DNA of 64,000 bases, taken from assembly GCA_000091205.1 (NCBI GenBank), contig AP006493.2; one strand, 5' to 3'. The translations under genes were made by a program, and so were the position numbers. The stretch's first letter is position 1; every line of letters starts with the position of its first letter. The notes below the pieces were generated by a model. The model saw nothing but the letters and a program-made list of their open reading frames with translations. It did not search any database and was not told the origin of the DNA. The stretch is from Cyanidioschyzon merolae. Its lineage: Eukaryota. Positions 1-64,000 of this stretch are shown piece after piece.

Positions 1-1289
1 TTGACCGATGGTATCGGTATGTACCTGCACGCTTGCGCGGGCTGAAGGCTTCACTTTGCGAGTACGAGTGCTCTGCAGCCTCCAGGTTATCGCACAGTCT
101 CCAGCAGATGCGCTTGGCATATGCAGGAATCTGGACGATTCAGTTTCTGGATGATTTACAGAAAAGCGAGGCACATTGAATACCCTTGTCGGAATAAGAC
201 GGTACTGGGGTGTCGGACACCGGCGAATAAGGTCAGTTTTTGGTCTCTTCCAATGATCAGAAGCATCAGCCTCTGCGGACTTTTTCTGGGAGTTCGTTCC
301 TTGAACACTCGCTGCTCTCCGAATTGGAATGCACTGGCGTCTCCTGTCTCTCTCGCTTCGTTTTCAGCATTCGAAGGATATTGATGACAGCGTTCTAGTT
401 CCGATTTCACAACCTTGAGCTGTCGTTGACGTATTTCCTGTACATACAAAACCTGCGATCCGCGGTTCGCCCGCCATTCTCATCTTGAGTGAACACCGGC
501 TCGGTGCGCCCATTGCAGCGGTGACACTTGGACATGCTCAGGAACGAGTAAATGTCGATCGGGCCTGCTCGTGCTCCCCATCGAGGCTTCACCCAGTGGC
601 GCTTGAAGACTTGCTTAATGGCTCGGTACATGTACTTAAACAGCGCAGATGGGTCAACTGGATGCCCTCTTCCGTTGCAGCGCCCATGCACGCTCTGCGG
701 TCGCGGGCATCTACTGGGCGATCTCGTCGGTGCAGACGCTGTCTGCTGCACAAATACATGTACGCTGTTCGATTCGATAAAGAATTTGTGGCACGAGATG
801 TTGCCCGTGATGAAATAAGTACCGGAAAAGCACCATCCCGGCTTGAGAACAAGTCGAGATGACTCGATTCCTCTATGTAGTCTTCGGGCAAATCGGTGAC
901 CCACGCTCTACTCGACGCGATCACTTCGATGAATCAAGTCCGAGCCCACGACCCGTTTTTCACACAAGCGGAAGCCGTATGAGCCTCGGTATGCATAAGT
1001 TTTGTGGGATATGATGCTTCTGTTGGATTCCGTCTCGTCCATGGTGACAATCGTATGAGGATTTGTGGTTCGAACGGAGTCGCTTATTTGGTATGCCAAG
1101 TCCCGGTACGGTTCGGCATCAGCTTATGAACAATCATCATGCGACGACGTAGAGTACCTTTATCGTCATTCAACGGCGCCACTGGTGTTGCCCGCGATTT
1201 GCCTTCAAACAGAAAGACAGATAAAAGAGAATGAGTGAAGTGAGTGTGTTACATGAAAGGAACTAACAAAACCGGAGAAATGTACATAT

Positions 1290-1575
1290 GATTTGGATAG
1301 TCGCATAGTTTATTTTACAAAGCCTCTCTTCAGGGACGTCACGAATCCTCTTGATTCCGGTGACGAGAAGAGTTTCGAGCAGCAATGCGTTGAAGGTGCC
1401 ACCCGAAAAAGCGACCTTGAATCATAGAACGACACATACATCCGTTATGCCTTTTTGCTGTAACTAGAATGTAAAGGATCCACATCTTAAGAGACGGTCG
1501 ACGAAAACTCGAGAGGCTGGAACAGAGTGCGCACTTATGGATTCCGTTTCAATCTGAAGCGGGTGCAGAGGCTCC
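1290..1575 (+). repeat. Dispersed about 300-bp repeat element, copy A
   Basis: Collinear blocks shared with 33812-34095: tgtacatatga; gtcacgaatcctcttgattccggtgacgag (hairpin); gtgccacccgaaaaagcgacc; ttcaatctgaagcgggtgcagag. Confidence 0.7.
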
Positions 1576-1881
1576 GACAGGTACGCACTGGTTGCAGTGG
1601 GCGCTGACATGCTCGTCGGCCAGGCGCAAGCGTACCTAAGTGTACGCCATTCCTCTTCCATGCGAGGCGAAGTCGTCATCGGAAGATCCTGGTCACGATC
1701 GTTGACATCTGTGGGACGCGTCGCCGCACGGTGTTCTCTACCACGACTGGCTGCCGGCATATCGATGCAAGAACAGAAGCGATAGCCAAGGAGCATCATC
1801 TCGTACTTCATTTTTAGCGGTGGCGTCTTCGTAACGACCCGAAGCTGTGCAAAACGCTGCTGGGCAAAGGCGTCTGCCTAC

Positions 1882-3549
1882 TCAGAGACCAAGCGCCTGA
1901 TTCTGTGCTTTGCTGCAGCCGACAATGTAAAACAGAAGAATCGACCCAAAGACAACACAAAGAATGAAACCAATAAAAGCCAACAGGGCCGCTTGAATTC
2001 CGCTGTTACACTGCTCCTGCAGCGCATCCGCTAAAATGTTCAGGACGGGTCCACAGGCTCGCCACTGCTCCAGAATTTGCGTTCCGTTGCTCAACATGTC
2101 AAGAATGTGTTCGCCCTCAGTCAGAACGCCGTGGAGGAGCGTCGCGCGGAACCCTCCGGTGGATTCAAAGTCCTGAATAACTTGTTTGTAATTCTGCAGT
2201 GTGATGTTGTGATGCAGCAGCGGCTCCAGCGCAGTTGAGACTTTGTCCAGATCTCTCTGTTGTTCATCCAAGACATGCGTGAGGCTGGTTACAGCAGGAC
2301 AGTAGATCAAATGGTCTAGCGAGTGAGACGATATGTGATCGGGACCACCAGTTTCCCCATGAATGTTCTCACCGCGAAGCAACTGTACCTGGCGTGCACT
2401 CGCGGCCGAGCAGAGGTCCCCATTGAGCACACCGTAGACAACAGAGGCGCCCAGACCTACCCAAGAAAGCGCTGCAAACAAGACTGGAGCCAGGAGCGTG
2501 ATTCGCAGGAACCATTTCGTCCACCGAGACCTTCTCTGATTCAGTGTAACCGGGTCATCCGAATGGACTCGTGCGGTTTCCACGGAAGCGCTCCGGATCG
2601 CAAAACGGTTTGACAAGTAGAATGCCGCAGCAGTCAAGAAAGCCAACACCAAAAGCACAATCGCACAGGCCAACATCAAACCGAAGTGGATCGATTCTGC
2701 GAGATTCACCGATCCCAAGCCACTGTCGAGACTGTTCAGAACGTTCGCCACGTCGCGGTAGATGCTCCTCGCCTGAGCTGGTATATCGCTAAAGTTCAGC
2801 CCCGAAAGCGAACTCGAGCTCACCACCGACTCCAAACTCGTCACCAGGCTCTGAAGCTCCCCCGAAGCGTTCGTGTAGAGGGAGACAACGGCACGGCCCT
2901 CGAGGCGTACCGCGTGGGATCCCCCGCGCACCACACCGAGCGTATCGTCCAGGGTCTGGTGAGAGACGATCACACCTGCAAGAGCAACGGCAGCTGCACC
3001 TGCCATGAGCACGAGTCCGATCGTTGCGCTCACCGGGTACACGGCGCACAGCGGCGGAGGGAGAAACCGACAACCGTTAGAAGCTGGAGGAGCTGTCTCC
3101 GCTGCCACCGTTGATATTTCCTCGTCTAGTACAGGTGCTGATGGTTCTGTACTCGTGTCTTCCTCAGAAAAAAGATCGGGACTTTTCTCATCGGACGCTA
3201 CCTTTTTCGCGTAGAAGAAGGTTGCGGGCTCGGGAGCGGAGACCAGCGGACGAGGCCGTCGTCGAGGTAAGCAGAGCAACACACGCCAAGGGACACAAAC
3301 GAAGACTACACCAACAATAAGGAAAAATAGCGCAACAGCCAAATAAGGTATCGCAGTATACCCAATCCCAGCAAAGTATCCTACGGTTACCTGAAAGTCG
3401 TTACTCGCACCGATGATGCGTGGGTACTCGTGAAAAAAGGACACCAGACTTGCGTCCGTCGGTGTTGCGTTACCAGGTGTCGATGCACGTATGACACTAT
3501 CCATGAAGCTCACCAACGCAAAACAAAAACAATAGAGTTGTCGACTCAC
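1882..3549 (-). CDS. Multi-pass membrane protein of unknown function. About 5 predicted hydrophobic helices, with large loops between helix 2 and 3 and between helix 4 and 5, which is a Tweety-like topology.
   Basis: Uninterrupted 555-aa ORF. Hydrophobic segments near residues 55-85, 170-195, 295-320, 345-375 and 520-545. No recognisable catalytic motif. Confidence 0.5.
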   Translation of the reverse strand: MSRQLYCFCFALVSFMDSVIRASTPGNATPTDASLVSFFHEYPRIIGASNDFQVTVGYFAGIGYTAIPYLAVALFFLIVGVVFVCVPWRVLLCLPRRRPRPLVSAPEPATFFYAKKVASDEKSPDLFSEEDTSTEPSAPVLDEEISTVAAETAPPASNGCRFLPPPLCAVYPVSATIGLVLMAGAAAVALAGVIVSHQTLDDTLGVVRGGSHAVRLEGRAVVSLYTNASGELQSLVTSLESVVSSSSLSGLNFSDIPAQARSIYRDVANVLNSLDSGLGSVNLAESIHFGLMLACAIVLLVLAFLTAAAFYLSNRFAIRSASVETARVHSDDPVTLNQRRSRWTKWFLRITLLAPVLFAALSWVGLGASVVYGVLNGDLCSAASARQVQLLRGENIHGETGGPDHISSHSLDHLIYCPAVTSLTHVLDEQQRDLDKVSTALEPLLHHNITLQNYKQVIQDFESTGGFRATLLHGVLTEGEHILDMLSNGTQILEQWRACGPVLNILADALQEQCNSGIQAALLAFIGFILCVVFGSILLFYIVGCSKAQNQALGL

Positions 3550-6474
3550 CCAGGCGCTGGCCTTATCTCCCCAGAATCAAACACGACTCGGGACAGCAAA
3601 CAAGATCTCGTGTCGCGGGAGAAATGCCGGCGGCACAGCGCCCGATTCGGCAGCTGCAGCGGCGGCCGCCTGTGACGTGTCGGCCGGCACGCCCCCCGCA
3701 CGGATGCTGCTCGGGGCGTTGCACACAGGCCACGCTCGGATACACGTGCGTGGCTTGGTATCGGGGAAGGGGTGCTCGTTCCTCGACAGGTATGTCTGTG
3801 TCGTGATTCATCCAGAGCAAAGTTGTCCTCGGGAACGGAGGTTATGAAAAGCAGCGAACAGTCGGCTGCCCGCTATCCGTAGATCGCTGCAGTGTGAAGC
3901 GCCTCGTCTCCCTGATGGTACAGCGTGCGTGGGTACCGAGCCTTCTGTGCAGAATGAGCAATTCAGCTTGACTCGTGGTGGAGTCACGTTGCATCTGCGG
4001 AATGGTACTTTATGGTCGAGAATCGCTCGATCCGAGCGCATATCGTACCCGCATGATTTCGTGAACGCTGCCAGATGACTGCAATGGTGCGGTGTCGGTG
4101 TCGGTGCGGCACCTGCTGCTGGCGACCGCTTCCAAATGTACGCTGTGCGCGGGATTTTTTTAACGTATGTGCTTCGTATACCAGTCGATGATGGCGGTGC
4201 TTTGGCTTTGAATTGGACAGCCATTGCTGGTATATTTCTGTCGGAATCGTGGACACAGACTGGCCATCCGTCGATTCCAGCGGGGGTTTCCGTGGCGCGC
4301 CCGCTAGACCCGTGTCAGATGCATACGGAACCCTGAACTGCTTGTGCGGTTCTGGGCTTTCAATTTGGTTCCGAATTTTTGATGGACGTACGGCGTCGGC
4401 ATTCCAAGTGCAGTGAGAAGCGCATACGGATGCATGTGAGGTTTTAGGGTCGGCGCTCGTGTTTCCGGGGTGTCTGGTTCGACGCTCCGCCGCTGGAGTT
4501 CATCACGCTAATGGAATCACGATGATTCACAAGGTCATCGAACAGGAGTTTGTAACATTACCGGTACCGCGATCCCATTCATAGGTAAAAGCTTCTACTT
4601 GTCACTGTTCTTTACGAGCAGCATGCTCAAAGAATACATTTTTCCAGTTTTCCAATTTTCCGGTGCATGGCAGCTCGTGGGCGCGGCAATCGGCGTCGCT
4701 GGATCGTCCAGGGACAAGAGCTCTCTGTCGTATCATAAGAACATTTTCATATGCACATGCAGCACGGTTATTGAGCTTGTCACGTCAAATGCTCGATGCC
4801 GCTCAAGAGACGAACCTGCATGCTTTTCTCGGCCATCGACGACAGAGCATTCCACAGTATCATTACATCTCTGGCGGCGTACGCTCCGAGAGCCTCCCGC
4901 TTCTTCTTTTCGCATGGCAAAGTGCCTTGGACCTGCTCTTGGGTCATCGCAGCGATCGCTGGCAGCGGAGCGTACGTTAACGCCTCGCACGAAGCAACTG
5001 TAAACGGTTCGAAGTTTCCAGACTTGATGGCCGACCTGGGTTTTCCTCTCGGTACTTGTTTCATCACCGACAACACAGCGTTCCACAAATATTCTATCGA
5101 ACCGAGCAGCGTGCGCTTGCGCGTGGAGCGGACAGCGTACTCGCGGAGCGGCGTGCCACAAGAAGCCCGTGATCGGAGGACACGGCACCGGGCGCCGTAA
5201 AGGAAGCGGTTATCGAGGCGAGCCTTCGGTATCCGTTCATGGCATGAAGCGAGCGACCCTGCAAGCGTTCACGCGCCCTAGAACGGTTCTCGGAACAGGA
5301 GCAGGAGCAGGCGAGTTCGACCGACGGGTACGCCCAACGACAGGCACGTGTTACCATTGCGACCGGCGCACCGAGGCTACATACGAGCAACATGAAAATA
5401 GCAAGCGAGCTGTACATCGCTACGCGCACCTGTACATGAACTGCGTCGTGAACAGCTGGTCGCAGCTGTCTGGAATTGAACGCTGCCATCAACATCCATT
5501 GACTGCTAACAATAGAGCTCGAGCGAAAGGAGAGCCAGGTGTGTGTCAAGCTGGAGATAAGAGGGAAGCGGCGGAAGCAGTCCCAGAAAAAGTCCGCAAA
5601 GGCTGGTTTTCGTTGTTCTGGGAAGAATTTGCGATGCTCGAGCGCGTACGCCCGAGCAAGACACCTCGACCCATCCATGGTGTTCTGAAACGGTCAGTGC
5701 TAATAGCTGGTGCGCTTTGCAATCTTTGATTGCTGCGTATGCAAACCATACATTTAGTGACGCACACTCACATGTCAGGAAATGCCATGCGCCCATCGCA
5801 CTCACAGCACCAGAGAAGTTGTGTGCGCTGAGACTCGCAAAGTCGCCCAGCATGATGGCATCCATCTCTATCTGTGTATCCATCCTTGTCTAGCTGAGCT
5901 GCACTCCAGAGCGTCCAGAATACATCAACTTCCTGGTGTTTTTCCGGACTTGTGTAACCTGAAAGGAATGCTCCAGCTGTTCATATAGACACGATTTCGC
6001 CGGAAAACGCCTCCAGGGAACACGCCGTAGAAAACAGCGCGGCGTTCGCTCAACTGCGAATAGCCCGCTCGCTGGCAAAGCACAGCACTGGCAATGACTA
6101 GTTGCAATCGCTGGCGTTGTCGCGCTCGAGCGATTTCCTCGTGACCCGAAGAACCCAAGTTTACTCGACAGGGGACTTGAACCGAGCCATAAGGCAATCG
6201 CTCTCTTGGGGTCCTGCAACCACCGGTTGCGGGAGAGTCTTCAACGTTTGTCTGGGCCTGTTTTCCTCGAGTAGAAGATTATTTCCCGCAAGCAGTGCAG
6301 TATACGGAAATCGTCGACCAACCGCCTCTAGCAAGCCCGACCACTGTTCCAAAGACGAGGTCAGCGCAAACACCGGCTGCGATGACCCACGGGTTTTGCG
6401 CTGAACCTGGCTGCTGCACTCCGTCGTGAGACGATCGCGTTGTAAACACCCGAGTTGAACCAGGTCATGAGCGC

Positions 6475-8052
6475 TCATTCGTTGAGCAAGTACCGTAACT
6501 GGTCGTCAAGCAACTCGCTACGGGATGTATGAGAACCAATGGGCAACTTTTCCGAGACTTGGACGTTGGGTCGCAGGGTCACCGGTGTTATGAGTGCGTC
6601 GTAGTACGCTGGCGAGGTCGCTGTCGTGTCACCGGGCTGGCTTTCGGTGTTGGCGCTCTCCGCTTTCGTGAGCAGTAGACTCGGAGCTCGTGAAGAACCT
6701 ACTTCGCGGACAGCGTCCCGCGAGGTACCCGTCTGCTGCTCGGCAAATTTCAGGTTTGCATACTTATCGAGAAGAGAGCACTCCTCCTCGCTAAGCACAT
6801 TGCGCAATGCGTCAAACCTGGCTGGAGATGCCGTCTGCTCTGGAAAGAGCACCGATTTGATATCGCTCAGGACTGGAGATGTGAGCTCGGCACCGATCGC
6901 ATTTTCATGCGACAAAAACGAGTCAGGTGAGGATCGTAGAAAGGCCACCTCAATACGGTGTTCAATATCGGTTTCATAGGGCGGCAATTCGACGTCTTGA
7001 TGGAGTCGAGCTGTCGTCTCAGCACCGGATGCAAGCAGCGGCTGCGCGAGCGCCTCTGATCCCAGCGCACTAAACGATGTGCTCGTGGAGGAGCGCTCAC
7101 CGCTTCGTCTGCGCTTGAGTTCTGGCCTGGAACAGGTCGTTCGAACATCATGGATGTGCAAATTTCCCGAAAACGACCGCGGTAAGGATTCGATCCCGCG
7201 GGGTGAGGTCACTGCGGCTGCGTCCTCATCGGGTACCGGAATCGCCAAAGCGGCAGGGCGTACGTCTGGGAGCTTTTCTCGTCGTTTCGACGGATTTTGC
7301 TTACTGATTTCCTCAGTGATACGCGCGCGTTCTTGCCGAAGTCGTTCTTTCTTCAGGGCTTCTGTTTGCTGGCGCTTTTGGTACTCCAGCCTCCTCAGGT
7401 AACTATTGAACCTATTTTTGACAGCATTATCTGTTCGACCGGGAAACTCTTTCGCAATGACCGACCAGCGGTTTCCATAGATCGCTTGTAATTGCACGAG
7501 ACGCATTTCCTCGTTGCGCGTCCACTCGGTTTTGACGATTCCCGGAGCCAAGTTGTTGATATACCGTTCGCGACATTGTTTCCCGGAGCGATTGACCATG
7601 TACTGCGCAATTCGTGGCCAAGCACCGACGCCAAGCATATTCACCAGGGCCTTGAGCCTCTCATCTTCACATGGTTGCCACGGTCCGCGTCCATTCACAC
7701 TGGGTGGTATTTGCGGTAGTTTGGACTCGTCCACGTAGTCCAGTTGTGTTGACGCCGTAGGTCGCGTCGCCCGACGACAGCTCGTCTGTCCGTATTGACC
7801 GGTGTCGAGCGCGGCACTCGTTACCGTCGGTGAGCGGTTCGCCGACTTGCTCGGACGTTCCGAGTCAGCGTTGAACACGCTGCCTGCTTGCCTGCTGGAC
7901 GCTGCACGCATCGCTGAAGAGGTAGGCGTTGCGGAGTCGACGGTCGGCGGGCCGCCGAGCACGCGGTCGTCCGAAGGTAGACAGGTCCGCTGTTCAGAAG
8001 AGAACTCGCTTTGTGCCTGGTTCCTCGTCCGAGCCATACCCAGCTTCTCCAC
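6475..8052 (-). CDS. R2R3-type MYB DNA-binding transcription factor
   Basis: Two tandem Myb/SANT repeats with regularly spaced Trp (RGPWQPCEDERLKALV...GAWPRIAQYM..RSGKQCRERYINNL; KTEWTRNEEMRLVQLQAIYGNRWSVIAKEFPGRTDNAVKNRFNS). Long Ser/Pro-rich N- and C-terminal regions typical of transcription factors. Confidence 0.8.
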   Translation of the reverse strand: MEKLGMARTRNQAQSEFSSEQRTCLPSDDRVLGGPPTVDSATPTSSAMRAASSRQAGSVFNADSERPSKSANRSPTVTSAALDTGQYGQTSCRRATRPTASTQLDYVDESKLPQIPPSVNGRGPWQPCEDERLKALVNMLGVGAWPRIAQYMVNRSGKQCRERYINNLAPGIVKTEWTRNEEMRLVQLQAIYGNRWSVIAKEFPGRTDNAVKNRFNSYLRRLEYQKRQQTEALKKERLRQERARITEEISKQNPSKRREKLPDVRPAALAIPVPDEDAAAVTSPRGIESLPRSFSGNLHIHDVRTTCSRPELKRRRSGERSSTSTSFSALGSEALAQPLLASGAETTARLHQDVELPPYETDIEHRIEVAFLRSSPDSFLSHENAIGAELTSPVLSDIKSVLFPEQTASPARFDALRNVLSEEECSLLDKYANLKFAEQQTGTSRDAVREVGSSRAPSLLLTKAESANTESQPGDTTATSPAYYDALITPVTLRPNVQVSEKLPIGSHTSRSELLDDQLRYLLNE

Positions 8053-8536
8053 TCAAGGACAGCGAATCGCTTTGCACGAGTCACTTGAGGCGAGCACTCG
8101 CCGAGCACAGCGCTGCGCCTCATGACCCAGACAGCTGAACGAATTTCTCCTTGAAATTTGAAAATGAATCAGACTCGATCCCTGTCCGATATGTCCCGTT
8201 TCTAAAAGTAACGCATTGGTGCGCTGCAGCGCGCGATCAGGCTCTTCGCCGGTGCACTCGGGGCGGATGGGTGTACAGCCTTTCGCCGTATACGGCCTTG
8301 CTGCGCTTACTTTATGCCCAATGAGGCGAGCCCGCTCATAGGACTCAAAGACCACGCTCAAGGGTGTTTGTGTGCTGCTTCTGTAGTGTCCTGCGCGATG
8401 GCGAGCTTCCTCGGGTTGGCTTTCGCAGATCAAACTTTAGAAAGCAATGCGCGGTTTCACCTAGTGCCTTACGGGAAGCGTGTACGTGCGTGCGCGGTAC
8501 ATCGATAGAGCAAGCGTCCGCAGAACATATGCGTAG

Positions 8537-9316
8537 GTGCGTGCCCTTGGGCGAATGCCGCCGCAAAAGCGCCAAAACCGGCCGTGCAGCCTGGCTGCGT
8601 TGCGTTTTTTGTGCAGTGCGAAAGGAGCTGCTCCCCAAGTGCGACTGAGTCGCCCTTCTAGCGTGAAACCGCATCTGCGGTGTTACAGCGTCGTTGGTAG
8701 CTCGGCGTTGACGGCGGTAGTGGTAAACTGCCCGTATGGCGCGTCGATTACATTCGTCGCAGGCGAGGCAGAGCGCCACGAGGCGAACAAAAACCGATTG
8801 CCCTTTCGGCTAATGGAACTGGGATCGGGGTTCAGAGCTATCTGCAGTCGTGTGCTTTCGCCAAAAATCAATAACGGGCACGAGTTCAGCACCAGACACT
8901 GGATGGCTGCATCGGCGCCTTTGCAGCAGCCCGTGCGCCCAGCGCTGTGGCTGAGGCCCAGTCTGGAAAGCCTCTCTACGAATCCCGACGGAGATGACGA
9001 CGACGACGACGACGATGATGATGATGATAATGATAAACGACGTGTCACGTGCTGCACAAGCAACGTCGTTGCTTACAAATCCGGGGGCGGCATTCGGTCT
9101 GAGGTTCTCCCCAGGATTCCCATTGTCCCGGGGTGTCTGCATCGGTACCTTTCGACGGATACCATTGTCGCCATAAACCACGTACCTCTATTTCGTGGGT
9201 TTGCAGGCGCGGACGCTACTGCGCTGAGTAGCTCCCGTAGCATGAGACGTAACCAAGCAAGCCGTTACCTGTGCACCATTCTGCCAGCATCTGCCAGTGG
9301 AGCGTGGTCGACGTAA
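8537..9316 (+). CDS. Hypothetical protein with a poly-Asp tract (D12ND); weakly supported
   Basis: 259-aa ORF containing a (GAC/GAT)n-encoded acidic run at 8993-9043. No recognisable domain. Overlaps antisense ORFs. Confidence 0.2.
   Translation: MRALGRMPPQKRQNRPCSLAALRFLCSAKGAAPQVRLSRPSSVKPHLRCYSVVGSSALTAVVVNCPYGASITFVAGEAERHEANKNRLPFRLMELGSGFRAICSRVLSPKINNGHEFSTRHWMAASAPLQQPVRPALWLRPSLESLSTNPDGDDDDDDDDDDDDNDKRRVTCCTSNVVAYKSGGGIRSEVLPRIPIVPGCLHRYLSTDTIVAINHVPLFRGFAGADATALSSSRSMRRNQASRYLCTILPASASGAWST
8993..9043. repeat. (GAC/GAT)n trinucleotide repeat (codes poly-Asp in the + frame)
   Basis: gacgacgacgacgacgatgatgatgatgataatgat. Confidence 0.9.
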
Positions 9317-9666
9317 GCGCAAACGCAACCCGCCCTGCAACAAGACAAAGCTCGGGCGCACACTATCCGCAACGCACTCCCATTCACGATGCAATCGAGA
9401 TCCAGGGCGATCGCGAGGCATATTCGAGGTGACCAGTCATTAGCAGGGTCCTCGAGCTGAAGATGCCCGGCAGCACTGATTTGACGCACGGTTCCGGGTG
9501 AATACACTGGGTCGATTTCGCGTTAGTGAAGCGAAACCTCAGTTCCGCCGCCAGCTGGTCCGGTCGACTGCGGTACGTGCCTCAGCACGTCATGATGGAT
9601 GATAGCTGTTGTTGGTCGAATGATGGACTGCCACGCGAACGCGTCGTACGATATGGATGGCGTTGT

Positions 9667-9696
9667 ATCGATCGATCGATCGATTGATCGATCGAC
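9667..9696. repeat. (ATCG)n tetranucleotide microsatellite
   Basis: atcgatcgatcgatcgattgatcgatcgac. A shorter cgatcgatcgatcg sits at about 26693-26710. Confidence 0.9.
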
Positions 9697-10696
9697 ATAC
9701 AGCATCGCCTGATGGCGCGCGTCCAGCCAGCGACCCGAAGCATACCGCCGTGCTTTGAGGTGCGTCTTCACGTTTCCGTTAGCCCGAGTCACGATTCCTC
9801 CTTGTGAACTGAATTTTGGTCGTTCCGTTGACGCACTGGAAGAGACATGGAAACCGGATAGCTTTGTGAAACACTCATAGGCGTTGCGTGGAGGCATGGC
9901 TGACCTGGCGCGAGGCTGGGTCTCTCTCGGTCGCAGCTCCGCTGAGCAATAAATCGGCAAAGCCGTTGGCCACTGCGTGCAACGACACGGTGTTGGAACG
10001 CTGCAACTGAGGCAAATTTCGGGTATTGGGCGCCTCTCTGTCTTGTCCTGCTTTTCCTCAGCCAACAAGAACTGCGTTGCGGTGAAGTCGCGCGAGTCGC
10101 ACTGCAGCGCTTGCCACGACGCAGCGCACATAGCCCCAGTGCAGCAGTCGATTCCTTCGCGCCCTCGGAGTTTGCACCACAAACGTTCCCCCGTTTCCAG
10201 TCTTGTGATACGCAGGCACCACCAGGGGAGCGATCCCTACCACCCCTCGTCCATGGTGTACGTGTCCGCCGGCTAGTAGCGAGCCCCCGCGACACCCCGC
10301 AGCGCAAACGCGCGTGAATACGGCAGAACACACGAAATGACCATTTCGTCTGAGATCGATCATGGAGCAATGGACGCGTTCCCCGACTGCCTGCGTATCC
10401 AGGATGCAATCGAATTCGCGTGTGGTGCGCGCACCCGTCGATCGATACAACCCAGAGAGCGTCGATTTGGCGCGAAACACACCAGATGGCGCGATGCTGG
10501 CTGCACAGCTGGCGCCATCGGCGATCGGGCGATCCAGCGCGGCCTCCTGGGTTCCTGTCTCTCTCGGGCACAGCCACCTAGATACATACACAGAAACGGG
10601 GACAGGGTGCTCGCAGCGGCTCTTCCAGACTTGATTGACCAAAGACAAGTTTAATCTTAGCGTCGATCCGCAAGCCTGGGGGTTCCTGTAATAGGC

Positions 10697-12355
10697 ATGG
10701 CGCTACATAGCAGAAGAGCCTCTGGCGGCCTCGTCTTCTTGCAAAGTACAGGTGATGCAGGCGCTGCGAACGCTACCGAACACGCGCTTTACCTCACGTG
10801 TTCAGCGGGTTCTTGCACCTTGCGTGAGCTTCTCGGTTGGGGTTTGCAGCGACTCGCGCTTCTCCAAGAGCTGAGCGACTCGGAGTTGGAGCCGGCTGAG
10901 GCTGAGGCGCAAATCGAGCGTATGTTACGCTCGCCTGCCTACCGGTTTCTGCAGGAGTACCCTGGAAAGGCCGACGCTTGGTCGCACTTTATTCTGCGAC
11001 TGGCGCTCGGTTCATTTGAGTTCGCGCGAGACTGGTGGATCCAAGCGGAACGGCAACTTTTGCGCTTTCGACTGCGACGACGTGCCCTGAGTTTGCGCAG
11101 CATCGACAGCCTCGTTGCGCTAGCCGAGCAGGTGGCACCACCCGAGCTGCGTGCTGCCCCGCGGCCGCTCTTGGAGGCGGTACCTGGCGAAAAGGCCCCG
11201 AAAGAAGTCTACGATACGTTGCGAGGCGATGGCTATCCGTTGATCCACGAACAGCTCAAAAACCTGGGACACACTGGGACTGGTAACCTGGAGAACATGG
11301 GTCTGCCCATGTTTCGCGTGCCGTTCGAGCTCGTCTTGCAATGGGTACGTCACCGACAACTCTGGCTACAAGCCGGCTACGCCTGGGTACCGGCATTAGC
11401 CGTAAATGAACTCGTCCTCGGGTGGTATGAAATATTCCTGCGCCGAGGTACCGCAACCGCGGAGCAGCACTTCGCGGTGGCGCCCAAAGCAACCCGTCTC
11501 CGTGAGCGCCTGACCCCGATTCTGCTCTACCTGCGAGAACAACACAGTGCTTGGAAGCGAACCCGAATACGCGGCACTGGACGCTTGCACGGCATCGATC
11601 GACCACTGGGTACCGAGTTGCATTTGACGGAGCTCGATACCGCCATTCCGGATATGCCGCTGTGTATGCGACTGCTGCTGGAGCGCTTACGACAATGCGG
11701 ACATCTGCGGCACGGAGGGCGCCTCCAGCTCGGTCTCTTTCTCAAAGAGGCTGGATTCACGCTATCCGACTCGCTCCAGTTCTGGCGAGACGCTCTTCGC
11801 GTCAACAGTAATGGACGACCTATCGCGAATCATGAATTTGAACGCGAGTACGCGTACGGCATTCGCTATAATTACGGCCTCGAGGGCAAACGGAAAAATT
11901 GTCCAGCCTTTAGTTGTGCGCGCATACTAGACATGCGCCCGGGGGCAGGTGAGCACCACGGATGTCCTTTTCAAGAGCTCGCCCAGCCAGCGCTTGAACA
12001 AGCCGTGCGAACGCACTTACGGATCACAGATCCCATGGACATTGAGGAAATAACTCGGTATGCTGCAGCTGGACAGCCACAGCGTGCGTGCGCGGGCTGC
12101 TTACGATCCGGGCTGCAGCATCGCGGTAACCGGTTTGAGGAGGAGGAGGAGCAGCAGCAGCAGCAGCAGCATGAGGCCGGCACTGCTGCTCCATCGGAGA
12201 CACTGACACGGGTTTACGGCGATTCGCAGCGACTATCGATAGCCTCTCTGCGACTTGTCGAGCATCCGAATGAATACTTTGCGCAAATGCGTCTGGCTAG
12301 ACACATGGAGCCGGGGACACCACAGAGCACTGCTCTCGACGGCGTTGCTCATTAG
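10697..12355 (+). CDS. PRIM2: DNA primase large subunit (PriL/p58)
   Basis: Family-diagnostic blocks: HFILRLALGSFE..RDWWIQAERQLLRFRL; HLRHGGRLQLGLFLKEAGFTLSDSLQFW; YAYGIRYNYGLEGKRKNCPAFSCARIL; HHGCPFQ (Fe-S cluster region). Contains an EEEEEQQQQQQ insertion. Confidence 0.85.
   Translation: MALHSRRASGGLVFLQSTGDAGAANATEHALYLTCSAGSCTLRELLGWGLQRLALLQELSDSELEPAEAEAQIERMLRSPAYRFLQEYPGKADAWSHFILRLALGSFEFARDWWIQAERQLLRFRLRRRALSLRSIDSLVALAEQVAPPELRAAPRPLLEAVPGEKAPKEVYDTLRGDGYPLIHEQLKNLGHTGTGNLENMGLPMFRVPFELVLQWVRHRQLWLQAGYAWVPALAVNELVLGWYEIFLRRGTATAEQHFAVAPKATRLRERLTPILLYLREQHSAWKRTRIRGTGRLHGIDRPLGTELHLTELDTAIPDMPLCMRLLLERLRQCGHLRHGGRLQLGLFLKEAGFTLSDSLQFWRDALRVNSNGRPIANHEFEREYAYGIRYNYGLEGKRKNCPAFSCARILDMRPGAGEHHGCPFQELAQPALEQAVRTHLRITDPMDIEEITRYAAAGQPQRACAGCLRSGLQHRGNRFEEEEEQQQQQQHEAGTAAPSETLTRVYGDSQRLSIASLRLVEHPNEYFAQMRLARHMEPGTPQSTALDGVAH
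12137..12171. repeat. (GAG)5(CAG)6 coding trinucleotide repeat inside PRIM2 (poly-Glu/Gln)
   Basis: gaggaggaggaggagcagcagcagcagcagcagcat. Confidence 0.9.
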
Positions 12356-12809
12356 GATACGATATCGCGGGCGCATGATTGCCGGCGCTCGTTTCAAGTA
12401 CGCATTGATCCCTGCTCCCGACCGAGTGGTCGGTACGAACACGAAATCGCGAGCGGGTTATCGCCAGTACTCGTTTCCATTGCATTCGAGCGCAAGTCTT
12501 GCTACGCGCTCAGCCGCAACACGTCGCGTCTAAAGCGTGTTGCCGCGCCAGCAGGCAGCACGGTCCCTGTATGACTCGTCCAGACGCTCTCGGGAAATCG
12601 GGACCCCATCGGAGCGCATCCAACCAAACCGCGCGGACAGCAGGTGGCACTCGCGTTCTCATCAGCTCGTGTGTCCGGCATATGCAGTCCTAGAGACACC
12701 GCCTCAGCTGCAACGGCATCCTCAGACGGCTTGTTCGCGTCGCGGTCCACTATATAGCTGAGCACGCGCCAATGTAGGTCGCTGAATCCCAGGCCAACGA
12801 TGCTCACGT

Positions 12810-15167
12810 TCAGTCCCGCTCGTCGTTCTCGTCCAAATATTTTTCGAGCACCTTTTCTTCGACCTCAAGGACTTGTTCGACCCATTCTTCGAGGACTTCG
12901 TCGTCACCGGGAGCAGCGCCTTCCGCATCCGCTGCGAGCGCATCGGTGATATGGCGCTCGCCCCCGGGGATATGCTTCCATAGCGCTGCACGTTTTTCTG
13001 TCTCCGCTCGATACCGCGCACGGTTGCGTTCCACAAGTTTCTGCCATTCCGCGAGCGCGTCCCGGCGGGCAACTCGAATGTCACGACGTCGATGGGCGCG
13101 CATCGCTGTATCCTCGGCTTCGTACTTGGCACGGTACTGTTTCAGATTCTTGCGTACTTCCCGCTCCTCCTGCTCAGATAGGAACCACTTGGCGGGGCGC
13201 GGGCGCCAGGAAAACTCAAAAAGGTTCTCCATAAAATGGGGCGCACCAAGTTTCCGCCCGTAAAACGTCCAGAGTTGATATCCATGCTCAATACGGGAAG
13301 CGCTCGCATTCACCCAGGTGCACACGAAGCGGCCACTCGGATCCCAGCAGATGTCGGAGCAGGCAAAGTGTTCATCAACGCCCATGAGCTCATGGTCGGC
13401 AACATTCCACCACTCGAGGACGCCTCCCATGCTGCCGAGGCCTGCCAGCAGAACATGCCCCATACCTGTCGGTGACCAGCAGATTCGATTGCACTGCTTC
13501 CGTTCGAGCCTGAACAGGGTCCGTACGGTATCCTTCTGGACCTCGTAGAAAGTCACCATGGGGCGCGTCGAGCCGCTTGCCAGGCCCATGGCACCGGCAA
13601 CGCCTCCAGCAGCGGTTCCGAGCCCGCCCAATGGCGTCGTCGTCGTTGCTGCTGCTGCTGCTGCTGCTGCTGTATTCGGTGGCAAATGTTGCTGATGCAG
13701 AATCGCGAATCGGTCGCTTTTGGGTTCCCACGCAAACGCTAGTACCTTATCGCGTTCGGAGAACTCAAGCGTCTCCACTGGTACGTCTTTTTCATTCACA
13801 CGGAATATTTCAAAGTTTGTGAATCGACCTTTTCTGCTGCGTGTATACCGCTCGACTCTGCAGGCGAGGTACTTGCCCTGCGGGTGCCAGATGAGTTCGA
13901 TATTCGCGACCGAGTACAGGGCTTTCTGTCGCAGTTCGCGGCGGCTTGGCATCTCCAGCAGCAAGACGCGTGCGGGCGACTGGCCCTCCTCGGGCGTCCA
14001 GATGGCCAGGAGGTTCGGCGTGGTGGGTGACCACGCAAACCCGAGCGCAGCCGGAACGCTCACCGGACGATGATCGAGTAGCTCAATCCGATCAGGCAAC
14101 ATCTCAAACACGTGAATGCAGTCCTCTCCGAGTCGCGCCATCATTGTCTCGTCAGCGGAGAACTGCACGAGGGGCCACGGGAAGCGCCCAATATCTGGAG
14201 GCGGCATCCCACGTTCCCGTTCTGTTTCCATACGCTTCCACTCCGCGGACTGCATGGACGCGAGCATTGGGTTCGCTGCATCCGCTCGTGCCCGTTCCTC
14301 AAGAACATCGCTCCAGAGACGCTCCAAGAGGCGCGGCGGCAGACGCAGGGGCGACTCGAAAACCTTTAGGCGGCGACCAGTGCCGGTTTCCCACACGACC
14401 AAGGGCTCTGGCGAGTCCGGGGCATTAAACGTAACTAGATACCGCTCGTTTCCAGAGAAATGTATCAGACGGGGTTGTGGATGCTCGAAGCGTACGATCT
14501 TCTGGAACTCGCTGCCGCCCCAGAGGGCAATGCCCTGCCGATGAAAAGTCGCCAAATAGAGGCCCTGCGGAGACCAGGCTACGTCAGACTCTGTCCAGTT
14601 TGCTCGCTCGTGCTCAAGTTCCGGAGGCAACAGTGGGTCAACCCAGTACACGGCAGTGTCGACGCCCGTGCAGACGACGAACTGATCGCGCCCGCGTGGA
14701 TCCGCCAAGTGTGATAGCAAGTTCGGCCGAGTTTCCATGTGTCGCGCGGTCTCGTCACTCAGCTCCGCAAGCAGCTCTGCTGGTGGCTCAAAAGAAGCAT
14801 CCGGAGGCAGCTGACGCAACCGCTCCACATCGCTAAGAAGACTCACTTGAAAGCGGTGCGCTTTATCGAGCTGAAAACCGTCCGTCTGCTTCCGAGCCCG
14901 CTCTGCCTCTTCTGCAGTAGCATATTCCACGATCCCATAACCCCCGGTCGGCGGAATTTCAAGATACTTGATCACACCCAACGGGGAAAAGATCTTTTGA
15001 ATCACGTTCACGAGTTTCGCGTGTTTGCTTTCCGGGATCACGGGAACGTTTTCGACGACAAGCGTTGAAGCCAGGGCGTCATTGACCGCTCTGTCTACGA
15101 GCGCTTGCTTTGCATTAACTTTGGATGTTTTCCAGGTATCCGCGCCTGATGAAGCAGCGCGCGTCAT
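12810..15167 (-). CDS. EIF3B: Eukaryotic translation initiation factor 3 subunit b (eIF3b/PRT1)
   Basis: N-terminal RRM (VVENVPVIP...GYGIVEYATAEEAERA...DGFQLDKAHRFQV) followed by the WD40 propeller (WTESDVAWSPQGLYLATFHRQGIALWGG..F..RFEHP...YLVTF; VTNFEIFRVNEK; FAWEP). Basic/acidic C-terminal tail. Collinear with known eIF3b over the full 785 aa. Carries a poly-Ala/Thr insertion. Confidence 0.9.
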   Translation of the reverse strand: MTRAASSGADTWKTSKVNAKQALVDRAVNDALASTLVVENVPVIPESKHAKLVNVIQKIFSPLGVIKYLEIPPTGGYGIVEYATAEEAERARKQTDGFQLDKAHRFQVSLLSDVERLRQLPPDASFEPPAELLAELSDETARHMETRPNLLSHLADPRGRDQFVVCTGVDTAVYWVDPLLPPELEHERANWTESDVAWSPQGLYLATFHRQGIALWGGSEFQKIVRFEHPQPRLIHFSGNERYLVTFNAPDSPEPLVVWETGTGRRLKVFESPLRLPPRLLERLWSDVLEERARADAANPMLASMQSAEWKRMETERERGMPPPDIGRFPWPLVQFSADETMMARLGEDCIHVFEMLPDRIELLDHRPVSVPAALGFAWSPTTPNLLAIWTPEEGQSPARVLLLEMPSRRELRQKALYSVANIELIWHPQGKYLACRVERYTRSRKGRFTNFEIFRVNEKDVPVETLEFSERDKVLAFAWEPKSDRFAILHQQHLPPNTAAAAAAAATTTTPLGGLGTAAGGVAGAMGLASGSTRPMVTFYEVQKDTVRTLFRLERKQCNRICWSPTGMGHVLLAGLGSMGGVLEWWNVADHELMGVDEHFACSDICWDPSGRFVCTWVNASASRIEHGYQLWTFYGRKLGAPHFMENLFEFSWRPRPAKWFLSEQEEREVRKNLKQYRAKYEAEDTAMRAHRRRDIRVARRDALAEWQKLVERNRARYRAETEKRAALWKHIPGGERHITDALAADAEGAAPGDDEVLEEWVEQVLEVEEKVLEKYLDENDERD
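13635..13672. repeat. (GCT/GTC)n coding trinucleotide repeat inside eIF3b (poly-Ala/Thr on the coding strand)
   Basis: gtcgtcgtcgttgctgctgctgctgctgctgctgctg. Confidence 0.9.
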
Positions 15168-18100
15168 GGCCTAACCCCAGCAACGAACACGGTGTCTTCG
15201 TAGGCGGCGGGGGTTCGTAGAGGCCCTGCGAGCACGAAAACCTCGACCTGCACGACTGCAGCGTCTGACGTCCGCGCGCGCGCGCGGCGACGGCATCGCG
15301 TGGCTAGCAAGTCGCCGAGGACGATGGTATCGAACACCTCGACACCTTCCAGGTATGAGGTCCAGCGAAACGGATACGCACACGGGCACAGTGCGCTTTC
15401 TGCAGTTACCCACTATGGTGGGTGTCAAGCACAAACCCGCATTGCCAGCCGAAAACAACGCATTCCATGCATGATCACGAAGGAGAGAGGCGGCTCCCAG
15501 GATATATCCTAACAGCCACGTTTCTCCAGCGTGTCGTGCAGCGAAGACAAGCCTGCATCCGCAGACTCGCTGAGCACATACCGACGACGAGACCCAATTC
15601 TACGTCGGATGAAGCACACCTCAAGCCGACGCCCTCTGTGTGGCACTGCAACGCCGTTCTAGCTCGATGAACTATCTGCTCTAGCATGTAAGGTGCAAAG
15701 GCGAATACGGAACTGCAGGTACTAGGCACACTCGATAGGACGTATGAAACGACCAGAATATCCGAGATGAAGTATAGGTAATGTAACTTGGAGGTAGGAT
15801 GTTTGATGGATACTTTACTGTGCACTGAAAAAATAACGCAAAAAAGTAAGAAAAGAATAAAGCGCACAATCGGAGAACGCTGACACAGGTAAACGTTTTT
15901 TCAATGGAGCAAAATCGAACACCTCGAGACAGACGGTTGCACCTGCGAAGACGTGTCAGCAGACACGGAGATTGTCGACGTTATTTTCTGTGTGGGTTGG
16001 TGCTGCTCACGTTCAAGACAGGTGCGATGACTTGGAACCGTGACTGGCTCTGTTCGGGGCATCCGACGGCTGCCGAGTCTACGGTGAACACGCTTAGCCA
16101 GCTGCCAGTGGCGATTACCGGGTACGTAGGCGCGGCGTGGGCGGGCCGGGTGCCTCTGCCTCGGGGCTCTGATCGGACACCGTGGATACTTCGCACAGGT
16201 GGACAGTAACCTGCATATGTAGGCAACGTGAGTCGCTTAGTGGTGTATGTGGTCCGGTCGCTTGCACTCTTGGCTTGTTCATTCGGCGCTACATCGCGGA
16301 AACGTTCGACCGTGGATGCCAGGCCTTGCGTCGTGATTCGCATTGAGCGACCTGATTCGGGCTGACCAGTGACCGAGACGCCGTACCGGAACGGCTGATT
16401 TTACAGTCAGGATGGAAATCGCAAGGTGTCTTGACCTGAGCTTTCGAGTTACGGGGCGTCGAGGCCTTTTTAAGCGGAGTCAAACACATCCTGTGCATGA
16501 GGTAGCGGATTCATAGGCCACACTGTGGATCGGGTCACTGATATGCAATGGTATCGAATCAGGGAACACGATTTTCACCCTCGTATAGAGCAGGAGAATC
16601 GTTTCCGGTCTATACATGCGGCGATGCAGCCTTGCTGGATTCCCGCCTGGACCAATCTTGTGCCTCGCTCCAGCTCGGGAAGCAATGCCTGCTCTCTCCT
16701 GGCCACGGATGATGTTCTTCGTCGACTATCTTCAGCGTTTGAGCACAATCTCCATACGGTGCTCCCAACGAGTTGCAGGATTGTTTGCTCGACACAAAGC
16801 CGATGGATACTCCGGGCGCACGCCACACCTCCAGATATTGATTGATTGTGCTCAGGTAGCAGTGCAGAAACCGCTTACTCGCGTGCTCGCTGATGGAATC
16901 GCAATATAACTGACATTCGATCAGCTTCAAGTACAAGAATCTCTTGTAGCCCGACTCTGGTTTACGCGCTTCTCCTCTCTAACGGATTACGCGCGCATTC
17001 GTGCTCATCATGTGTGTATGTCGTGCGAGACGCATTGATAGGCTTGCAAGCAATCGATTCCTGCGCGCACTCAACGCTGTCGCCGAAGAGACAGGAGTGC
17101 AGTCCTTTCGCGCTCCAGCACGTCCGGTGCTGTGGGCCTGCACCTAACAACGGGACGTTTCGCTTATGTCGCCTTCCGACTCCGTGCTCAGGTTGGTGGA
17201 TGCAGGCCTCTGGCCTCTGGACGCCCGAAACCTTTGCCGACCCCCATGTGGTCTCTTACGGTCCTGCCCGAGGTCGTGCGCGTGAGCGATCTCCACGTTC
17301 ATGGGCGCTGTGCGTGAAGCGTAGAATCCCCTCCATCAGTCTCCATTTTTCGGGCTAGATACATGAGGGTACAACGCGTATAACGCACCCAGGGAGCTTG
17401 TCATGTAGCGCTCGATATTGACCCGCACATAGGTTTGGAGTATGTTTGGATGCATTTTAGCAGATGCGCTGTCGATTTTTTCGAAGCTTACGTTGTGCAG
17501 CGGCGTATCAAGGTAGCCCAGGAAGCACATGTGCGAATCTCTGATCCTACTTTTCGACCGTATTCGCCTCCTGTCCCGATTATCAGTTATTTCGCCGCAC
17601 GAAGGTTTGATCAAAACAAAATTTCAGAGGAATCTGGACAACTGGCAGCGCAGCGTCTGAAACTCCAGTGAACAATTGTTCGACGAGGTGCATCACGTCG
17701 AGGCAATCTAGACGAACCTTCTTCGAGTACCAAGCTACGTGTTCCTTCATGGTGTTCGAAGTCGCTCGTTTTGGAAGCTTCTCCCCGGTGACGTGTTCGT
17801 GTTCCGGAGTGATGCTCATGTCAGGCAAATTTCCCTTCCTGTCATTCGTTGTCCTCTTCTCTGGATTCTCTTGCTCTGTTTTGTCTGGTGGTTTCTTCTC
17901 CCTCTCCTTGCTCGCCTTCTATTCTACTAGGCGGCGTGGCATAGACGTGGTCGATTGACTCCACACGCGCTTTTTTTTTCTGGGCTCAGACGTGCTGAAT
18001 GACCGCTGAGCCCGAAGATCGCTTTTGGATGGATGTATGCATGCATGCAGCTGCCATTTCTGAAGTAAATTTTCTTCAGCTTTTCCGTCGCGAGCGCTCC

Positions 18101-20015
18101 TGCCTTCTATATATCGTGCACGAGCAGAGGAGCAATACGAAAGCTCAGGGCTGATGGAGGCTGGAAACGACTCGTCGGATAGCGGTATCACGGATGCATG
18201 CGACTTGGACGTGGATTCGTGAGCGTTGCAATGAAGTTGGGCGAGAGATAAAACGCCTTCGACTCGATTGACACTGGACAAATACACTTGCACGAAGAGC
18301 ACCTCAACGCCGATCTCAACTGCGTGCTCTTTCACCGATTTCGGATGATCCAAATCAACGTTGTCTAACTGCGAAGGAGAAGCCGCCGAGTGTGCTTCGA
18401 CGAAGAATGGAGTGGTGCAGGATCCTGTGCCTTTGGCGGCTCGAAGGCGACCGCACGATAGCATCGTCGCTAGAGCGCATACCATTGGCATGCTCGGTTG
18501 TCTCTCCTGAGCGGACGCCGGTTTGCCGCTCTTCGAGTACCCATACACAGGTTTACTGTATCTCCCGAATCATCGCTCGTCAAGTGAGACAAATGCCTCT
18601 GTACCATTTGTCGTACGCGTTCACGTTTCAGTGCGAACTCGATGCTCCATGTTGCCCAGCATGCGACTGACTAAAATTGAGGCACGCTTGTTTCATCGTC
18701 TATTCTGTGTGTATTTATCAACGTGCGTACCAAAGAATCGGAAATTTCATATCGTCGAGCGTCTGGGGTAGTATTTCTGGGATATCCCACCGGATGGAGC
18801 ACATTGACGACGACGCTTTCGTACAGATAGAGTCTGATGTGTTCTCCTTTGAATACATGGCGTTCAGGGTACGGACGACGAGAAGCGTGATTCACGTGCT
18901 TGCGACCCATGGAGTGACCGACTAGGACAAGGTAGCTCGTGCATCTCTGGCGATTATTTACAGCATAAAGTCTTTTCGAGACCTATCTTATATCTATAGG
19001 ATACAGTTCCGTTCTTAAATGCATGCACGACTATGAAGCAAAAAAAGGCATGGTGGTATCCGTGTTCCGGAATGCAGTGCACGGCGTAGAACCGCAGTTT
19101 CCTCCTTTTTCGTTTTTGCAATCGAAGAACGCCCCATCATTTCACCGGCAAGTTCCGTGCTCTGCAGCATTCCCTGCCGAGCTCTGTATGCGATGCCCGA
19201 ACCTCATGGTTAGCACTTCGAATGCACAAGTGCAGCGCCATGCCAAACCTAGGCAACCGGCCAGGCATGCACTGCCTCGCGCCAGCTGCATGCGTCCATC
19301 GCCCGGCACCTTCTACCTTCCAGGTGGAAAGTTCCGCGATCCGCATGAAAAATCCGACCCACTTTTTCGTACGCCTCTTCACGAGACGTTGCGGAGCAGG
19401 TGCTAGCGTCACGAAACGGGGACGAGTTTCACATATGGTAGCAAAGGCGAGACTCGGTCCCTGGGGTGCTCGCCAACGACCAAGCTTCTCCAACGCGTCG
19501 TAACGCGAACACAGACCTCGGCAAGCAGACTCTCTATACTCAAATCAAAGACGATGCGTCCCGAACCCGACTCGGTTGACCCATACCTCGATTCGACGCC
19601 CGCAGTAGTATACCAGAGCCGCTCTGCTTCCGTGCTGCGTCCGCAGCGGCACCGCTAGAGACGCAGTTGCGGACGCTCAAGACAAGCTCTGCGTACTCAG
19701 GTACCTATACAGTGGCCAGTGCGTCCGACGAGACGGACTAGCAACGGATTCTGGAGTCGGGATATGGGATGTTGGACGCTCTCCCGACCGTTGATATCAA
19801 GTGCCTATGCGCGGATACCTGCTCTTTCTACGAAAATGCGCTGAAAAAATCGCGACGCGCCCTGACTAGAACGTCGTCGGCTGAACGCCCATTGCCGGTG
19901 AAGTGCGGAATCCTGCTACTGCTACTACTGCTTCTGGACACAGTGTTCGTGCTGGTGTCAGGCTGCGTGGGGACGCAAAAGCACGCTGCAGACGGTACTA
20001 TTCGTCTCTTGGTCA

Positions 20016-22466
20016 ATGCAGTGCGTTTCCTGCAGCGCCAGAGTCCGAGTTACAACCCAGGCGTACCCAGCGAGGCTTTCAGCGTGGGTTGTTTCCGCGA
20101 AGGCACCAGCGCTAACGCATTCACGAGGCGAACGCCCAAACTGCTGTGCAGCGAACGTTGACCGCTGCAATGTGTCGCGAAGTGGCACGAAACCTTGCTC
20201 AGCAAGGCACATCTTTTCCGGGCAGTTTGCTCCTCGGCGGCGCTTGGCGCTACCTGGGACCTCGCGAGTGAACACTGGTCGTTGCACGGCGTTTACCTTG
20301 CGGAACCTGGTGAGCGAGAGTGGTGGCACTGCGTTTGCGCTGCGGGACGCACTTGAACTGCTTGCGGCGACGGTGTTGACGATTCCCGTGTTCAAGAAAC
20401 TCCGTTTGTCGCCCATACTAGGTTTCCTGCTTGCTGGTGTTATCTTGGGGCCGCACGGACTGCGCCTCGTCCGTGATGTGGAGGATATCACGGCGCTTGC
20501 TGACTTTGGTGTCCTATTCTTATTGTTTGAAATGGGCCTTGAACTGTCCTTGAAACGACTGCGCGTGCTGCGCAAGTACGTCTTCGGATTCGGAACCCTG
20601 CAAATGGCGATGACAACGGCAATACTCGGGCTCGGTGCATACTTGGTTGGTGGCGACGGTGTCAGTTGGCAAGAGGCGACCGTTATTGGCGGGGCGCTCT
20701 CGCTGTCGTCTTCCGCCTTCGTCCTGCGGCTTCTACAGGAGCGTGGAGAGCAGAACTCCCGAATTGGTTTGGCTACGTTCGGGGTGCTCCTTTTTCAGGA
20801 TCTTGCGGTGATTCCGCTCCTCGTGCTGCTGCCGTTGTTGTCTGATCTAGGCGAAGTCGCTGAAAGCATGGGCACTCCGAGTGGATTCTGGCACGAGTTG
20901 CAGCAGATATCGGAGCAACTCGGTTTGACTGTAATCAAGGCGATTGGCGGTCTCGCAGCGCTCGTTCTTGTGGGCGGGGCGGCGTTGCGCTTCATTTTCG
21001 ATCTCGTGAAGGAGTCCAAGTCTCCGGAAACTTTCACAGCGATGGTCTTGCTCACGGTACTGGGGACGGCTTGGGTGACAGACCACATGGGCTTGTCGAT
21101 GACGCTGGGAGCATTCATGTCAGGTGTGCTCCTCTCGGAGAGCGACTATCGAAACGAGATTTCTGTGGATGTAGAGCCGTTCCGCGGAATGCTCCTAGGC
21201 TTATTCTTTATCACGACCGGCATGTCTGCTGATCTGAATCTTTTCTGGCAGGAGCCGCTGCTTCTAACTGCGCTAATTGCAACACTGCTCGTGGCAAAGT
21301 CGTCGATCGCGACGCTCGTGGGGCGTCCTTTTCTCCCGACCTGGTCGGAGGCGGCACGAGTTGGTCTGCTTCTCGGACAGGGAGGTGAGTTCGCCTTTGT
21401 CGCGTTTGCATTGGCGAAACGTTTGGGATATCTGCCGGAACCCGTGAACGCACTTCTGATTGATGCGGTCGTAGCATCGATGGCCTTGACACCGGCTCTG
21501 GCAGAGGTTGGCGCCCGCCTCTTCCGTCCTTCGGGTTCGGCTGCAAACGCGCCAGAAAAGCCTGCCATGGAAGCAGACATTTCAGCTACCGCAAAAGGCG
21601 ACCACGCTCCGGAGACGGAGGAGCAGGCCGCCATGGCGCCTGTGCCCTCCGACAGCGACACCGCCGTCGTTGCTGCAAGTGCGGTACCGTCTGAGTCCAC
21701 ACAGACGCTGCCGGGAGATGTGGTCGACGCAAATACTATACCAGGACCCGAGGAACTGAAGGCGATCATCCCTGGTGATCATGCCCTCAACGATATGGTT
21801 GTCATTTGTGGCTATGGCTTGGCCGGACGGATTGTCAGCTGTATGCTGGCAAAGAAAATTATACCCTACATCGCCTTTGATCGTGATGCACTCGTCGTGA
21901 GGCGCGCCGTAGAGCTCAGCGTTCCCTGTGTCTGTGCAGACGTTCGAAATGTAGATGCGCTGCGGGCAATGGGGATTGTAGCGCCTGCCGCTTTCGTGAT
22001 CACCTTCCATGGGAGTCACTTTATGGACACCAAGGATTTTCGTGAAACAATTGAAACGATTCGAAATGCTTTTCGTGAGATTCCGATTTTTGCCCGGGCA
22101 CGCAATCTCGAAGAGCGACGCTACCTCGAAAGCATTGGGGTGCACGCATCCTTTCCGGAGAGTTTCGAGACGAGCCTCTTTCTCGGCCGCGAAGTGCTCA
22201 AATCGTTCACTCGTCGCGAGGCTGAAGTCGAAGCCATTGTCACTGAGATACGACGCAACGAGCAGCTTCGGGAGGAGTTTCAGCAATGGGAAATCTGGCA
22301 CAACGCCGCACTGAGCCGCCGTTCTGCTGAGGCGGCCATCGCGAGCTGGCCAACTGCTGCTCCCGAATCGCCGACTCTGGACCACAACGGGACATCTAAT
22401 GGAACCGTAACGGATCCGAGTTCACGAGAAGCTCAAACCGCAGAGGAAGCTCGGCACAGTCGCTGA
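20016..22466 (+). CDS. KEA: K+ efflux antiporter of the CPA2 family with C-terminal RCK/KTN (TrkA-N) domain (KEA/KefB-like). First ~100 aa look like an organellar presequence.
   Basis: CPA2 transmembrane core (LAGVILGPHGL, FLLFEMGLELS, FGVLLFQDLAVIPLLVLLPLL, GLSMTLGAFMSGVLLSESDYR, FFITTGM). KTN domain (VVICGYGLAGRIV...IAFDRD). N-terminus is Ser/Arg/Ala-rich with no acidic residues before the first helix. Confidence 0.85.
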   Translation: MQCVSCSARVRVTTQAYPARLSAWVVSAKAPALTHSRGERPNCCAANVDRCNVSRSGTKPCSARHIFSGQFAPRRRLALPGTSRVNTGRCTAFTLRNLVSESGGTAFALRDALELLAATVLTIPVFKKLRLSPILGFLLAGVILGPHGLRLVRDVEDITALADFGVLFLLFEMGLELSLKRLRVLRKYVFGFGTLQMAMTTAILGLGAYLVGGDGVSWQEATVIGGALSLSSSAFVLRLLQERGEQNSRIGLATFGVLLFQDLAVIPLLVLLPLLSDLGEVAESMGTPSGFWHELQQISEQLGLTVIKAIGGLAALVLVGGAALRFIFDLVKESKSPETFTAMVLLTVLGTAWVTDHMGLSMTLGAFMSGVLLSESDYRNEISVDVEPFRGMLLGLFFITTGMSADLNLFWQEPLLLTALIATLLVAKSSIATLVGRPFLPTWSEAARVGLLLGQGGEFAFVAFALAKRLGYLPEPVNALLIDAVVASMALTPALAEVGARLFRPSGSAANAPEKPAMEADISATAKGDHAPETEEQAAMAPVPSDSDTAVVAASAVPSESTQTLPGDVVDANTIPGPEELKAIIPGDHALNDMVVICGYGLAGRIVSCMLAKKIIPYIAFDRDALVVRRAVELSVPCVCADVRNVDALRAMGIVAPAAFVITFHGSHFMDTKDFRETIETIRNAFREIPIFARARNLEERRYLESIGVHASFPESFETSLFLGREVLKSFTRREAEVEAIVTEIRRNEQLREEFQQWEIWHNAALSRRSAEAAIASWPTAAPESPTLDHNGTSNGTVTDPSSREAQTAEEARHSR

Positions 22467-23309
22467 TGCAACGCTCCTAGGCGATGTGGCAGCGGACTCG
22501 CGCCACCGCCAAGGCAGTCTGGAGTATACGCTGTGCCAGTGCCGAACTCATTGCGATGTGCAAAAGCCGTCACATCGCGTAAGGACTCGCTAACTTGTAC
22601 TGCTACGCGATCGAGTAAGCAGCCAGAATAGCACCGCACGCATGTTCCCGCTGGTGACGGAGCAGATGTCGTGCGGAATATATGCAACAGTGCGGTACAG
22701 TCGGCGTGCGAACGGCGAACTTGGGCGCACGACTGCTCCAGAATGGGAACCGAACGTGTCGCCCGCAGGGCCGCGGCGGAGTCGGAGCGGAGTCCTCAGA
22801 CAGAGCGACAGGCGTGCCCGTGAGGCAGCCAAGCGCATAGACTTTGCTGATTTGCGAAACGCAGAACATTACCATACCGTATCGAGATTGAATACGCACT
22901 TGTTTCCGATGCTCACGAGATGAGCTCACATGATCATTTGCGTATAGCCTACTGATCGAGGTCAGAGAGATCGTGCTTCAGGGTCTCGGGGCATGGATCG
23001 TTTTTGAAAACGACGCAAACGGTCGGCTCTTGATCTCTGTCTTTTCTAACCTAATATCGCAACGCGAAATAGTCTTGAACTTCTGGAGAGCACACTGCCT
23101 CTACCAATGCACGGGGAGCATCAAGCGATGCACCCGATCTGCCAGAGGCGCGCTACTCGACTCAGGTCGTGTGCGCGAGTTCCTCATACTTTCCAGGGAT
23201 GCGACGTCTACCAGACACGCGCTGTTCAATAGAAATCCTGCCGGTATGCCGTGCAAGCTGTTCGTGACGCTCACACTCCGGCACAGATGTGTGAAAGTTG
23301 CCGCTGCGC

Positions 23310-24149
23310 TCACAAATCGGAGACGACGCGCGTTACTTGAACGTATTTGCGCAGCTCTTGTGCAAGGACAGCTGTCGTGCCACGCGCGAACACGTGCCCT
23401 GTAGGTTTTCGGTAAACACGAACGTTTTCCTTCGCATAGCCCCGCAGGTAATCGACTGCCCTGCCACCGTTCTTCACGACACACAGGTCAACATTAGAAC
23501 CGGAGCCCAGGTCGTTCTCGATTCCCGCCGAGATCGCTTCGTATACAAGACATTTTGCCTCTTCTTCAGTGAGCGCTTCATGCCAACGCGCTTCAAACAC
23601 AGCCATTGCCGCTAGCGAGCCACTACCCATTGATACATAGGGCAACTGGTCAACGCTTCCGTGCGGGTATACCGTGTACAGCGAAGGGCCATTCAGCTCG
23701 TCAACTCCACCTAGAACAAGCGCCGCGGATATGTATCCTTGGTAGCGAAATAAGTAGTGTTTTAATCTCGTCATTGCAGCGGCCACCGGAACCAAGTCGC
23801 GATCGACGGCCTGCCGGTGCAGCTCCATTTGGCTCGCGATCAACTGCGTCGTGGCTTCCGTGTCCGCAGCCGTTCCAGCTCCACAGCAGTAAATATTTGA
23901 TGCTATGTAGTGAATCTTGCTGCAGTTTTTATCAGCCACAACGTTTCCTTCCGTCGCGCGCGTGTCTGCTCCGAGCACGACACCGCCAGCGAAGAGTACG
24001 CCAGCAATGGTCGTCCCGGTTTTGCGTGGCGGCTTTGCCAGGACGTTTTCGATCCTCTCCTTGGATTCGTTAGACCAGCGTCTTAAAAGCTGCTGGTTGC
24101 GCAGAAACAAGTCAAAACTAAATCCCTGGAAGTCCTGCTCGAGAAGCAT
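23310..24149 (-). CDS. PSMB7: 20S proteasome subunit beta-2 (trypsin-like; PSMB7/PUP1) with propeptide
   Basis: Propeptide ending ..KTG followed by the active-site Thr in [23 protein letters not shown]. Also [69 protein letters not shown]. 279 aa, full-length collinear. Confidence 0.9.
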
Positions 24150-24522
24150 GTTTAGCAGGCAAAGAGAAACGGGTCAAGAACTGCGCTGAGGCGCACTCCT
24201 AACGCGGATGTGTGCGTTTGCAGGACGCTGCACGGATGCGTAGATTCAGCTGGAGCTTTTCGGGTCGCTCTGTTTCAACCCGTCCCAAATATGCATCATT
24301 GGGTCATGATTTCCGTCTGAGGATGCCCTGGATGCGATAGGAACGAATCAGTATAAATTATTCCTAAATGGTATCTTACTGCCATCTGTGCATTGCACGC
24401 GAACAGAGACCTCTGCGCTGCAGGCACAGGCGACTGTCGCCGTTTTGCGATCGCCTCCGACCGAGGCCAGGAATTTAGGCGCCCTCAGCGCGATCCGAGC
24501 GCATTCGCCGAATAGCGCATTA

Positions 24523-24547
24523 GATGGATGGATGGATGGATGGATGG
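24523..24547. repeat. (GATG)6 tetranucleotide microsatellite
   Basis: gatggatggatggatggatggatgg. Confidence 0.9.
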
Positions 24548-25103
24548 TGAGCGGGTCCACCTCGGCAGTGGGCTTGCGAAGGGCACGATGCATCCGAGTG
24601 ATCGTCTTGCCAGACTTGTTTTTTATACGGTGAGCGCTGGAACACTTGCATCCACGGTGCTGCTCACACCTCTAGTCCAGCACCGTCGACGCCGACGCAA
24701 GGCGCGCGAAGCAGAGCGCCTCGAGCGTTGACTTTGCTATTCGTGGTGGGGAGGCGTAGCCTCGGGGGACGCAAAGCGCACACCTGAAACGCTTCTGCAA
24801 GTAAATGGTTCCAGCGCAGTGTCAAGTTGCACGACACCGGAACGCAGCTGTGGCAGGAGCAGGTCGCGGTAGCGTTGTCCGAGGTACGGGCACGGCTTGT
24901 CGCTTGAACTACCCCAGTGAATGAGATTGTGAGAGCCCGCTGCGCACGCACCGGTAAAACGGTTGCGCTCCACTACTAAAGCGGGAAACAGTTAGGTGCA
25001 AGATCGACGCAAAATTACGCTTCACGTTTAGGACTGGAGGAGCTGCGTCAGCTGCTCTGCTCCGCCGGCCTGCCACACAACGGATGCTGGTCGTGTAATC
25101 GGT

Positions 25104-26348
25104 TTAGGCCGTTTTCTGTGCTTTGCGAACGGCGTTATCAACGGCGCGCTCATTCATTTCCTCTTCGCCGCAGGATACAGTGTACACCCAGAGATCTCCG
25201 ACTTGCCGAACTGCGACGCAGTTGCATCCTATGCGCCAGATCGCCTGGAGAATTGGTGTAGGATCATACAGATAATGTTCGGGAAAAGCCTTCTTGAGAG
25301 CCTCTGTGGCTTTCTTACCATGGTAATGGGGTATTCTCGAGCATACGTGATGCACCACGTGCGTAGTCCCGATGTGATGGTGCAAAAAGTCGATGAGCTT
25401 TGGATACGGCCGGTCGACAGTCAGCAGCGCGCCCTTGTTCCAGCTCCAGTGCTGCGAGTCATAGTGCGGAATATCCACGTCCGTGTGCTGAAGCCATGTA
25501 TATAGTACAAGCCACATGTTTGTGACCAAATATGGCAAGCCGTACACAACGCAAACGCGCACCGGCCCGTCGTATTGGGCCCAGCTATAGAGTAGCCCTA
25601 GCGTCGCCAGTACCCCCAGATCTGAGGCTAGCACTCTGAGCTTCCATCGCCAACCGGGATACAGCGATACTGGTCTCGGCAAGGTCTCGTTCACAGATTG
25701 CAGCTCACCTTGTCCAAACGAGAACGGTATAAAGTGATTGGTCAGGCCACGAACTGGCCCGCCCGTGGCACCGTACAAAAGATATGCTGGCCAACCCAGG
25801 ACCAAATGCATGAAAACGTTGAGGGCTCCAAAAGCATCATCTCCAATCCAGTGCATGATGCGTAGATTTGTCTTCCCTGAAACACTATTTGCGGTATGCG
25901 GAACGTGCGTCTCGCCCTCATCCAAATGGTTTGTACGGGCATGATGCACTGCATGAGAGCGTTGCCAACTGAAGTAAGGCACCAACAAGCTTGAATGGAG
26001 CACAAATCCGATCAGATCCTGCAGCCATGCCGCCGAGCAGAATGCACCGTGCCCACACTCGTGTGCGATGACCCAGACGCCGGTGGCGATCGTTCCGGTT
26101 ACCGCAGCGTATAGCGCCCAGAGCACGAGCATGCCAACTTTGGCCAGCGACGCCCAGCCCGCCATACGCGACACTACGCCGACCTGGAGGTTCCATAGAT
26201 ACGTGTATCCAAACCAGCCACAGGCAAGCGTCAGCAACACAGACATGGCCGCGTATGCCGACGAGCGCACGAAGGAGCGTTCGTAGCACTCGTCCGGAAT
26301 GGCGGCCAGCAGCGCCTTGACCGAAGGAAACTCCCGATTCGTAATCAT
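25104..26348 (-). CDS. FAD2: Delta-12 (omega-6) fatty-acid desaturase, FAD2-like membrane desaturase
   Basis: Three His boxes (HECGHGAF; HHARTNHLDE; HVVHHVCSRIPHYH), four hydrophobic spans and a FAD2-like N-terminal motif (AIPDECYERSFVRSS). Start placed at Met159 of the longer ORF (ATG at 26346-26348, MITNREFP..), giving a typical 415-aa protein. The ORF is open upstream to 26822. Confidence 0.85.
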   Translation of the reverse strand: MITNREFPSVKALLAAIPDECYERSFVRSSAYAAMSVLLTLACGWFGYTYLWNLQVGVVSRMAGWASLAKVGMLVLWALYAAVTGTIATGVWVIAHECGHGAFCSAAWLQDLIGFVLHSSLLVPYFSWQRSHAVHHARTNHLDEGETHVPHTANSVSGKTNLRIMHWIGDDAFGALNVFMHLVLGWPAYLLYGATGGPVRGLTNHFIPFSFGQGELQSVNETLPRPVSLYPGWRWKLRVLASDLGVLATLGLLYSWAQYDGPVRVCVVYGLPYLVTNMWLVLYTWLQHTDVDIPHYDSQHWSWNKGALLTVDRPYPKLIDFLHHHIGTTHVVHHVCSRIPHYHGKKATEALKKAFPEHYLYDPTPILQAIWRIGCNCVAVRQVGDLWVYTVSCGEEEMNERAVDNAVRKAQKTA

Positions 26349-27262
26349 CGCCTGATGACCAGTCCCTCCAAGAACAGATACGTCCGTCAGCACCTTGTCA
26401 CAAGCCTGGGCGTCAGAACGGGCCTGGTCCGACGCGCACATCGTACCGCACGCAGTGCTGGCGTGCGGGCAAGCGTCAGCCACACCGCCAGTCCGCCCTG
26501 AGCATCCAACGGAAAAACACCGTTTTGCCTCTGGTGTACCTTGTTTTACAGTATCATTCGACTTTTCGCCTCTGATTCGACTTTCATATATGCTTGTATT
26601 CATAGATGGCGCCGCTGTGTTTCCAAACAACTCCAACTTTACAGTGTGAAAATACGAAAAGCTTCTAGGGCGAAGAGCGCGCTCGACGGCTGAACGTATC
26701 GATCGATCGACCGGATCCGTGGCGAGGATGCCGCGGCCGCTCAGGGCGCCGCATCGCCGCAGAAAGCACGACGAGATGAGCGCGCGCGCGCTCCGGCGGA
26801 TCATCACGCCGTACCGCGACACGACGCTCGAACGAATGCGTACGCTGCGGCTTGCGCACGCGGTAGCATTCTAGGCGGGCAGCAGCGGGATCTCTGCCGC
26901 GTGCGAAGGGCAATCGCAGCGCGATGTGGTGCGCTCGATGATGCTGGGGCGTGCTGTCGATATCCTCCCATCAGATACAGAAAGGTATGATATTAGATGC
27001 GGCCTGTTCGGTGAACCGCTCGGACGACGCGCGCACGCCCGCTGCGTCATCGATGCGTCGGTGTGCGGGAGCGGCGCGCGTTGCTTGCATTCCTCGACGC
27101 TAGGCACCGTGTGCAAGTGCCCGAAGAAAGCCGTCGTTGTCGACTGGTGGCTTGTTAGAGCGGAGCGTCGCAGCTCGTGCGTCTGCAGCGACTCTCGTTG
27201 TTACTGGGACGACCTTGGGAAGCGACATGGTTTGCGGGTTCCCAAACTAGGGTTCTATTCGT
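26349..27262. promoter_or_regulatory. Divergent promoter region between the desaturase (-) and the TPR-like ORF (+)
   Basis: Head-to-head gene arrangement. GC-rich, with a CGAT microsatellite at about 26.69 kb. Inference only. Confidence 0.3.
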
Positions 27263-28318
27263 TTGCAGATTCAATCTTCGTTCAGGATGACGAACATTTG
27301 TTTCATAGACCAGGGGCTGCTGCTTCGGAAACGAGGATTTTCCTGTCGTCGCTGTAGCGTCTGCTGCGACACACAGCGTCGTGCTCGCTTGGGCGCGTTG
27401 CCGCGCAGAGCTGGTGCCTCTCGGCTCGTGAATAGCAGCATACAGGTAACTGCTGAGTACGCCCAAGCGTTAGCTCAAGCGAATGAGCTCTTCAATCTGT
27501 ACAATGCGGACGTACCGTGGCCATGGTTCATACGCGGCGTCGTCCACTTGCAGCATAATCGCGCGGCGCTAGCGGTAGCTGATCTTGAGCGAGCGCTTCT
27601 CATGGGTTTTCGGGGTTCCGAGGTGCGTATTTTCGCAGCGGCCGCGCTATTCCGTGCCGGCAAGGTTTCAGACGCCGTTACATACTATCTAGAAGTCATG
27701 CGAAATGAGATCGGGAGTGTAGGGAACCCATTGGCCGAGCCGAATGAGCTGCGAAAGCTCATAGGTCCCTATATTCCGCTGTGGAAACCACCGGGAAAGC
27801 TCTTTCAGCAGGCAGTGTGTTTCTATTGCGCCCGCAGGTTTGAGGACGCGTTCCAGGCCCTGGATAAAGTTGTTGCGCTCGGTCGGGACTACATCTACGC
27901 TGGCAACGAAGACACTGGAGATCCCCTGACCTGGGAGCACGTTTTGTGGCGGATAGCATCGTACCGTCGGCTCAAGGGACAAACGCCAATACTATCACAG
28001 AGCGAGCTCGCGGCCGTTCCAACAAGTGATATACCTCTGTCTCTGATCGACTTGTACAGGACGAATGACGTTGCGGTTGAGGAAGCGCTCTGCCAGCACG
28101 AAAGCGAAATAGCGACATTGAGCGACCAGATTCGCTTCCAGTTCTATCGTGGTCTCTTCTGGCAGCATCGCACCGATTCTCAGTTGCATCAGCGAGCGCT
28201 TCGCCATTTCGAGCAGGTCGCGAAACAGATACCTGACGAAAACACCCTGGATTCTCTCGATGATTCGGCGGCTTTTCTGGTGGATGTCACCCGCATCATG
28301 CTCCATCGAACGTTGTAA
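27263..28318 (+). CDS. Hypothetical alpha-helical, TPR-like protein
   Basis: 351-aa ORF with amphipathic helical repeats (..AVADLERALLMGFRGSEVRIFAAAALFRAGKVSDAVTYYLEV..). No catalytic motif. The true start may be internal. Confidence 0.4.
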   Translation: MQIQSSFRMTNICFIDQGLLLRKRGFSCRRCSVCCDTQRRARLGALPRRAGASRLVNSSIQVTAEYAQALAQANELFNLYNADVPWPWFIRGVVHLQHNRAALAVADLERALLMGFRGSEVRIFAAAALFRAGKVSDAVTYYLEVMRNEIGSVGNPLAEPNELRKLIGPYIPLWKPPGKLFQQAVCFYCARRFEDAFQALDKVVALGRDYIYAGNEDTGDPLTWEHVLWRIASYRRLKGQTPILSQSELAAVPTSDIPLSLIDLYRTNDVAVEEALCQHESEIATLSDQIRFQFYRGLFWQHRTDSQLHQRALRHFEQVAKQIPDENTLDSLDDSAAFLVDVTRIMLHRTL

Positions 28319-28867
28319 TTAGACGTGGGCCATCATCATCCGATATATTTGCGTACAGCAGCGCTTTATATGTGAGAGAATGTTTTGTTGCGCTTCCGCT
28401 GCGCGTCGTATGGGCAACGCAAGATTCTGGCCAACAGAGTTGCCAGCAAACCTTGCAATAACCTCTAGACCGCCAGTGCCGATTCCCCTGTTGTCCGAGG
28501 AACAAAAACAGGCGGACAACTGGTGACCCTCAAAGCGTATGAACGAGCCCAGGGATGCGCCTCGAGATACAGTGAATAAGCGCGTACCACGTTTTTAAAT
28601 GCCGCTCTCCGGAACTGATCGAGGATCGATATGACCAGGAAAGAACGATGCACACACGTCTTCATGTATCTGGGCTGCAGTGTCGTGCGCGGTATTCTAC
28701 GCTCCTCTTCGAGGCCATACGCGCGATAATACCCCCAGTGCATGAATGCGTCTTCTGCGTCGTACGTGCCACGTCTTGGATGATGGCTCGTGCGATTCAG
28801 CAATGCCCTGTGAGACGCGCATGCACGCATGCATGCAGTCGTGCATGTACCAGGGGCTTAGTGAGCC

Positions 28868-31030
28868 TCACGGTGCTTGCTCGCATCCAGTGAGCTCAGC
28901 TTGTCGCGAGACAAGGTCGAAACATAGCTGCTCGATCGCAGCGCAGCTCCAGCCGTCTGTCTGGGCAACTAGTTCATCCAAAGCAACGGAACCAGGAAGC
29001 AAAGCCGTCTCTGATGCTTGTTGGTCAAACGTGGTTCGCATGGGCGTCTCAGTTGGCGCCCGGGTGAGGTAGAGTTCAAGGATCGCTCGCCGATCGACTG
29101 CGCTGGGCAACGGTACCTCGAGCTGCAGGTCAAAGCGTCCCGGGCGCAGTAGCGCCGCATCGACGCGATCGATACGATTGGTAGCTCCAGTCAACACTAC
29201 ATGCGCATCTGTTTCGTTCATAGCATCTATTTCGGTGAGGAGCGTCCCCAAGAGACGATTGGCGACATCAGATGCCCCTGCCGACGTGTCTGCATTTCGG
29301 ATTCCTATAAGGTTGTCGATTTCGTCGAGAAAAACGAGCGCGGGACTCGAGCTGCGTGCGATCGAGAAAATTTCACGTAGCGTTCGCTCGGATTCTCCCA
29401 GATACGCGGAATAAAGATCGGCGCTGCTAACATGAATGAAGGTGAACGGAGCTCCTTGTCGCCAGAGCGTCTCCACTGCAGCCCGAACGAGACGCGTTTT
29501 CCCGCATCCTGGTGGGCCGTAGAGCAGCACTGCACGAGCAGGTCGCACTCCCAGTCGCACACAGGTACTGCGGTACAGGAGAGGCCAGGCCAACGCGCGG
29601 AACAGCGCTTCTTTTGTGGCGTGGTGTCCACCGAGGGCATCGAATCCACGAAACTGATGTCGCAAACTTGACGCATTAGTTCCGTCCACGAGAACATCCA
29701 GGCATTTTGGGTGCTCAATTCGATACGTCTGGTGCGCTCGCGCGGCAACGCCACCGGCTCTCTGAAAAGAAAATCCACAACTGGCGAGGCGAACGTAATC
29801 ACTGGCCACGTAGCCGGGCGTTTGTGCCGCCAGAGACGCCGGGTCCGGTGCTCCAAGCGCTCGCATCAGCGCGATCCGCTCCTCGAATGTAGGTACCGTG
29901 GCGTGAATGAGTCCTTCGAAGCGACCCCCTCGTCGCAAAGAGACCGGCATGTCGCCGAGCCTTCTCACAGTCGCCACACAAACGACTCGCGAACGCCCAG
30001 CCGACAGTCGATGCTCGATCGTATCAAACCAGTTCACAAGTAGAAGCGGAAGCGCGTCCGTTGCTTCAGAAGCGTTTCTCGCGGCGAAAGGCGCTCGCTC
30101 ACCACACACTCGATCAATATCTTCGAAGAGAATGATGGTGTTTTTGCAAGGGCGTTCTTCGCAGGACGCTCTACTCAGTCGCCAAAATATCTCAGCGGTT
30201 AGCGCCTCTAGATTTGAGCGAAGCGTCCCCAGGTCGCGCCCCTTTTCTCGGAGCCTGAAAGTAATGTGCTCCGCTTCCAAGTCCTGCGATGCTTGCCTGA
30301 CGGCGTACGTCTTGCCGACCCCGGCAGGGCCTGCCAAAATACACCCATGAATGACGCCGCCGCCATATGCTCGAGGCAGGCACCAGAGCGTCTTGATGTA
30401 ATCAATGAGCTTCTTCGCAAAACGGAAGTAAACTTGAGTATCGGGGGTCGCGTCCCCGATAGCGCGCACGAGCGTATGTTCAACTCGTTTGGGCGTTCGG
30501 TGGATTTGGGTTGCGAGCGTAATCCAATTTCCTCCGTGGACTCGAAGGACTCGCCAACGTTGGTGAATCACTGCACCGGCAACGACAGGCAAATAGAGCA
30601 GAAGCGCTCGCAGTGAGGCGGAATCTTCGCACTGTGGTGGACCAAGCGATGCATCTGCCTCGGGGAACAACAACTCCTCGAGCCAGAGCTCAGATGCAGG
30701 AGCCCGGGGACCAATGACCTGCACGCATGCTCGGTTCTGCTCTGGAGGGGCTCCTTTGTCTGCAACTGCGTCAAACGCAGCAGCTGGTGCTGCAATACGC
30801 ACTGCGTTGACGTCGTGCAGCTCTGAACGCACCAGGTGCGGCGGGTTCTCATCGCACACGAGCGGAGCGTCCACCACCTCCCGAGCACTGCTTGGCCAGA
30901 GCGTACAAAGCGCAGACCCGTAGAGCGTGACGACTGAGCCTACGGTGACATCTTTTGGCCACTCGCTAAGCGATAAAAATGCTTTCCCGGAACTCGTGGT
31001 TCTCCCGTTGCAGCTTGTCATTCCAAACAC
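28868..31030 (-). CDS. Type II tandem AAA+ ATPase (two ATPase domains; PEX1/PEX6, AFG2/SPATA5 or NVL-like)
   Basis: D1 Walker A (GPAGVGKT) and Walker B (ILFEDID). D2 Walker A (GPPGCGKT), Walker B (VFLDEID) and SRH (ATNRIDRVDAALLRPGRFD). About 230-aa N-domain. 720 aa total. Confidence 0.8.
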   Translation of the reverse strand: MFGMTSCNGRTTSSGKAFLSLSEWPKDVTVGSVVTLYGSALCTLWPSSAREVVDAPLVCDENPPHLVRSELHDVNAVRIAAPAAAFDAVADKGAPPEQNRACVQVIGPRAPASELWLEELLFPEADASLGPPQCEDSASLRALLLYLPVVAGAVIHQRWRVLRVHGGNWITLATQIHRTPKRVEHTLVRAIGDATPDTQVYFRFAKKLIDYIKTLWCLPRAYGGGVIHGCILAGPAGVGKTYAVRQASQDLEAEHITFRLREKGRDLGTLRSNLEALTAEIFWRLSRASCEERPCKNTIILFEDIDRVCGERAPFAARNASEATDALPLLLVNWFDTIEHRLSAGRSRVVCVATVRRLGDMPVSLRRGGRFEGLIHATVPTFEERIALMRALGAPDPASLAAQTPGYVASDYVRLASCGFSFQRAGGVAARAHQTYRIEHPKCLDVLVDGTNASSLRHQFRGFDALGGHHATKEALFRALAWPLLYRSTCVRLGVRPARAVLLYGPPGCGKTRLVRAAVETLWRQGAPFTFIHVSSADLYSAYLGESERTLREIFSIARSSSPALVFLDEIDNLIGIRNADTSAGASDVANRLLGTLLTEIDAMNETDAHVVLTGATNRIDRVDAALLRPGRFDLQLEVPLPSAVDRRAILELYLTRAPTETPMRTTFDQQASETALLPGSVALDELVAQTDGWSCAAIEQLCFDLVSRQAELTGCEQAP

Positions 31031-32468
31031 TTCGGTGAAGCGTCTGCCAGCTTGAGGTGTTTGGCTCTCTTACACCGTGCGCTTACGCTGATCGAACCAA
31101 CTTGGTACCTTAAGCACGTCGTAAATCGTCAACCAGCTGCCAACACGTGTACTCTTGGCGGCCTTGTACCGGCGTCGCTGGAGCCGCACCGCCCCAGGAG
31201 TAGAACGCTTGTCCTGGTTATGCCAGTGCCAACTGCTCCTAATGGTGTGTGCTCCACAGCGTACTCGTGACAAATAGCAGTCACCAGTAGAATGTCATGC
31301 CATTATAAAAACAACGCTAGGCACAAGAACGAGCCTTATTGTCATTTTGGCGACTACAGCACCGAAGCGGGAAACCTTCCCGACACCTTCAATACGTCGA
31401 GCAGTAGGAAGTGCAGGAACGAGTCCAGCGCTCACGCCTTCATTCATCGGGGGATAAAATGGAACAGGTCCAGCAGCTCGGTTGTGGGCGTCCATGTTCA
31501 GGGGTCGCTTTGTATTCTCATCATCACCAGACTCGGCAGGCTCTTTTTGCGACTGATTCACGCTCTTCTCTAGTGTAGCCTTTCAGCTCGGTTTGGTTTC
31601 ATCCACGTTGGAGAGTAAAGCAGGAGATCGAAATCACGATGCAATATTCCGTATAGATCGTAGACGGATTGTCTGTAGGATATATATTCTCTAGTGAACA
31701 GTGAAAGGAGAACCGCAATCATCATCCTTTAGCTCTGCCATGCCACGGTGCTAAGATAGTTGAGGAACACTGGATGAACGAAGTACATGCGTTCTGCGCC
31801 AAAAACCGATATTGTGAATGACTGCTGTTGTTCAATGGTGGATAACGATCCGCTGATCACCACACGGAAAGCAAAAGTGAAGATAACAGCCACCAGGGGC
31901 GTGCCTGTTTCTCAACAGCTTGTTCGTGTGGTCCTGAAAACACTGGGATACAGTCGCAAAAAAGGGTCCTGGTTCATACACAGCCAGCTTCCATGGGAAT
32001 CGAAACTACTACAGGTTTCCTGCGACTCAGTGATCGGCATGAAGCAGGGGAACCTTGGTTTGTTTTCCCAGTGGATGAGACTTGCTTCAGGTAAAATGGT
32101 CGAAGCGTATACAGGTATTCGTGCAGACAGAACCCGTTGTGTGTACGATCGAGCTCGTAGAGAACGGGGACATGATCATACGTTCTACCTAAAGTGCATG
32201 CACTTGGCGACGTCAGTTTCGCTCGTAGACAAGGCTCATACAACAGCAGCAACCACTTTGTTGAACCATTGACAACTTTTTCCCTGACGTCCGGCGACGC
32301 CCTTCTATTAGACAACGTGACATTTCACGATGCCCTTCGCTTTGTCTTTCTTCCGCAAGACCTTCTCGCTCGGGGAACGCCATCACCTATGGGCTTGAAG
32401 CGGTGCATTCATTTTCAAAAATAAGAAATCTAATATTTGAGCTAGGGTGTAAACTTTAGAAGGTCGAG

Positions 32469-32876
32469 ATGGAGAAAAGCCAGCAAAGCGCTCCAGCAAT
32501 AGAAAAGCACGGAGGACTGACAGAGCAGCAAATTGCGCAGAGGGCGCGAGTTCTAATAATACATAAAATAGTCAGTTCCACCAGAGGCGACAAACGCATG
32601 AAGTTCGTGAACCGATTCTACAACTCCACCATCAATTTCAGACAGTGTATGGCGTTGAAGACGAGGCCCGAGGAGAAGAGGCGGTCTAACTTTGTAGGGC
32701 AGTGTCTCAGACTCGAAGTGCGTCCGGACAAACTGAAACTGGTTGTATGCGGAAGGCCAAAAAAAGACTGGGAGGCCTGTGCACCTGGGTATCAATGTAC
32801 CCTATATGGTCGTGGGTTATTTTTCGTTCCATTAATCACATTTTACATACCTCAGGCTGTACATACTCCGATCTAA
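32469..32876 (+). CDS. Small hypothetical ORF, member of a two-copy paralogous pair (see 60323..60607)
   Basis: Shares the peptide block C-M/A-L-K-T-R-P-E-E-x-x-R-S-N-F-x-G-Q-x-L-R-L with the ORF at 60.3 kb. About 75% nucleotide identity over roughly 150 bp. Confidence 0.3.
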   Translation: MEKSQQSAPAIEKHGGLTEQQIAQRARVLIIHKIVSSTRGDKRMKFVNRFYNSTINFRQCMALKTRPEEKRRSNFVGQCLRLEVRPDKLKLVVCGRPKKDWEACAPGYQCTLYGRGLFFVPLITFYIPQAVHTPI

Positions 32877-33811
32877 TCTGCTTCTCCAGCTCCGTTTTCA
32901 GCAGTCGATGGATGCTGATGACCGTTTTTAAGTCCCGGTGTCGCTGCTCCAGACTATGGTCTATGCATTTGATGAGTCGGCGAAAGCTGCGATCTACGCT
33001 TCGCCTGGCACACTCATCTTCATCGTACACAGCCTCGGTTCGCCCTTTCCAGCGATGCCACTCGGCTGTGATGAGGTATTGGCGTACGCATCCGCAACGC
33101 CTCCTCCTCCGAGCGCCGCCCCGTCGCACGTGAACACTTGCTTCGTCGCCCGATCAACGCCCCCTGACGGAGAGAAAAGACTTCCTGAAGTGTCCGTCTC
33201 CGTTGGCACGCTCGATGGCTTCCGTACCACGCGCGGGCTTCCTTCAGACGACGCCCTCGGCGACTACTTTATCCGTTGAACACGCGCAAGCACGAGCTTT
33301 TCCATTCCATAGAGGTTTTTTTGTGTCACGCAATATTTCCCATGACAGAACACCGCAAGGAAAATCTCGGACGGAGAGCCAGGCGTGGAATTTTGGATCT
33401 GTCCGCCTTCCTTGGTACGAAGCGGTGACACACGCTTCTCGGGAAGCGATAGCTGCGGTGGCTGAAGTCAAAGTCTACGACCCTTTCTTCCTCGCAAACG
33501 GAAGAGATGGGAGCCTCTGGGAGCATATGCCGTAGGTGGATTCACACTGCTGTCGAATGCAGTTTTGTCCGTAGCCATAGATAAGGACGATTTGTCTGGC
33601 AAACCGAATCCAGTGCGATGCGTGAGAATTTGACTGAGCTTTCGGCATGAGCTTGTAACCAAGTCGTCACTGGTCGACGTCGAGCTTTTCATGCGGAATC
33701 TCGCTACGCGAAACGCCGCGCCAACGAGTTTCTTTTGAAGCAGAACGATTGAAAACTTGCAGAATACGTGTTTTCAACATGTTACACTTATGACAGGGAG
33801 AAGCGTGGAGG

Positions 33812-34095
33812 CTTGTACATATGAATCGGTTGATGACCCAGGTTTTTTACGAGCCCTGGTTCGAAGGCGTCGCCAATCATCCTGATTCCGGTGACCTTAC
33901 CAATTTCAGAAGCAAAGCGGTGATGGAGCCACTCCAAAAACACAACCGAGAACGCTAGAACAACGTACGAATTCGCAGTTTCATTGCTGGTCTACTTTGA
34001 ATGTCGAAGATGAGCTTCTAAAAAAATTTGGAAAGGCAAGAATAGAGCCAGCAATTCAGCATTCGATTTTAAACTGAAGCGGGTGTAGAGCGCGC
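33812..34095 (+). repeat. Dispersed about 300-bp repeat element, copy B
   Basis: tgtacatatga; cgccaatcatcctgattccggtgacc; gagccactccaaaaacacaacc; tttaaactgaagcgggtgtagag, with the same order and spacing as copy A. Confidence 0.7.
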
Positions 34096-34723
34096 CAAGC
34101 ACCTCATGGTCCGCAGGCACAGCGACAATGCTTCGCGTCATCGACTGCTTTCGAGAGTGAATCGAACTTTATGGTTCACCTGTACGGGCAAGGTTTGTGA
34201 CGTGTTCCAGCCACGAACGTCTGGCACGGTGCGGCGCATGGTGCTCCACTCCTGAACCAGCAAGCGTGCAGGAATCGTTCGCCGATGCGCGCATGACGTG
34301 CTTACTGGCTTGGCAACCAGAATTTTGTGTGCAGCATCGGGTTCATGACAGGAATGCAGAACTGATGAATTCCGGTTCTTTTCAGGACCAAGAGATGCAA
34401 AGCAGATCGCATCGCATTCTTATTGAATGAACACGATCTATACGGCCCGTTTCCGGAAGCGGCGCCCTCCAAGACCTAGACAATTCGGTGGAGAAGGTAC
34501 CCTGTACCCTATGGACGCGAATACGATATCCCCTTGACAAGCAGGCGTGATCGATGCGGTTTTCGATGGCTCTCAATTGTGCCGAGGCGCTCCGTGGATA
34601 CGGTGGCTCGTCTGGATGCGCGTCGATGGAGGACTCGTATCGTTCATAAGGGATTTGCATACCAGCCCTGGGGGACACGTTGCGTCGACCGGTCTCCTAC
34701 GAGCGACCTGTCGAAGCACCCTT

Positions 34724-35923
34724 TCAAGATTTCTTGAATGCCTGGCCATAGTCCATCTTGGGTTCGAGTTTCTTGTTCTCCGATAGTTTGCGCACGGCTT
34801 TCATAAAGTCGTCCATCACAACATAGTCACGCTCTTCCCGTATCGCAAACATGCCAGCCTCAGTGCAGATATTCCGGAGATCTGCACCATTGAATCCATC
34901 TGCCAGACGGCAAACAGCCTCGTAATCGACGTCGCCACGAATGTTTAGCGAGCGCGCGTGAATACGCAAGATCTCAAGGCGTCCCTGTTCGTTCGGCAGT
35001 GGTACCTCTATCTTACGGTCGAGTCGTCCAGGCCGGAGCAGCGCCTCGTCGAGCACATCTGGACGGTTGGTGGCCATCACCAGCTTCACTGCCGCGAGTT
35101 CATCAAAACCGTCCATTTGCGCAAGCAGCTCCATCAGTGTACGCTGGATTTCCCGGTCCGCAGAAGTGCCTTCACTGAAACGTTTCCCGCCAATCGCATC
35201 GATCTCGTCCATGAAAATGATGCACGGTTGATGATCCCGTGCGAATGCGAACATCTCCCGAATGACTCGCGCGGATTCCCCGATGTACTTATCGACGATG
35301 GCTGACGCGACAACCTTCAGAAAGTAGGCATCCATGTTCGAGGCGATCGCTCGAGCTAAGAGCGTCTTACCGGTACCAGGCGGGCCGTACAAAAGGACGC
35401 CTTTGGGCGGTTTGATCCCGACCCTGATGAAGAGTTCTGGGTTCGTCAGCGGTAACTCCACCGCCTCACGCAGCTCCCGAATCTGTTCACTGAGTCCGCC
35501 GATTTCCGAATAGTCTATTCGCTGCCGTGTTTCTGCATCAGCAAGCATTTTATGGACCAGAGGATCCACTTCCCGTGGAAGAATGCGCATAATCGTGAGC
35601 GTCGTCATATCGAGCGCCACCCGCGTGCCTTTCTTCAGTCGCCGTCGCGGTAAACGTGCTTTGCAGCCGACCACGTAGCGCGGCCCTGAAGACGCTTTTA
35701 CGATAAACTTCTCCTCGGTGAGAGGCCGTAGTACTTCGCCCACGATCTGGCCGACGGACTGAAGTGCTCGCAGGTCTTCTTCGGTTTTCTCGAATTTCGC
35801 TCTGACCTGCCGCAGCGTTTCTCGGTGCCCGCGAATTTTCTCGGACAGTTGTTCATGCTGCTGGAACACCCGTCGGTACTCCTGAAGAGCGGCCTGTCTG
35901 CGAGGATCCTCCCCGGTCGACAT
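34724..35923 (-). CDS. PSMC6: 26S proteasome regulatory subunit 10B (Rpt4/PSMC6), AAA ATPase
   Basis: N-terminal coiled coil. Walker A (GPPGTGKT), Walker B (IIFMDEID), SRH ([27 protein letters not shown]). Full-length 399-aa collinear match to Rpt4 orthologues ([26 protein letters not shown]). Confidence 0.9.
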
Positions 35924-37852
<1,929 letters not shown>

Positions 37853-38154
37853 GGTTTTCGGTGGTATGTGATTTACAGCGAAACTGCTGGCTTTGTGATT
37901 GTGAAGGAGAGACTTTGAGCGCTTCGAGTGGAAAGTAGTTTCCCGCGTTGCGCTCGCGGCACAGTTGTGGAAAGCGGTAAAGTTTGTTTTTCTTTCAGAG
38001 TCTATTGTCCAAACTCAGTTTTTTTTGTTCGGGCGTTCTCGGCAAGCAGTTTTATAATATTTGTTTGCCGAATAGGACGATCGTGTGCGTATATGCCCTG
38101 CGCAGCACTCGTCTCTGTCGTGGCTGAACGTCCGTCACGTCCGCAAGCTCGCAG

Positions 38155-39141
38155 CTACGCTCGCTTTTGATCGCGTCTGGAAGACGGCTTGGAAACTGAC
38201 TTGCGCTCGACCCGGGAGCGCTTCGCGCAGTCAGGACGTCGTCGGGTGGGTCGCTTCGCGGGTACCAACTTTGGTGTTGGCACCGGCAATGGTGGCGGCT
38301 CGTCCACCACTAGTCGCCGGACATGCGCCGCTTCGAGGAAAGCGCAGCCGCATGGCCCCGGCGAATGATTTTTCCTTCTCATGATAAAAGGAAGCAGGGC
38401 TCCTGAGGTAGAATCCTCCTCCGGCCAGTCTACTTGCACGCATTCCTTCTCCAGAATCCGGGAACAGGTTGACCAACTGAACCGAACAATACTAGGAAAA
38501 CCGAAAATCGGGTCCAGGTGCTTGCGGAGCCACCGCTGCGTCAGCGGGTCTGCGGGATAGCCAGAGCCGTACTCGCGCGAGAAACGCAGCTGTGGGTCAT
38601 TCGCCTCCTCAGGGAAGGTCCATGTTCGAAGGGCCTTGTCTCGGGTGACCTTCGCAATGATGCTAGCCGCAGCTACCACTGCGAATCGTGACTCAGCCTC
38701 GCTTTGGACAACGATACGAGGTATCTTGGGGAAGATGCGTTTAAGCCGCATCTGGTACGCATCCGGCTCACCAACGGTGTCCACAAAAAGCCCTTCGATA
38801 AACATTCCGGAGGAAAGCGCATCCTTCACGAGCGAGATGGTGGCAGCATAGCTGGTCTCGTTGAGGTTCACTCGTTTCCGCCCGAGCATCGTTGCGGAGA
38901 GCATTTCTGGACTCAGTATACGGGTCCTACTGTAGATCCAGTCCGCATTTTCTCCAAGGGTTTGAAAGATTCGTTCCCGGCACTGTGCCGAAAGCTTTTT
39001 GCTATCGCGTACTCCAGTAGCTTCCAGTTCCTGCAGGCGGCCCGCTTGACACGCACAGCATGCATAGACAAGGGGACCTAGCACAGGCCCGCGACCGGCC
39101 TCATCAATACCCATAATGAAAGACTCTGACACAGGTTCCAT
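38155..39141 (-). CDS. RNASEH2A: Ribonuclease H2 catalytic subunit A
   Basis: GIDEAGRGPVLGPLVY (catalytic DEAGRG), DSKKLS, FVDTVG, AASIIAKVTRD, SGYP. C-terminal basic tail. 328 aa. Confidence 0.85.
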   Translation of the reverse strand: MEPVSESFIMGIDEAGRGPVLGPLVYACCACQAGRLQELEATGVRDSKKLSAQCRERIFQTLGENADWIYSRTRILSPEMLSATMLGRKRVNLNETSYAATISLVKDALSSGMFIEGLFVDTVGEPDAYQMRLKRIFPKIPRIVVQSEAESRFAVVAAASIIAKVTRDKALRTWTFPEEANDPQLRFSREYGSGYPADPLTQRWLRKHLDPIFGFPSIVRFSWSTCSRILEKECVQVDWPEEDSTSGALLPFIMRRKNHSPGPCGCAFLEAAHVRRLVVDEPPPLPVPTPKLVPAKRPTRRRPDCAKRSRVERKSVSKPSSRRDQKRA

Positions 39142-39475
39142 GAGCTAGTTGCCTATGACAACCTATGTGCGATTATGAACGTCGTATGCCGCCGAACTGA
39201 AAGTAAACTTGCGGGTCGACAGTGTTATTCTTGGCGCGTTCCCTCGTGGGCAGGTGCGAGCTGGACGCTCCCGCACAGCGGCGCTCTGTCACGCGTTCAC
39301 CAAAGCGTCGAACTCGAGGCTGCTACGCTCTTGTTCAGCTCACCTGAGGCTCGTATTTATGAAGAGAGTGAGCGACGTGTTCGGGGTTAACACCTAGAGC
39401 AGTCAGTAACAGCTGTGCTCGCGAGTTTGTGAACGGCACGCTGGCAGCACTAGGACAGGTAGTCTTGCAGGAGTG

Positions 39476-39516
39476 CAGCGGCAGCAGCAGCAGCAGCAGC
39501 AACCGAAGAAGAAGAA
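39476..39516. repeat. (GCA)8 followed by (GAA)4 compound microsatellite just outside the left inverted-repeat arm
   Basis: gcagcggcagcagcagcagcagcagcaaccgaagaagaagaag. Confidence 0.85.
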
Positions 39517-39831
39517 GTACTGCAAGTATGGTCAAGCCTCCAGGTTGCCGCGTTCAGACTCGTCGCAGCGCTGGAACCAGAGCCCAGCGGCAGCTGTAGA
39601 GGCTCACCCCAGGTACCGTCAAACCTATAATTTGCCGCGTACAGACCAGATGAAGAAATGCTGTTTCGGACGTGTGCACGACATGTTTACAAGGCACGTT
39701 CGAATCGATGCCACATTGCCGATATGTTTTGGAGCATTGATGCCATTTGCACCCATGTCAGAACAGAATAGAATAGAACGAGTCCAGTCAGGGAACGCGG
39801 GAGAGCATATTCAAGTGGGAATCCCTTCCAA

Positions 39832-40191
39832 TTGCTCTCAACGCGAGCCTTTGGGGGCGTTTTCGTCAACTGCTTACGTTTCCTCTCTATGATCGCTGAC
39901 TTTAACGACGTCGGCTTCCGCTTTCCGTCCGACTCTGTTGTCCGCATCCGAAGGACGTTCATGGCAGCGTTCAAGTGCCCGATTTCGACGCTGCCGGCTG
40001 TTGTCTACGCATTTCGTGCACAGGCAAACGTTGCGATCTACGCGTCGCTTGCCATACTGTTCGTTTTGGTGTACAGTCTGGGTGCGGCCTCCGCGGCGGC
40101 GAAAAGTGGATATGGTCAGGTATGCCCGAAGGTCCACCACGCCTCCGTATCCGAAGGCCGCTCTGTGGCGCGACAAACGCTTGCTTTATGA
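39832..40191 (+). CDS. Duplicated small ORF (119 aa, one predicted TM helix) present intact in both inverted-repeat arms (mirror copy 45380..45739 on the minus strand); coding status uncertain
   Basis: Both copies keep the reading frame and differ by 3 amino-acid substitutions (G/A, A/V, I/M). Hydrophobic segment NVAIYASLAILFVLVYSLGAASAAA. Confidence 0.25.
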   Translation: MLSTRAFGGVFVNCLRFLSMIADFNDVGFRFPSDSVVRIRRTFMAAFKCPISTLPAVVYAFRAQANVAIYASLAILFVLVYSLGAASAAAKSGYGQVCPKVHHASVSEGRSVARQTLAL

Positions 40192-40580
40192 CTTGGTACG
40201 AGCCCTTACGGGGTAACGGGGGCTTCCGCGTCTGCCATTCTCTGATTCCGCACCTGGTGTTGTACGCTACGTTTGCGAGCCTCTTCTGGGTCGCGATCCG
40301 AGGCGACTAGTCGGTCCGCTGCACGCGCGGGCGCGCGCTGCTGCATTTGTTGTAGGTTTAGAGATGGCGATGTTGTCCATGAGGAATCATATACCGTCAG
40401 GAAAATCTGGGCTAGAGAATCGGTCGAGAAGTCTGGATCCGCGTACGCTCACTTCATGTAGAGCCGAGAAGTACGCTACAATGGAATCCATCACTGTGAT
40501 GATCGAAGACTGAACTGAAGACTCGTTACGATGGAAACGGTATAGACGGGAGCCTTTGGGAGCATATTCCCTGAGAGGTA

Positions 40581-40636
40581 TGCTGCTGGTGGTGCTGGTG
40601 CTGGTGCTGGTGCTGGTGGTGCTGGTGCTGGTGGTT
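40581..40636. repeat. (GGTGCT)n hexanucleotide microsatellite inside the left inverted-repeat arm. The mirror (CACCAG)n at 44942-44990 has one unit fewer.
   Basis: tgctggtggtgctggtgctggtgctggtgctggtggtgctggtgctggtgg. Translates as poly-HQ or poly-TS in overlapping ORFs. Confidence 0.9.
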
Positions 40637-40949
40637 CCGAGGTCGTATTCGTCGTTGACCACACAAAAAATAAGACAGCTGGTCATTCGTGTCTGATCGA
40701 TTATTGTTCGTGACAAGTCCAGTAAACTTGCGGAATGAGCTTTTGCGCAAGTCAGCGAGAGACATCGTCGAGTTCGTGCTCCTCGCGAGTCCAGCAGCGC
40801 GTATTGGTGCGCTCACGAGTTGCCCCGAAACAAAAATATCTGTATTTTGAAGCACTCATGATTTGAGCGTGCTCCAGGTAAGAAAAGGAGCAGAGTGGAA
40901 TCTTGTGTGAACAAATTGATCCGCAGCATCGTAGATATGGCGAGCCCGT

Positions 40950-41120
40950 GTCCAACATAGTCACGAATCGTATTGATTCCGGTGGTAACGGGTCGCAGGA
41001 ACCAGGCTTCCAAATCCGATCAGGAGTTCTGGAACTGCTTATGAGTCCGTGAGCACTTAGAACTGCGCATCGAACGCTGAGGGTGTAGATCTGAATGTGA
41101 GTTGGGGAGAAAAGCGGATA
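40950..41120 (+). repeat. Partial or degenerate copy of the dispersed element at the inner end of the left inverted-repeat arm (mirrored at about 44455-44625)
   Basis: gtcacgaatcgtattgattccggtggtaacg matches the 30-mer hairpin of copy A with 4 mismatches. A weaker ctgagggtgtagatctgaa follows. Confidence 0.5.
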
Positions 41121-41885
41121 GCTTGGACAAAGCGCGTAGTTTCCTGTTCTTTTTTAATTTAACTCTGGTGTTGCACCGGGCGCCAGACCCGAGAGCCGCG
41201 CTCTCGAATAATGCGGACCCTGGAAGCCACTTAGGTTACTCATCGAACTAGGAATGCATCAACCAATCAGAAAGCAGCATCGGTGATCATGCATTCGGAA
41301 GCGTCGGCAGCTTACTACCCAGGCGTTCTCACTGAAATACCTCACATACTCAATCAATACCGAATGGGATACACCGAGGGCCAGAAGCGGGAAAAAGATA
41401 AGAGCTTCGCGAGCGCTGCTTGTTGCTCGCAACCGCTGCTTGTCTGGACGCATTGAAAATGACTGAAGGCCGGCTCTGTCTCTAAATCTCCGCCCACAAC
41501 CCGCGATCCATGCAACACTCAGGCACGAGATATCGCCTTCCGGTACACTGCAGGGGCCCACATCCGCAACACAGAAAACTCCTTTTCATCGTTACGGTCG
41601 GTTGGTGTGTAGCATTTCCGTTGACTCGCTCACATCAGTCTGCGTTCACGAATTGAAACTCTGGCCGCAGCGAATGGCCAGGACCGCCACACCTCACCAG
41701 TCTGGTCTCGTTGGAAAGCCTCCAAAGCATCCCTCTGCTCCTATTACGCGCCTCGTATCCGTGTGGTATCGCCGGCCAGTGCACTCTGTATCCGGAAAGG
41801 TCCCGGCGAACGGCATCGACACCCGTGTCGCAAAAGCGCCTTGAACGCACACAAACACACGCGCACATAGATCATTGCGCAACGT

Positions 41886-42701
41886 TTGCTTCTAAAGCGT
41901 GCCGTCTGTTGCGGCTGTGCGACTTCGAGCTGGGCGGTGCCCGGACTAGGTCCAATGAGCAACGCTTTCGTAACCGGGCTGGAATCATGCAAGCTTAGGC
42001 AAAGTGTTCGCTTCGAAATTGAAAACGGTGCGAACGCGGAACCGCACGCTTCGCTGGACAGGTGGCGGCGTTCACCAGCTCTGGTGCGGAGGCGTACTCG
42101 TTCTCTGCGGTTGCCGCTTTGGCAACTGCGTAGGCAATCCGGCTGCATTCGAATTCGACTTCTGTGTGCAAACTCAGAACCCAGTTCGACTGGGCGACCA
42201 CGAGTGACACCGTACCCATCACAGCGGGCTATTTTCTCGAACGATAAGAAAGCGTTCACGCCGGCGGAGCTCAACGACTTATTCGTACGATGCAACGAGC
42301 CGCCACGCGATGAACGTAAAATTTTACGTTGCTTGAAATACTCTTTCTCGGTAGTTTCCGCTCGTCTGCTTGGGAAAGATCAGCGCCTTGTTGCATTTGT
42401 GCGCAGTATTTCCGATGGTGTTATGAACGCGACTCTTTGGGACGTGCTGGTGGACCCGAATCTGCCCAACCCGGCCGTCATGCGTCGGAATATCATTCGA
42501 AGGATGCTGGACGACCTCAGTAGGGATATTCCATTATGCTCAGTGGCCATGATTGCTCCGGAAGATCTCGTAATATTCTACGAAAAAGAGTGCGGTTTCG
42601 TGGCCGAGCCAAACGGTATCCGTGCGATGCGGCTGGTTCGTTGGCCGGAAAATCTCGATGAACTTGACCCTATAGAGACCGAAGACGGTGGCCAGATATA
42701 G
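41886..42701 (+). CDS. GNAT-family N-acetyltransferase resembling the plant plastid NSI/GNAT2-type acetyltransferase; the true N-terminus is uncertain
   Basis: C-terminal half aligns by eye to NSI-like GNATs: LVAFVRSISDGVMNATLWDVLVDPN...IAPEDLVIFYEKECGFVAEPNGIRAMRLV (ends with the FYxKxGF motif). Sits in the unique core between the inverted-repeat arms. Confidence 0.55.
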   Translation: MLLKRAVCCGCATSSWAVPGLGPMSNAFVTGLESCKLRQSVRFEIENGANAEPHASLDRWRRSPALVRRRTRSLRLPLWQLRRQSGCIRIRLLCANSEPSSTGRPRVTPYPSQRAIFSNDKKAFTPAELNDLFVRCNEPPRDERKILRCLKYSFSVVSARLLGKDQRLVAFVRSISDGVMNATLWDVLVDPNLPNPAVMRRNIIRRMLDDLSRDIPLCSVAMIAPEDLVIFYEKECGFVAEPNGIRAMRLVRWPENLDELDPIETEDGGQI

Positions 42702-44399
42702 GGCAGTGAGGCGGCGACTCGGAAACCGGCAAGTCGACCAGGATGAACACGACTATGAGCCGGGACGCGAATCGGTGCTGTGCACCGCGAAATCGATTTC
42801 GTAGCGATCCTGTTTAAGCTTTGCTTGCCCACAGCACGAACGCTACGTTGTGACTTCGAAGCTGCGTCAGCGTTAGAGGATACGCAGGAATCGGTGACAC
42901 TGCTACAATTCTGGTGCAGCGTTCGCCATGCGGGTCCCGATTCCGAGAACGAGGTACTGTTCTGCGCACGGCACGCTCCTCTTTGAATGCAGCAAATTTT
43001 TCGCGGACGCAGGATCCGATAGTCTATCTGAAACGTCCCCGGGTGCGTGAGTGCCACCAGTAACCAGACGAAGGTTTTCAGCGGCTCAGGAGATGCACAC
43101 GCTTTTCACAGATTCCCGGGTCATGCTCTCCGTCGGGAGTAGAGGTTCGACCCATACAGCGACGATCCGAAACGGAGCGTATCGTGGTCGCTTACAGTAA
43201 AGCGGGATTCGGCGTCGCTGTGTTCGGCCAACAAAGACAGATTGGCTCTCGGTCGATTTAATGGTTGTCGAGTCAAGGTGCAGGTACAACAATGGTTTTC
43301 GAGAAGAGCGCGTTTGTCGGATTATAGCAAGTTACGCGACGAATCCGGTGACGCTGCTGATGCCTCTCGACGTACACACTGCCGACAAAAAACCGCCTGA
43401 TGACCTCTGCTGCAGAGTCACACGACGACCCAATCTTTTATGCTTTCGAAGCAAACGTACCCAACTGGGAGGGTTGCGCGTCGTCTTCGGCTTCCAGATC
43501 CGGAACACTCGTGCTCTGGGTTGCTTGACGCTGCTCGTTGCACGAACCGGTCACGAGTATCTAGGAGGAATGTTTGTCGGAGGTCGCATACTACATTGAT
43601 CAGTTTGGAGACGTGACTATTTCCAAATATGCGAATTGACACTAAGCACACAGAGGCGCTAAATCGTTTCTTGTGGCGAGTTTGCCTGCTCCTGGACGAC
43701 TACAGCAAGAGAAGTCTGCTGTGGTGCCTCTCGGGTCCGTTCACGAACGGTTCTAGACTTTACCGTTCAGATGCTCATTTTCCATTTTCATCACGCAACC
43801 AGCGCGCTGTATTAGTCGTACAGTATATTCAAATTACGCATGGCATTCCATGAATTGATAAGAGGCAGCCCTGAGTTGCTGTTGGCATATGTTTGGGACA
43901 AACGCCTGATGCAGCAATGGGAGACCATTCTCGCGCGGGTGCACCAGGCGCCATGCGTTGGAGCTCGCAGACGCCGCGCTATGAACTACCCAGCTCACCG
44001 GATACGCGCCTCATGCGGATTTTTGCGTCAATGGCCAGCTATCCAAGTCACCGGGAATACGACGTGCTCCGCAAGGTAGGCTCGAACAGCGCGGGCCCGT
44101 ACCGTACTCCACGTACGACGCACGATGGGTTTTTGACGTCCGCGTTTACAATGCTGCTCACCATCTTTCGAATCGAAAGGTTAAGGAGCGCATAGTGCTG
44201 GGCAAGTGCACGTGGAATCGTTTTTTCTGCTACAGGATCGTTTACAGCACCAACGCATCCGCGACTGCGTCGTTGCTAGTTGCGTGAGGGAGAGTGCCGA
44301 CTCTTCTGTTGGAGTACAGGATTGTTTACTCCAATCAGGCTTTATCGATTGCACGATAAAGCAGGCGCCTGCTGCTTGCATCCTGTGGCACAACGCACT

Positions 44400-45824
44400 T
44401 GCGCAACGCCAGAGTCAAATTAAAAAAGAACAGGAAACTACGCGCTTTGTCCAAGCTATCCGCTTTTCTCCCCAACTCACATTCAGATCTACACCCTCAG
44501 CGTTCGATGCGCAGTTCTAAGTGCTCACGGACTCATAAGCAGTTCCAGAACTCCTGATCGGATTTGGAAGCCTGGTTCCTGCGACCCGTTACCACCGGAA
44601 TCAATACGATTCGTGACTATGTTGGACACGGGCTCGCCATATCTACGATGCTGCGGATCAATTTGTTCACACAAGATTCCACTCTGCCCCTTTTCTTACC
44701 TGGAGCACGCTCAAATCATGAGTGCTTCAAAATACAGATACTTTTGTTTCGGGGCAACTCGTGAGCGCACCAATACGCGCTGCTGGACTCGCGAGGAGCA
44801 CGAACTCGACGATGTCTCTCGCTGACTTGCGCAAAAGCTCATTCCGCAAGTTTACTGGACTTGTCACGAACAATAATCGATCAGACACGAATGACCAGCT
44901 GTCTTATTTTTTGTGTGGTCAACGACGAATACGATCTCGGAACCACCAGCACCAGCACCACCAGCACCAGCACCAGCACCACCAGCAGCATACCTCTCAG
45001 GGAATATGCTCCCAAAGGCTCCCGTCTATACCGTTTCTATCGTAACGAGTCTTCAGTTCAGTCTTCGATCATCACAGTGATGGATTCCATTGTAGCGTAC
45101 TTCTCGGCTCTGTATGAAGTGAGCGTACGCGGATCCAGACTTCTCGACCGATTCTCTAGCCCAGATTTTCCTGACGGTATATGATTCCTCATGGACAACA
45201 TCGCCATCTCTAAACCTACAACAAATGCAGCAGCGCGCGCCCGCGCGTGCAGCGGACCGACTAGTCGCCTCGGATCGCGACCCAGAAGAGGCTCGCAAAC
45301 GTAGCGTACAACACCAGGTGCGGAATCAGAGAATGGCAGACGCGGAAGCCCCCGTTACCCCGTAAGGGCTCGTACCAAGTCATAAAGCAAGCGTTTGTCG
45401 CGCCACAGAGCGGCCTTCGGATACGGAGGCGTGGTGGACCTTCGGGCATACCTGACCATATCCACTTTTCGCCGCCGCGGAGGCCGCACCCAGACTGTAC
45501 ACCAAAACGAACAGCATGGCAAGCGACGCGTAGATCGCAACGTTTGCCTGTGCACGAAATGCGTAGACAACAGCCGGCAGCGTCGAAATCGGGCACTTGA
45601 ACACTGCCATGAACGTCCTTCGGATGCGGACAACAGAGTCGGACGGAAAGCGGAAGCCGACGTCGTTAAAGTCAGCGATCATAGAGAGGAAACGTAAGCA
45701 GTTGACGAAAACGCCCGCAAAGGCTCGCGTTGAGAGCAATTGGAAGGGATTCCCACTTGAATATGCTCTCCCGCGTTCCCTGACTGGACTCGTTCTATTC
45801 TATTCTGTTCTGACATGGGTGCAA
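44400..45824 (-). repeat. Right arm of the inverted duplication (reverse-complement copy of 39747-41175)
   Basis: See left arm. Contains the mirrored (CACCAG)n and the same ORF set on the opposite strand. Confidence 0.9.
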
Positions 45825-46852
45825 CGCAAGTACTAGCAGACAGCTCGATGCGTTTGCGAAGCAGCGATACCCCCAGTTGCACGAGCACGCTGCTGCTCCA
45901 GTGGCTATCAGCACGCGCATCCGGTGAACTCATGTCCTCGTCCGTGCCTAGACACTGCTTTTCGCAGTCGGCAGGTTTGTCGCGTGCAACGAATATCTGG
46001 AAACGCAGCGCCGGCCACGTCGAAAAGCTTTCTTCAGGATCTGCGTTTATTTTCTGCTTTGGCGACGACACTTTGCGGGTTTTCAGACTGTCAGCCCCCG
46101 AAGCGCTTCAGAGGAACAATATCACTGAATGCGAACTCCAGTCACCTTTCATACAGCACGTCAAACGAACGCACCCGCACATTCCTTGTTTCGCTTCTAT
46201 CGGCGGTGAGTCGTGGCATATCAAGCACTCACCAGCGTTACAGGCATCCTCCTCCCGACTGCTAACATGCTAGCGACACGCGACCAGACAAACGGACGGA
46301 GCAGCAGACGTTCTGAGCATAGATGCTCGTGTCCGCTCTCTGGCTACGGGCATTCCCGCGACACCCGATCCGTCAAACGGATGGATCGTTGAACGATCTG
46401 CATACCGATGCCGCGTAACCGACACCCTGTCCGCAAGATCCATTTTTATACAGAATCTGTTCCGAATGCCCTTCGATCCAGGGCGACCTGCCCACCAGCT
46501 CTGATCCCGGTCGACAGGGCGGGGTTTGCATCGACCCGAGCCCGGGTCCGATTCTGAGTCCAAAGCCCCTGTCCTATGGCGACGCCAGCGTTTCCGCATC
46601 AGTACCACCGGGGCGCACCAGGCGACGCTGTGTTGGCACTGTGTGCCGAAACGTCGCCCTGGAACGGGTCCAGCGTCATGGCGTGCGGGTCAGCTGGCCC
46701 CGATGCTGGCTATCGCATGTGCCTCTCTGGCCCAGCTCTTGTGGCACTTTTTCCCGAATAAATTTTGTTCGTGATTCGAGAAGGCATTCGCATCAGCACG
46801 AGTTGCAAGTGCGGGCTGGGGCGAGGCATTTGCACACCGCGGTGCGCAGCTC

Positions 46853-49411
46853 ATGCGCCACTGGCGGCCTCGTCGAGCGCACCCACACAGTCGAATCCTT
46901 TGGGTGTTTCTCTCTCTCTTCAACATATTTATCTGCTATGCTGCTACGGTCGCGCTTGGCGGAGAGGTTTCTGCACACGCATACGACCGGTGCAACTCAT
47001 CCCTGATGGCAACGGCTGGCTTCAACGACAGTGCCGCACAACAGTTTGTCTTTCAAACAGCACTAGAATTGCTCTATACCAGTTTCGCATCATCAGAGGC
47101 TGCAGCGAGCCTAGTGCGCCGTGGATATGCCCATAATGTCCTTGAGTATGCGGCCATGTTAGCGATGAGGGGCAACGCTTCCGACTGTCCCTTCTTTCGC
47201 GAGCTGCTACGTGAATACGGTACGGCCTTCGCTCGAAACCCCAAAGCTCTCGCCAGTGATTTCTTCGCTGCATTACCACTGGCGGCCGCTATCCATTACG
47301 GTCTCGAAAATTCTTGGATAACTGTGTCTGACCCTGGTCTCGACCCAGCAGTGATCCGTGCGGTCTGTAAGCCGGACTGGACCCTGCGCGGTGCGCAGAA
47401 TCAAGCGATGATCAAGGCAGCCGGCACTGCGCTCTGTCTCGCGTCGATCCCTTCCCAGATTTTAGGCGGATCAGCCACAACCACGTATGCTGCGTATATC
47501 GAGGCAGTATGGGATGACTTTGCGGTACGCGCCCAAGGCGATACCACCGAGAATGCTCCGCAGTATAACGTGATATTTCTCAGCGGTTTGTGGGTCCTGG
47601 TCAACCTGAACCAAACGAGGTGCGATTGGCTACAAAAGTCTGCGAATGCCTTCAACATGTTCATGGATTTCGCGAACCAGGTGTCGCCCCTCGGTATACT
47701 GCCGAGTTACGGCGACGACGGACTCGGGACGCCGCTCGTTTTCGCTGGCGACTGGGCCAGCGTGCTGGCGCTCGCTGCGAAGCTCTACGCCGGCCACGTA
47801 ACCGGGAGTGGCGACATGACTGCAGTGTCGCTCCTCGAGGCCGCGGCGTATCGCGTCTGGCAGTTTCAAACTAGCGGGCCGCTCACAACCAAAGCTGGCA
47901 ATTCGGTTGGCGTTTTCCTCCATCCTGTCCGCTCAACACAGCCGTTGTTTCACATGGCGCTGCTAGCACACCCAACATGGGCCGACTTGCGAGCAGGCGC
48001 TACTGCTGCTGTGGGCGCAAACAGCGCCGCAACCCGTGCAATTGTGACAGCGCGCGTGCCTCAAACGCCCGACAAAGTCATCGTTACCGCGACGGATGGC
48101 TCCGATGCCGGGAATCAGTCCCTTTTCGCCTGTGCGAGTGTGTATTCATCGCCTTTCGCGTACCATGCCCATGCACAGCAACTGGGAACAATGGCCATGC
48201 TCTCGATGAACGATGCCGTACTTCTGTACGGCCTCGGCTACAATAATCGCCTCCAAAATCAGTCAAATACAATGGTGCTCGTTCCGCGTCAACAACTATC
48301 CATGCCCAGTGTCATGAATGGCATCTGGCAGAGCGCGATGCTCCCGACCGAGAATCTGGAGCCATATGTCGCCGGAATGTCGTTTGAGACACTTGCAACA
48401 GGTCTTCTGTCCCTGCAGCAAACCGCGAGTTTGTTGCGCAACTTCAACCGGACTGTGACGTTTCGAGTGCAGTACCGAGGACCCGGAACCGGCAAGCTTA
48501 CAGTGCGCAACCTGAGGCTCGTATCAGGTGCCGGAGAGGAGCGCGCTGCACCACTGCTGGCCTCCACGGGCATGCGCGGTGCGAGCGATAACGGTGCAGA
48601 GGTCGCCTTCGAGAACTGCGGCGGTGATGCGGTTGCCTTCAACACATATGCCCTGCGCAACGGCAGCGTCACCTTCAGCGTCACCGAATACCCGTATGTT
48701 GCTTTTGATTGGAAGTTCGAGGTTTTTCCGAACACTGCTTGCGAGCCGGGAAAGCCACCGCCAGCTGGTGCCGGCAGTATTACCGCACCTTCTTACACAT
48801 TGTTGATCTTTCGGGCATCGCCCTCGTCGCTATTCGATATCAACGTGCTTACGGACCCGATGCCTCGACCCCGAGACGTTGAGGCGGCGCCTATGACATC
48901 GCTAGGCGAAGCAGGATCAAGCCCGTGGCAGGCAGCCGCTCGGTATCGCATACGCGGGTACGGCACAGCGGATACTATCTGGACCCGCGAGCTCTTTCTC
49001 TCGGCGATTGCAGAGCGGACCCTCCTGGTCCGTGACACCGTCGAGTGCGGCGACGCGCTCCTCCAGAGAGGTTATGCGTCGATAGGACCTGTTTGGAACT
49101 TTCTCGGAACCGCTTACCAACTGAACTCAAGTGACCGTACCGTATACATACGGGGCTTTCCCAACGCTGTCACGAAAGTTGCTCACGACGACCGCCTGGT
49201 AGCCGAAGTGCGCGTGCGCTCCAACACAACAGCTCAACTACAAGTATCGAACACGCAGCTCTTGTGGGCGAACGTTAGACCAGTAGTCGTTCGCGCTCAA
49301 GCTCCGATCACGAGTTCGCAAAAGACGTTGCGTTTTGAAACGACCATCCGCCTCGTTTCAGAGTCACCGGCTGGTGCGCTGTGGCACAAATACCAAACAC
49401 TCGACTTTTGA
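46853..49411 (+). CDS. Hypothetical large secreted or membrane-anchored protein (852 aa) with N-terminal signal or anchor; Ala/Gly/Thr-rich, no recognised catalytic motif
   Basis: Long uninterrupted ORF. N-terminus RILWVFLSLFNIFICYAATVALGG is hydrophobic. Many N-x-S/T sequons. Codon usage consistent with neighbouring genes. Confidence 0.6.
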   Translation: MRHWRPRRAHPHSRILWVFLSLFNIFICYAATVALGGEVSAHAYDRCNSSLMATAGFNDSAAQQFVFQTALELLYTSFASSEAAASLVRRGYAHNVLEYAAMLAMRGNASDCPFFRELLREYGTAFARNPKALASDFFAALPLAAAIHYGLENSWITVSDPGLDPAVIRAVCKPDWTLRGAQNQAMIKAAGTALCLASIPSQILGGSATTTYAAYIEAVWDDFAVRAQGDTTENAPQYNVIFLSGLWVLVNLNQTRCDWLQKSANAFNMFMDFANQVSPLGILPSYGDDGLGTPLVFAGDWASVLALAAKLYAGHVTGSGDMTAVSLLEAAAYRVWQFQTSGPLTTKAGNSVGVFLHPVRSTQPLFHMALLAHPTWADLRAGATAAVGANSAATRAIVTARVPQTPDKVIVTATDGSDAGNQSLFACASVYSSPFAYHAHAQQLGTMAMLSMNDAVLLYGLGYNNRLQNQSNTMVLVPRQQLSMPSVMNGIWQSAMLPTENLEPYVAGMSFETLATGLLSLQQTASLLRNFNRTVTFRVQYRGPGTGKLTVRNLRLVSGAGEERAAPLLASTGMRGASDNGAEVAFENCGGDAVAFNTYALRNGSVTFSVTEYPYVAFDWKFEVFPNTACEPGKPPPAGAGSITAPSYTLLIFRASPSSLFDINVLTDPMPRPRDVEAAPMTSLGEAGSSPWQAAARYRIRGYGTADTIWTRELFLSAIAERTLLVRDTVECGDALLQRGYASIGPVWNFLGTAYQLNSSDRTVYIRGFPNAVTKVAHDDRLVAEVRVRSNTTAQLQVSNTQLLWANVRPVVVRAQAPITSSQKTLRFETTIRLVSESPAGALWHKYQTLDF

Positions 49412-51047
49412 CGCCTTCGCACGGACACCTTGCCGACGTGTCCGCGCACGCATGCAGTCAGTTGCCGCGCACGCATGCGTCCATCGCTGTGCGTTGTTTG
49501 TGGCGCAGCATGCAGGGCACATGCCGCATCCGCCGCTAGGCACTGCATCAGCGCCTGCTGTGGCATTCGCGCTCGTGCTGGGCGGCAATACAGCGAGATC
49601 TCTCTGCTGCTTGACAGAGGGTCGACGCAGACAAGGGATCCCCGAGTGCACGCTTGATAGCAGCGTGCGGTGAAGCACCCATCGTTCCACGCCCTACCTC
49701 CACGTACCATCGTCCATACTTCCCCTCGCGGATCCTGGATACGGTGAAATGACGCTGGCGCCCGCAGCATCACCGATGCGATACGATCAGGAGTACGTTG
49801 CAAATCAGGCGAGCATCCGCAGGATGATGGATGTATGATGTAAGGTCGATGCCTTGAACCGGAATCTCCCAGATCATTCAATGATACCGGTGAACAAGCT
49901 AGTGAGTTTCTGGTCCTTCCAGATACGTTACGGCGTAGTGCAACATCCAGAGCGATGATCCATAGTGCATGTGATGCTAGACCGAGGCAGCGCCCTTGCG
50001 GGTGCCGCGCACGCGTCATTTGGTTGACACGGCGCTGGATGCGCCGTCGCAGCCATGGACGTCCTGCAGAGGTGGAACAGCTTTGGGCTGCGTTGATGAG
50101 AGTCAGCTCAAGGCATGGAGATATCTGGCACAAGACCCGGACTAGTCACTGGTTTGTGCACTGCCGCGTTTCGGTTCACATTGTGGAGTGCGTATCGCAC
50201 ACGGCCGCTGCCGGGAACCAGTGGCATGCATGAGCAAAACGAGCTAGGTGCTTTTCGCAAATATCGCAAATGCGCAAATGCCCCGAGGATGAAAGATCTG
50301 CTTTTTGATGCTTGTTTGTTATTGCATGGTCAGTAGCAGCCGGCACTGGTCTGCGAACTGAAGCGAGATCCGCTGATGACTGGCGGTGCTCAAAGCATCC
50401 AGCCAGCTGTGCTACATTCGCGTTGTCGAGCCAGGAGCGCGAGCACTGTGACAAGGCGCGATCGCTGCATCACCGCAGCATCTGGTAATCGCTGGGCGTA
50501 AGTAGTATCTTCCCAGCAGTTCCCTGGGGAACGCGTGTCTTTTCCGAGCATACAGTCTCCATAGGACTCATGTGTTCCGCTCTCGTGCCGCAGTTCACAG
50601 GCTAATCGCTCTGCCAGCATTGTTCCGCACGGGCATGTGAACCATGTGCTGTGCGTTTGCGGCAGTCTCCATTGAGCCGGTATGCCTGTCGTGCAACCAT
50701 ATGCAAGCGGATTATCTTCAAGTCCCCGATACTGCATGTTCTGGATCAAGCGGTCACCGTCGACGCTCCCGTCCATCATATGAACACACAAACCAAGAGT
50801 GATGGAGCTCTCGTCGATCACACGAGCAAACCGCCTTCGGAGCGGGCATACAGCGACCTCCATATTGCGATAGTACGTGCGCTGGACTTGGTTTCCGATG
50901 CGAACAGGAACCGCTTTCCCCTCGTGACGAGGCACTAAGCAGAGCACACTACAGCATTCAACTATTTGTTTCCTGACTGTATCCGTGTACGTGTGGCTGT
51001 GCTTCTCGTTCTGATGGATTCCAGTGAGCAGGCGGCTGCTGCGTTCA

Positions 51048-51482
51048 TCACGGATTGTATCCGACCGTTATCACAGCATTTGCGATAACAAGCCGATCAT
51101 CGCCCGGCCTATCACCGTGCTCCCCGAGATAAATGCCGGAGCTCGCCGCCAAGCCGCCAGGTACGATTTCCACCTCAACTTGCCCATATGGAAAGAGTCG
51201 CCGGAGAGCGTGCTTGTCGACGCGATTGTGGAACTCTGGCGGCAAGCCTAGTAGAACATGTACTCGCATTTGTTGGAGGTCCCCCGGTGGCGGCAGAAAC
51301 TTCCGTAGTCCGGGGTACGAATTGCGGTGCAAGGCATCGTTGCAGGCCCGTTCAGCCGCTACCTGAGCGTCTTGTCCGTGCAAGTCCACGCCGAAGCCAA
51401 CCTCGATAGCGAATACCTCGGTGGGCAGCCCGGATAGGGCCTCAGTGTGCCCGAAAGTCGTGCGATGTTCATCCGAAGCCAT
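51048..51482 (-). CDS. Small hypothetical protein (about 145 aa from the internal Met; the ORF is open upstream to 52130). The C-terminal domain resembles, from memory, the small conserved Lin0512-type family.
   Basis: Conserved-looking block VFAIEVGFGVDLHGQDAQVAAERACNDALHRNSYPGLRKF...MRVHVLLGLP...GQVEVEIVPGGLAASSGIYLGE. The upstream 216 codons are Arg/Cys-rich and look non-coding. Confidence 0.35.
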   Translation of the reverse strand: MASDEHRTTFGHTEALSGLPTEVFAIEVGFGVDLHGQDAQVAAERACNDALHRNSYPGLRKFLPPPGDLQQMRVHVLLGLPPEFHNRVDKHALRRLFPYGQVEVEIVPGGLAASSGIYLGEHGDRPGDDRLVIANAVITVGYNP

Positions 51483-52130
51483 CAATAGAGTTCGTGGTTT
51501 GCTCTGGCCAGATGAAGTGCGACCGCCTGGGCCCACAAGCGGTTGCCAACGCCGCTTTCGGGCTTGCGTCAGTTGAAACCAGTTCCGCAGAACGTTCCGC
51601 AGTCCAAACAGGTACGCAGTTCCAGGCAGGTGTCTCCAATAAGTTTGCGCTCGAGAGCTGGTTGCACGGACGGTCACTGCGCGCCGCCCTTCAGTGGCCA
51701 GTGGAGCCCGCAGTTTCTTCCTCTGAAAGCGACACGTCTCAATACGACAACCGCTTGTCAACAGCCCTGAGCACTGCCCGGTGTCCAAGCATTGAGAGCA
51801 CCAAGTCGCTTGCGGCGACACGCTTACAAAGAGCGCCACCAGGATACGTCGATGGCTTCGCTGTACCTGTGGCATGCGCGAAACCCGCACCCACGCAGGA
51901 ACAAGTACGACCACAGTGTCGTGGGCGCCGACGTCGCCCTCCACAACATTCCCTGGAGCCAGCACTGGGAGCGCGCCCCAGAACCCCTCTGTTTTCTGTA
52001 CGGCATCCGGCATAGCGCTTCCATCGGCGGAGGAGTTGCACAGGGTACGCTCGGCACCTGGGAAAACTGTTTTCGAACGATCCATGCTCCCGAAACAGGT
52101 GCTCTGCTGTCGGTTGAGGAACTGCGACAT

Positions 52131-52878
52131 CGTTTGAAATGGGGTGGTAGTTACGCAACTTGAACACCGATCGCAGTCGTGAACTCAGAGAGCCTCGATA
52201 TCCAGTTTATCGAACCTAGATCATCGAGATTTTCGCTCAGCTCGACGCCTTGGTGGTGATTACAACAGGACCCATCCGTATCCGTGCAGCGTTCGCAGCG
52301 GTGCTATGCAGGCGCGGGCCTCGGCGCTCACGACAGGCTCAGTAGCCAGAGGATCGGATGAACATGGCATTATTTTCAAAACGACGTCTGCTTCGTGGCA
52401 GACAGAGACTGGAGATCTGGTGTGGCATGATAGATGCTTTTTCTGATGCCAATATTCGATGTACAATTGGGGTTACCTGGCTGGAGTAAATGATCCTGCA
52501 TCCCCGTATGATCGGAACATTCACCAGAGGCGCCGCCCGAGTGCCATGCCTCGCAGCGCGCCGTTACGTCCCGTTCCGTTGCCAGGTCGAAGTGCCAGAC
52601 CCGCAAACCGCGATAAACGGTACGTCCGGGGTATCTAGTGTGCAGTTTTGATCCGTCTGCGGCAGGTAGCTTCCGGTGGTACGCACGGGAGCCGTCAGGA
52701 GCGCTGAGTCAACCACCTGAAGCTGGTTGGTGCTCGGCTAGCAGGATCCCCGCGCTGGAGGTTCACGGTCTCCGTTGGGATAGCGTGCCCCGCGCGTTTC
52801 GCGTTTAAGCACGGGCCAAAGCTGCTTACCAGAGCAGTGGACCTGCTTGGGGAGCTCGCGTACTGCTCAATCTGAGGA
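52131..52878. promoter_or_regulatory. Divergent promoter region between the small hypothetical gene (-) and ArfGAP (+)
   Basis: Head-to-head arrangement. Inference only. Confidence 0.25.
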
Positions 52879-54051
52879 ATGGCTCCTGATGATCAGCCCG
52901 AGGAGCTCGACGCGGCAAAAGTCCTCGCGGAGCTGCAGCGTCTTCCAGACAATAAACGCTGTGCAGACTGCGGCGCGTATCATCCGCAGTGGGCTACAGT
53001 AACGTACGGCACGTTCATTTGTCTTGAATGTTCAGGTCGACATCGCGGTCTCGGCGTGCATGTTTCGTTTGTACGCTCTGTGAGTATGGATCGCTGGAAA
53101 CCTCTGGAGCTGCGTCAAATGCAAGTCGGCGGGAACGCTGCGTTCATAGACTTCATGCGGCGCTTCGCCGGCATCACGCCCAGCGTCTCTGCTGACATTC
53201 CCGCCAAGTATGCGACTCCAGCTGCAGCAATTTACGCGCAACGTATTCGAGCACTAGCACGAGGCGAGCCCTGGCAAGACCCTGAACCTGGGCGCGTACC
53301 TCGTATGCCAGCGCTCAGTGGGTGCTCCGATAGTGGCGGGCCAGCCGCACCTGCAAGTGTATCAAGCGGTGCTTTTCCGGGGGGGTTTCCACGACAAACA
53401 CCACTCCTTGCACAATCGGGCCGGATCGAGAGCGTCTCCAGCCGCCCAGTGAGCCTCTCTGGTGGTCGCTCAATGCGTTCCGTTCCCCATGGTAGCGTCG
53501 ACCATGATGCTTTGAGCGTGGAGCAAGCTCTAAAGACTGCCGGCTCTACGCTAAGCGAGCTGACGGAGCAGGGTACGGAACTTGCGCGCACAGCGACGAT
53601 GAAGTTGAGCGCATGGATCTCACGGGCAGCCAATCTACTGGAGGGTCCGAATACAGGTCATCAAGAGCTGACCTCGCATACGGAATCCATTCAGATGACG
53701 AGACGCACCGATAACGGCTCGTACACTGGTGCCGTCCGCGACGACAACGACGATGAACAGCAAAGTCTGCTGGCGGGCATTCGACACCTACCAAAAGGCA
53801 GTGGCCTGGAAGGCATCGGCAATCCGCGACGTCCAGCGCCCACTGAGGAACAACACAGCGCATCGCGATCGTCGAATTCTACGGAGAACTCGAGCATCTT
53901 TAGAGGTTTCTTAGGCAATGAATCGAGCCTATCGTCAAGTTTGAGGCGAGATCTTCGACACCTGCAGAGAAGTCAGCGAAACCTGGACGATGGCCCCTCC
54001 ACAGCATCGGATGCTTCGGTCCATTACGCGTCCCAGAAGCGCTTTCAATAG
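52879..54051 (+). CDS. ARFGAP: ADP-ribosylation factor GTPase-activating protein (ArfGAP1/Gcs1-Glo3 type)
   Basis: N-terminal ArfGAP zinc finger [66 protein letters not shown], with the catalytic Arg in the CxxC..CxxC context. Ser-rich low-complexity C-terminus. Confidence 0.85.
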
Positions 54052-57000
54052 CGGAACATTTAGGTACGTATCCCAGCTGTGATGATATGTACCATGTTTC
54101 GTTTCATACATCCATTACAGGAATGGTCTGCCTAACAGCGTAGGGCAATTGCAGCATAGCAAGGCTGTATGCGCTGTAGGCAGAAGGAGCTGGCGTCAAG
54201 AGGTAGCGATTGCTGTCACGTTTTCTGCAGAAGAGCTATTTCGTCGCTGTAAAGATGAGAAGCATCATCGTATGCGCTTCGTGCATTCGTATCCGTGTCC
54301 GCAGCTCGAGACTGCTCCATTGCAGGTAGCTTGCGGATGCGGGAGAGCACCCAAAGAAGGTGTCCAGCTCAGAAGCTCGCGAATTGTCGATTTTGAGACA
54401 CGCTTCAGCACAGGGCGTGAAACTCGGGACGCAATGTGGCGAAATATCGAGCAACGAGGAACTCGATGCTGCGTCGAGCTTATATTTGCCGTGCGTACGA
54501 CATAGGCAACTCGTGGAGATGCTTATATCCGCGGATTCGGGGTAATAATGTTTACATCAGAGTCATATCGACATCTCGCGACGCGCACAGTGTCCAGAAA
54601 CGAGTTGCCAGCGCCAGCTCCGGCACTGCGGTTTGCGCCCGGTGCATTTCGTGGTTCGAGTCAATGAACCGCGACTCGCATGGCTGGAAATACGCATAAT
54701 GATTAGTACTTACGTCACATCGAATTCTTTAGCCTCGTCGCGCAATGCAGTGCTTCCCCATTTCAGTTTAGCAGGCCCATTTCGGAGGCATTCCAGACCG
54801 TTCGCGAACCAGTTCGCATAGCAGGCCAAGGCGTACGTGCCTAGAATGGGCTTCCAGCCACGAAGCCCCTTGCTTGGCAGCAGCGCAGAGCGGCTAACGA
54901 CTTTGGCTCTGGTGAAGCGCTCTCTCCGAGCCACGCGTTGCTTCGGATGCTTCTGCCATTGAATACCATCGTGACTAACGCACGAACACAATCTGGAACG
55001 GCAGCGGTTGCTTGCTTCCAATAATCGAGCTTGTGTCAGCAAGCCATAAGGAAGCTCCTGGAAGTGCGGAACGACTTGTAAAGGGAGCTGGTAACCGCTG
55101 AAAGCTCGCTGCCCTGGAGAACGTCCAGCTTGACGTTTCAAATCCCGCCTGCAATCCCTGAGCCAGCGCACCCAGTGAAGGCATTACATGGAAACGTACC
55201 GAGAACAACCAAACTGGAGCAGTTTTGTATCCCAGTCGTATGACTACTCCATGTCACCGCTTATCTTATGGCGCACCCTTGATATATCCAGTAACATCGA
55301 AAAATGGAGCAGGAATCTCATTTACCAATCGTCCAGGGAAATCGATCCCAGTCTTGAGAAAGACAGCACTTGTGCATTGCGAGATCGCTGATCTGCACCA
55401 TAGCGAATGCCCTGCTCCGAGCAAGAATCAAGTTCTCTCTCTCCTGACAACTGCTTTTTTCGCCGTAAGTTTTTACGGGTTTAGCACACCGTTCTCACTG
55501 AGTATTCAAGGATTTCCTCGAATCCTCGCTCCACACACAAAGCCGCTGGAAGCTCCAGAAGCACGAATATTTTCGGCTGTTGATCGAGACGTTGAACTCT
55601 GGACGCAGAACATGTTTGCATTCACTGTTGCTGATCGATGCACAAAACACCACGCCTTTCACTTTCGATCGCGTCACCATCAGACCTTCGCTCTGCTGAC
55701 GATAATCTTTTTCGCCAAACCGTCTCCGTTTCACGGACGTCATCTCAACCGGTTTCATCATATAACCAGGCTGGAGATACATGAATGTCGCATTGAATCC
55801 ATCGATGGGAATCGTACACCATTGATGTCTAGACTCGTTGGGTGCCCTCGTCGAACGAGCTGAAGTGGAGCCCATGCTCGCTGCAGCAAGTCTGCATCCA
55901 CTGGGTCCCATTAAATGACGTCATTTGTCGGTTACTTCCATTCCGACGCATCGAAGGTTATGAGTGCTCGCTTCTTGCCTATGTAGGAACGAGACCGTTG
56001 ACATCTCTCGCCCAGTGTCATGGCAGCCTATCAGAGATCATCCGCATGAGCTGTTTGGACGCACACGGACTCTCTGAATGAAGCGTACAACGCATCAGCC
56101 TCTGCTCGATGAGATGCTCAGAGCGTCGAGATGGTTCCAGACAACACAGTTTCGCTTACTGGTACGCTTCCTAGTGCTGATCATGTCCGACACCTAAGGA
56201 TATCGAACCCTGAAATAATCAGGTCGCGTTGCATAGTGTGTACCGAGCATAAGATGTCACGTGAAGTTTTGGTCCAAAATCGAATAGAAATGCAGACAGC
56301 TGGTAGATCATTGACCAGAAATTATTGCGACTGGTTGCTTGAAAAGGTGCGTCAAGGCAAGGGATGCCCGGCGAGAATCTCTCGAGTAGGAAGATATACC
56401 GTCCCTCATGGCGTCGTACAGCTCAAAGTTCGAAGATTATCACCCTGACGTGTTTTACTACGGAATGCCTGACAACAGCATTGGACTGATGTTTCGGCTC
56501 CGTTACTTTTCCCTGGGTGTACTTCATCGTCCGTAAATCGGAACGATTTTCTCTTCTTTTTCAAGTCGTTTCCTCTCCGTCCCGTTCACCTGGCGGGCTG
56601 GCATAAATATGGCTGCTACCCTCTGTATCCGTTTTCCGTCTCGGAGCCGGAGACAGTGTGTCGAGGGCGCGTTGGAGGCTCATCTCCTCTATGCACGTGT
56701 TCACTGTTCCTGAATTATATTTCCGTTACGATCCCTTTTCGAGGATACCCATGTACCGACGAACACGTTTTCGTTCGCTCCCTCGCATTAGCAAGGAAGC
56801 AGCACATCTGTTTTTGGATATTGAACGCAGGAAAAACTTGTACAAGAACATTTTCTCGACTAAGATTGGTGCCACGGACATGAACGACCGTCCATAGGTA
56901 TGTCAGGGCATCGACAAAAAATTTGGGAAGGAGCGAGACACAAGGAGACCCTCTACGACGGAGACGGTGTTGAGCGATCCCGTCTGTTTCATGATTCGTA

Positions 57001-57878
57001 GGAGCACAGGCAACTGATTCGCCCGCTTCTGCTGAAGTTTTCGGAATGCTCGCTTGTCTCTTCTCTACGAACGCTCGTCTGATCTTCGTTGAGTACCCAT
57101 GTACATGTCTACAATTTCTCCCGAATACAGTCTCATCAACTGAGACGAAAACTCGTGCCGCTCGTGATAAGCGTTGACGCGTCAATATGAAATCAATATT
57201 AATTGTCGTTCAAAGCGCGACGCTCTGTTATTATAGAAACGTTCCACTCTCCGGATTTATTCGTAGTATGCCCTAGGGCACGTGCGGACCGCAGGGGATG
57301 TATGGGGAGACACTCGTGTACATACATAAAAGTCGAGGAGCTCTTTCCCGGCGCAAGTCTTTTCGTATAAACACTCGAAGAAAGGTGTCTCATGCATCCT
57401 GTTACCCTAGATTGACCTATTTTGGACGATGAAGATCGTTTTGTCACCGGCTATCCGCAACTGCATACGCTCTCTCCGCACTATTTCCATTCGCAATAGA
57501 ATATCTTCCTTTCGAGGAATCCCTGCAAGAAAATCGTACAAAAAACAAAATAGGATGCGCCTGTCCAGGTACACCACATTTCGCTATACAGAGCAGAACG
57601 CTAACCTTCGGTAACCGTTTCCTGAAACACGAAAAGGCATCAAGAATGATAGCCGTGTTAGCACCTTGTCCCCGCTACTGCCTCACCCGAGGATCGTCAG
57701 TTCGGGGGCTGTGGATGATGGCGCGCGCCCCCGATGACAGGCCATGCCTGATCGCGGGCTCGGGCGGCCTGAACGCCCGTATGTCACGTGACTTAAATTT
57801 GATTTTTCCTCCTACAAGTAGTTACGCTCCTTCATCATACCTATACTTGGCTGTCTCCCACGGCGTGGAAACTGAAGC

Positions 57879-59063
57879 ATGGATAGACTTGATGAGCTGC
57901 GCAAGGGGCAGTCCAGTCCTGACAATGGTTCCGGGGTCCAAGAAAGCGCTGGTGACATGCGAAGCGACCTGGAGGCAGGGCCTAGCACGTCCGGTGCGAC
58001 TCGCACCGCCGTGCGCACTGGAACAGGCCGCTCGCTAGGGGAGCCTGGAGCTGTTGGCGACGCAAGCAAGAGCGACACCGTGTTCGATCGTATGGAGAAC
58101 GGTCTTGCCAGACTCCAGCATCGCTTTTTGCGCGGCATCCCGGGTTCGAGTCGCAGAGGCGCGCAGCGCACTGGCGATGCCTCTGGTGCTGCTGAGAGCT
58201 CCGAGGCAGGCGAGGCTAGCGAAAGCAGCACGCAGCTGAGCACCTTTTACGAAAAAGTGGATATGGTGAAAGCTCAAATCGCTGACTTGGTTGCGGAAAC
58301 AGAACAGATACGTGCTGCACACAGGGCGCGGCTTGAGGATCCTACTCGGATGCAGCCACCCCCGGATATGCGTCGAGCGCGAATGCTTGCCATCGATATT
58401 AAGCGCCAGCTTGACGAGATGAAGCTCGAAGAGCAAAAAAAAGCATCGCAAACTCGAGGACAGGCTTCGAGCTCGGCTCAAGCTCGGATAATCGGTGGAA
58501 CACATGCCGCGCTCTCGCGCCGTTTTCTCAGTGCCTTGAAGGACTTCCAGCAGCTCCAAGGTGAATGCGATAGCGAGCTCCGGGAGCAGGCCGAACGCGA
58601 GCTCCGGATCATGAATCCCGATATCACACACGAACAGGCGACTGCAATTCTTGAAGCTGCCGGCTCGTCTGGTAATGCGGGCGAACTCATGCGCCAGCAG
58701 ATGTTACAGGCCACCGACCGCGACTATGAGCAGATTCGTATTGTAGCACGAGATATGGAAGAGCGCGCAGCAGCGCTGCGTGAGCTCGAGTCTGGCATGG
58801 AGGAGTTGCGGAACATTTTCCTCGACATGAGCGTCTTGGTCGAATCGCAGGGCGAAACTCTAGATGAGATCGAGAAGAACATCGCCGCCGCCAAAGTTTC
58901 GACTAAACGAGGTACACGCAAGCTGCAGACGGCTCGGAAACGGCAGCGGACTTATTATCGTCTAATGTTTTGTGGGTTTTATTGCTTGATTATTTTACTC
59001 GTGGTGATTCTCGTTCCCGTTCTGGTTACGACGTTGCGAACGTCTACCAGTACAGGTGGCTAG
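57879..59063 (+). CDS. SYN: Syntaxin (Qa-SNARE, plasma-membrane/Sso1-syntaxin-1-like) with C-terminal transmembrane anchor
   Basis: Habc-like helical region. SNARE motif with central Gln (RAAALRELESGMEELRNIFLDMSVLVESQGETLDEIEKNIAAA). Tail anchor (YYRLMFCGFYCLIILLVVILVPVLV). Confidence 0.8.
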   Translation: MDRLDELRKGQSSPDNGSGVQESAGDMRSDLEAGPSTSGATRTAVRTGTGRSLGEPGAVGDASKSDTVFDRMENGLARLQHRFLRGIPGSSRRGAQRTGDASGAAESSEAGEASESSTQLSTFYEKVDMVKAQIADLVAETEQIRAAHRARLEDPTRMQPPPDMRRARMLAIDIKRQLDEMKLEEQKKASQTRGQASSSAQARIIGGTHAALSRRFLSALKDFQQLQGECDSELREQAERELRIMNPDITHEQATAILEAAGSSGNAGELMRQQMLQATDRDYEQIRIVARDMEERAAALRELESGMEELRNIFLDMSVLVESQGETLDEIEKNIAAAKVSTKRGTRKLQTARKRQRTYYRLMFCGFYCLIILLVVILVPVLVTTLRTSTSTGG

Positions 59064-59247
59064 GATCCGGCAAGCGCCCTGATCAGAGATGACGGCACCG
59101 CCTGGGTCGTGCCAGATCTATCCCGTACGAGATGACATCGATCAGAGCGCCCATTCTACTGGCCTATACAGCGGCCACTTGTCGAGGTGACGGTGCACGG
59201 GCGCGCGCTGAGGTCTCTCCATCCACGACGGAGCCGCAACCGCGACA

Positions 59248-59856
59248 CTATCGCTTGTCTCGGGACGCCGAGGCCCGTCGTTTCACGGCGTGATCGAATG
59301 AGTGGGCAGCGTTCCGCTTTTCCCAGAGCAACGATACCCCACGGGTTGTCAGCACAAGACTCGTACCGAGCGCGAGCACTCCGGTCAGCGTGGCAGCATG
59401 CGCACCGCGACGCATTCGTCGCCACTCGAGTCCTGCACGCCAGCGTATCCAGCGCCATGGATCAGCGCGAGAGTCTGCAGCTTCACTCCGGGGCGCCGTA
59501 AACGCAGCAAAGCCTGCAGCGTCGCGGACCGCTGACGCGCGACGAAAGGCCCGCCAATAGGCCTCTGTGGCGGCATCCGCATAGCTGCTGTTCGGTGAGC
59601 AGGTAAACCGCGAACCAAACCTACTTGATGCTGCCTCGTGCGGTTCCCGTGTACTCGAATGCTTGCGCAACTCTTCACAGCGCTTGTACGCTTCAGTCAC
59701 CTTCTTGAACTCTCGCTCCGCCAGCGCTTGCGTTTCCGGTGGGTGCTTGTCGGGGTGCCAGCGCAACGCGAGGCGAAGGTATGCGGCGCGTAACTCCGCC
59801 TGTTCCGCGTTTCTTGATATGCCAAGCAGCTTGTAGGGATCCTGCCCCTCAAGCAT
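59248..59856 (-). CDS. DnaJ/J-domain protein (DNAJC-type) with a predicted C-terminal hydrophobic segment
   Basis: J domain DPYKLLGISRNAEQAELRAAYLRLALRWHPDKHPPE..REFKKVTEAYK with the HPD motif. Hydrophobic stretch AHAATLTGVLALGTSLVLTT. Confidence 0.75.
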   Translation of the reverse strand: MLEGQDPYKLLGISRNAEQAELRAAYLRLALRWHPDKHPPETQALAEREFKKVTEAYKRCEELRKHSSTREPHEAASSRFGSRFTCSPNSSYADAATEAYWRAFRRASAVRDAAGFAAFTAPRSEAADSRADPWRWIRWRAGLEWRRMRRGAHAATLTGVLALGTSLVLTTRGVSLLWEKRNAAHSFDHAVKRRASASRDKR

Positions 59857-60322
59857 GCCTTCCCTGCGGACTGCGTCCGCGTAACCACAGACTGTAAAGG
59901 GTTATGAAATAGTGCGCTTTAGTGTGAACAGCTGACTTGAGGGATCAAGGTGATTGGTGCGGCGCGCGCAAAAACGTCGTCTGATTGGTTTGTTTGCGGC
60001 CTGTCACCTCAGTTGTGTTCCACCGCAGGAGCGTGTCATCAAAAGCTTGTTCGCGATTTATTAGAGATGCGTTCGAAGTGCGTTCATTTGAAGAAATGAA
60101 TAATCCAAGGGATAGGCATGGGTATGCAAGTGGGGATCCTGGAAGTCTGGTGTCGCCAGTTGCCGGGAAAAACGAAAAAATCCTCTTCTTGCTGAGTATC
60201 AAGCGGAGAGGAGCATATGACGAAGAAGAGGACGCAGGGAGGCGATTGGCGACAGAAGGCGTTTGCCCGACGGAATGATGACGAGACTGCAATGAAAGAG
60301 AGGGCGCGAGTTCGAGGAAGCC

Positions 60323-60607
60323 GTGCAGTGGTGCGTTCAACCAAGGCAAAGCATGCAAGGAGTTCGTGAACCAAGACTTCAAAGCTGCCTTCATTGTGAG
60401 AAATGTGCGATGCTGAAGACGAGACCCGAGGAGCTGACGCGATCGAACTTTATGGGACAGAATCTCAGGCTCAAAATGTACAAGGAGAACTTGAAGCCGG
60501 AGCAGGAACTGCTCAAAAATGGCTGGGGGGCGTCTGTAAATGTGCAAATATATGGACTCTGTGGTTGCGTATCGTTTCATTCCATGGAACGTATTCGCAG
60601 ATCGTAG
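60323..60607 (+). CDS. Small hypothetical ORF, paralogue of 32469..32876
   Basis: CAMLKTRPEELTRSNFMGQNLRLKM is conserved with CMALKTRPEEKRRSNFVGQCLRLEV. Flanking nucleotide similarity (gcatg..agttcgtgaacc..) extends roughly 60 bp upstream. Confidence 0.3.
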   Translation: MQWCVQPRQSMQGVREPRLQSCLHCEKCAMLKTRPEELTRSNFMGQNLRLKMYKENLKPEQELLKNGWGASVNVQIYGLCGCVSFHSMERIRRS

Positions 60608-63600
60608 CTGCTTCTTTTATTTTGATTGCTTAGGTTTCACGAGTAGCTTGGGTTTGTGGAACACATGAGTGCCCTTTGCACCCTTATTACTCCAAATGTA
60701 CAGAGGATCTTCGCATACCTTGGTACACTGCCCTTGGTGTCTCAAGTGCTCCCTGTAAGATTTACGCAGCTACTGTATTTTGATAGAGTAGGAGTCGAAG
60801 TTGGCAGGAATGCACGTTTAGGGTCCACATTCCTCTGTGCACAAGTGCCCCTACTATCTTCCGTGTCTGTATGTTAAGGTGTCTTTGGTATCAAATGCAA
60901 GTGAGAACCGAGGTCACCAAATGTACTACGGCCTGTTGACTGCGCTGTCGCAAAGGAGCCGATGGATGCTCGCTGGACTCGCCGAACGCAGATAACAAGA
61001 CACTGTACGTGAGCGGGTAATTGGCACTGGCGGCTTCATGGTCAAGGCGCGTTTGCTATAGGCAGACGTGGTGTGGTTGCGAAAAGGGGGTCCAGCGTCA
61101 CCACCAGCACAAGCACCAGCATATCGATAGAAAGAATGTGGGCCACATGGAGCAGCTTCACTCCGAATGTCACGTTTGTGCCCATGTGTGCTGCATTCTG
61201 CCTGTGATGGAGTTCCAATTTGCATCGCTGTACGATGAAAAACATGTCCTGTGCCTTGATGGAGCTGTCGGCGAACGAGTCCACATGATGCGTCGTCCCG
61301 CGAATAAAGGCAATCATGACCAAGCGAAACATTTAAACTTGGTACTTGATGCCAGCAGTTCTGCAAGCTGCGCAGAGAAATCGCTTCGAGCGTGGAGTGC
61401 AAGTTTTCAGCATCGGTGAGCAAGAAATGCGCTTGCATACTGCTTGTCGTCATCGCTTCTCGCTGGCGGCAGAACGAGTCTCCTGCATGTCAACCGCGGA
61501 GCTTTCAAAGAGAGCGAACATTCCCATGTACAGATTATTTTGAACCGGTGTCATTGACGTGTAAAATAGTCTCACGATCATTAAATTCAGATCATTTAAA
61601 GATAGCGTCCAATCTAGCGACGGGATGAAGCGCATTCCAACCGGTGCATCGGGTTTTTGGGGTAGCGTATTCCACTGTACCAGCGGTCCCGTATAGTTAG
61701 AAGAGAACCACAAAGACGGCCGGCAGCCTTGTTCACCTGTCGGAGACTGCGCTGTACGGCACCATGCGGACCTCATGTTTCCCGCTGCTGTCACGTGTCG
61801 CGTAATATATAAATATCATGAACAATATCGAGCACCGAAACACCATCATCGTCTCCCAATTTTCCTGAACAACTGTTTCCAATGTATAATCAGGCGCTTC
61901 CGCTCTTATCGAATACGGTTCATGCTAATCCCGTGCAGTGCTGACAGCGAGAATACAATTCTCTTAATCGTCGATCAATTTTCTTCCTTGGAATTCTTCA
62001 GTGTTTCGGCGCAATGCCAACGCTGACTCATAAAGGATTCCCTGGAAAGTTCGCTCGAAACAAAGCGGCTGTATGCTACGGGAATGCGAGACTTTTCTGG
62101 ATGCGTATCAAAAAATTAAAGACTCGGTTCAGAAATCGGTTGCATGCATGGAAGCCAGAGGAATCGCACTGTCGGAAGAACCTCACCATCGACTGCGGCA
62201 CCATCCGACGTTCGGTGAGTTTATCGTGCATTATATCGCGCGTCCGGCTCTGTCTAACTCTCTTCTACTTGGCCTGTTCAGTCATGCGCCCGAGCTCATC
62301 ACGCGGTGATGACGTCCTGAGCTCATCGGTTGTGGTCAACGAGAGCCGATTCATGCTCTCGAGAAAAGCCCTCGTCGACAGAACAGCAGTGCAGCCCTTG
62401 CGCCCACCAGCACGTCCATTCCCATCTGCTACCAGCACCACAAGACGCTACGTATCGACCGTCTCTCGTTCTGACTCATGGAACAAGTAGACGAATGAGT
62501 CCCTTTGGCATCCTTACAACCCAAGCCGTTGGCAATTCTGGCATGGTTTCAGGTACTCCTGGGAGGCATCATTCGCTCGAGCCTTTCGACGAGTCATATA
62601 CGATTTGAATGAAGCATACCAAGCGTCGAAATTTGTTCGATTTGGTGCTCAGGCATCGAGATGTGTACGAACGCCGTAATTTCACATTTGGGGGGTCTCT
62701 CCTGTTGCCCATCATGTCTGGCTCAAGACGGTACCGCCCCGTGCACGAGGTCAGCAGCTTTATTTGCTTTCCGTTTGAGTCTTTCGCACCAGCCTCTGGA
62801 TCTAGAGTTGCTTGGGCTGCGGCGGTGGCTTTCAGCAAGCGATCAGCGCTCACCTGGAAGTCTTTCTCTGCGCCTACCCTGAACAACTGGATATTGGTCT
62901 TTTTCCTCGACACAGGCCTAGCGTTCACAAAGTGAACAATGTTTCATATGTTGTGCGTCTCTATCGTCCGTGTGGGCTTCTATGCATTTTGCTCCTCGTC
63001 GACGAGGAATCATGAACATGTGCCGCTAATGCTCTTCTTGAAATTCTGTGAATGCGACAAATTTCTCTTAGGGATCACTTGAAGCGCATTGAGGAGGCCA
63101 AAGAATACTGTGCAGAAAAATTTTCTCTTGGATAACATATGCCTTGATCTTACAACTGGAGACCATATTCAATAAGCGCTTGAGGGACTTCGGGCACTCA
63201 GATTCGGATAAGGCGTCGGTTTTGCTTTTCTTCTGAACGGCGCTCTGGGAAAAAGCGAAATGGCGCAGCATGCAATCTGGGTAGGGATCATGGTTCATAT
63301 AACTTTTGCGTTAAACGTCCGTCGGTCTGAGGCCGAGGGCAGTGCAATGCGCTTAGACGATCTGAAGCGTCTAGCGCTCTCATTTTGGCACCTCTTTCGA
63401 ACTCGACGCAATCTCGAGATCTTCCAAAAGGAGTACGTCATTTGTCTCCGTCGGCACACCCCAGAATTCATTCCATCAGGATGCACCTCCTCGGCATATG
63501 AGGTGAGGCTACGAGGGATGCAACGTCCACAGCGTTCGCTTCATGAAGAGCTCGACATTGAACCGTTATAATTATGGTGTTCTAGGGTCGTTTGATACAT

Positions 63601-64000
63601 TTTGGCAAGCGCGTTGCAGATCTTGCTATATCCGACGTACGATGGAGACGTGCCCAAGTATTCTGGGAAGCAAGTGTCCGCAAGTCGAGGATCCTACGAT
63701 CAGGCCGTGTTCCATCCAGGATCCCGTGTACAAGTTGTGGTATCGCACGAAGGTTTCATTGAAGAATTCTCGACAGATGAGGAGAGCTAGCCTTGGTGCG
63801 TCAGGAACTCGTATGAATAATTGCTTGAAGGGATACGTTCAGGCAAAGGAGCATAAGCGGGTCTTCTTCTCGTGAAATGCGAATCATCCCCTATTGCGTT
63901 CTGGATCTAATATTTTGCAGGATTCTCCCCCACAATGTGCTCGAGCAGATAGGCCTTGGCAGAGTCTCAGACTGATCTTTCCACTCCGATACGTTTTCCC

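Follow-up and report, generated by a model that had tools for sequence, protein, structure and literature searches.

The conserved segment at positions 1290-1575 (copy A) and its counterpart at 33812-34095 (copy B) very probably represent the 5' ends of a decayed, non-autonomous transposon of the Tc1/mariner-IS630 type, about 1.38 kb long, which carries a Fanzor1 remnant and would have arisen by internal deletion. We refer to this element as R1, and to the whole 64,000-nucleotide stretch of Cyanidioschyzon merolae DNA that was analysed as the window. An earlier note had read the two segments as a novel family of about 300 bp built around a conserved hairpin. Its view of a dispersed repeat family of mobile-element origin, non-coding today, was borne out. 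The proposed novelty was not, as a Tc1/mariner-IS630-type element with a Fanzor1 gene is an architecture already described (PMC3627910).

Three genes of the window encode proteins identical to those of C. merolae 10D chromosome 11, namely eIF3B (12810-15167), the 26S proteasome subunit Rpt4 (34724-35923) and CMK301C (46853-49411), and the region was found again in several environmental metagenomes at more than 99% identity. The blocks shared by A and B are real, collinear and located where they had been reported, with tgtacatatga at 1281-1291 and 33814-33824, the imperfect hairpin at 1338-1364 and 33869-33895, and ctgaagcgggtg at 1554-1565 and 34074-34085. Within the 300 bp, the two best pieces of the BLASTN comparison reached E=1e-7 and E=8e-4, far beyond chance. 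Over the full extent of the homology these values became E=5e-44 (1242 bp) for A and B, and E=2e-73 (1337 bp) for A and an opposite-strand copy, D, that had been overlooked. Sensitive BLASTN indeed aligned positions 246-1571 of copy A collinearly with B, with D and with both arms, C and C', of an inverted repeat. BLASTN and nhmmer thus delineated a dispersed repeat of about 1.38 kb, of which the window contains five (A, D, B, C and C'; about 1.34-1.43 kb each). The nhmmer profile, built from four copies, recovered exactly these five full-length matches and none besides. The supposed 300-bp unit is only the terminal fifth (about 285 bp) of this repeat.

The complete decayed copy A occupies 183-1565 on the minus strand, as defined by its nhmmer profile match (240-1578), by end alignments and by BLASTN to D, B and C. 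Copy D (4307-5697, plus strand) contains a transposase remnant (4386-4730), a Fanzor remnant (5053-5384) and a decayed version of the hairpin block (4507-4533, plus strand). Copy B, whose left boundary is approximate, spans 32715-34085 on the minus strand and includes the segment originally described, with the hairpin at 33869-33895 and the Fanzor remnant at 32815-33081. Copy C (39750-41170, minus strand; hairpin 40960-40984, Fanzor remnant 39979-40254) accounts for nearly all of the left arm (39747-41174) of the inverted repeat, and copy C' (44407-45821, plus strand; hairpin 44593-44617, Fanzor remnant 45317-45592) corresponds to the right arm (44403-45824). The arms are 98.8% identical. The degenerate third hairpin that had been noticed in the arms is therefore present, at 40960-40984 and 44593-44617, but it is not isolated, each 1.43-kb arm being a whole R1 copy. 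As previously remarked, the copies sit downstream of genes.

Outside the window, R1 was found at at least 10 further loci (8 + 2) in C. merolae-like metagenomes. A scan with the hairpin-derived pattern GTCRCSAATCNTNNTGATTCCGGTG yielded 33 metagenome stretches, 32 of which contained full R1 copies, and clustering at 93% identity or more resolved them into the window copies and eight new loci. Two more loci (n1 and n2) were reached in Logan assemblies through ORFs from the protein search. Distinct copies share 52-62% pairwise identity in a star-like pattern without subgroups, and each is 70-76% identical to the consensus (about 27% diverged).

Aligning both ends in 12-13 copies placed the R1 termini at CACCCGTGTCAGATTAAAACGGAAC and ...TATTCTGACACGGGTG. 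They form terminal inverted repeats of about 20 nt, visible in most of 12 copies, with 15/16 of the first nucleotides and 19/20 of the first nucleotides identical between the two consensus ends; CACCCGTGTCAGATTA at one end matches CACCCGTGTCAGAATA at the other at 15/16 positions. In copy A, the 5' repeat lies at 1540-1565 (minus strand; family consensus CACCCGTGTCAGATTAAAACGGAAC, which contains the block ctgaagcgggtg) and the 3' repeat at 183-208 (minus strand), flanked by CA at 1566-1567 and TA at 181-182, respectively. Of 11 copies, 5-6 have TA directly outside one end and about 4 outside the other, and the copies without it are mostly one substitution away from it. As to the target-site duplication that had been suggested as a check, a TA or a one-substitution derivative flanks most copies and would represent a putative duplication. 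Judged on their sequence, these ends and flanks fit Tc1/mariner.

The coding capacity of R1 became visible in a consensus. That no ORF is conserved, as observed earlier, is true when only A and B are compared. A majority consensus built from 12 copies, however, restored long reading frames, which run on the complement of the strand that had been read; the sense strand of copy A is the minus strand, with its 5' end at 1565. Single copies gave little. Pfam searches found no match in the minus-strand ORFs of any individual window copy or in the plus-strand ORFs of R1 (the wrong strand), the latter matched only the same loci among 5.8 billion proteins, searches of PDB sequences returned no match, and pairs of copies showed translated similarity in all frames without codon periodicity.

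The first consensus frame, which starts with MYSLDIR and carries VAIDETAF..GYAPRGSR and CFIMDNIAFHKS, matched the Pfam family DDE_3 (PF13358) at E=1.8e-10 (41.3 bits, above the gathering score of 28.6). It also matched the NCBIfam model of IS630 transposases (NF033545) at E=3.9e-18, below the curated cut-off, and three helix-turn-helix families (HTH_33, HTH_Tnp_Tc3_2 and HTH_32) at E=6e-4 to 9e-3, all below their gathering scores. BLASTP aligned it with residues 1-252 of an intact 307-aa transposase, P0052 (E=6e-27), the two proteins being collinear from their N-termini and both starting with MYSLD. The first two catalytic motifs, AIDET and IMDN, are present. The third catalytic residue was not recovered and would have been lost at the deletion junction.

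Further downstream and in a different frame, the consensus reads QRALARAAD..VIVGYGTGRGNGGGHRGEP..VVDVREHLTTAKCHRC..CMKC..RNRDLNAAINIL, with a zinc-finger region of the form TTAKCHRC...CMKC...RDLNAAINIL. This piece matched OrfB_Zn_ribbon (PF07282) at E=8e-8 (32.7 bits, above the gathering score of 26.3) and the NCBIfam TnpB model NF040570 at E=1.4e-5, below the curated cut-off. It is 48% identical to residues 527-688 of a 704-aa protein, P0048 (E=2e-38), and carries the D...[TS][TS]xxC4...RD signature that defines TnpB/Fanzor (Bao & Jurka, PMC3627910). In copy A, the corresponding C-terminal remnant, with its glycine-rich loop, zinc ribbon and RD..NAA motif, lies at 350-685 (minus strand) and was detected by tblastn with residues 562-664 of P0048 (E=2e-13). 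Database Fanzor-like proteins matched all the window copies in the same way (2e-13 for A; 4e-10 to 1e-7 for D, B, C and C'), so that the assignment does not depend on the consensus alone. The transposase was assigned from the consensus, but tblastn with database proteins does reach individual copies. R1 retains only the C-terminal 165 or so residues; the RuvC-I aspartate and the N-terminal WED/REC region are absent, and 1.38 kb leaves no space for them. By its sequence, R1 thus contains a Fanzor fragment, not a Fanzor gene.

Searching the collection of 5.8 billion proteins with the stitched R1 consensus recovered both PF07282 proteins of 536-704 aa, 44-49% identical to the Fanzor piece, and DDE_3 transposases of about 307-317 aa. 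In one intact relative, a metagenome contig of 3,273 bp, the gene for a PF07282 protein of 636 aa comes after that of P0052 and has the same orientation. Its 3,273-bp contigs belong to ENA ERZ1426603 and ERZ1426850. The part missing from R1, estimated as about 55 transposase codons, a spacer and about 526 Fanzor codons, would amount to a deletion of about 1.84 kb, which together with the 1.38 kb of R1 gives about 3.2 kb. The layout of this relative and the agreement in size make an internal deletion in a mariner-type element with Fanzor1 the best reading of R1. The ancestor of about 3.2 kb would have consisted of an inverted repeat, a transposase gene (about 307 aa), a gene for the Fanzor1 RNA-guided nuclease (about 640-700 aa) and a second inverted repeat. 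Loss of about 1.8 kb would then have fused the last 165 or so Fanzor1 codons to the transposase gene, cut just past the second catalytic aspartate. The junction can be placed only approximately, since the two regions of homology overlap by about 50 nt in different frames.

Mapping copy A onto the sense consensus explained the composition of the segment first noticed. Positions 1290-1575 (minus strand) comprise the 5' terminal inverted repeat, a leader of about 80 nt and some 65 codons from the beginning of the transposase remnant. The block ctgaagcgggtg marks the outermost part of the 5' inverted repeat; g.gccac.c.aaaaa corresponds to the FGVAPST helix of the putative first helix-turn-helix, and tgtacatatga to codons 66-69. 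The hairpin block, an imperfect 27-nt palindrome (GTCGCGAATC-ATCCT-GATTC-CG-GTGAC) located at 1338-1364 on the minus strand of copy A, corresponds to codons 41-49 (HRNQDDSRR), directly upstream of the RRPRTRVRKIT linker, in a linker region that is not conserved in P0052. The four blocks would accordingly be the 5' inverted repeat, the first helix-turn-helix, a linker that happens to be palindromic and a short run of codons.

The substitutions in the copies follow a neutral pattern. In the recovered frame, identity of 12 copies to the consensus was 0.750, 0.743 and 0.742 at the three codon positions, and protein-level selection as the origin of the conserved blocks was rejected in the absence of third-position relaxation, with four copies and again with 12. 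Substitutions thus accumulated without selection at the protein level, as expected of a crippled derivative. Among six metagenome haplotypes, 1.82% of the sites of copy B were polymorphic, compared with 1.67-1.88% in the neighbouring intergenic DNA and 0.33% in the coding sequence of Rpt4. CpG hypermutability was also rejected as a cause of uneven decay (retention of 0.714 at CpG, 0.72-0.73 elsewhere). In Cyanidiococcus yangmingshanensis, the orthologous 21-kb locus has kept its gene order and contains no R1, indicating that the insertions are specific to the Cyanidioschyzon lineage. The element is absent at three orthologous sites, and the spacer between Rpt4 and the AAA gene measures 840 bp in C. 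yangmingshanensis and 3.7 kb in C. merolae. We infer that, once the C. merolae lineage had separated from Cyanidiococcus, the deleted element multiplied there through mobilisation in trans, possibly in a single burst, and that its copies then decayed neutrally to about 72-74% identity with the consensus. The nearly identical C/C' pair is at odds with a single ancient burst and needs a later duplication or concerted evolution.

Part of the repeats of C. merolae has been described before, and the alternative that retains most weight, although we hold it to be rather unlikely, is that the R1 copies are fragments or members of one of these families. Nozaki et al. (2007, PMC1955436) counted eight class II elements that resemble bacterial transposases, together with a 3.2-kb repeat, present in 253 copies, whose truncated ORF shows weak similarity to WSV486 of WSSV. 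Bao and Jurka (2013, PMC3627910) described Fanzor1-bearing repeats in C. merolae, the unclassified CMe-1A (about 150 copies, about 3 kb, no inverted repeats) and also TE-N2_CMe, and listed WSSV with one Fanzor1. Like R1, the families CMe-1A, TE-N2_CMe and the WSV486-like repeat are dispersed, old and equipped with a truncated Fanzor1-like ORF in the same genome. The truncated ORF that defines the WSV486-like repeat and the Fanzor1 of WSSV would fit the truncated Fanzor1-like ORF of R1, and the copies of CMe-1A, about 80% identical to their consensus, are diverged to a similar degree. As described, however, these families are about 3-3.2 kb long, unclassified and without inverted repeats. By contrast, R1 measures 1.38 kb, and 12 of its copies show inverted repeats and end sharply, a separation from CMe-1A that was drawn from its published description. 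A second family of the window, R2, also bears on this point. Its three copies of about 2.6 kb yield a consensus that contains, besides a Tc1-like remnant, a Fanzor1-like ORF differing from that of R1, the Fanzor pieces of R1 and R2 being only marginally similar (E=0.008), and on the description of CMe-1A it is a better candidate for that family than R1. Earlier counts of 'WSV repeats' or 'class II' elements may nevertheless include R1.

None of the published surveys of C. merolae repeats considered here (PMC1955436, PMC3627910 and a later EDTA annotation, which lists Mutator, Helitron, CACTA and unknown elements) reports a Tc1/mariner class, and we did not find R1, as a deleted mariner-Fanzor1 element with inverted repeats, in published accounts of these repeats. 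P-MITE records no MITEs in this alga (PMC3964958). The closest described relatives of R1 in architecture are the mariner elements with Fanzor1, PGv-1, PUl-1, PUl-4 and SPu-1 (Bao & Jurka 2013, PMC3627910), with which it shares an IS630-type transposase and a Fanzor1 on one element, short inverted repeats and TA flanks. R1 differs from them in keeping only residues 1-250 or so of the transposase and the last 165 or so of Fanzor, apparently fused by internal deletion, in that all of its copies are dead and about 27% diverged from the consensus, and in its host, a red alga from which PMC3627910 reports only CMe-1A, without inverted repeats.

The best matches of R1 to curated models were with bacterial families, IS630 (NF033545) and TnpB, the OrfB of IS605 (NF040570), in agreement with the remark of Nozaki et al. 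that the class II elements of C. merolae are most like bacterial transposases. R1 differs from the bacterial IS630 elements, which are not known to carry TnpB, by its location in a eukaryotic nuclear genome. Regarding its mode of origin, R1 can be compared with other non-autonomous DNA transposons. Internally deleted elements of this kind include Ds in the Ac/Ds system, deleted mariner and Tc1 copies, and the precursors of MITEs. With Ds-type elements R1 would share the retention of both ends, amplification in trans and subsequent neutral decay, although its chimeric remnant ORF spans two different genes; it is also longer than typical MITEs.

A second alternative concerns the palindrome alone. 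It may have become a functional cis-element in a subset of copies, selected after the death of the transposon while the remainder of each copy decayed, so that at least 12 loci would have kept it and the other copies would have lost it neutrally. Such an exapted palindrome could form an RNA or a DNA hairpin, or could be a putative site for a dimeric protein of host or transposon origin. All 20 fixed bases of GTCRCSAATCNTNNTGATTCCGGTG are intact at 12 loci (A, B, C, C' and eight from metagenomes), where a copy decaying neutrally would be expected to keep all of them with a frequency of about 0.725^20 = 0.0016 (about 0.16%). Elsewhere along their length these motif-bearing copies are only 70-76% identical to the consensus, with no CpG effect, and within the palindrome they differ at loop positions and at one G.U-compatible stem position. 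The palindrome is better kept than the inverted repeats, and two copies that lack the motif, D and c8, share a double change from C-G to T-A in one stem pair. In addition, GAATC-N5-GATTC occurs five times in the window where 0.1 would be expected, four of the five occurrences falling within R1 copies.

The copies that were found independently of the motif (D, c8, n1 and n2) tell against this exaptation. They have lost the palindrome at the neutral rate, with 17-21 of 27 bases left and hairpin energies of -0.8 to -4.9 kcal/mol. Conservation of the block across the four independent window copies did not exceed that of the best window after shuffling of the alignment columns (p=0.48). Covariation in the hairpin (12 copies) was not significant, 27-211 of 500 shuffles reaching the observed measures with a single double-changed pair. 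The 311-nt region around the palindrome has fold z-scores of -0.32 and -0.07 and no Rfam match; one of the 27 palindromic sites is polymorphic in the population, where copy B evolves like intergenic DNA; and the orientation relative to neighbouring genes is mixed (six tail-to-head, three divergent), so that a consistent gene orientation of the motif-bearing copies was rejected. Two other roles fared no better. An inner transposase-binding site of the IR/DR type was rejected because the agreement between palindrome and inverted repeat, 10-11 of 16 positions, is no better than shuffles give, and a general genomic motif because the palindrome is essentially confined to R1. A scan of viral contigs with the hairpin pattern gave only three chance matches. 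Altogether we regard an exapted palindrome as improbable. Pure neutral decay nevertheless leaves the exact retention of 20 bases at 12 loci unexplained. In a related scenario, the inverted R1 pairs A/D and C/C', each of which flanks a single host gene, may have been maintained for an effect on these genes, in which case concerted evolution might have kept C and C' alike.

The original interpretation as a SINE- or MITE-like element of about 300 bp or a small structured-RNA gene family is almost certainly wrong: the four collinear blocks with preserved spacing and the stable local hairpin (-8.0 to -9.1 kcal/mol) of A and B spoke for it, but the homology runs more than 1 kb past 300 bp in all R1 copies, which already refuted the proposed extent, the region corresponds to transposase codons in the R1 consensus, tRNA-like sequences and Rfam matches are both absent, and there is no excess folding energy. 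More precisely, Rfam gave no match in the whole window at the gathering score, nor in 100-1700 at E<=1; ARAGORN found no tRNA gene in the window; and folding of 1270-1580 on both strands showed no excess stability (z-scores of -0.32 and -0.07). An omega-RNA, such as accompanies Fanzor and TnpB, would be expected at the 3' end of R1; Rfam matched no family of this or any other kind. A SINE or other non-LTR element was rejected as R1 ends in inverted repeats without an A-rich or simple-repeat tail, no A-rich tail following the terminal blocks of A and B either. The MITE comparison was correct insofar as R1, too, is non-autonomous, belongs to the DNA transposons and has terminal inverted repeats flanked by TA, but the MITE class (less than about 800 bp, no coding remnant) does not accommodate an element of 1.38 kb with two gene remnants. 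Helitrons, with their 3' hairpin and CTRR end, do not fit the R1 ends, the hairpin being about 200 nt away from the end. The candidate novel structured RNA family can thus be removed from the list.

With A and B read as the 5' ends of a deleted Tc1/mariner-IS630 transposon, R1 counts as unremarkable debris of the genome, except for a short palindrome that is better preserved in many copies than chance would predict, and the value of the result lies in annotation. It provides a concrete class, with a Tc1/mariner-IS630 backbone, inverted repeats, TA flanks and a Fanzor1 passenger, for part of the poorly classified repeats of a model red alga. For the history of the host, R1 indicates that mariner elements with Fanzor1 reached Cyanidioschyzon when its lineage had already separated from that of Cyanidiococcus, and later died there.

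The inverted repeat formed by 39747-41174 and 44403-45824 was found to be 98.8% identical and to consist of two entire copies, C (39750-41170, minus strand) and C' (44407-45821, plus strand), of R1, the decayed Tc1/mariner-IS630-type transposon with a Fanzor1 remnant. These two copies enclose a 271-codon ORF (41886-42701). Between the two arms there were 11 substitutions, plus a 6-bp indel located inside an internal (TGGTGC)n run. Because the identity passes the tips of the terminal inverted repeats of R1 by 3-4 nt (TTG/TTGC), the arm sequences argue for an origin of the pair by duplication or gene conversion and not by transposition. Copies A (183-1565, minus strand) and D (4307-5697, plus strand) made up another inverted pair, with just ~59% identity between them, in which the 5' ends of both copies, those carrying the hairpin (an imperfect 27-nt palindrome), face a single gene at 1882-3549. 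This arrangement has the same geometry as that of C and C', a resemblance that could be due to chance, given the five R1 copies present. A fifth exact GAATC-N5-GATTC palindrome, the core pattern of the hairpin, was observed at 127-141, ~45 nt beyond the 3' end of copy A, and is the sole occurrence of this pattern in the window outside the R1 copies.

Upstream of copy B (32715-34085, minus strand), we recovered another transposase-like remnant on the plus strand, within 31787-32742. Its ORF 31787-32272 gave a weak HTH_Tnp_Tc3_2 match (E=0.015) and was matched in tblastn searches by both the R1 consensus and the database protein P0049. The segment 32539-32742 was also 68.6% identical to 60299-60500. 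These sequences may represent a third related family, placed tail-to-tail with B.

A second dispersed repeat of ~2.6 kb, R2, was present in three copies at 16312-18898, 55052-57448, and 61701-63944, the latter reaching the end of the window, with ~56-68% identity among them. The minus strand of the R2 consensus encodes a Tc1/IS630-like motif (LVSVDET.FG..YGYS) followed by a 346-codon ORF ending in VVAHGTG...IDEFRTTYTH...HRDFNASINIRRC. This ORF looks Fanzor1-like from its sequence, its match to PF07282 (the Fanzor1/TnpB C-terminal domain) having an E-value of 0.39 only. Judging from the published description, R2 is probably the CMe-1A or "WSV486 repeat" of C. merolae. A 185-bp direct repeat (62% identity; 15458-15639 and 19422-19606) lies on both sides of the first R2 copy.

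The orthologous locus of Cyanidiococcus yangmingshanensis (JANCYV010000010.1, 21132-42331) shares the gene order of the C. merolae window (CMK301C-like, a 248-aa gene, RNase HII, ubiquitin-like, Rpt4, AAA, TPR, desaturase, and proteasome subunit) with far shorter spacers, and R1 is absent from it. In one metagenome contig, an R1 copy was found in two parts (4294-5167 and 6701-7132), with ~1.5 kb of inserted sequence separating family position 891 from position 905. P0045, a 610-aa protein from JGI 3300031394 and further metagenomes, is of low complexity in its N-terminal two-thirds and Fanzor-like in its C-terminal third only, where GYGTGRGNGGGHKGEP differs by one residue from GYGTGRGNGGGHRGEP of R1. 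Its neighbors in several metagenomes are ordinary eukaryotic genes, with Rpb2 close by. A truncated insertion is one conceivable explanation for P0045, a domesticated fragment another. Finally, the contigs of ENA ERZ1426603 and ERZ1426850 (3273 and 2834 bp), the longer one as a whole about the size of one element, encode a 307-aa DDE_3 transposase, P0052, with the N-terminus MYSLD, as in the R1 consensus, and, 3' of it on the same strand, a 636-aa Fanzor-like PF07282 protein. Together, these two proteins apparently constitute an intact element.
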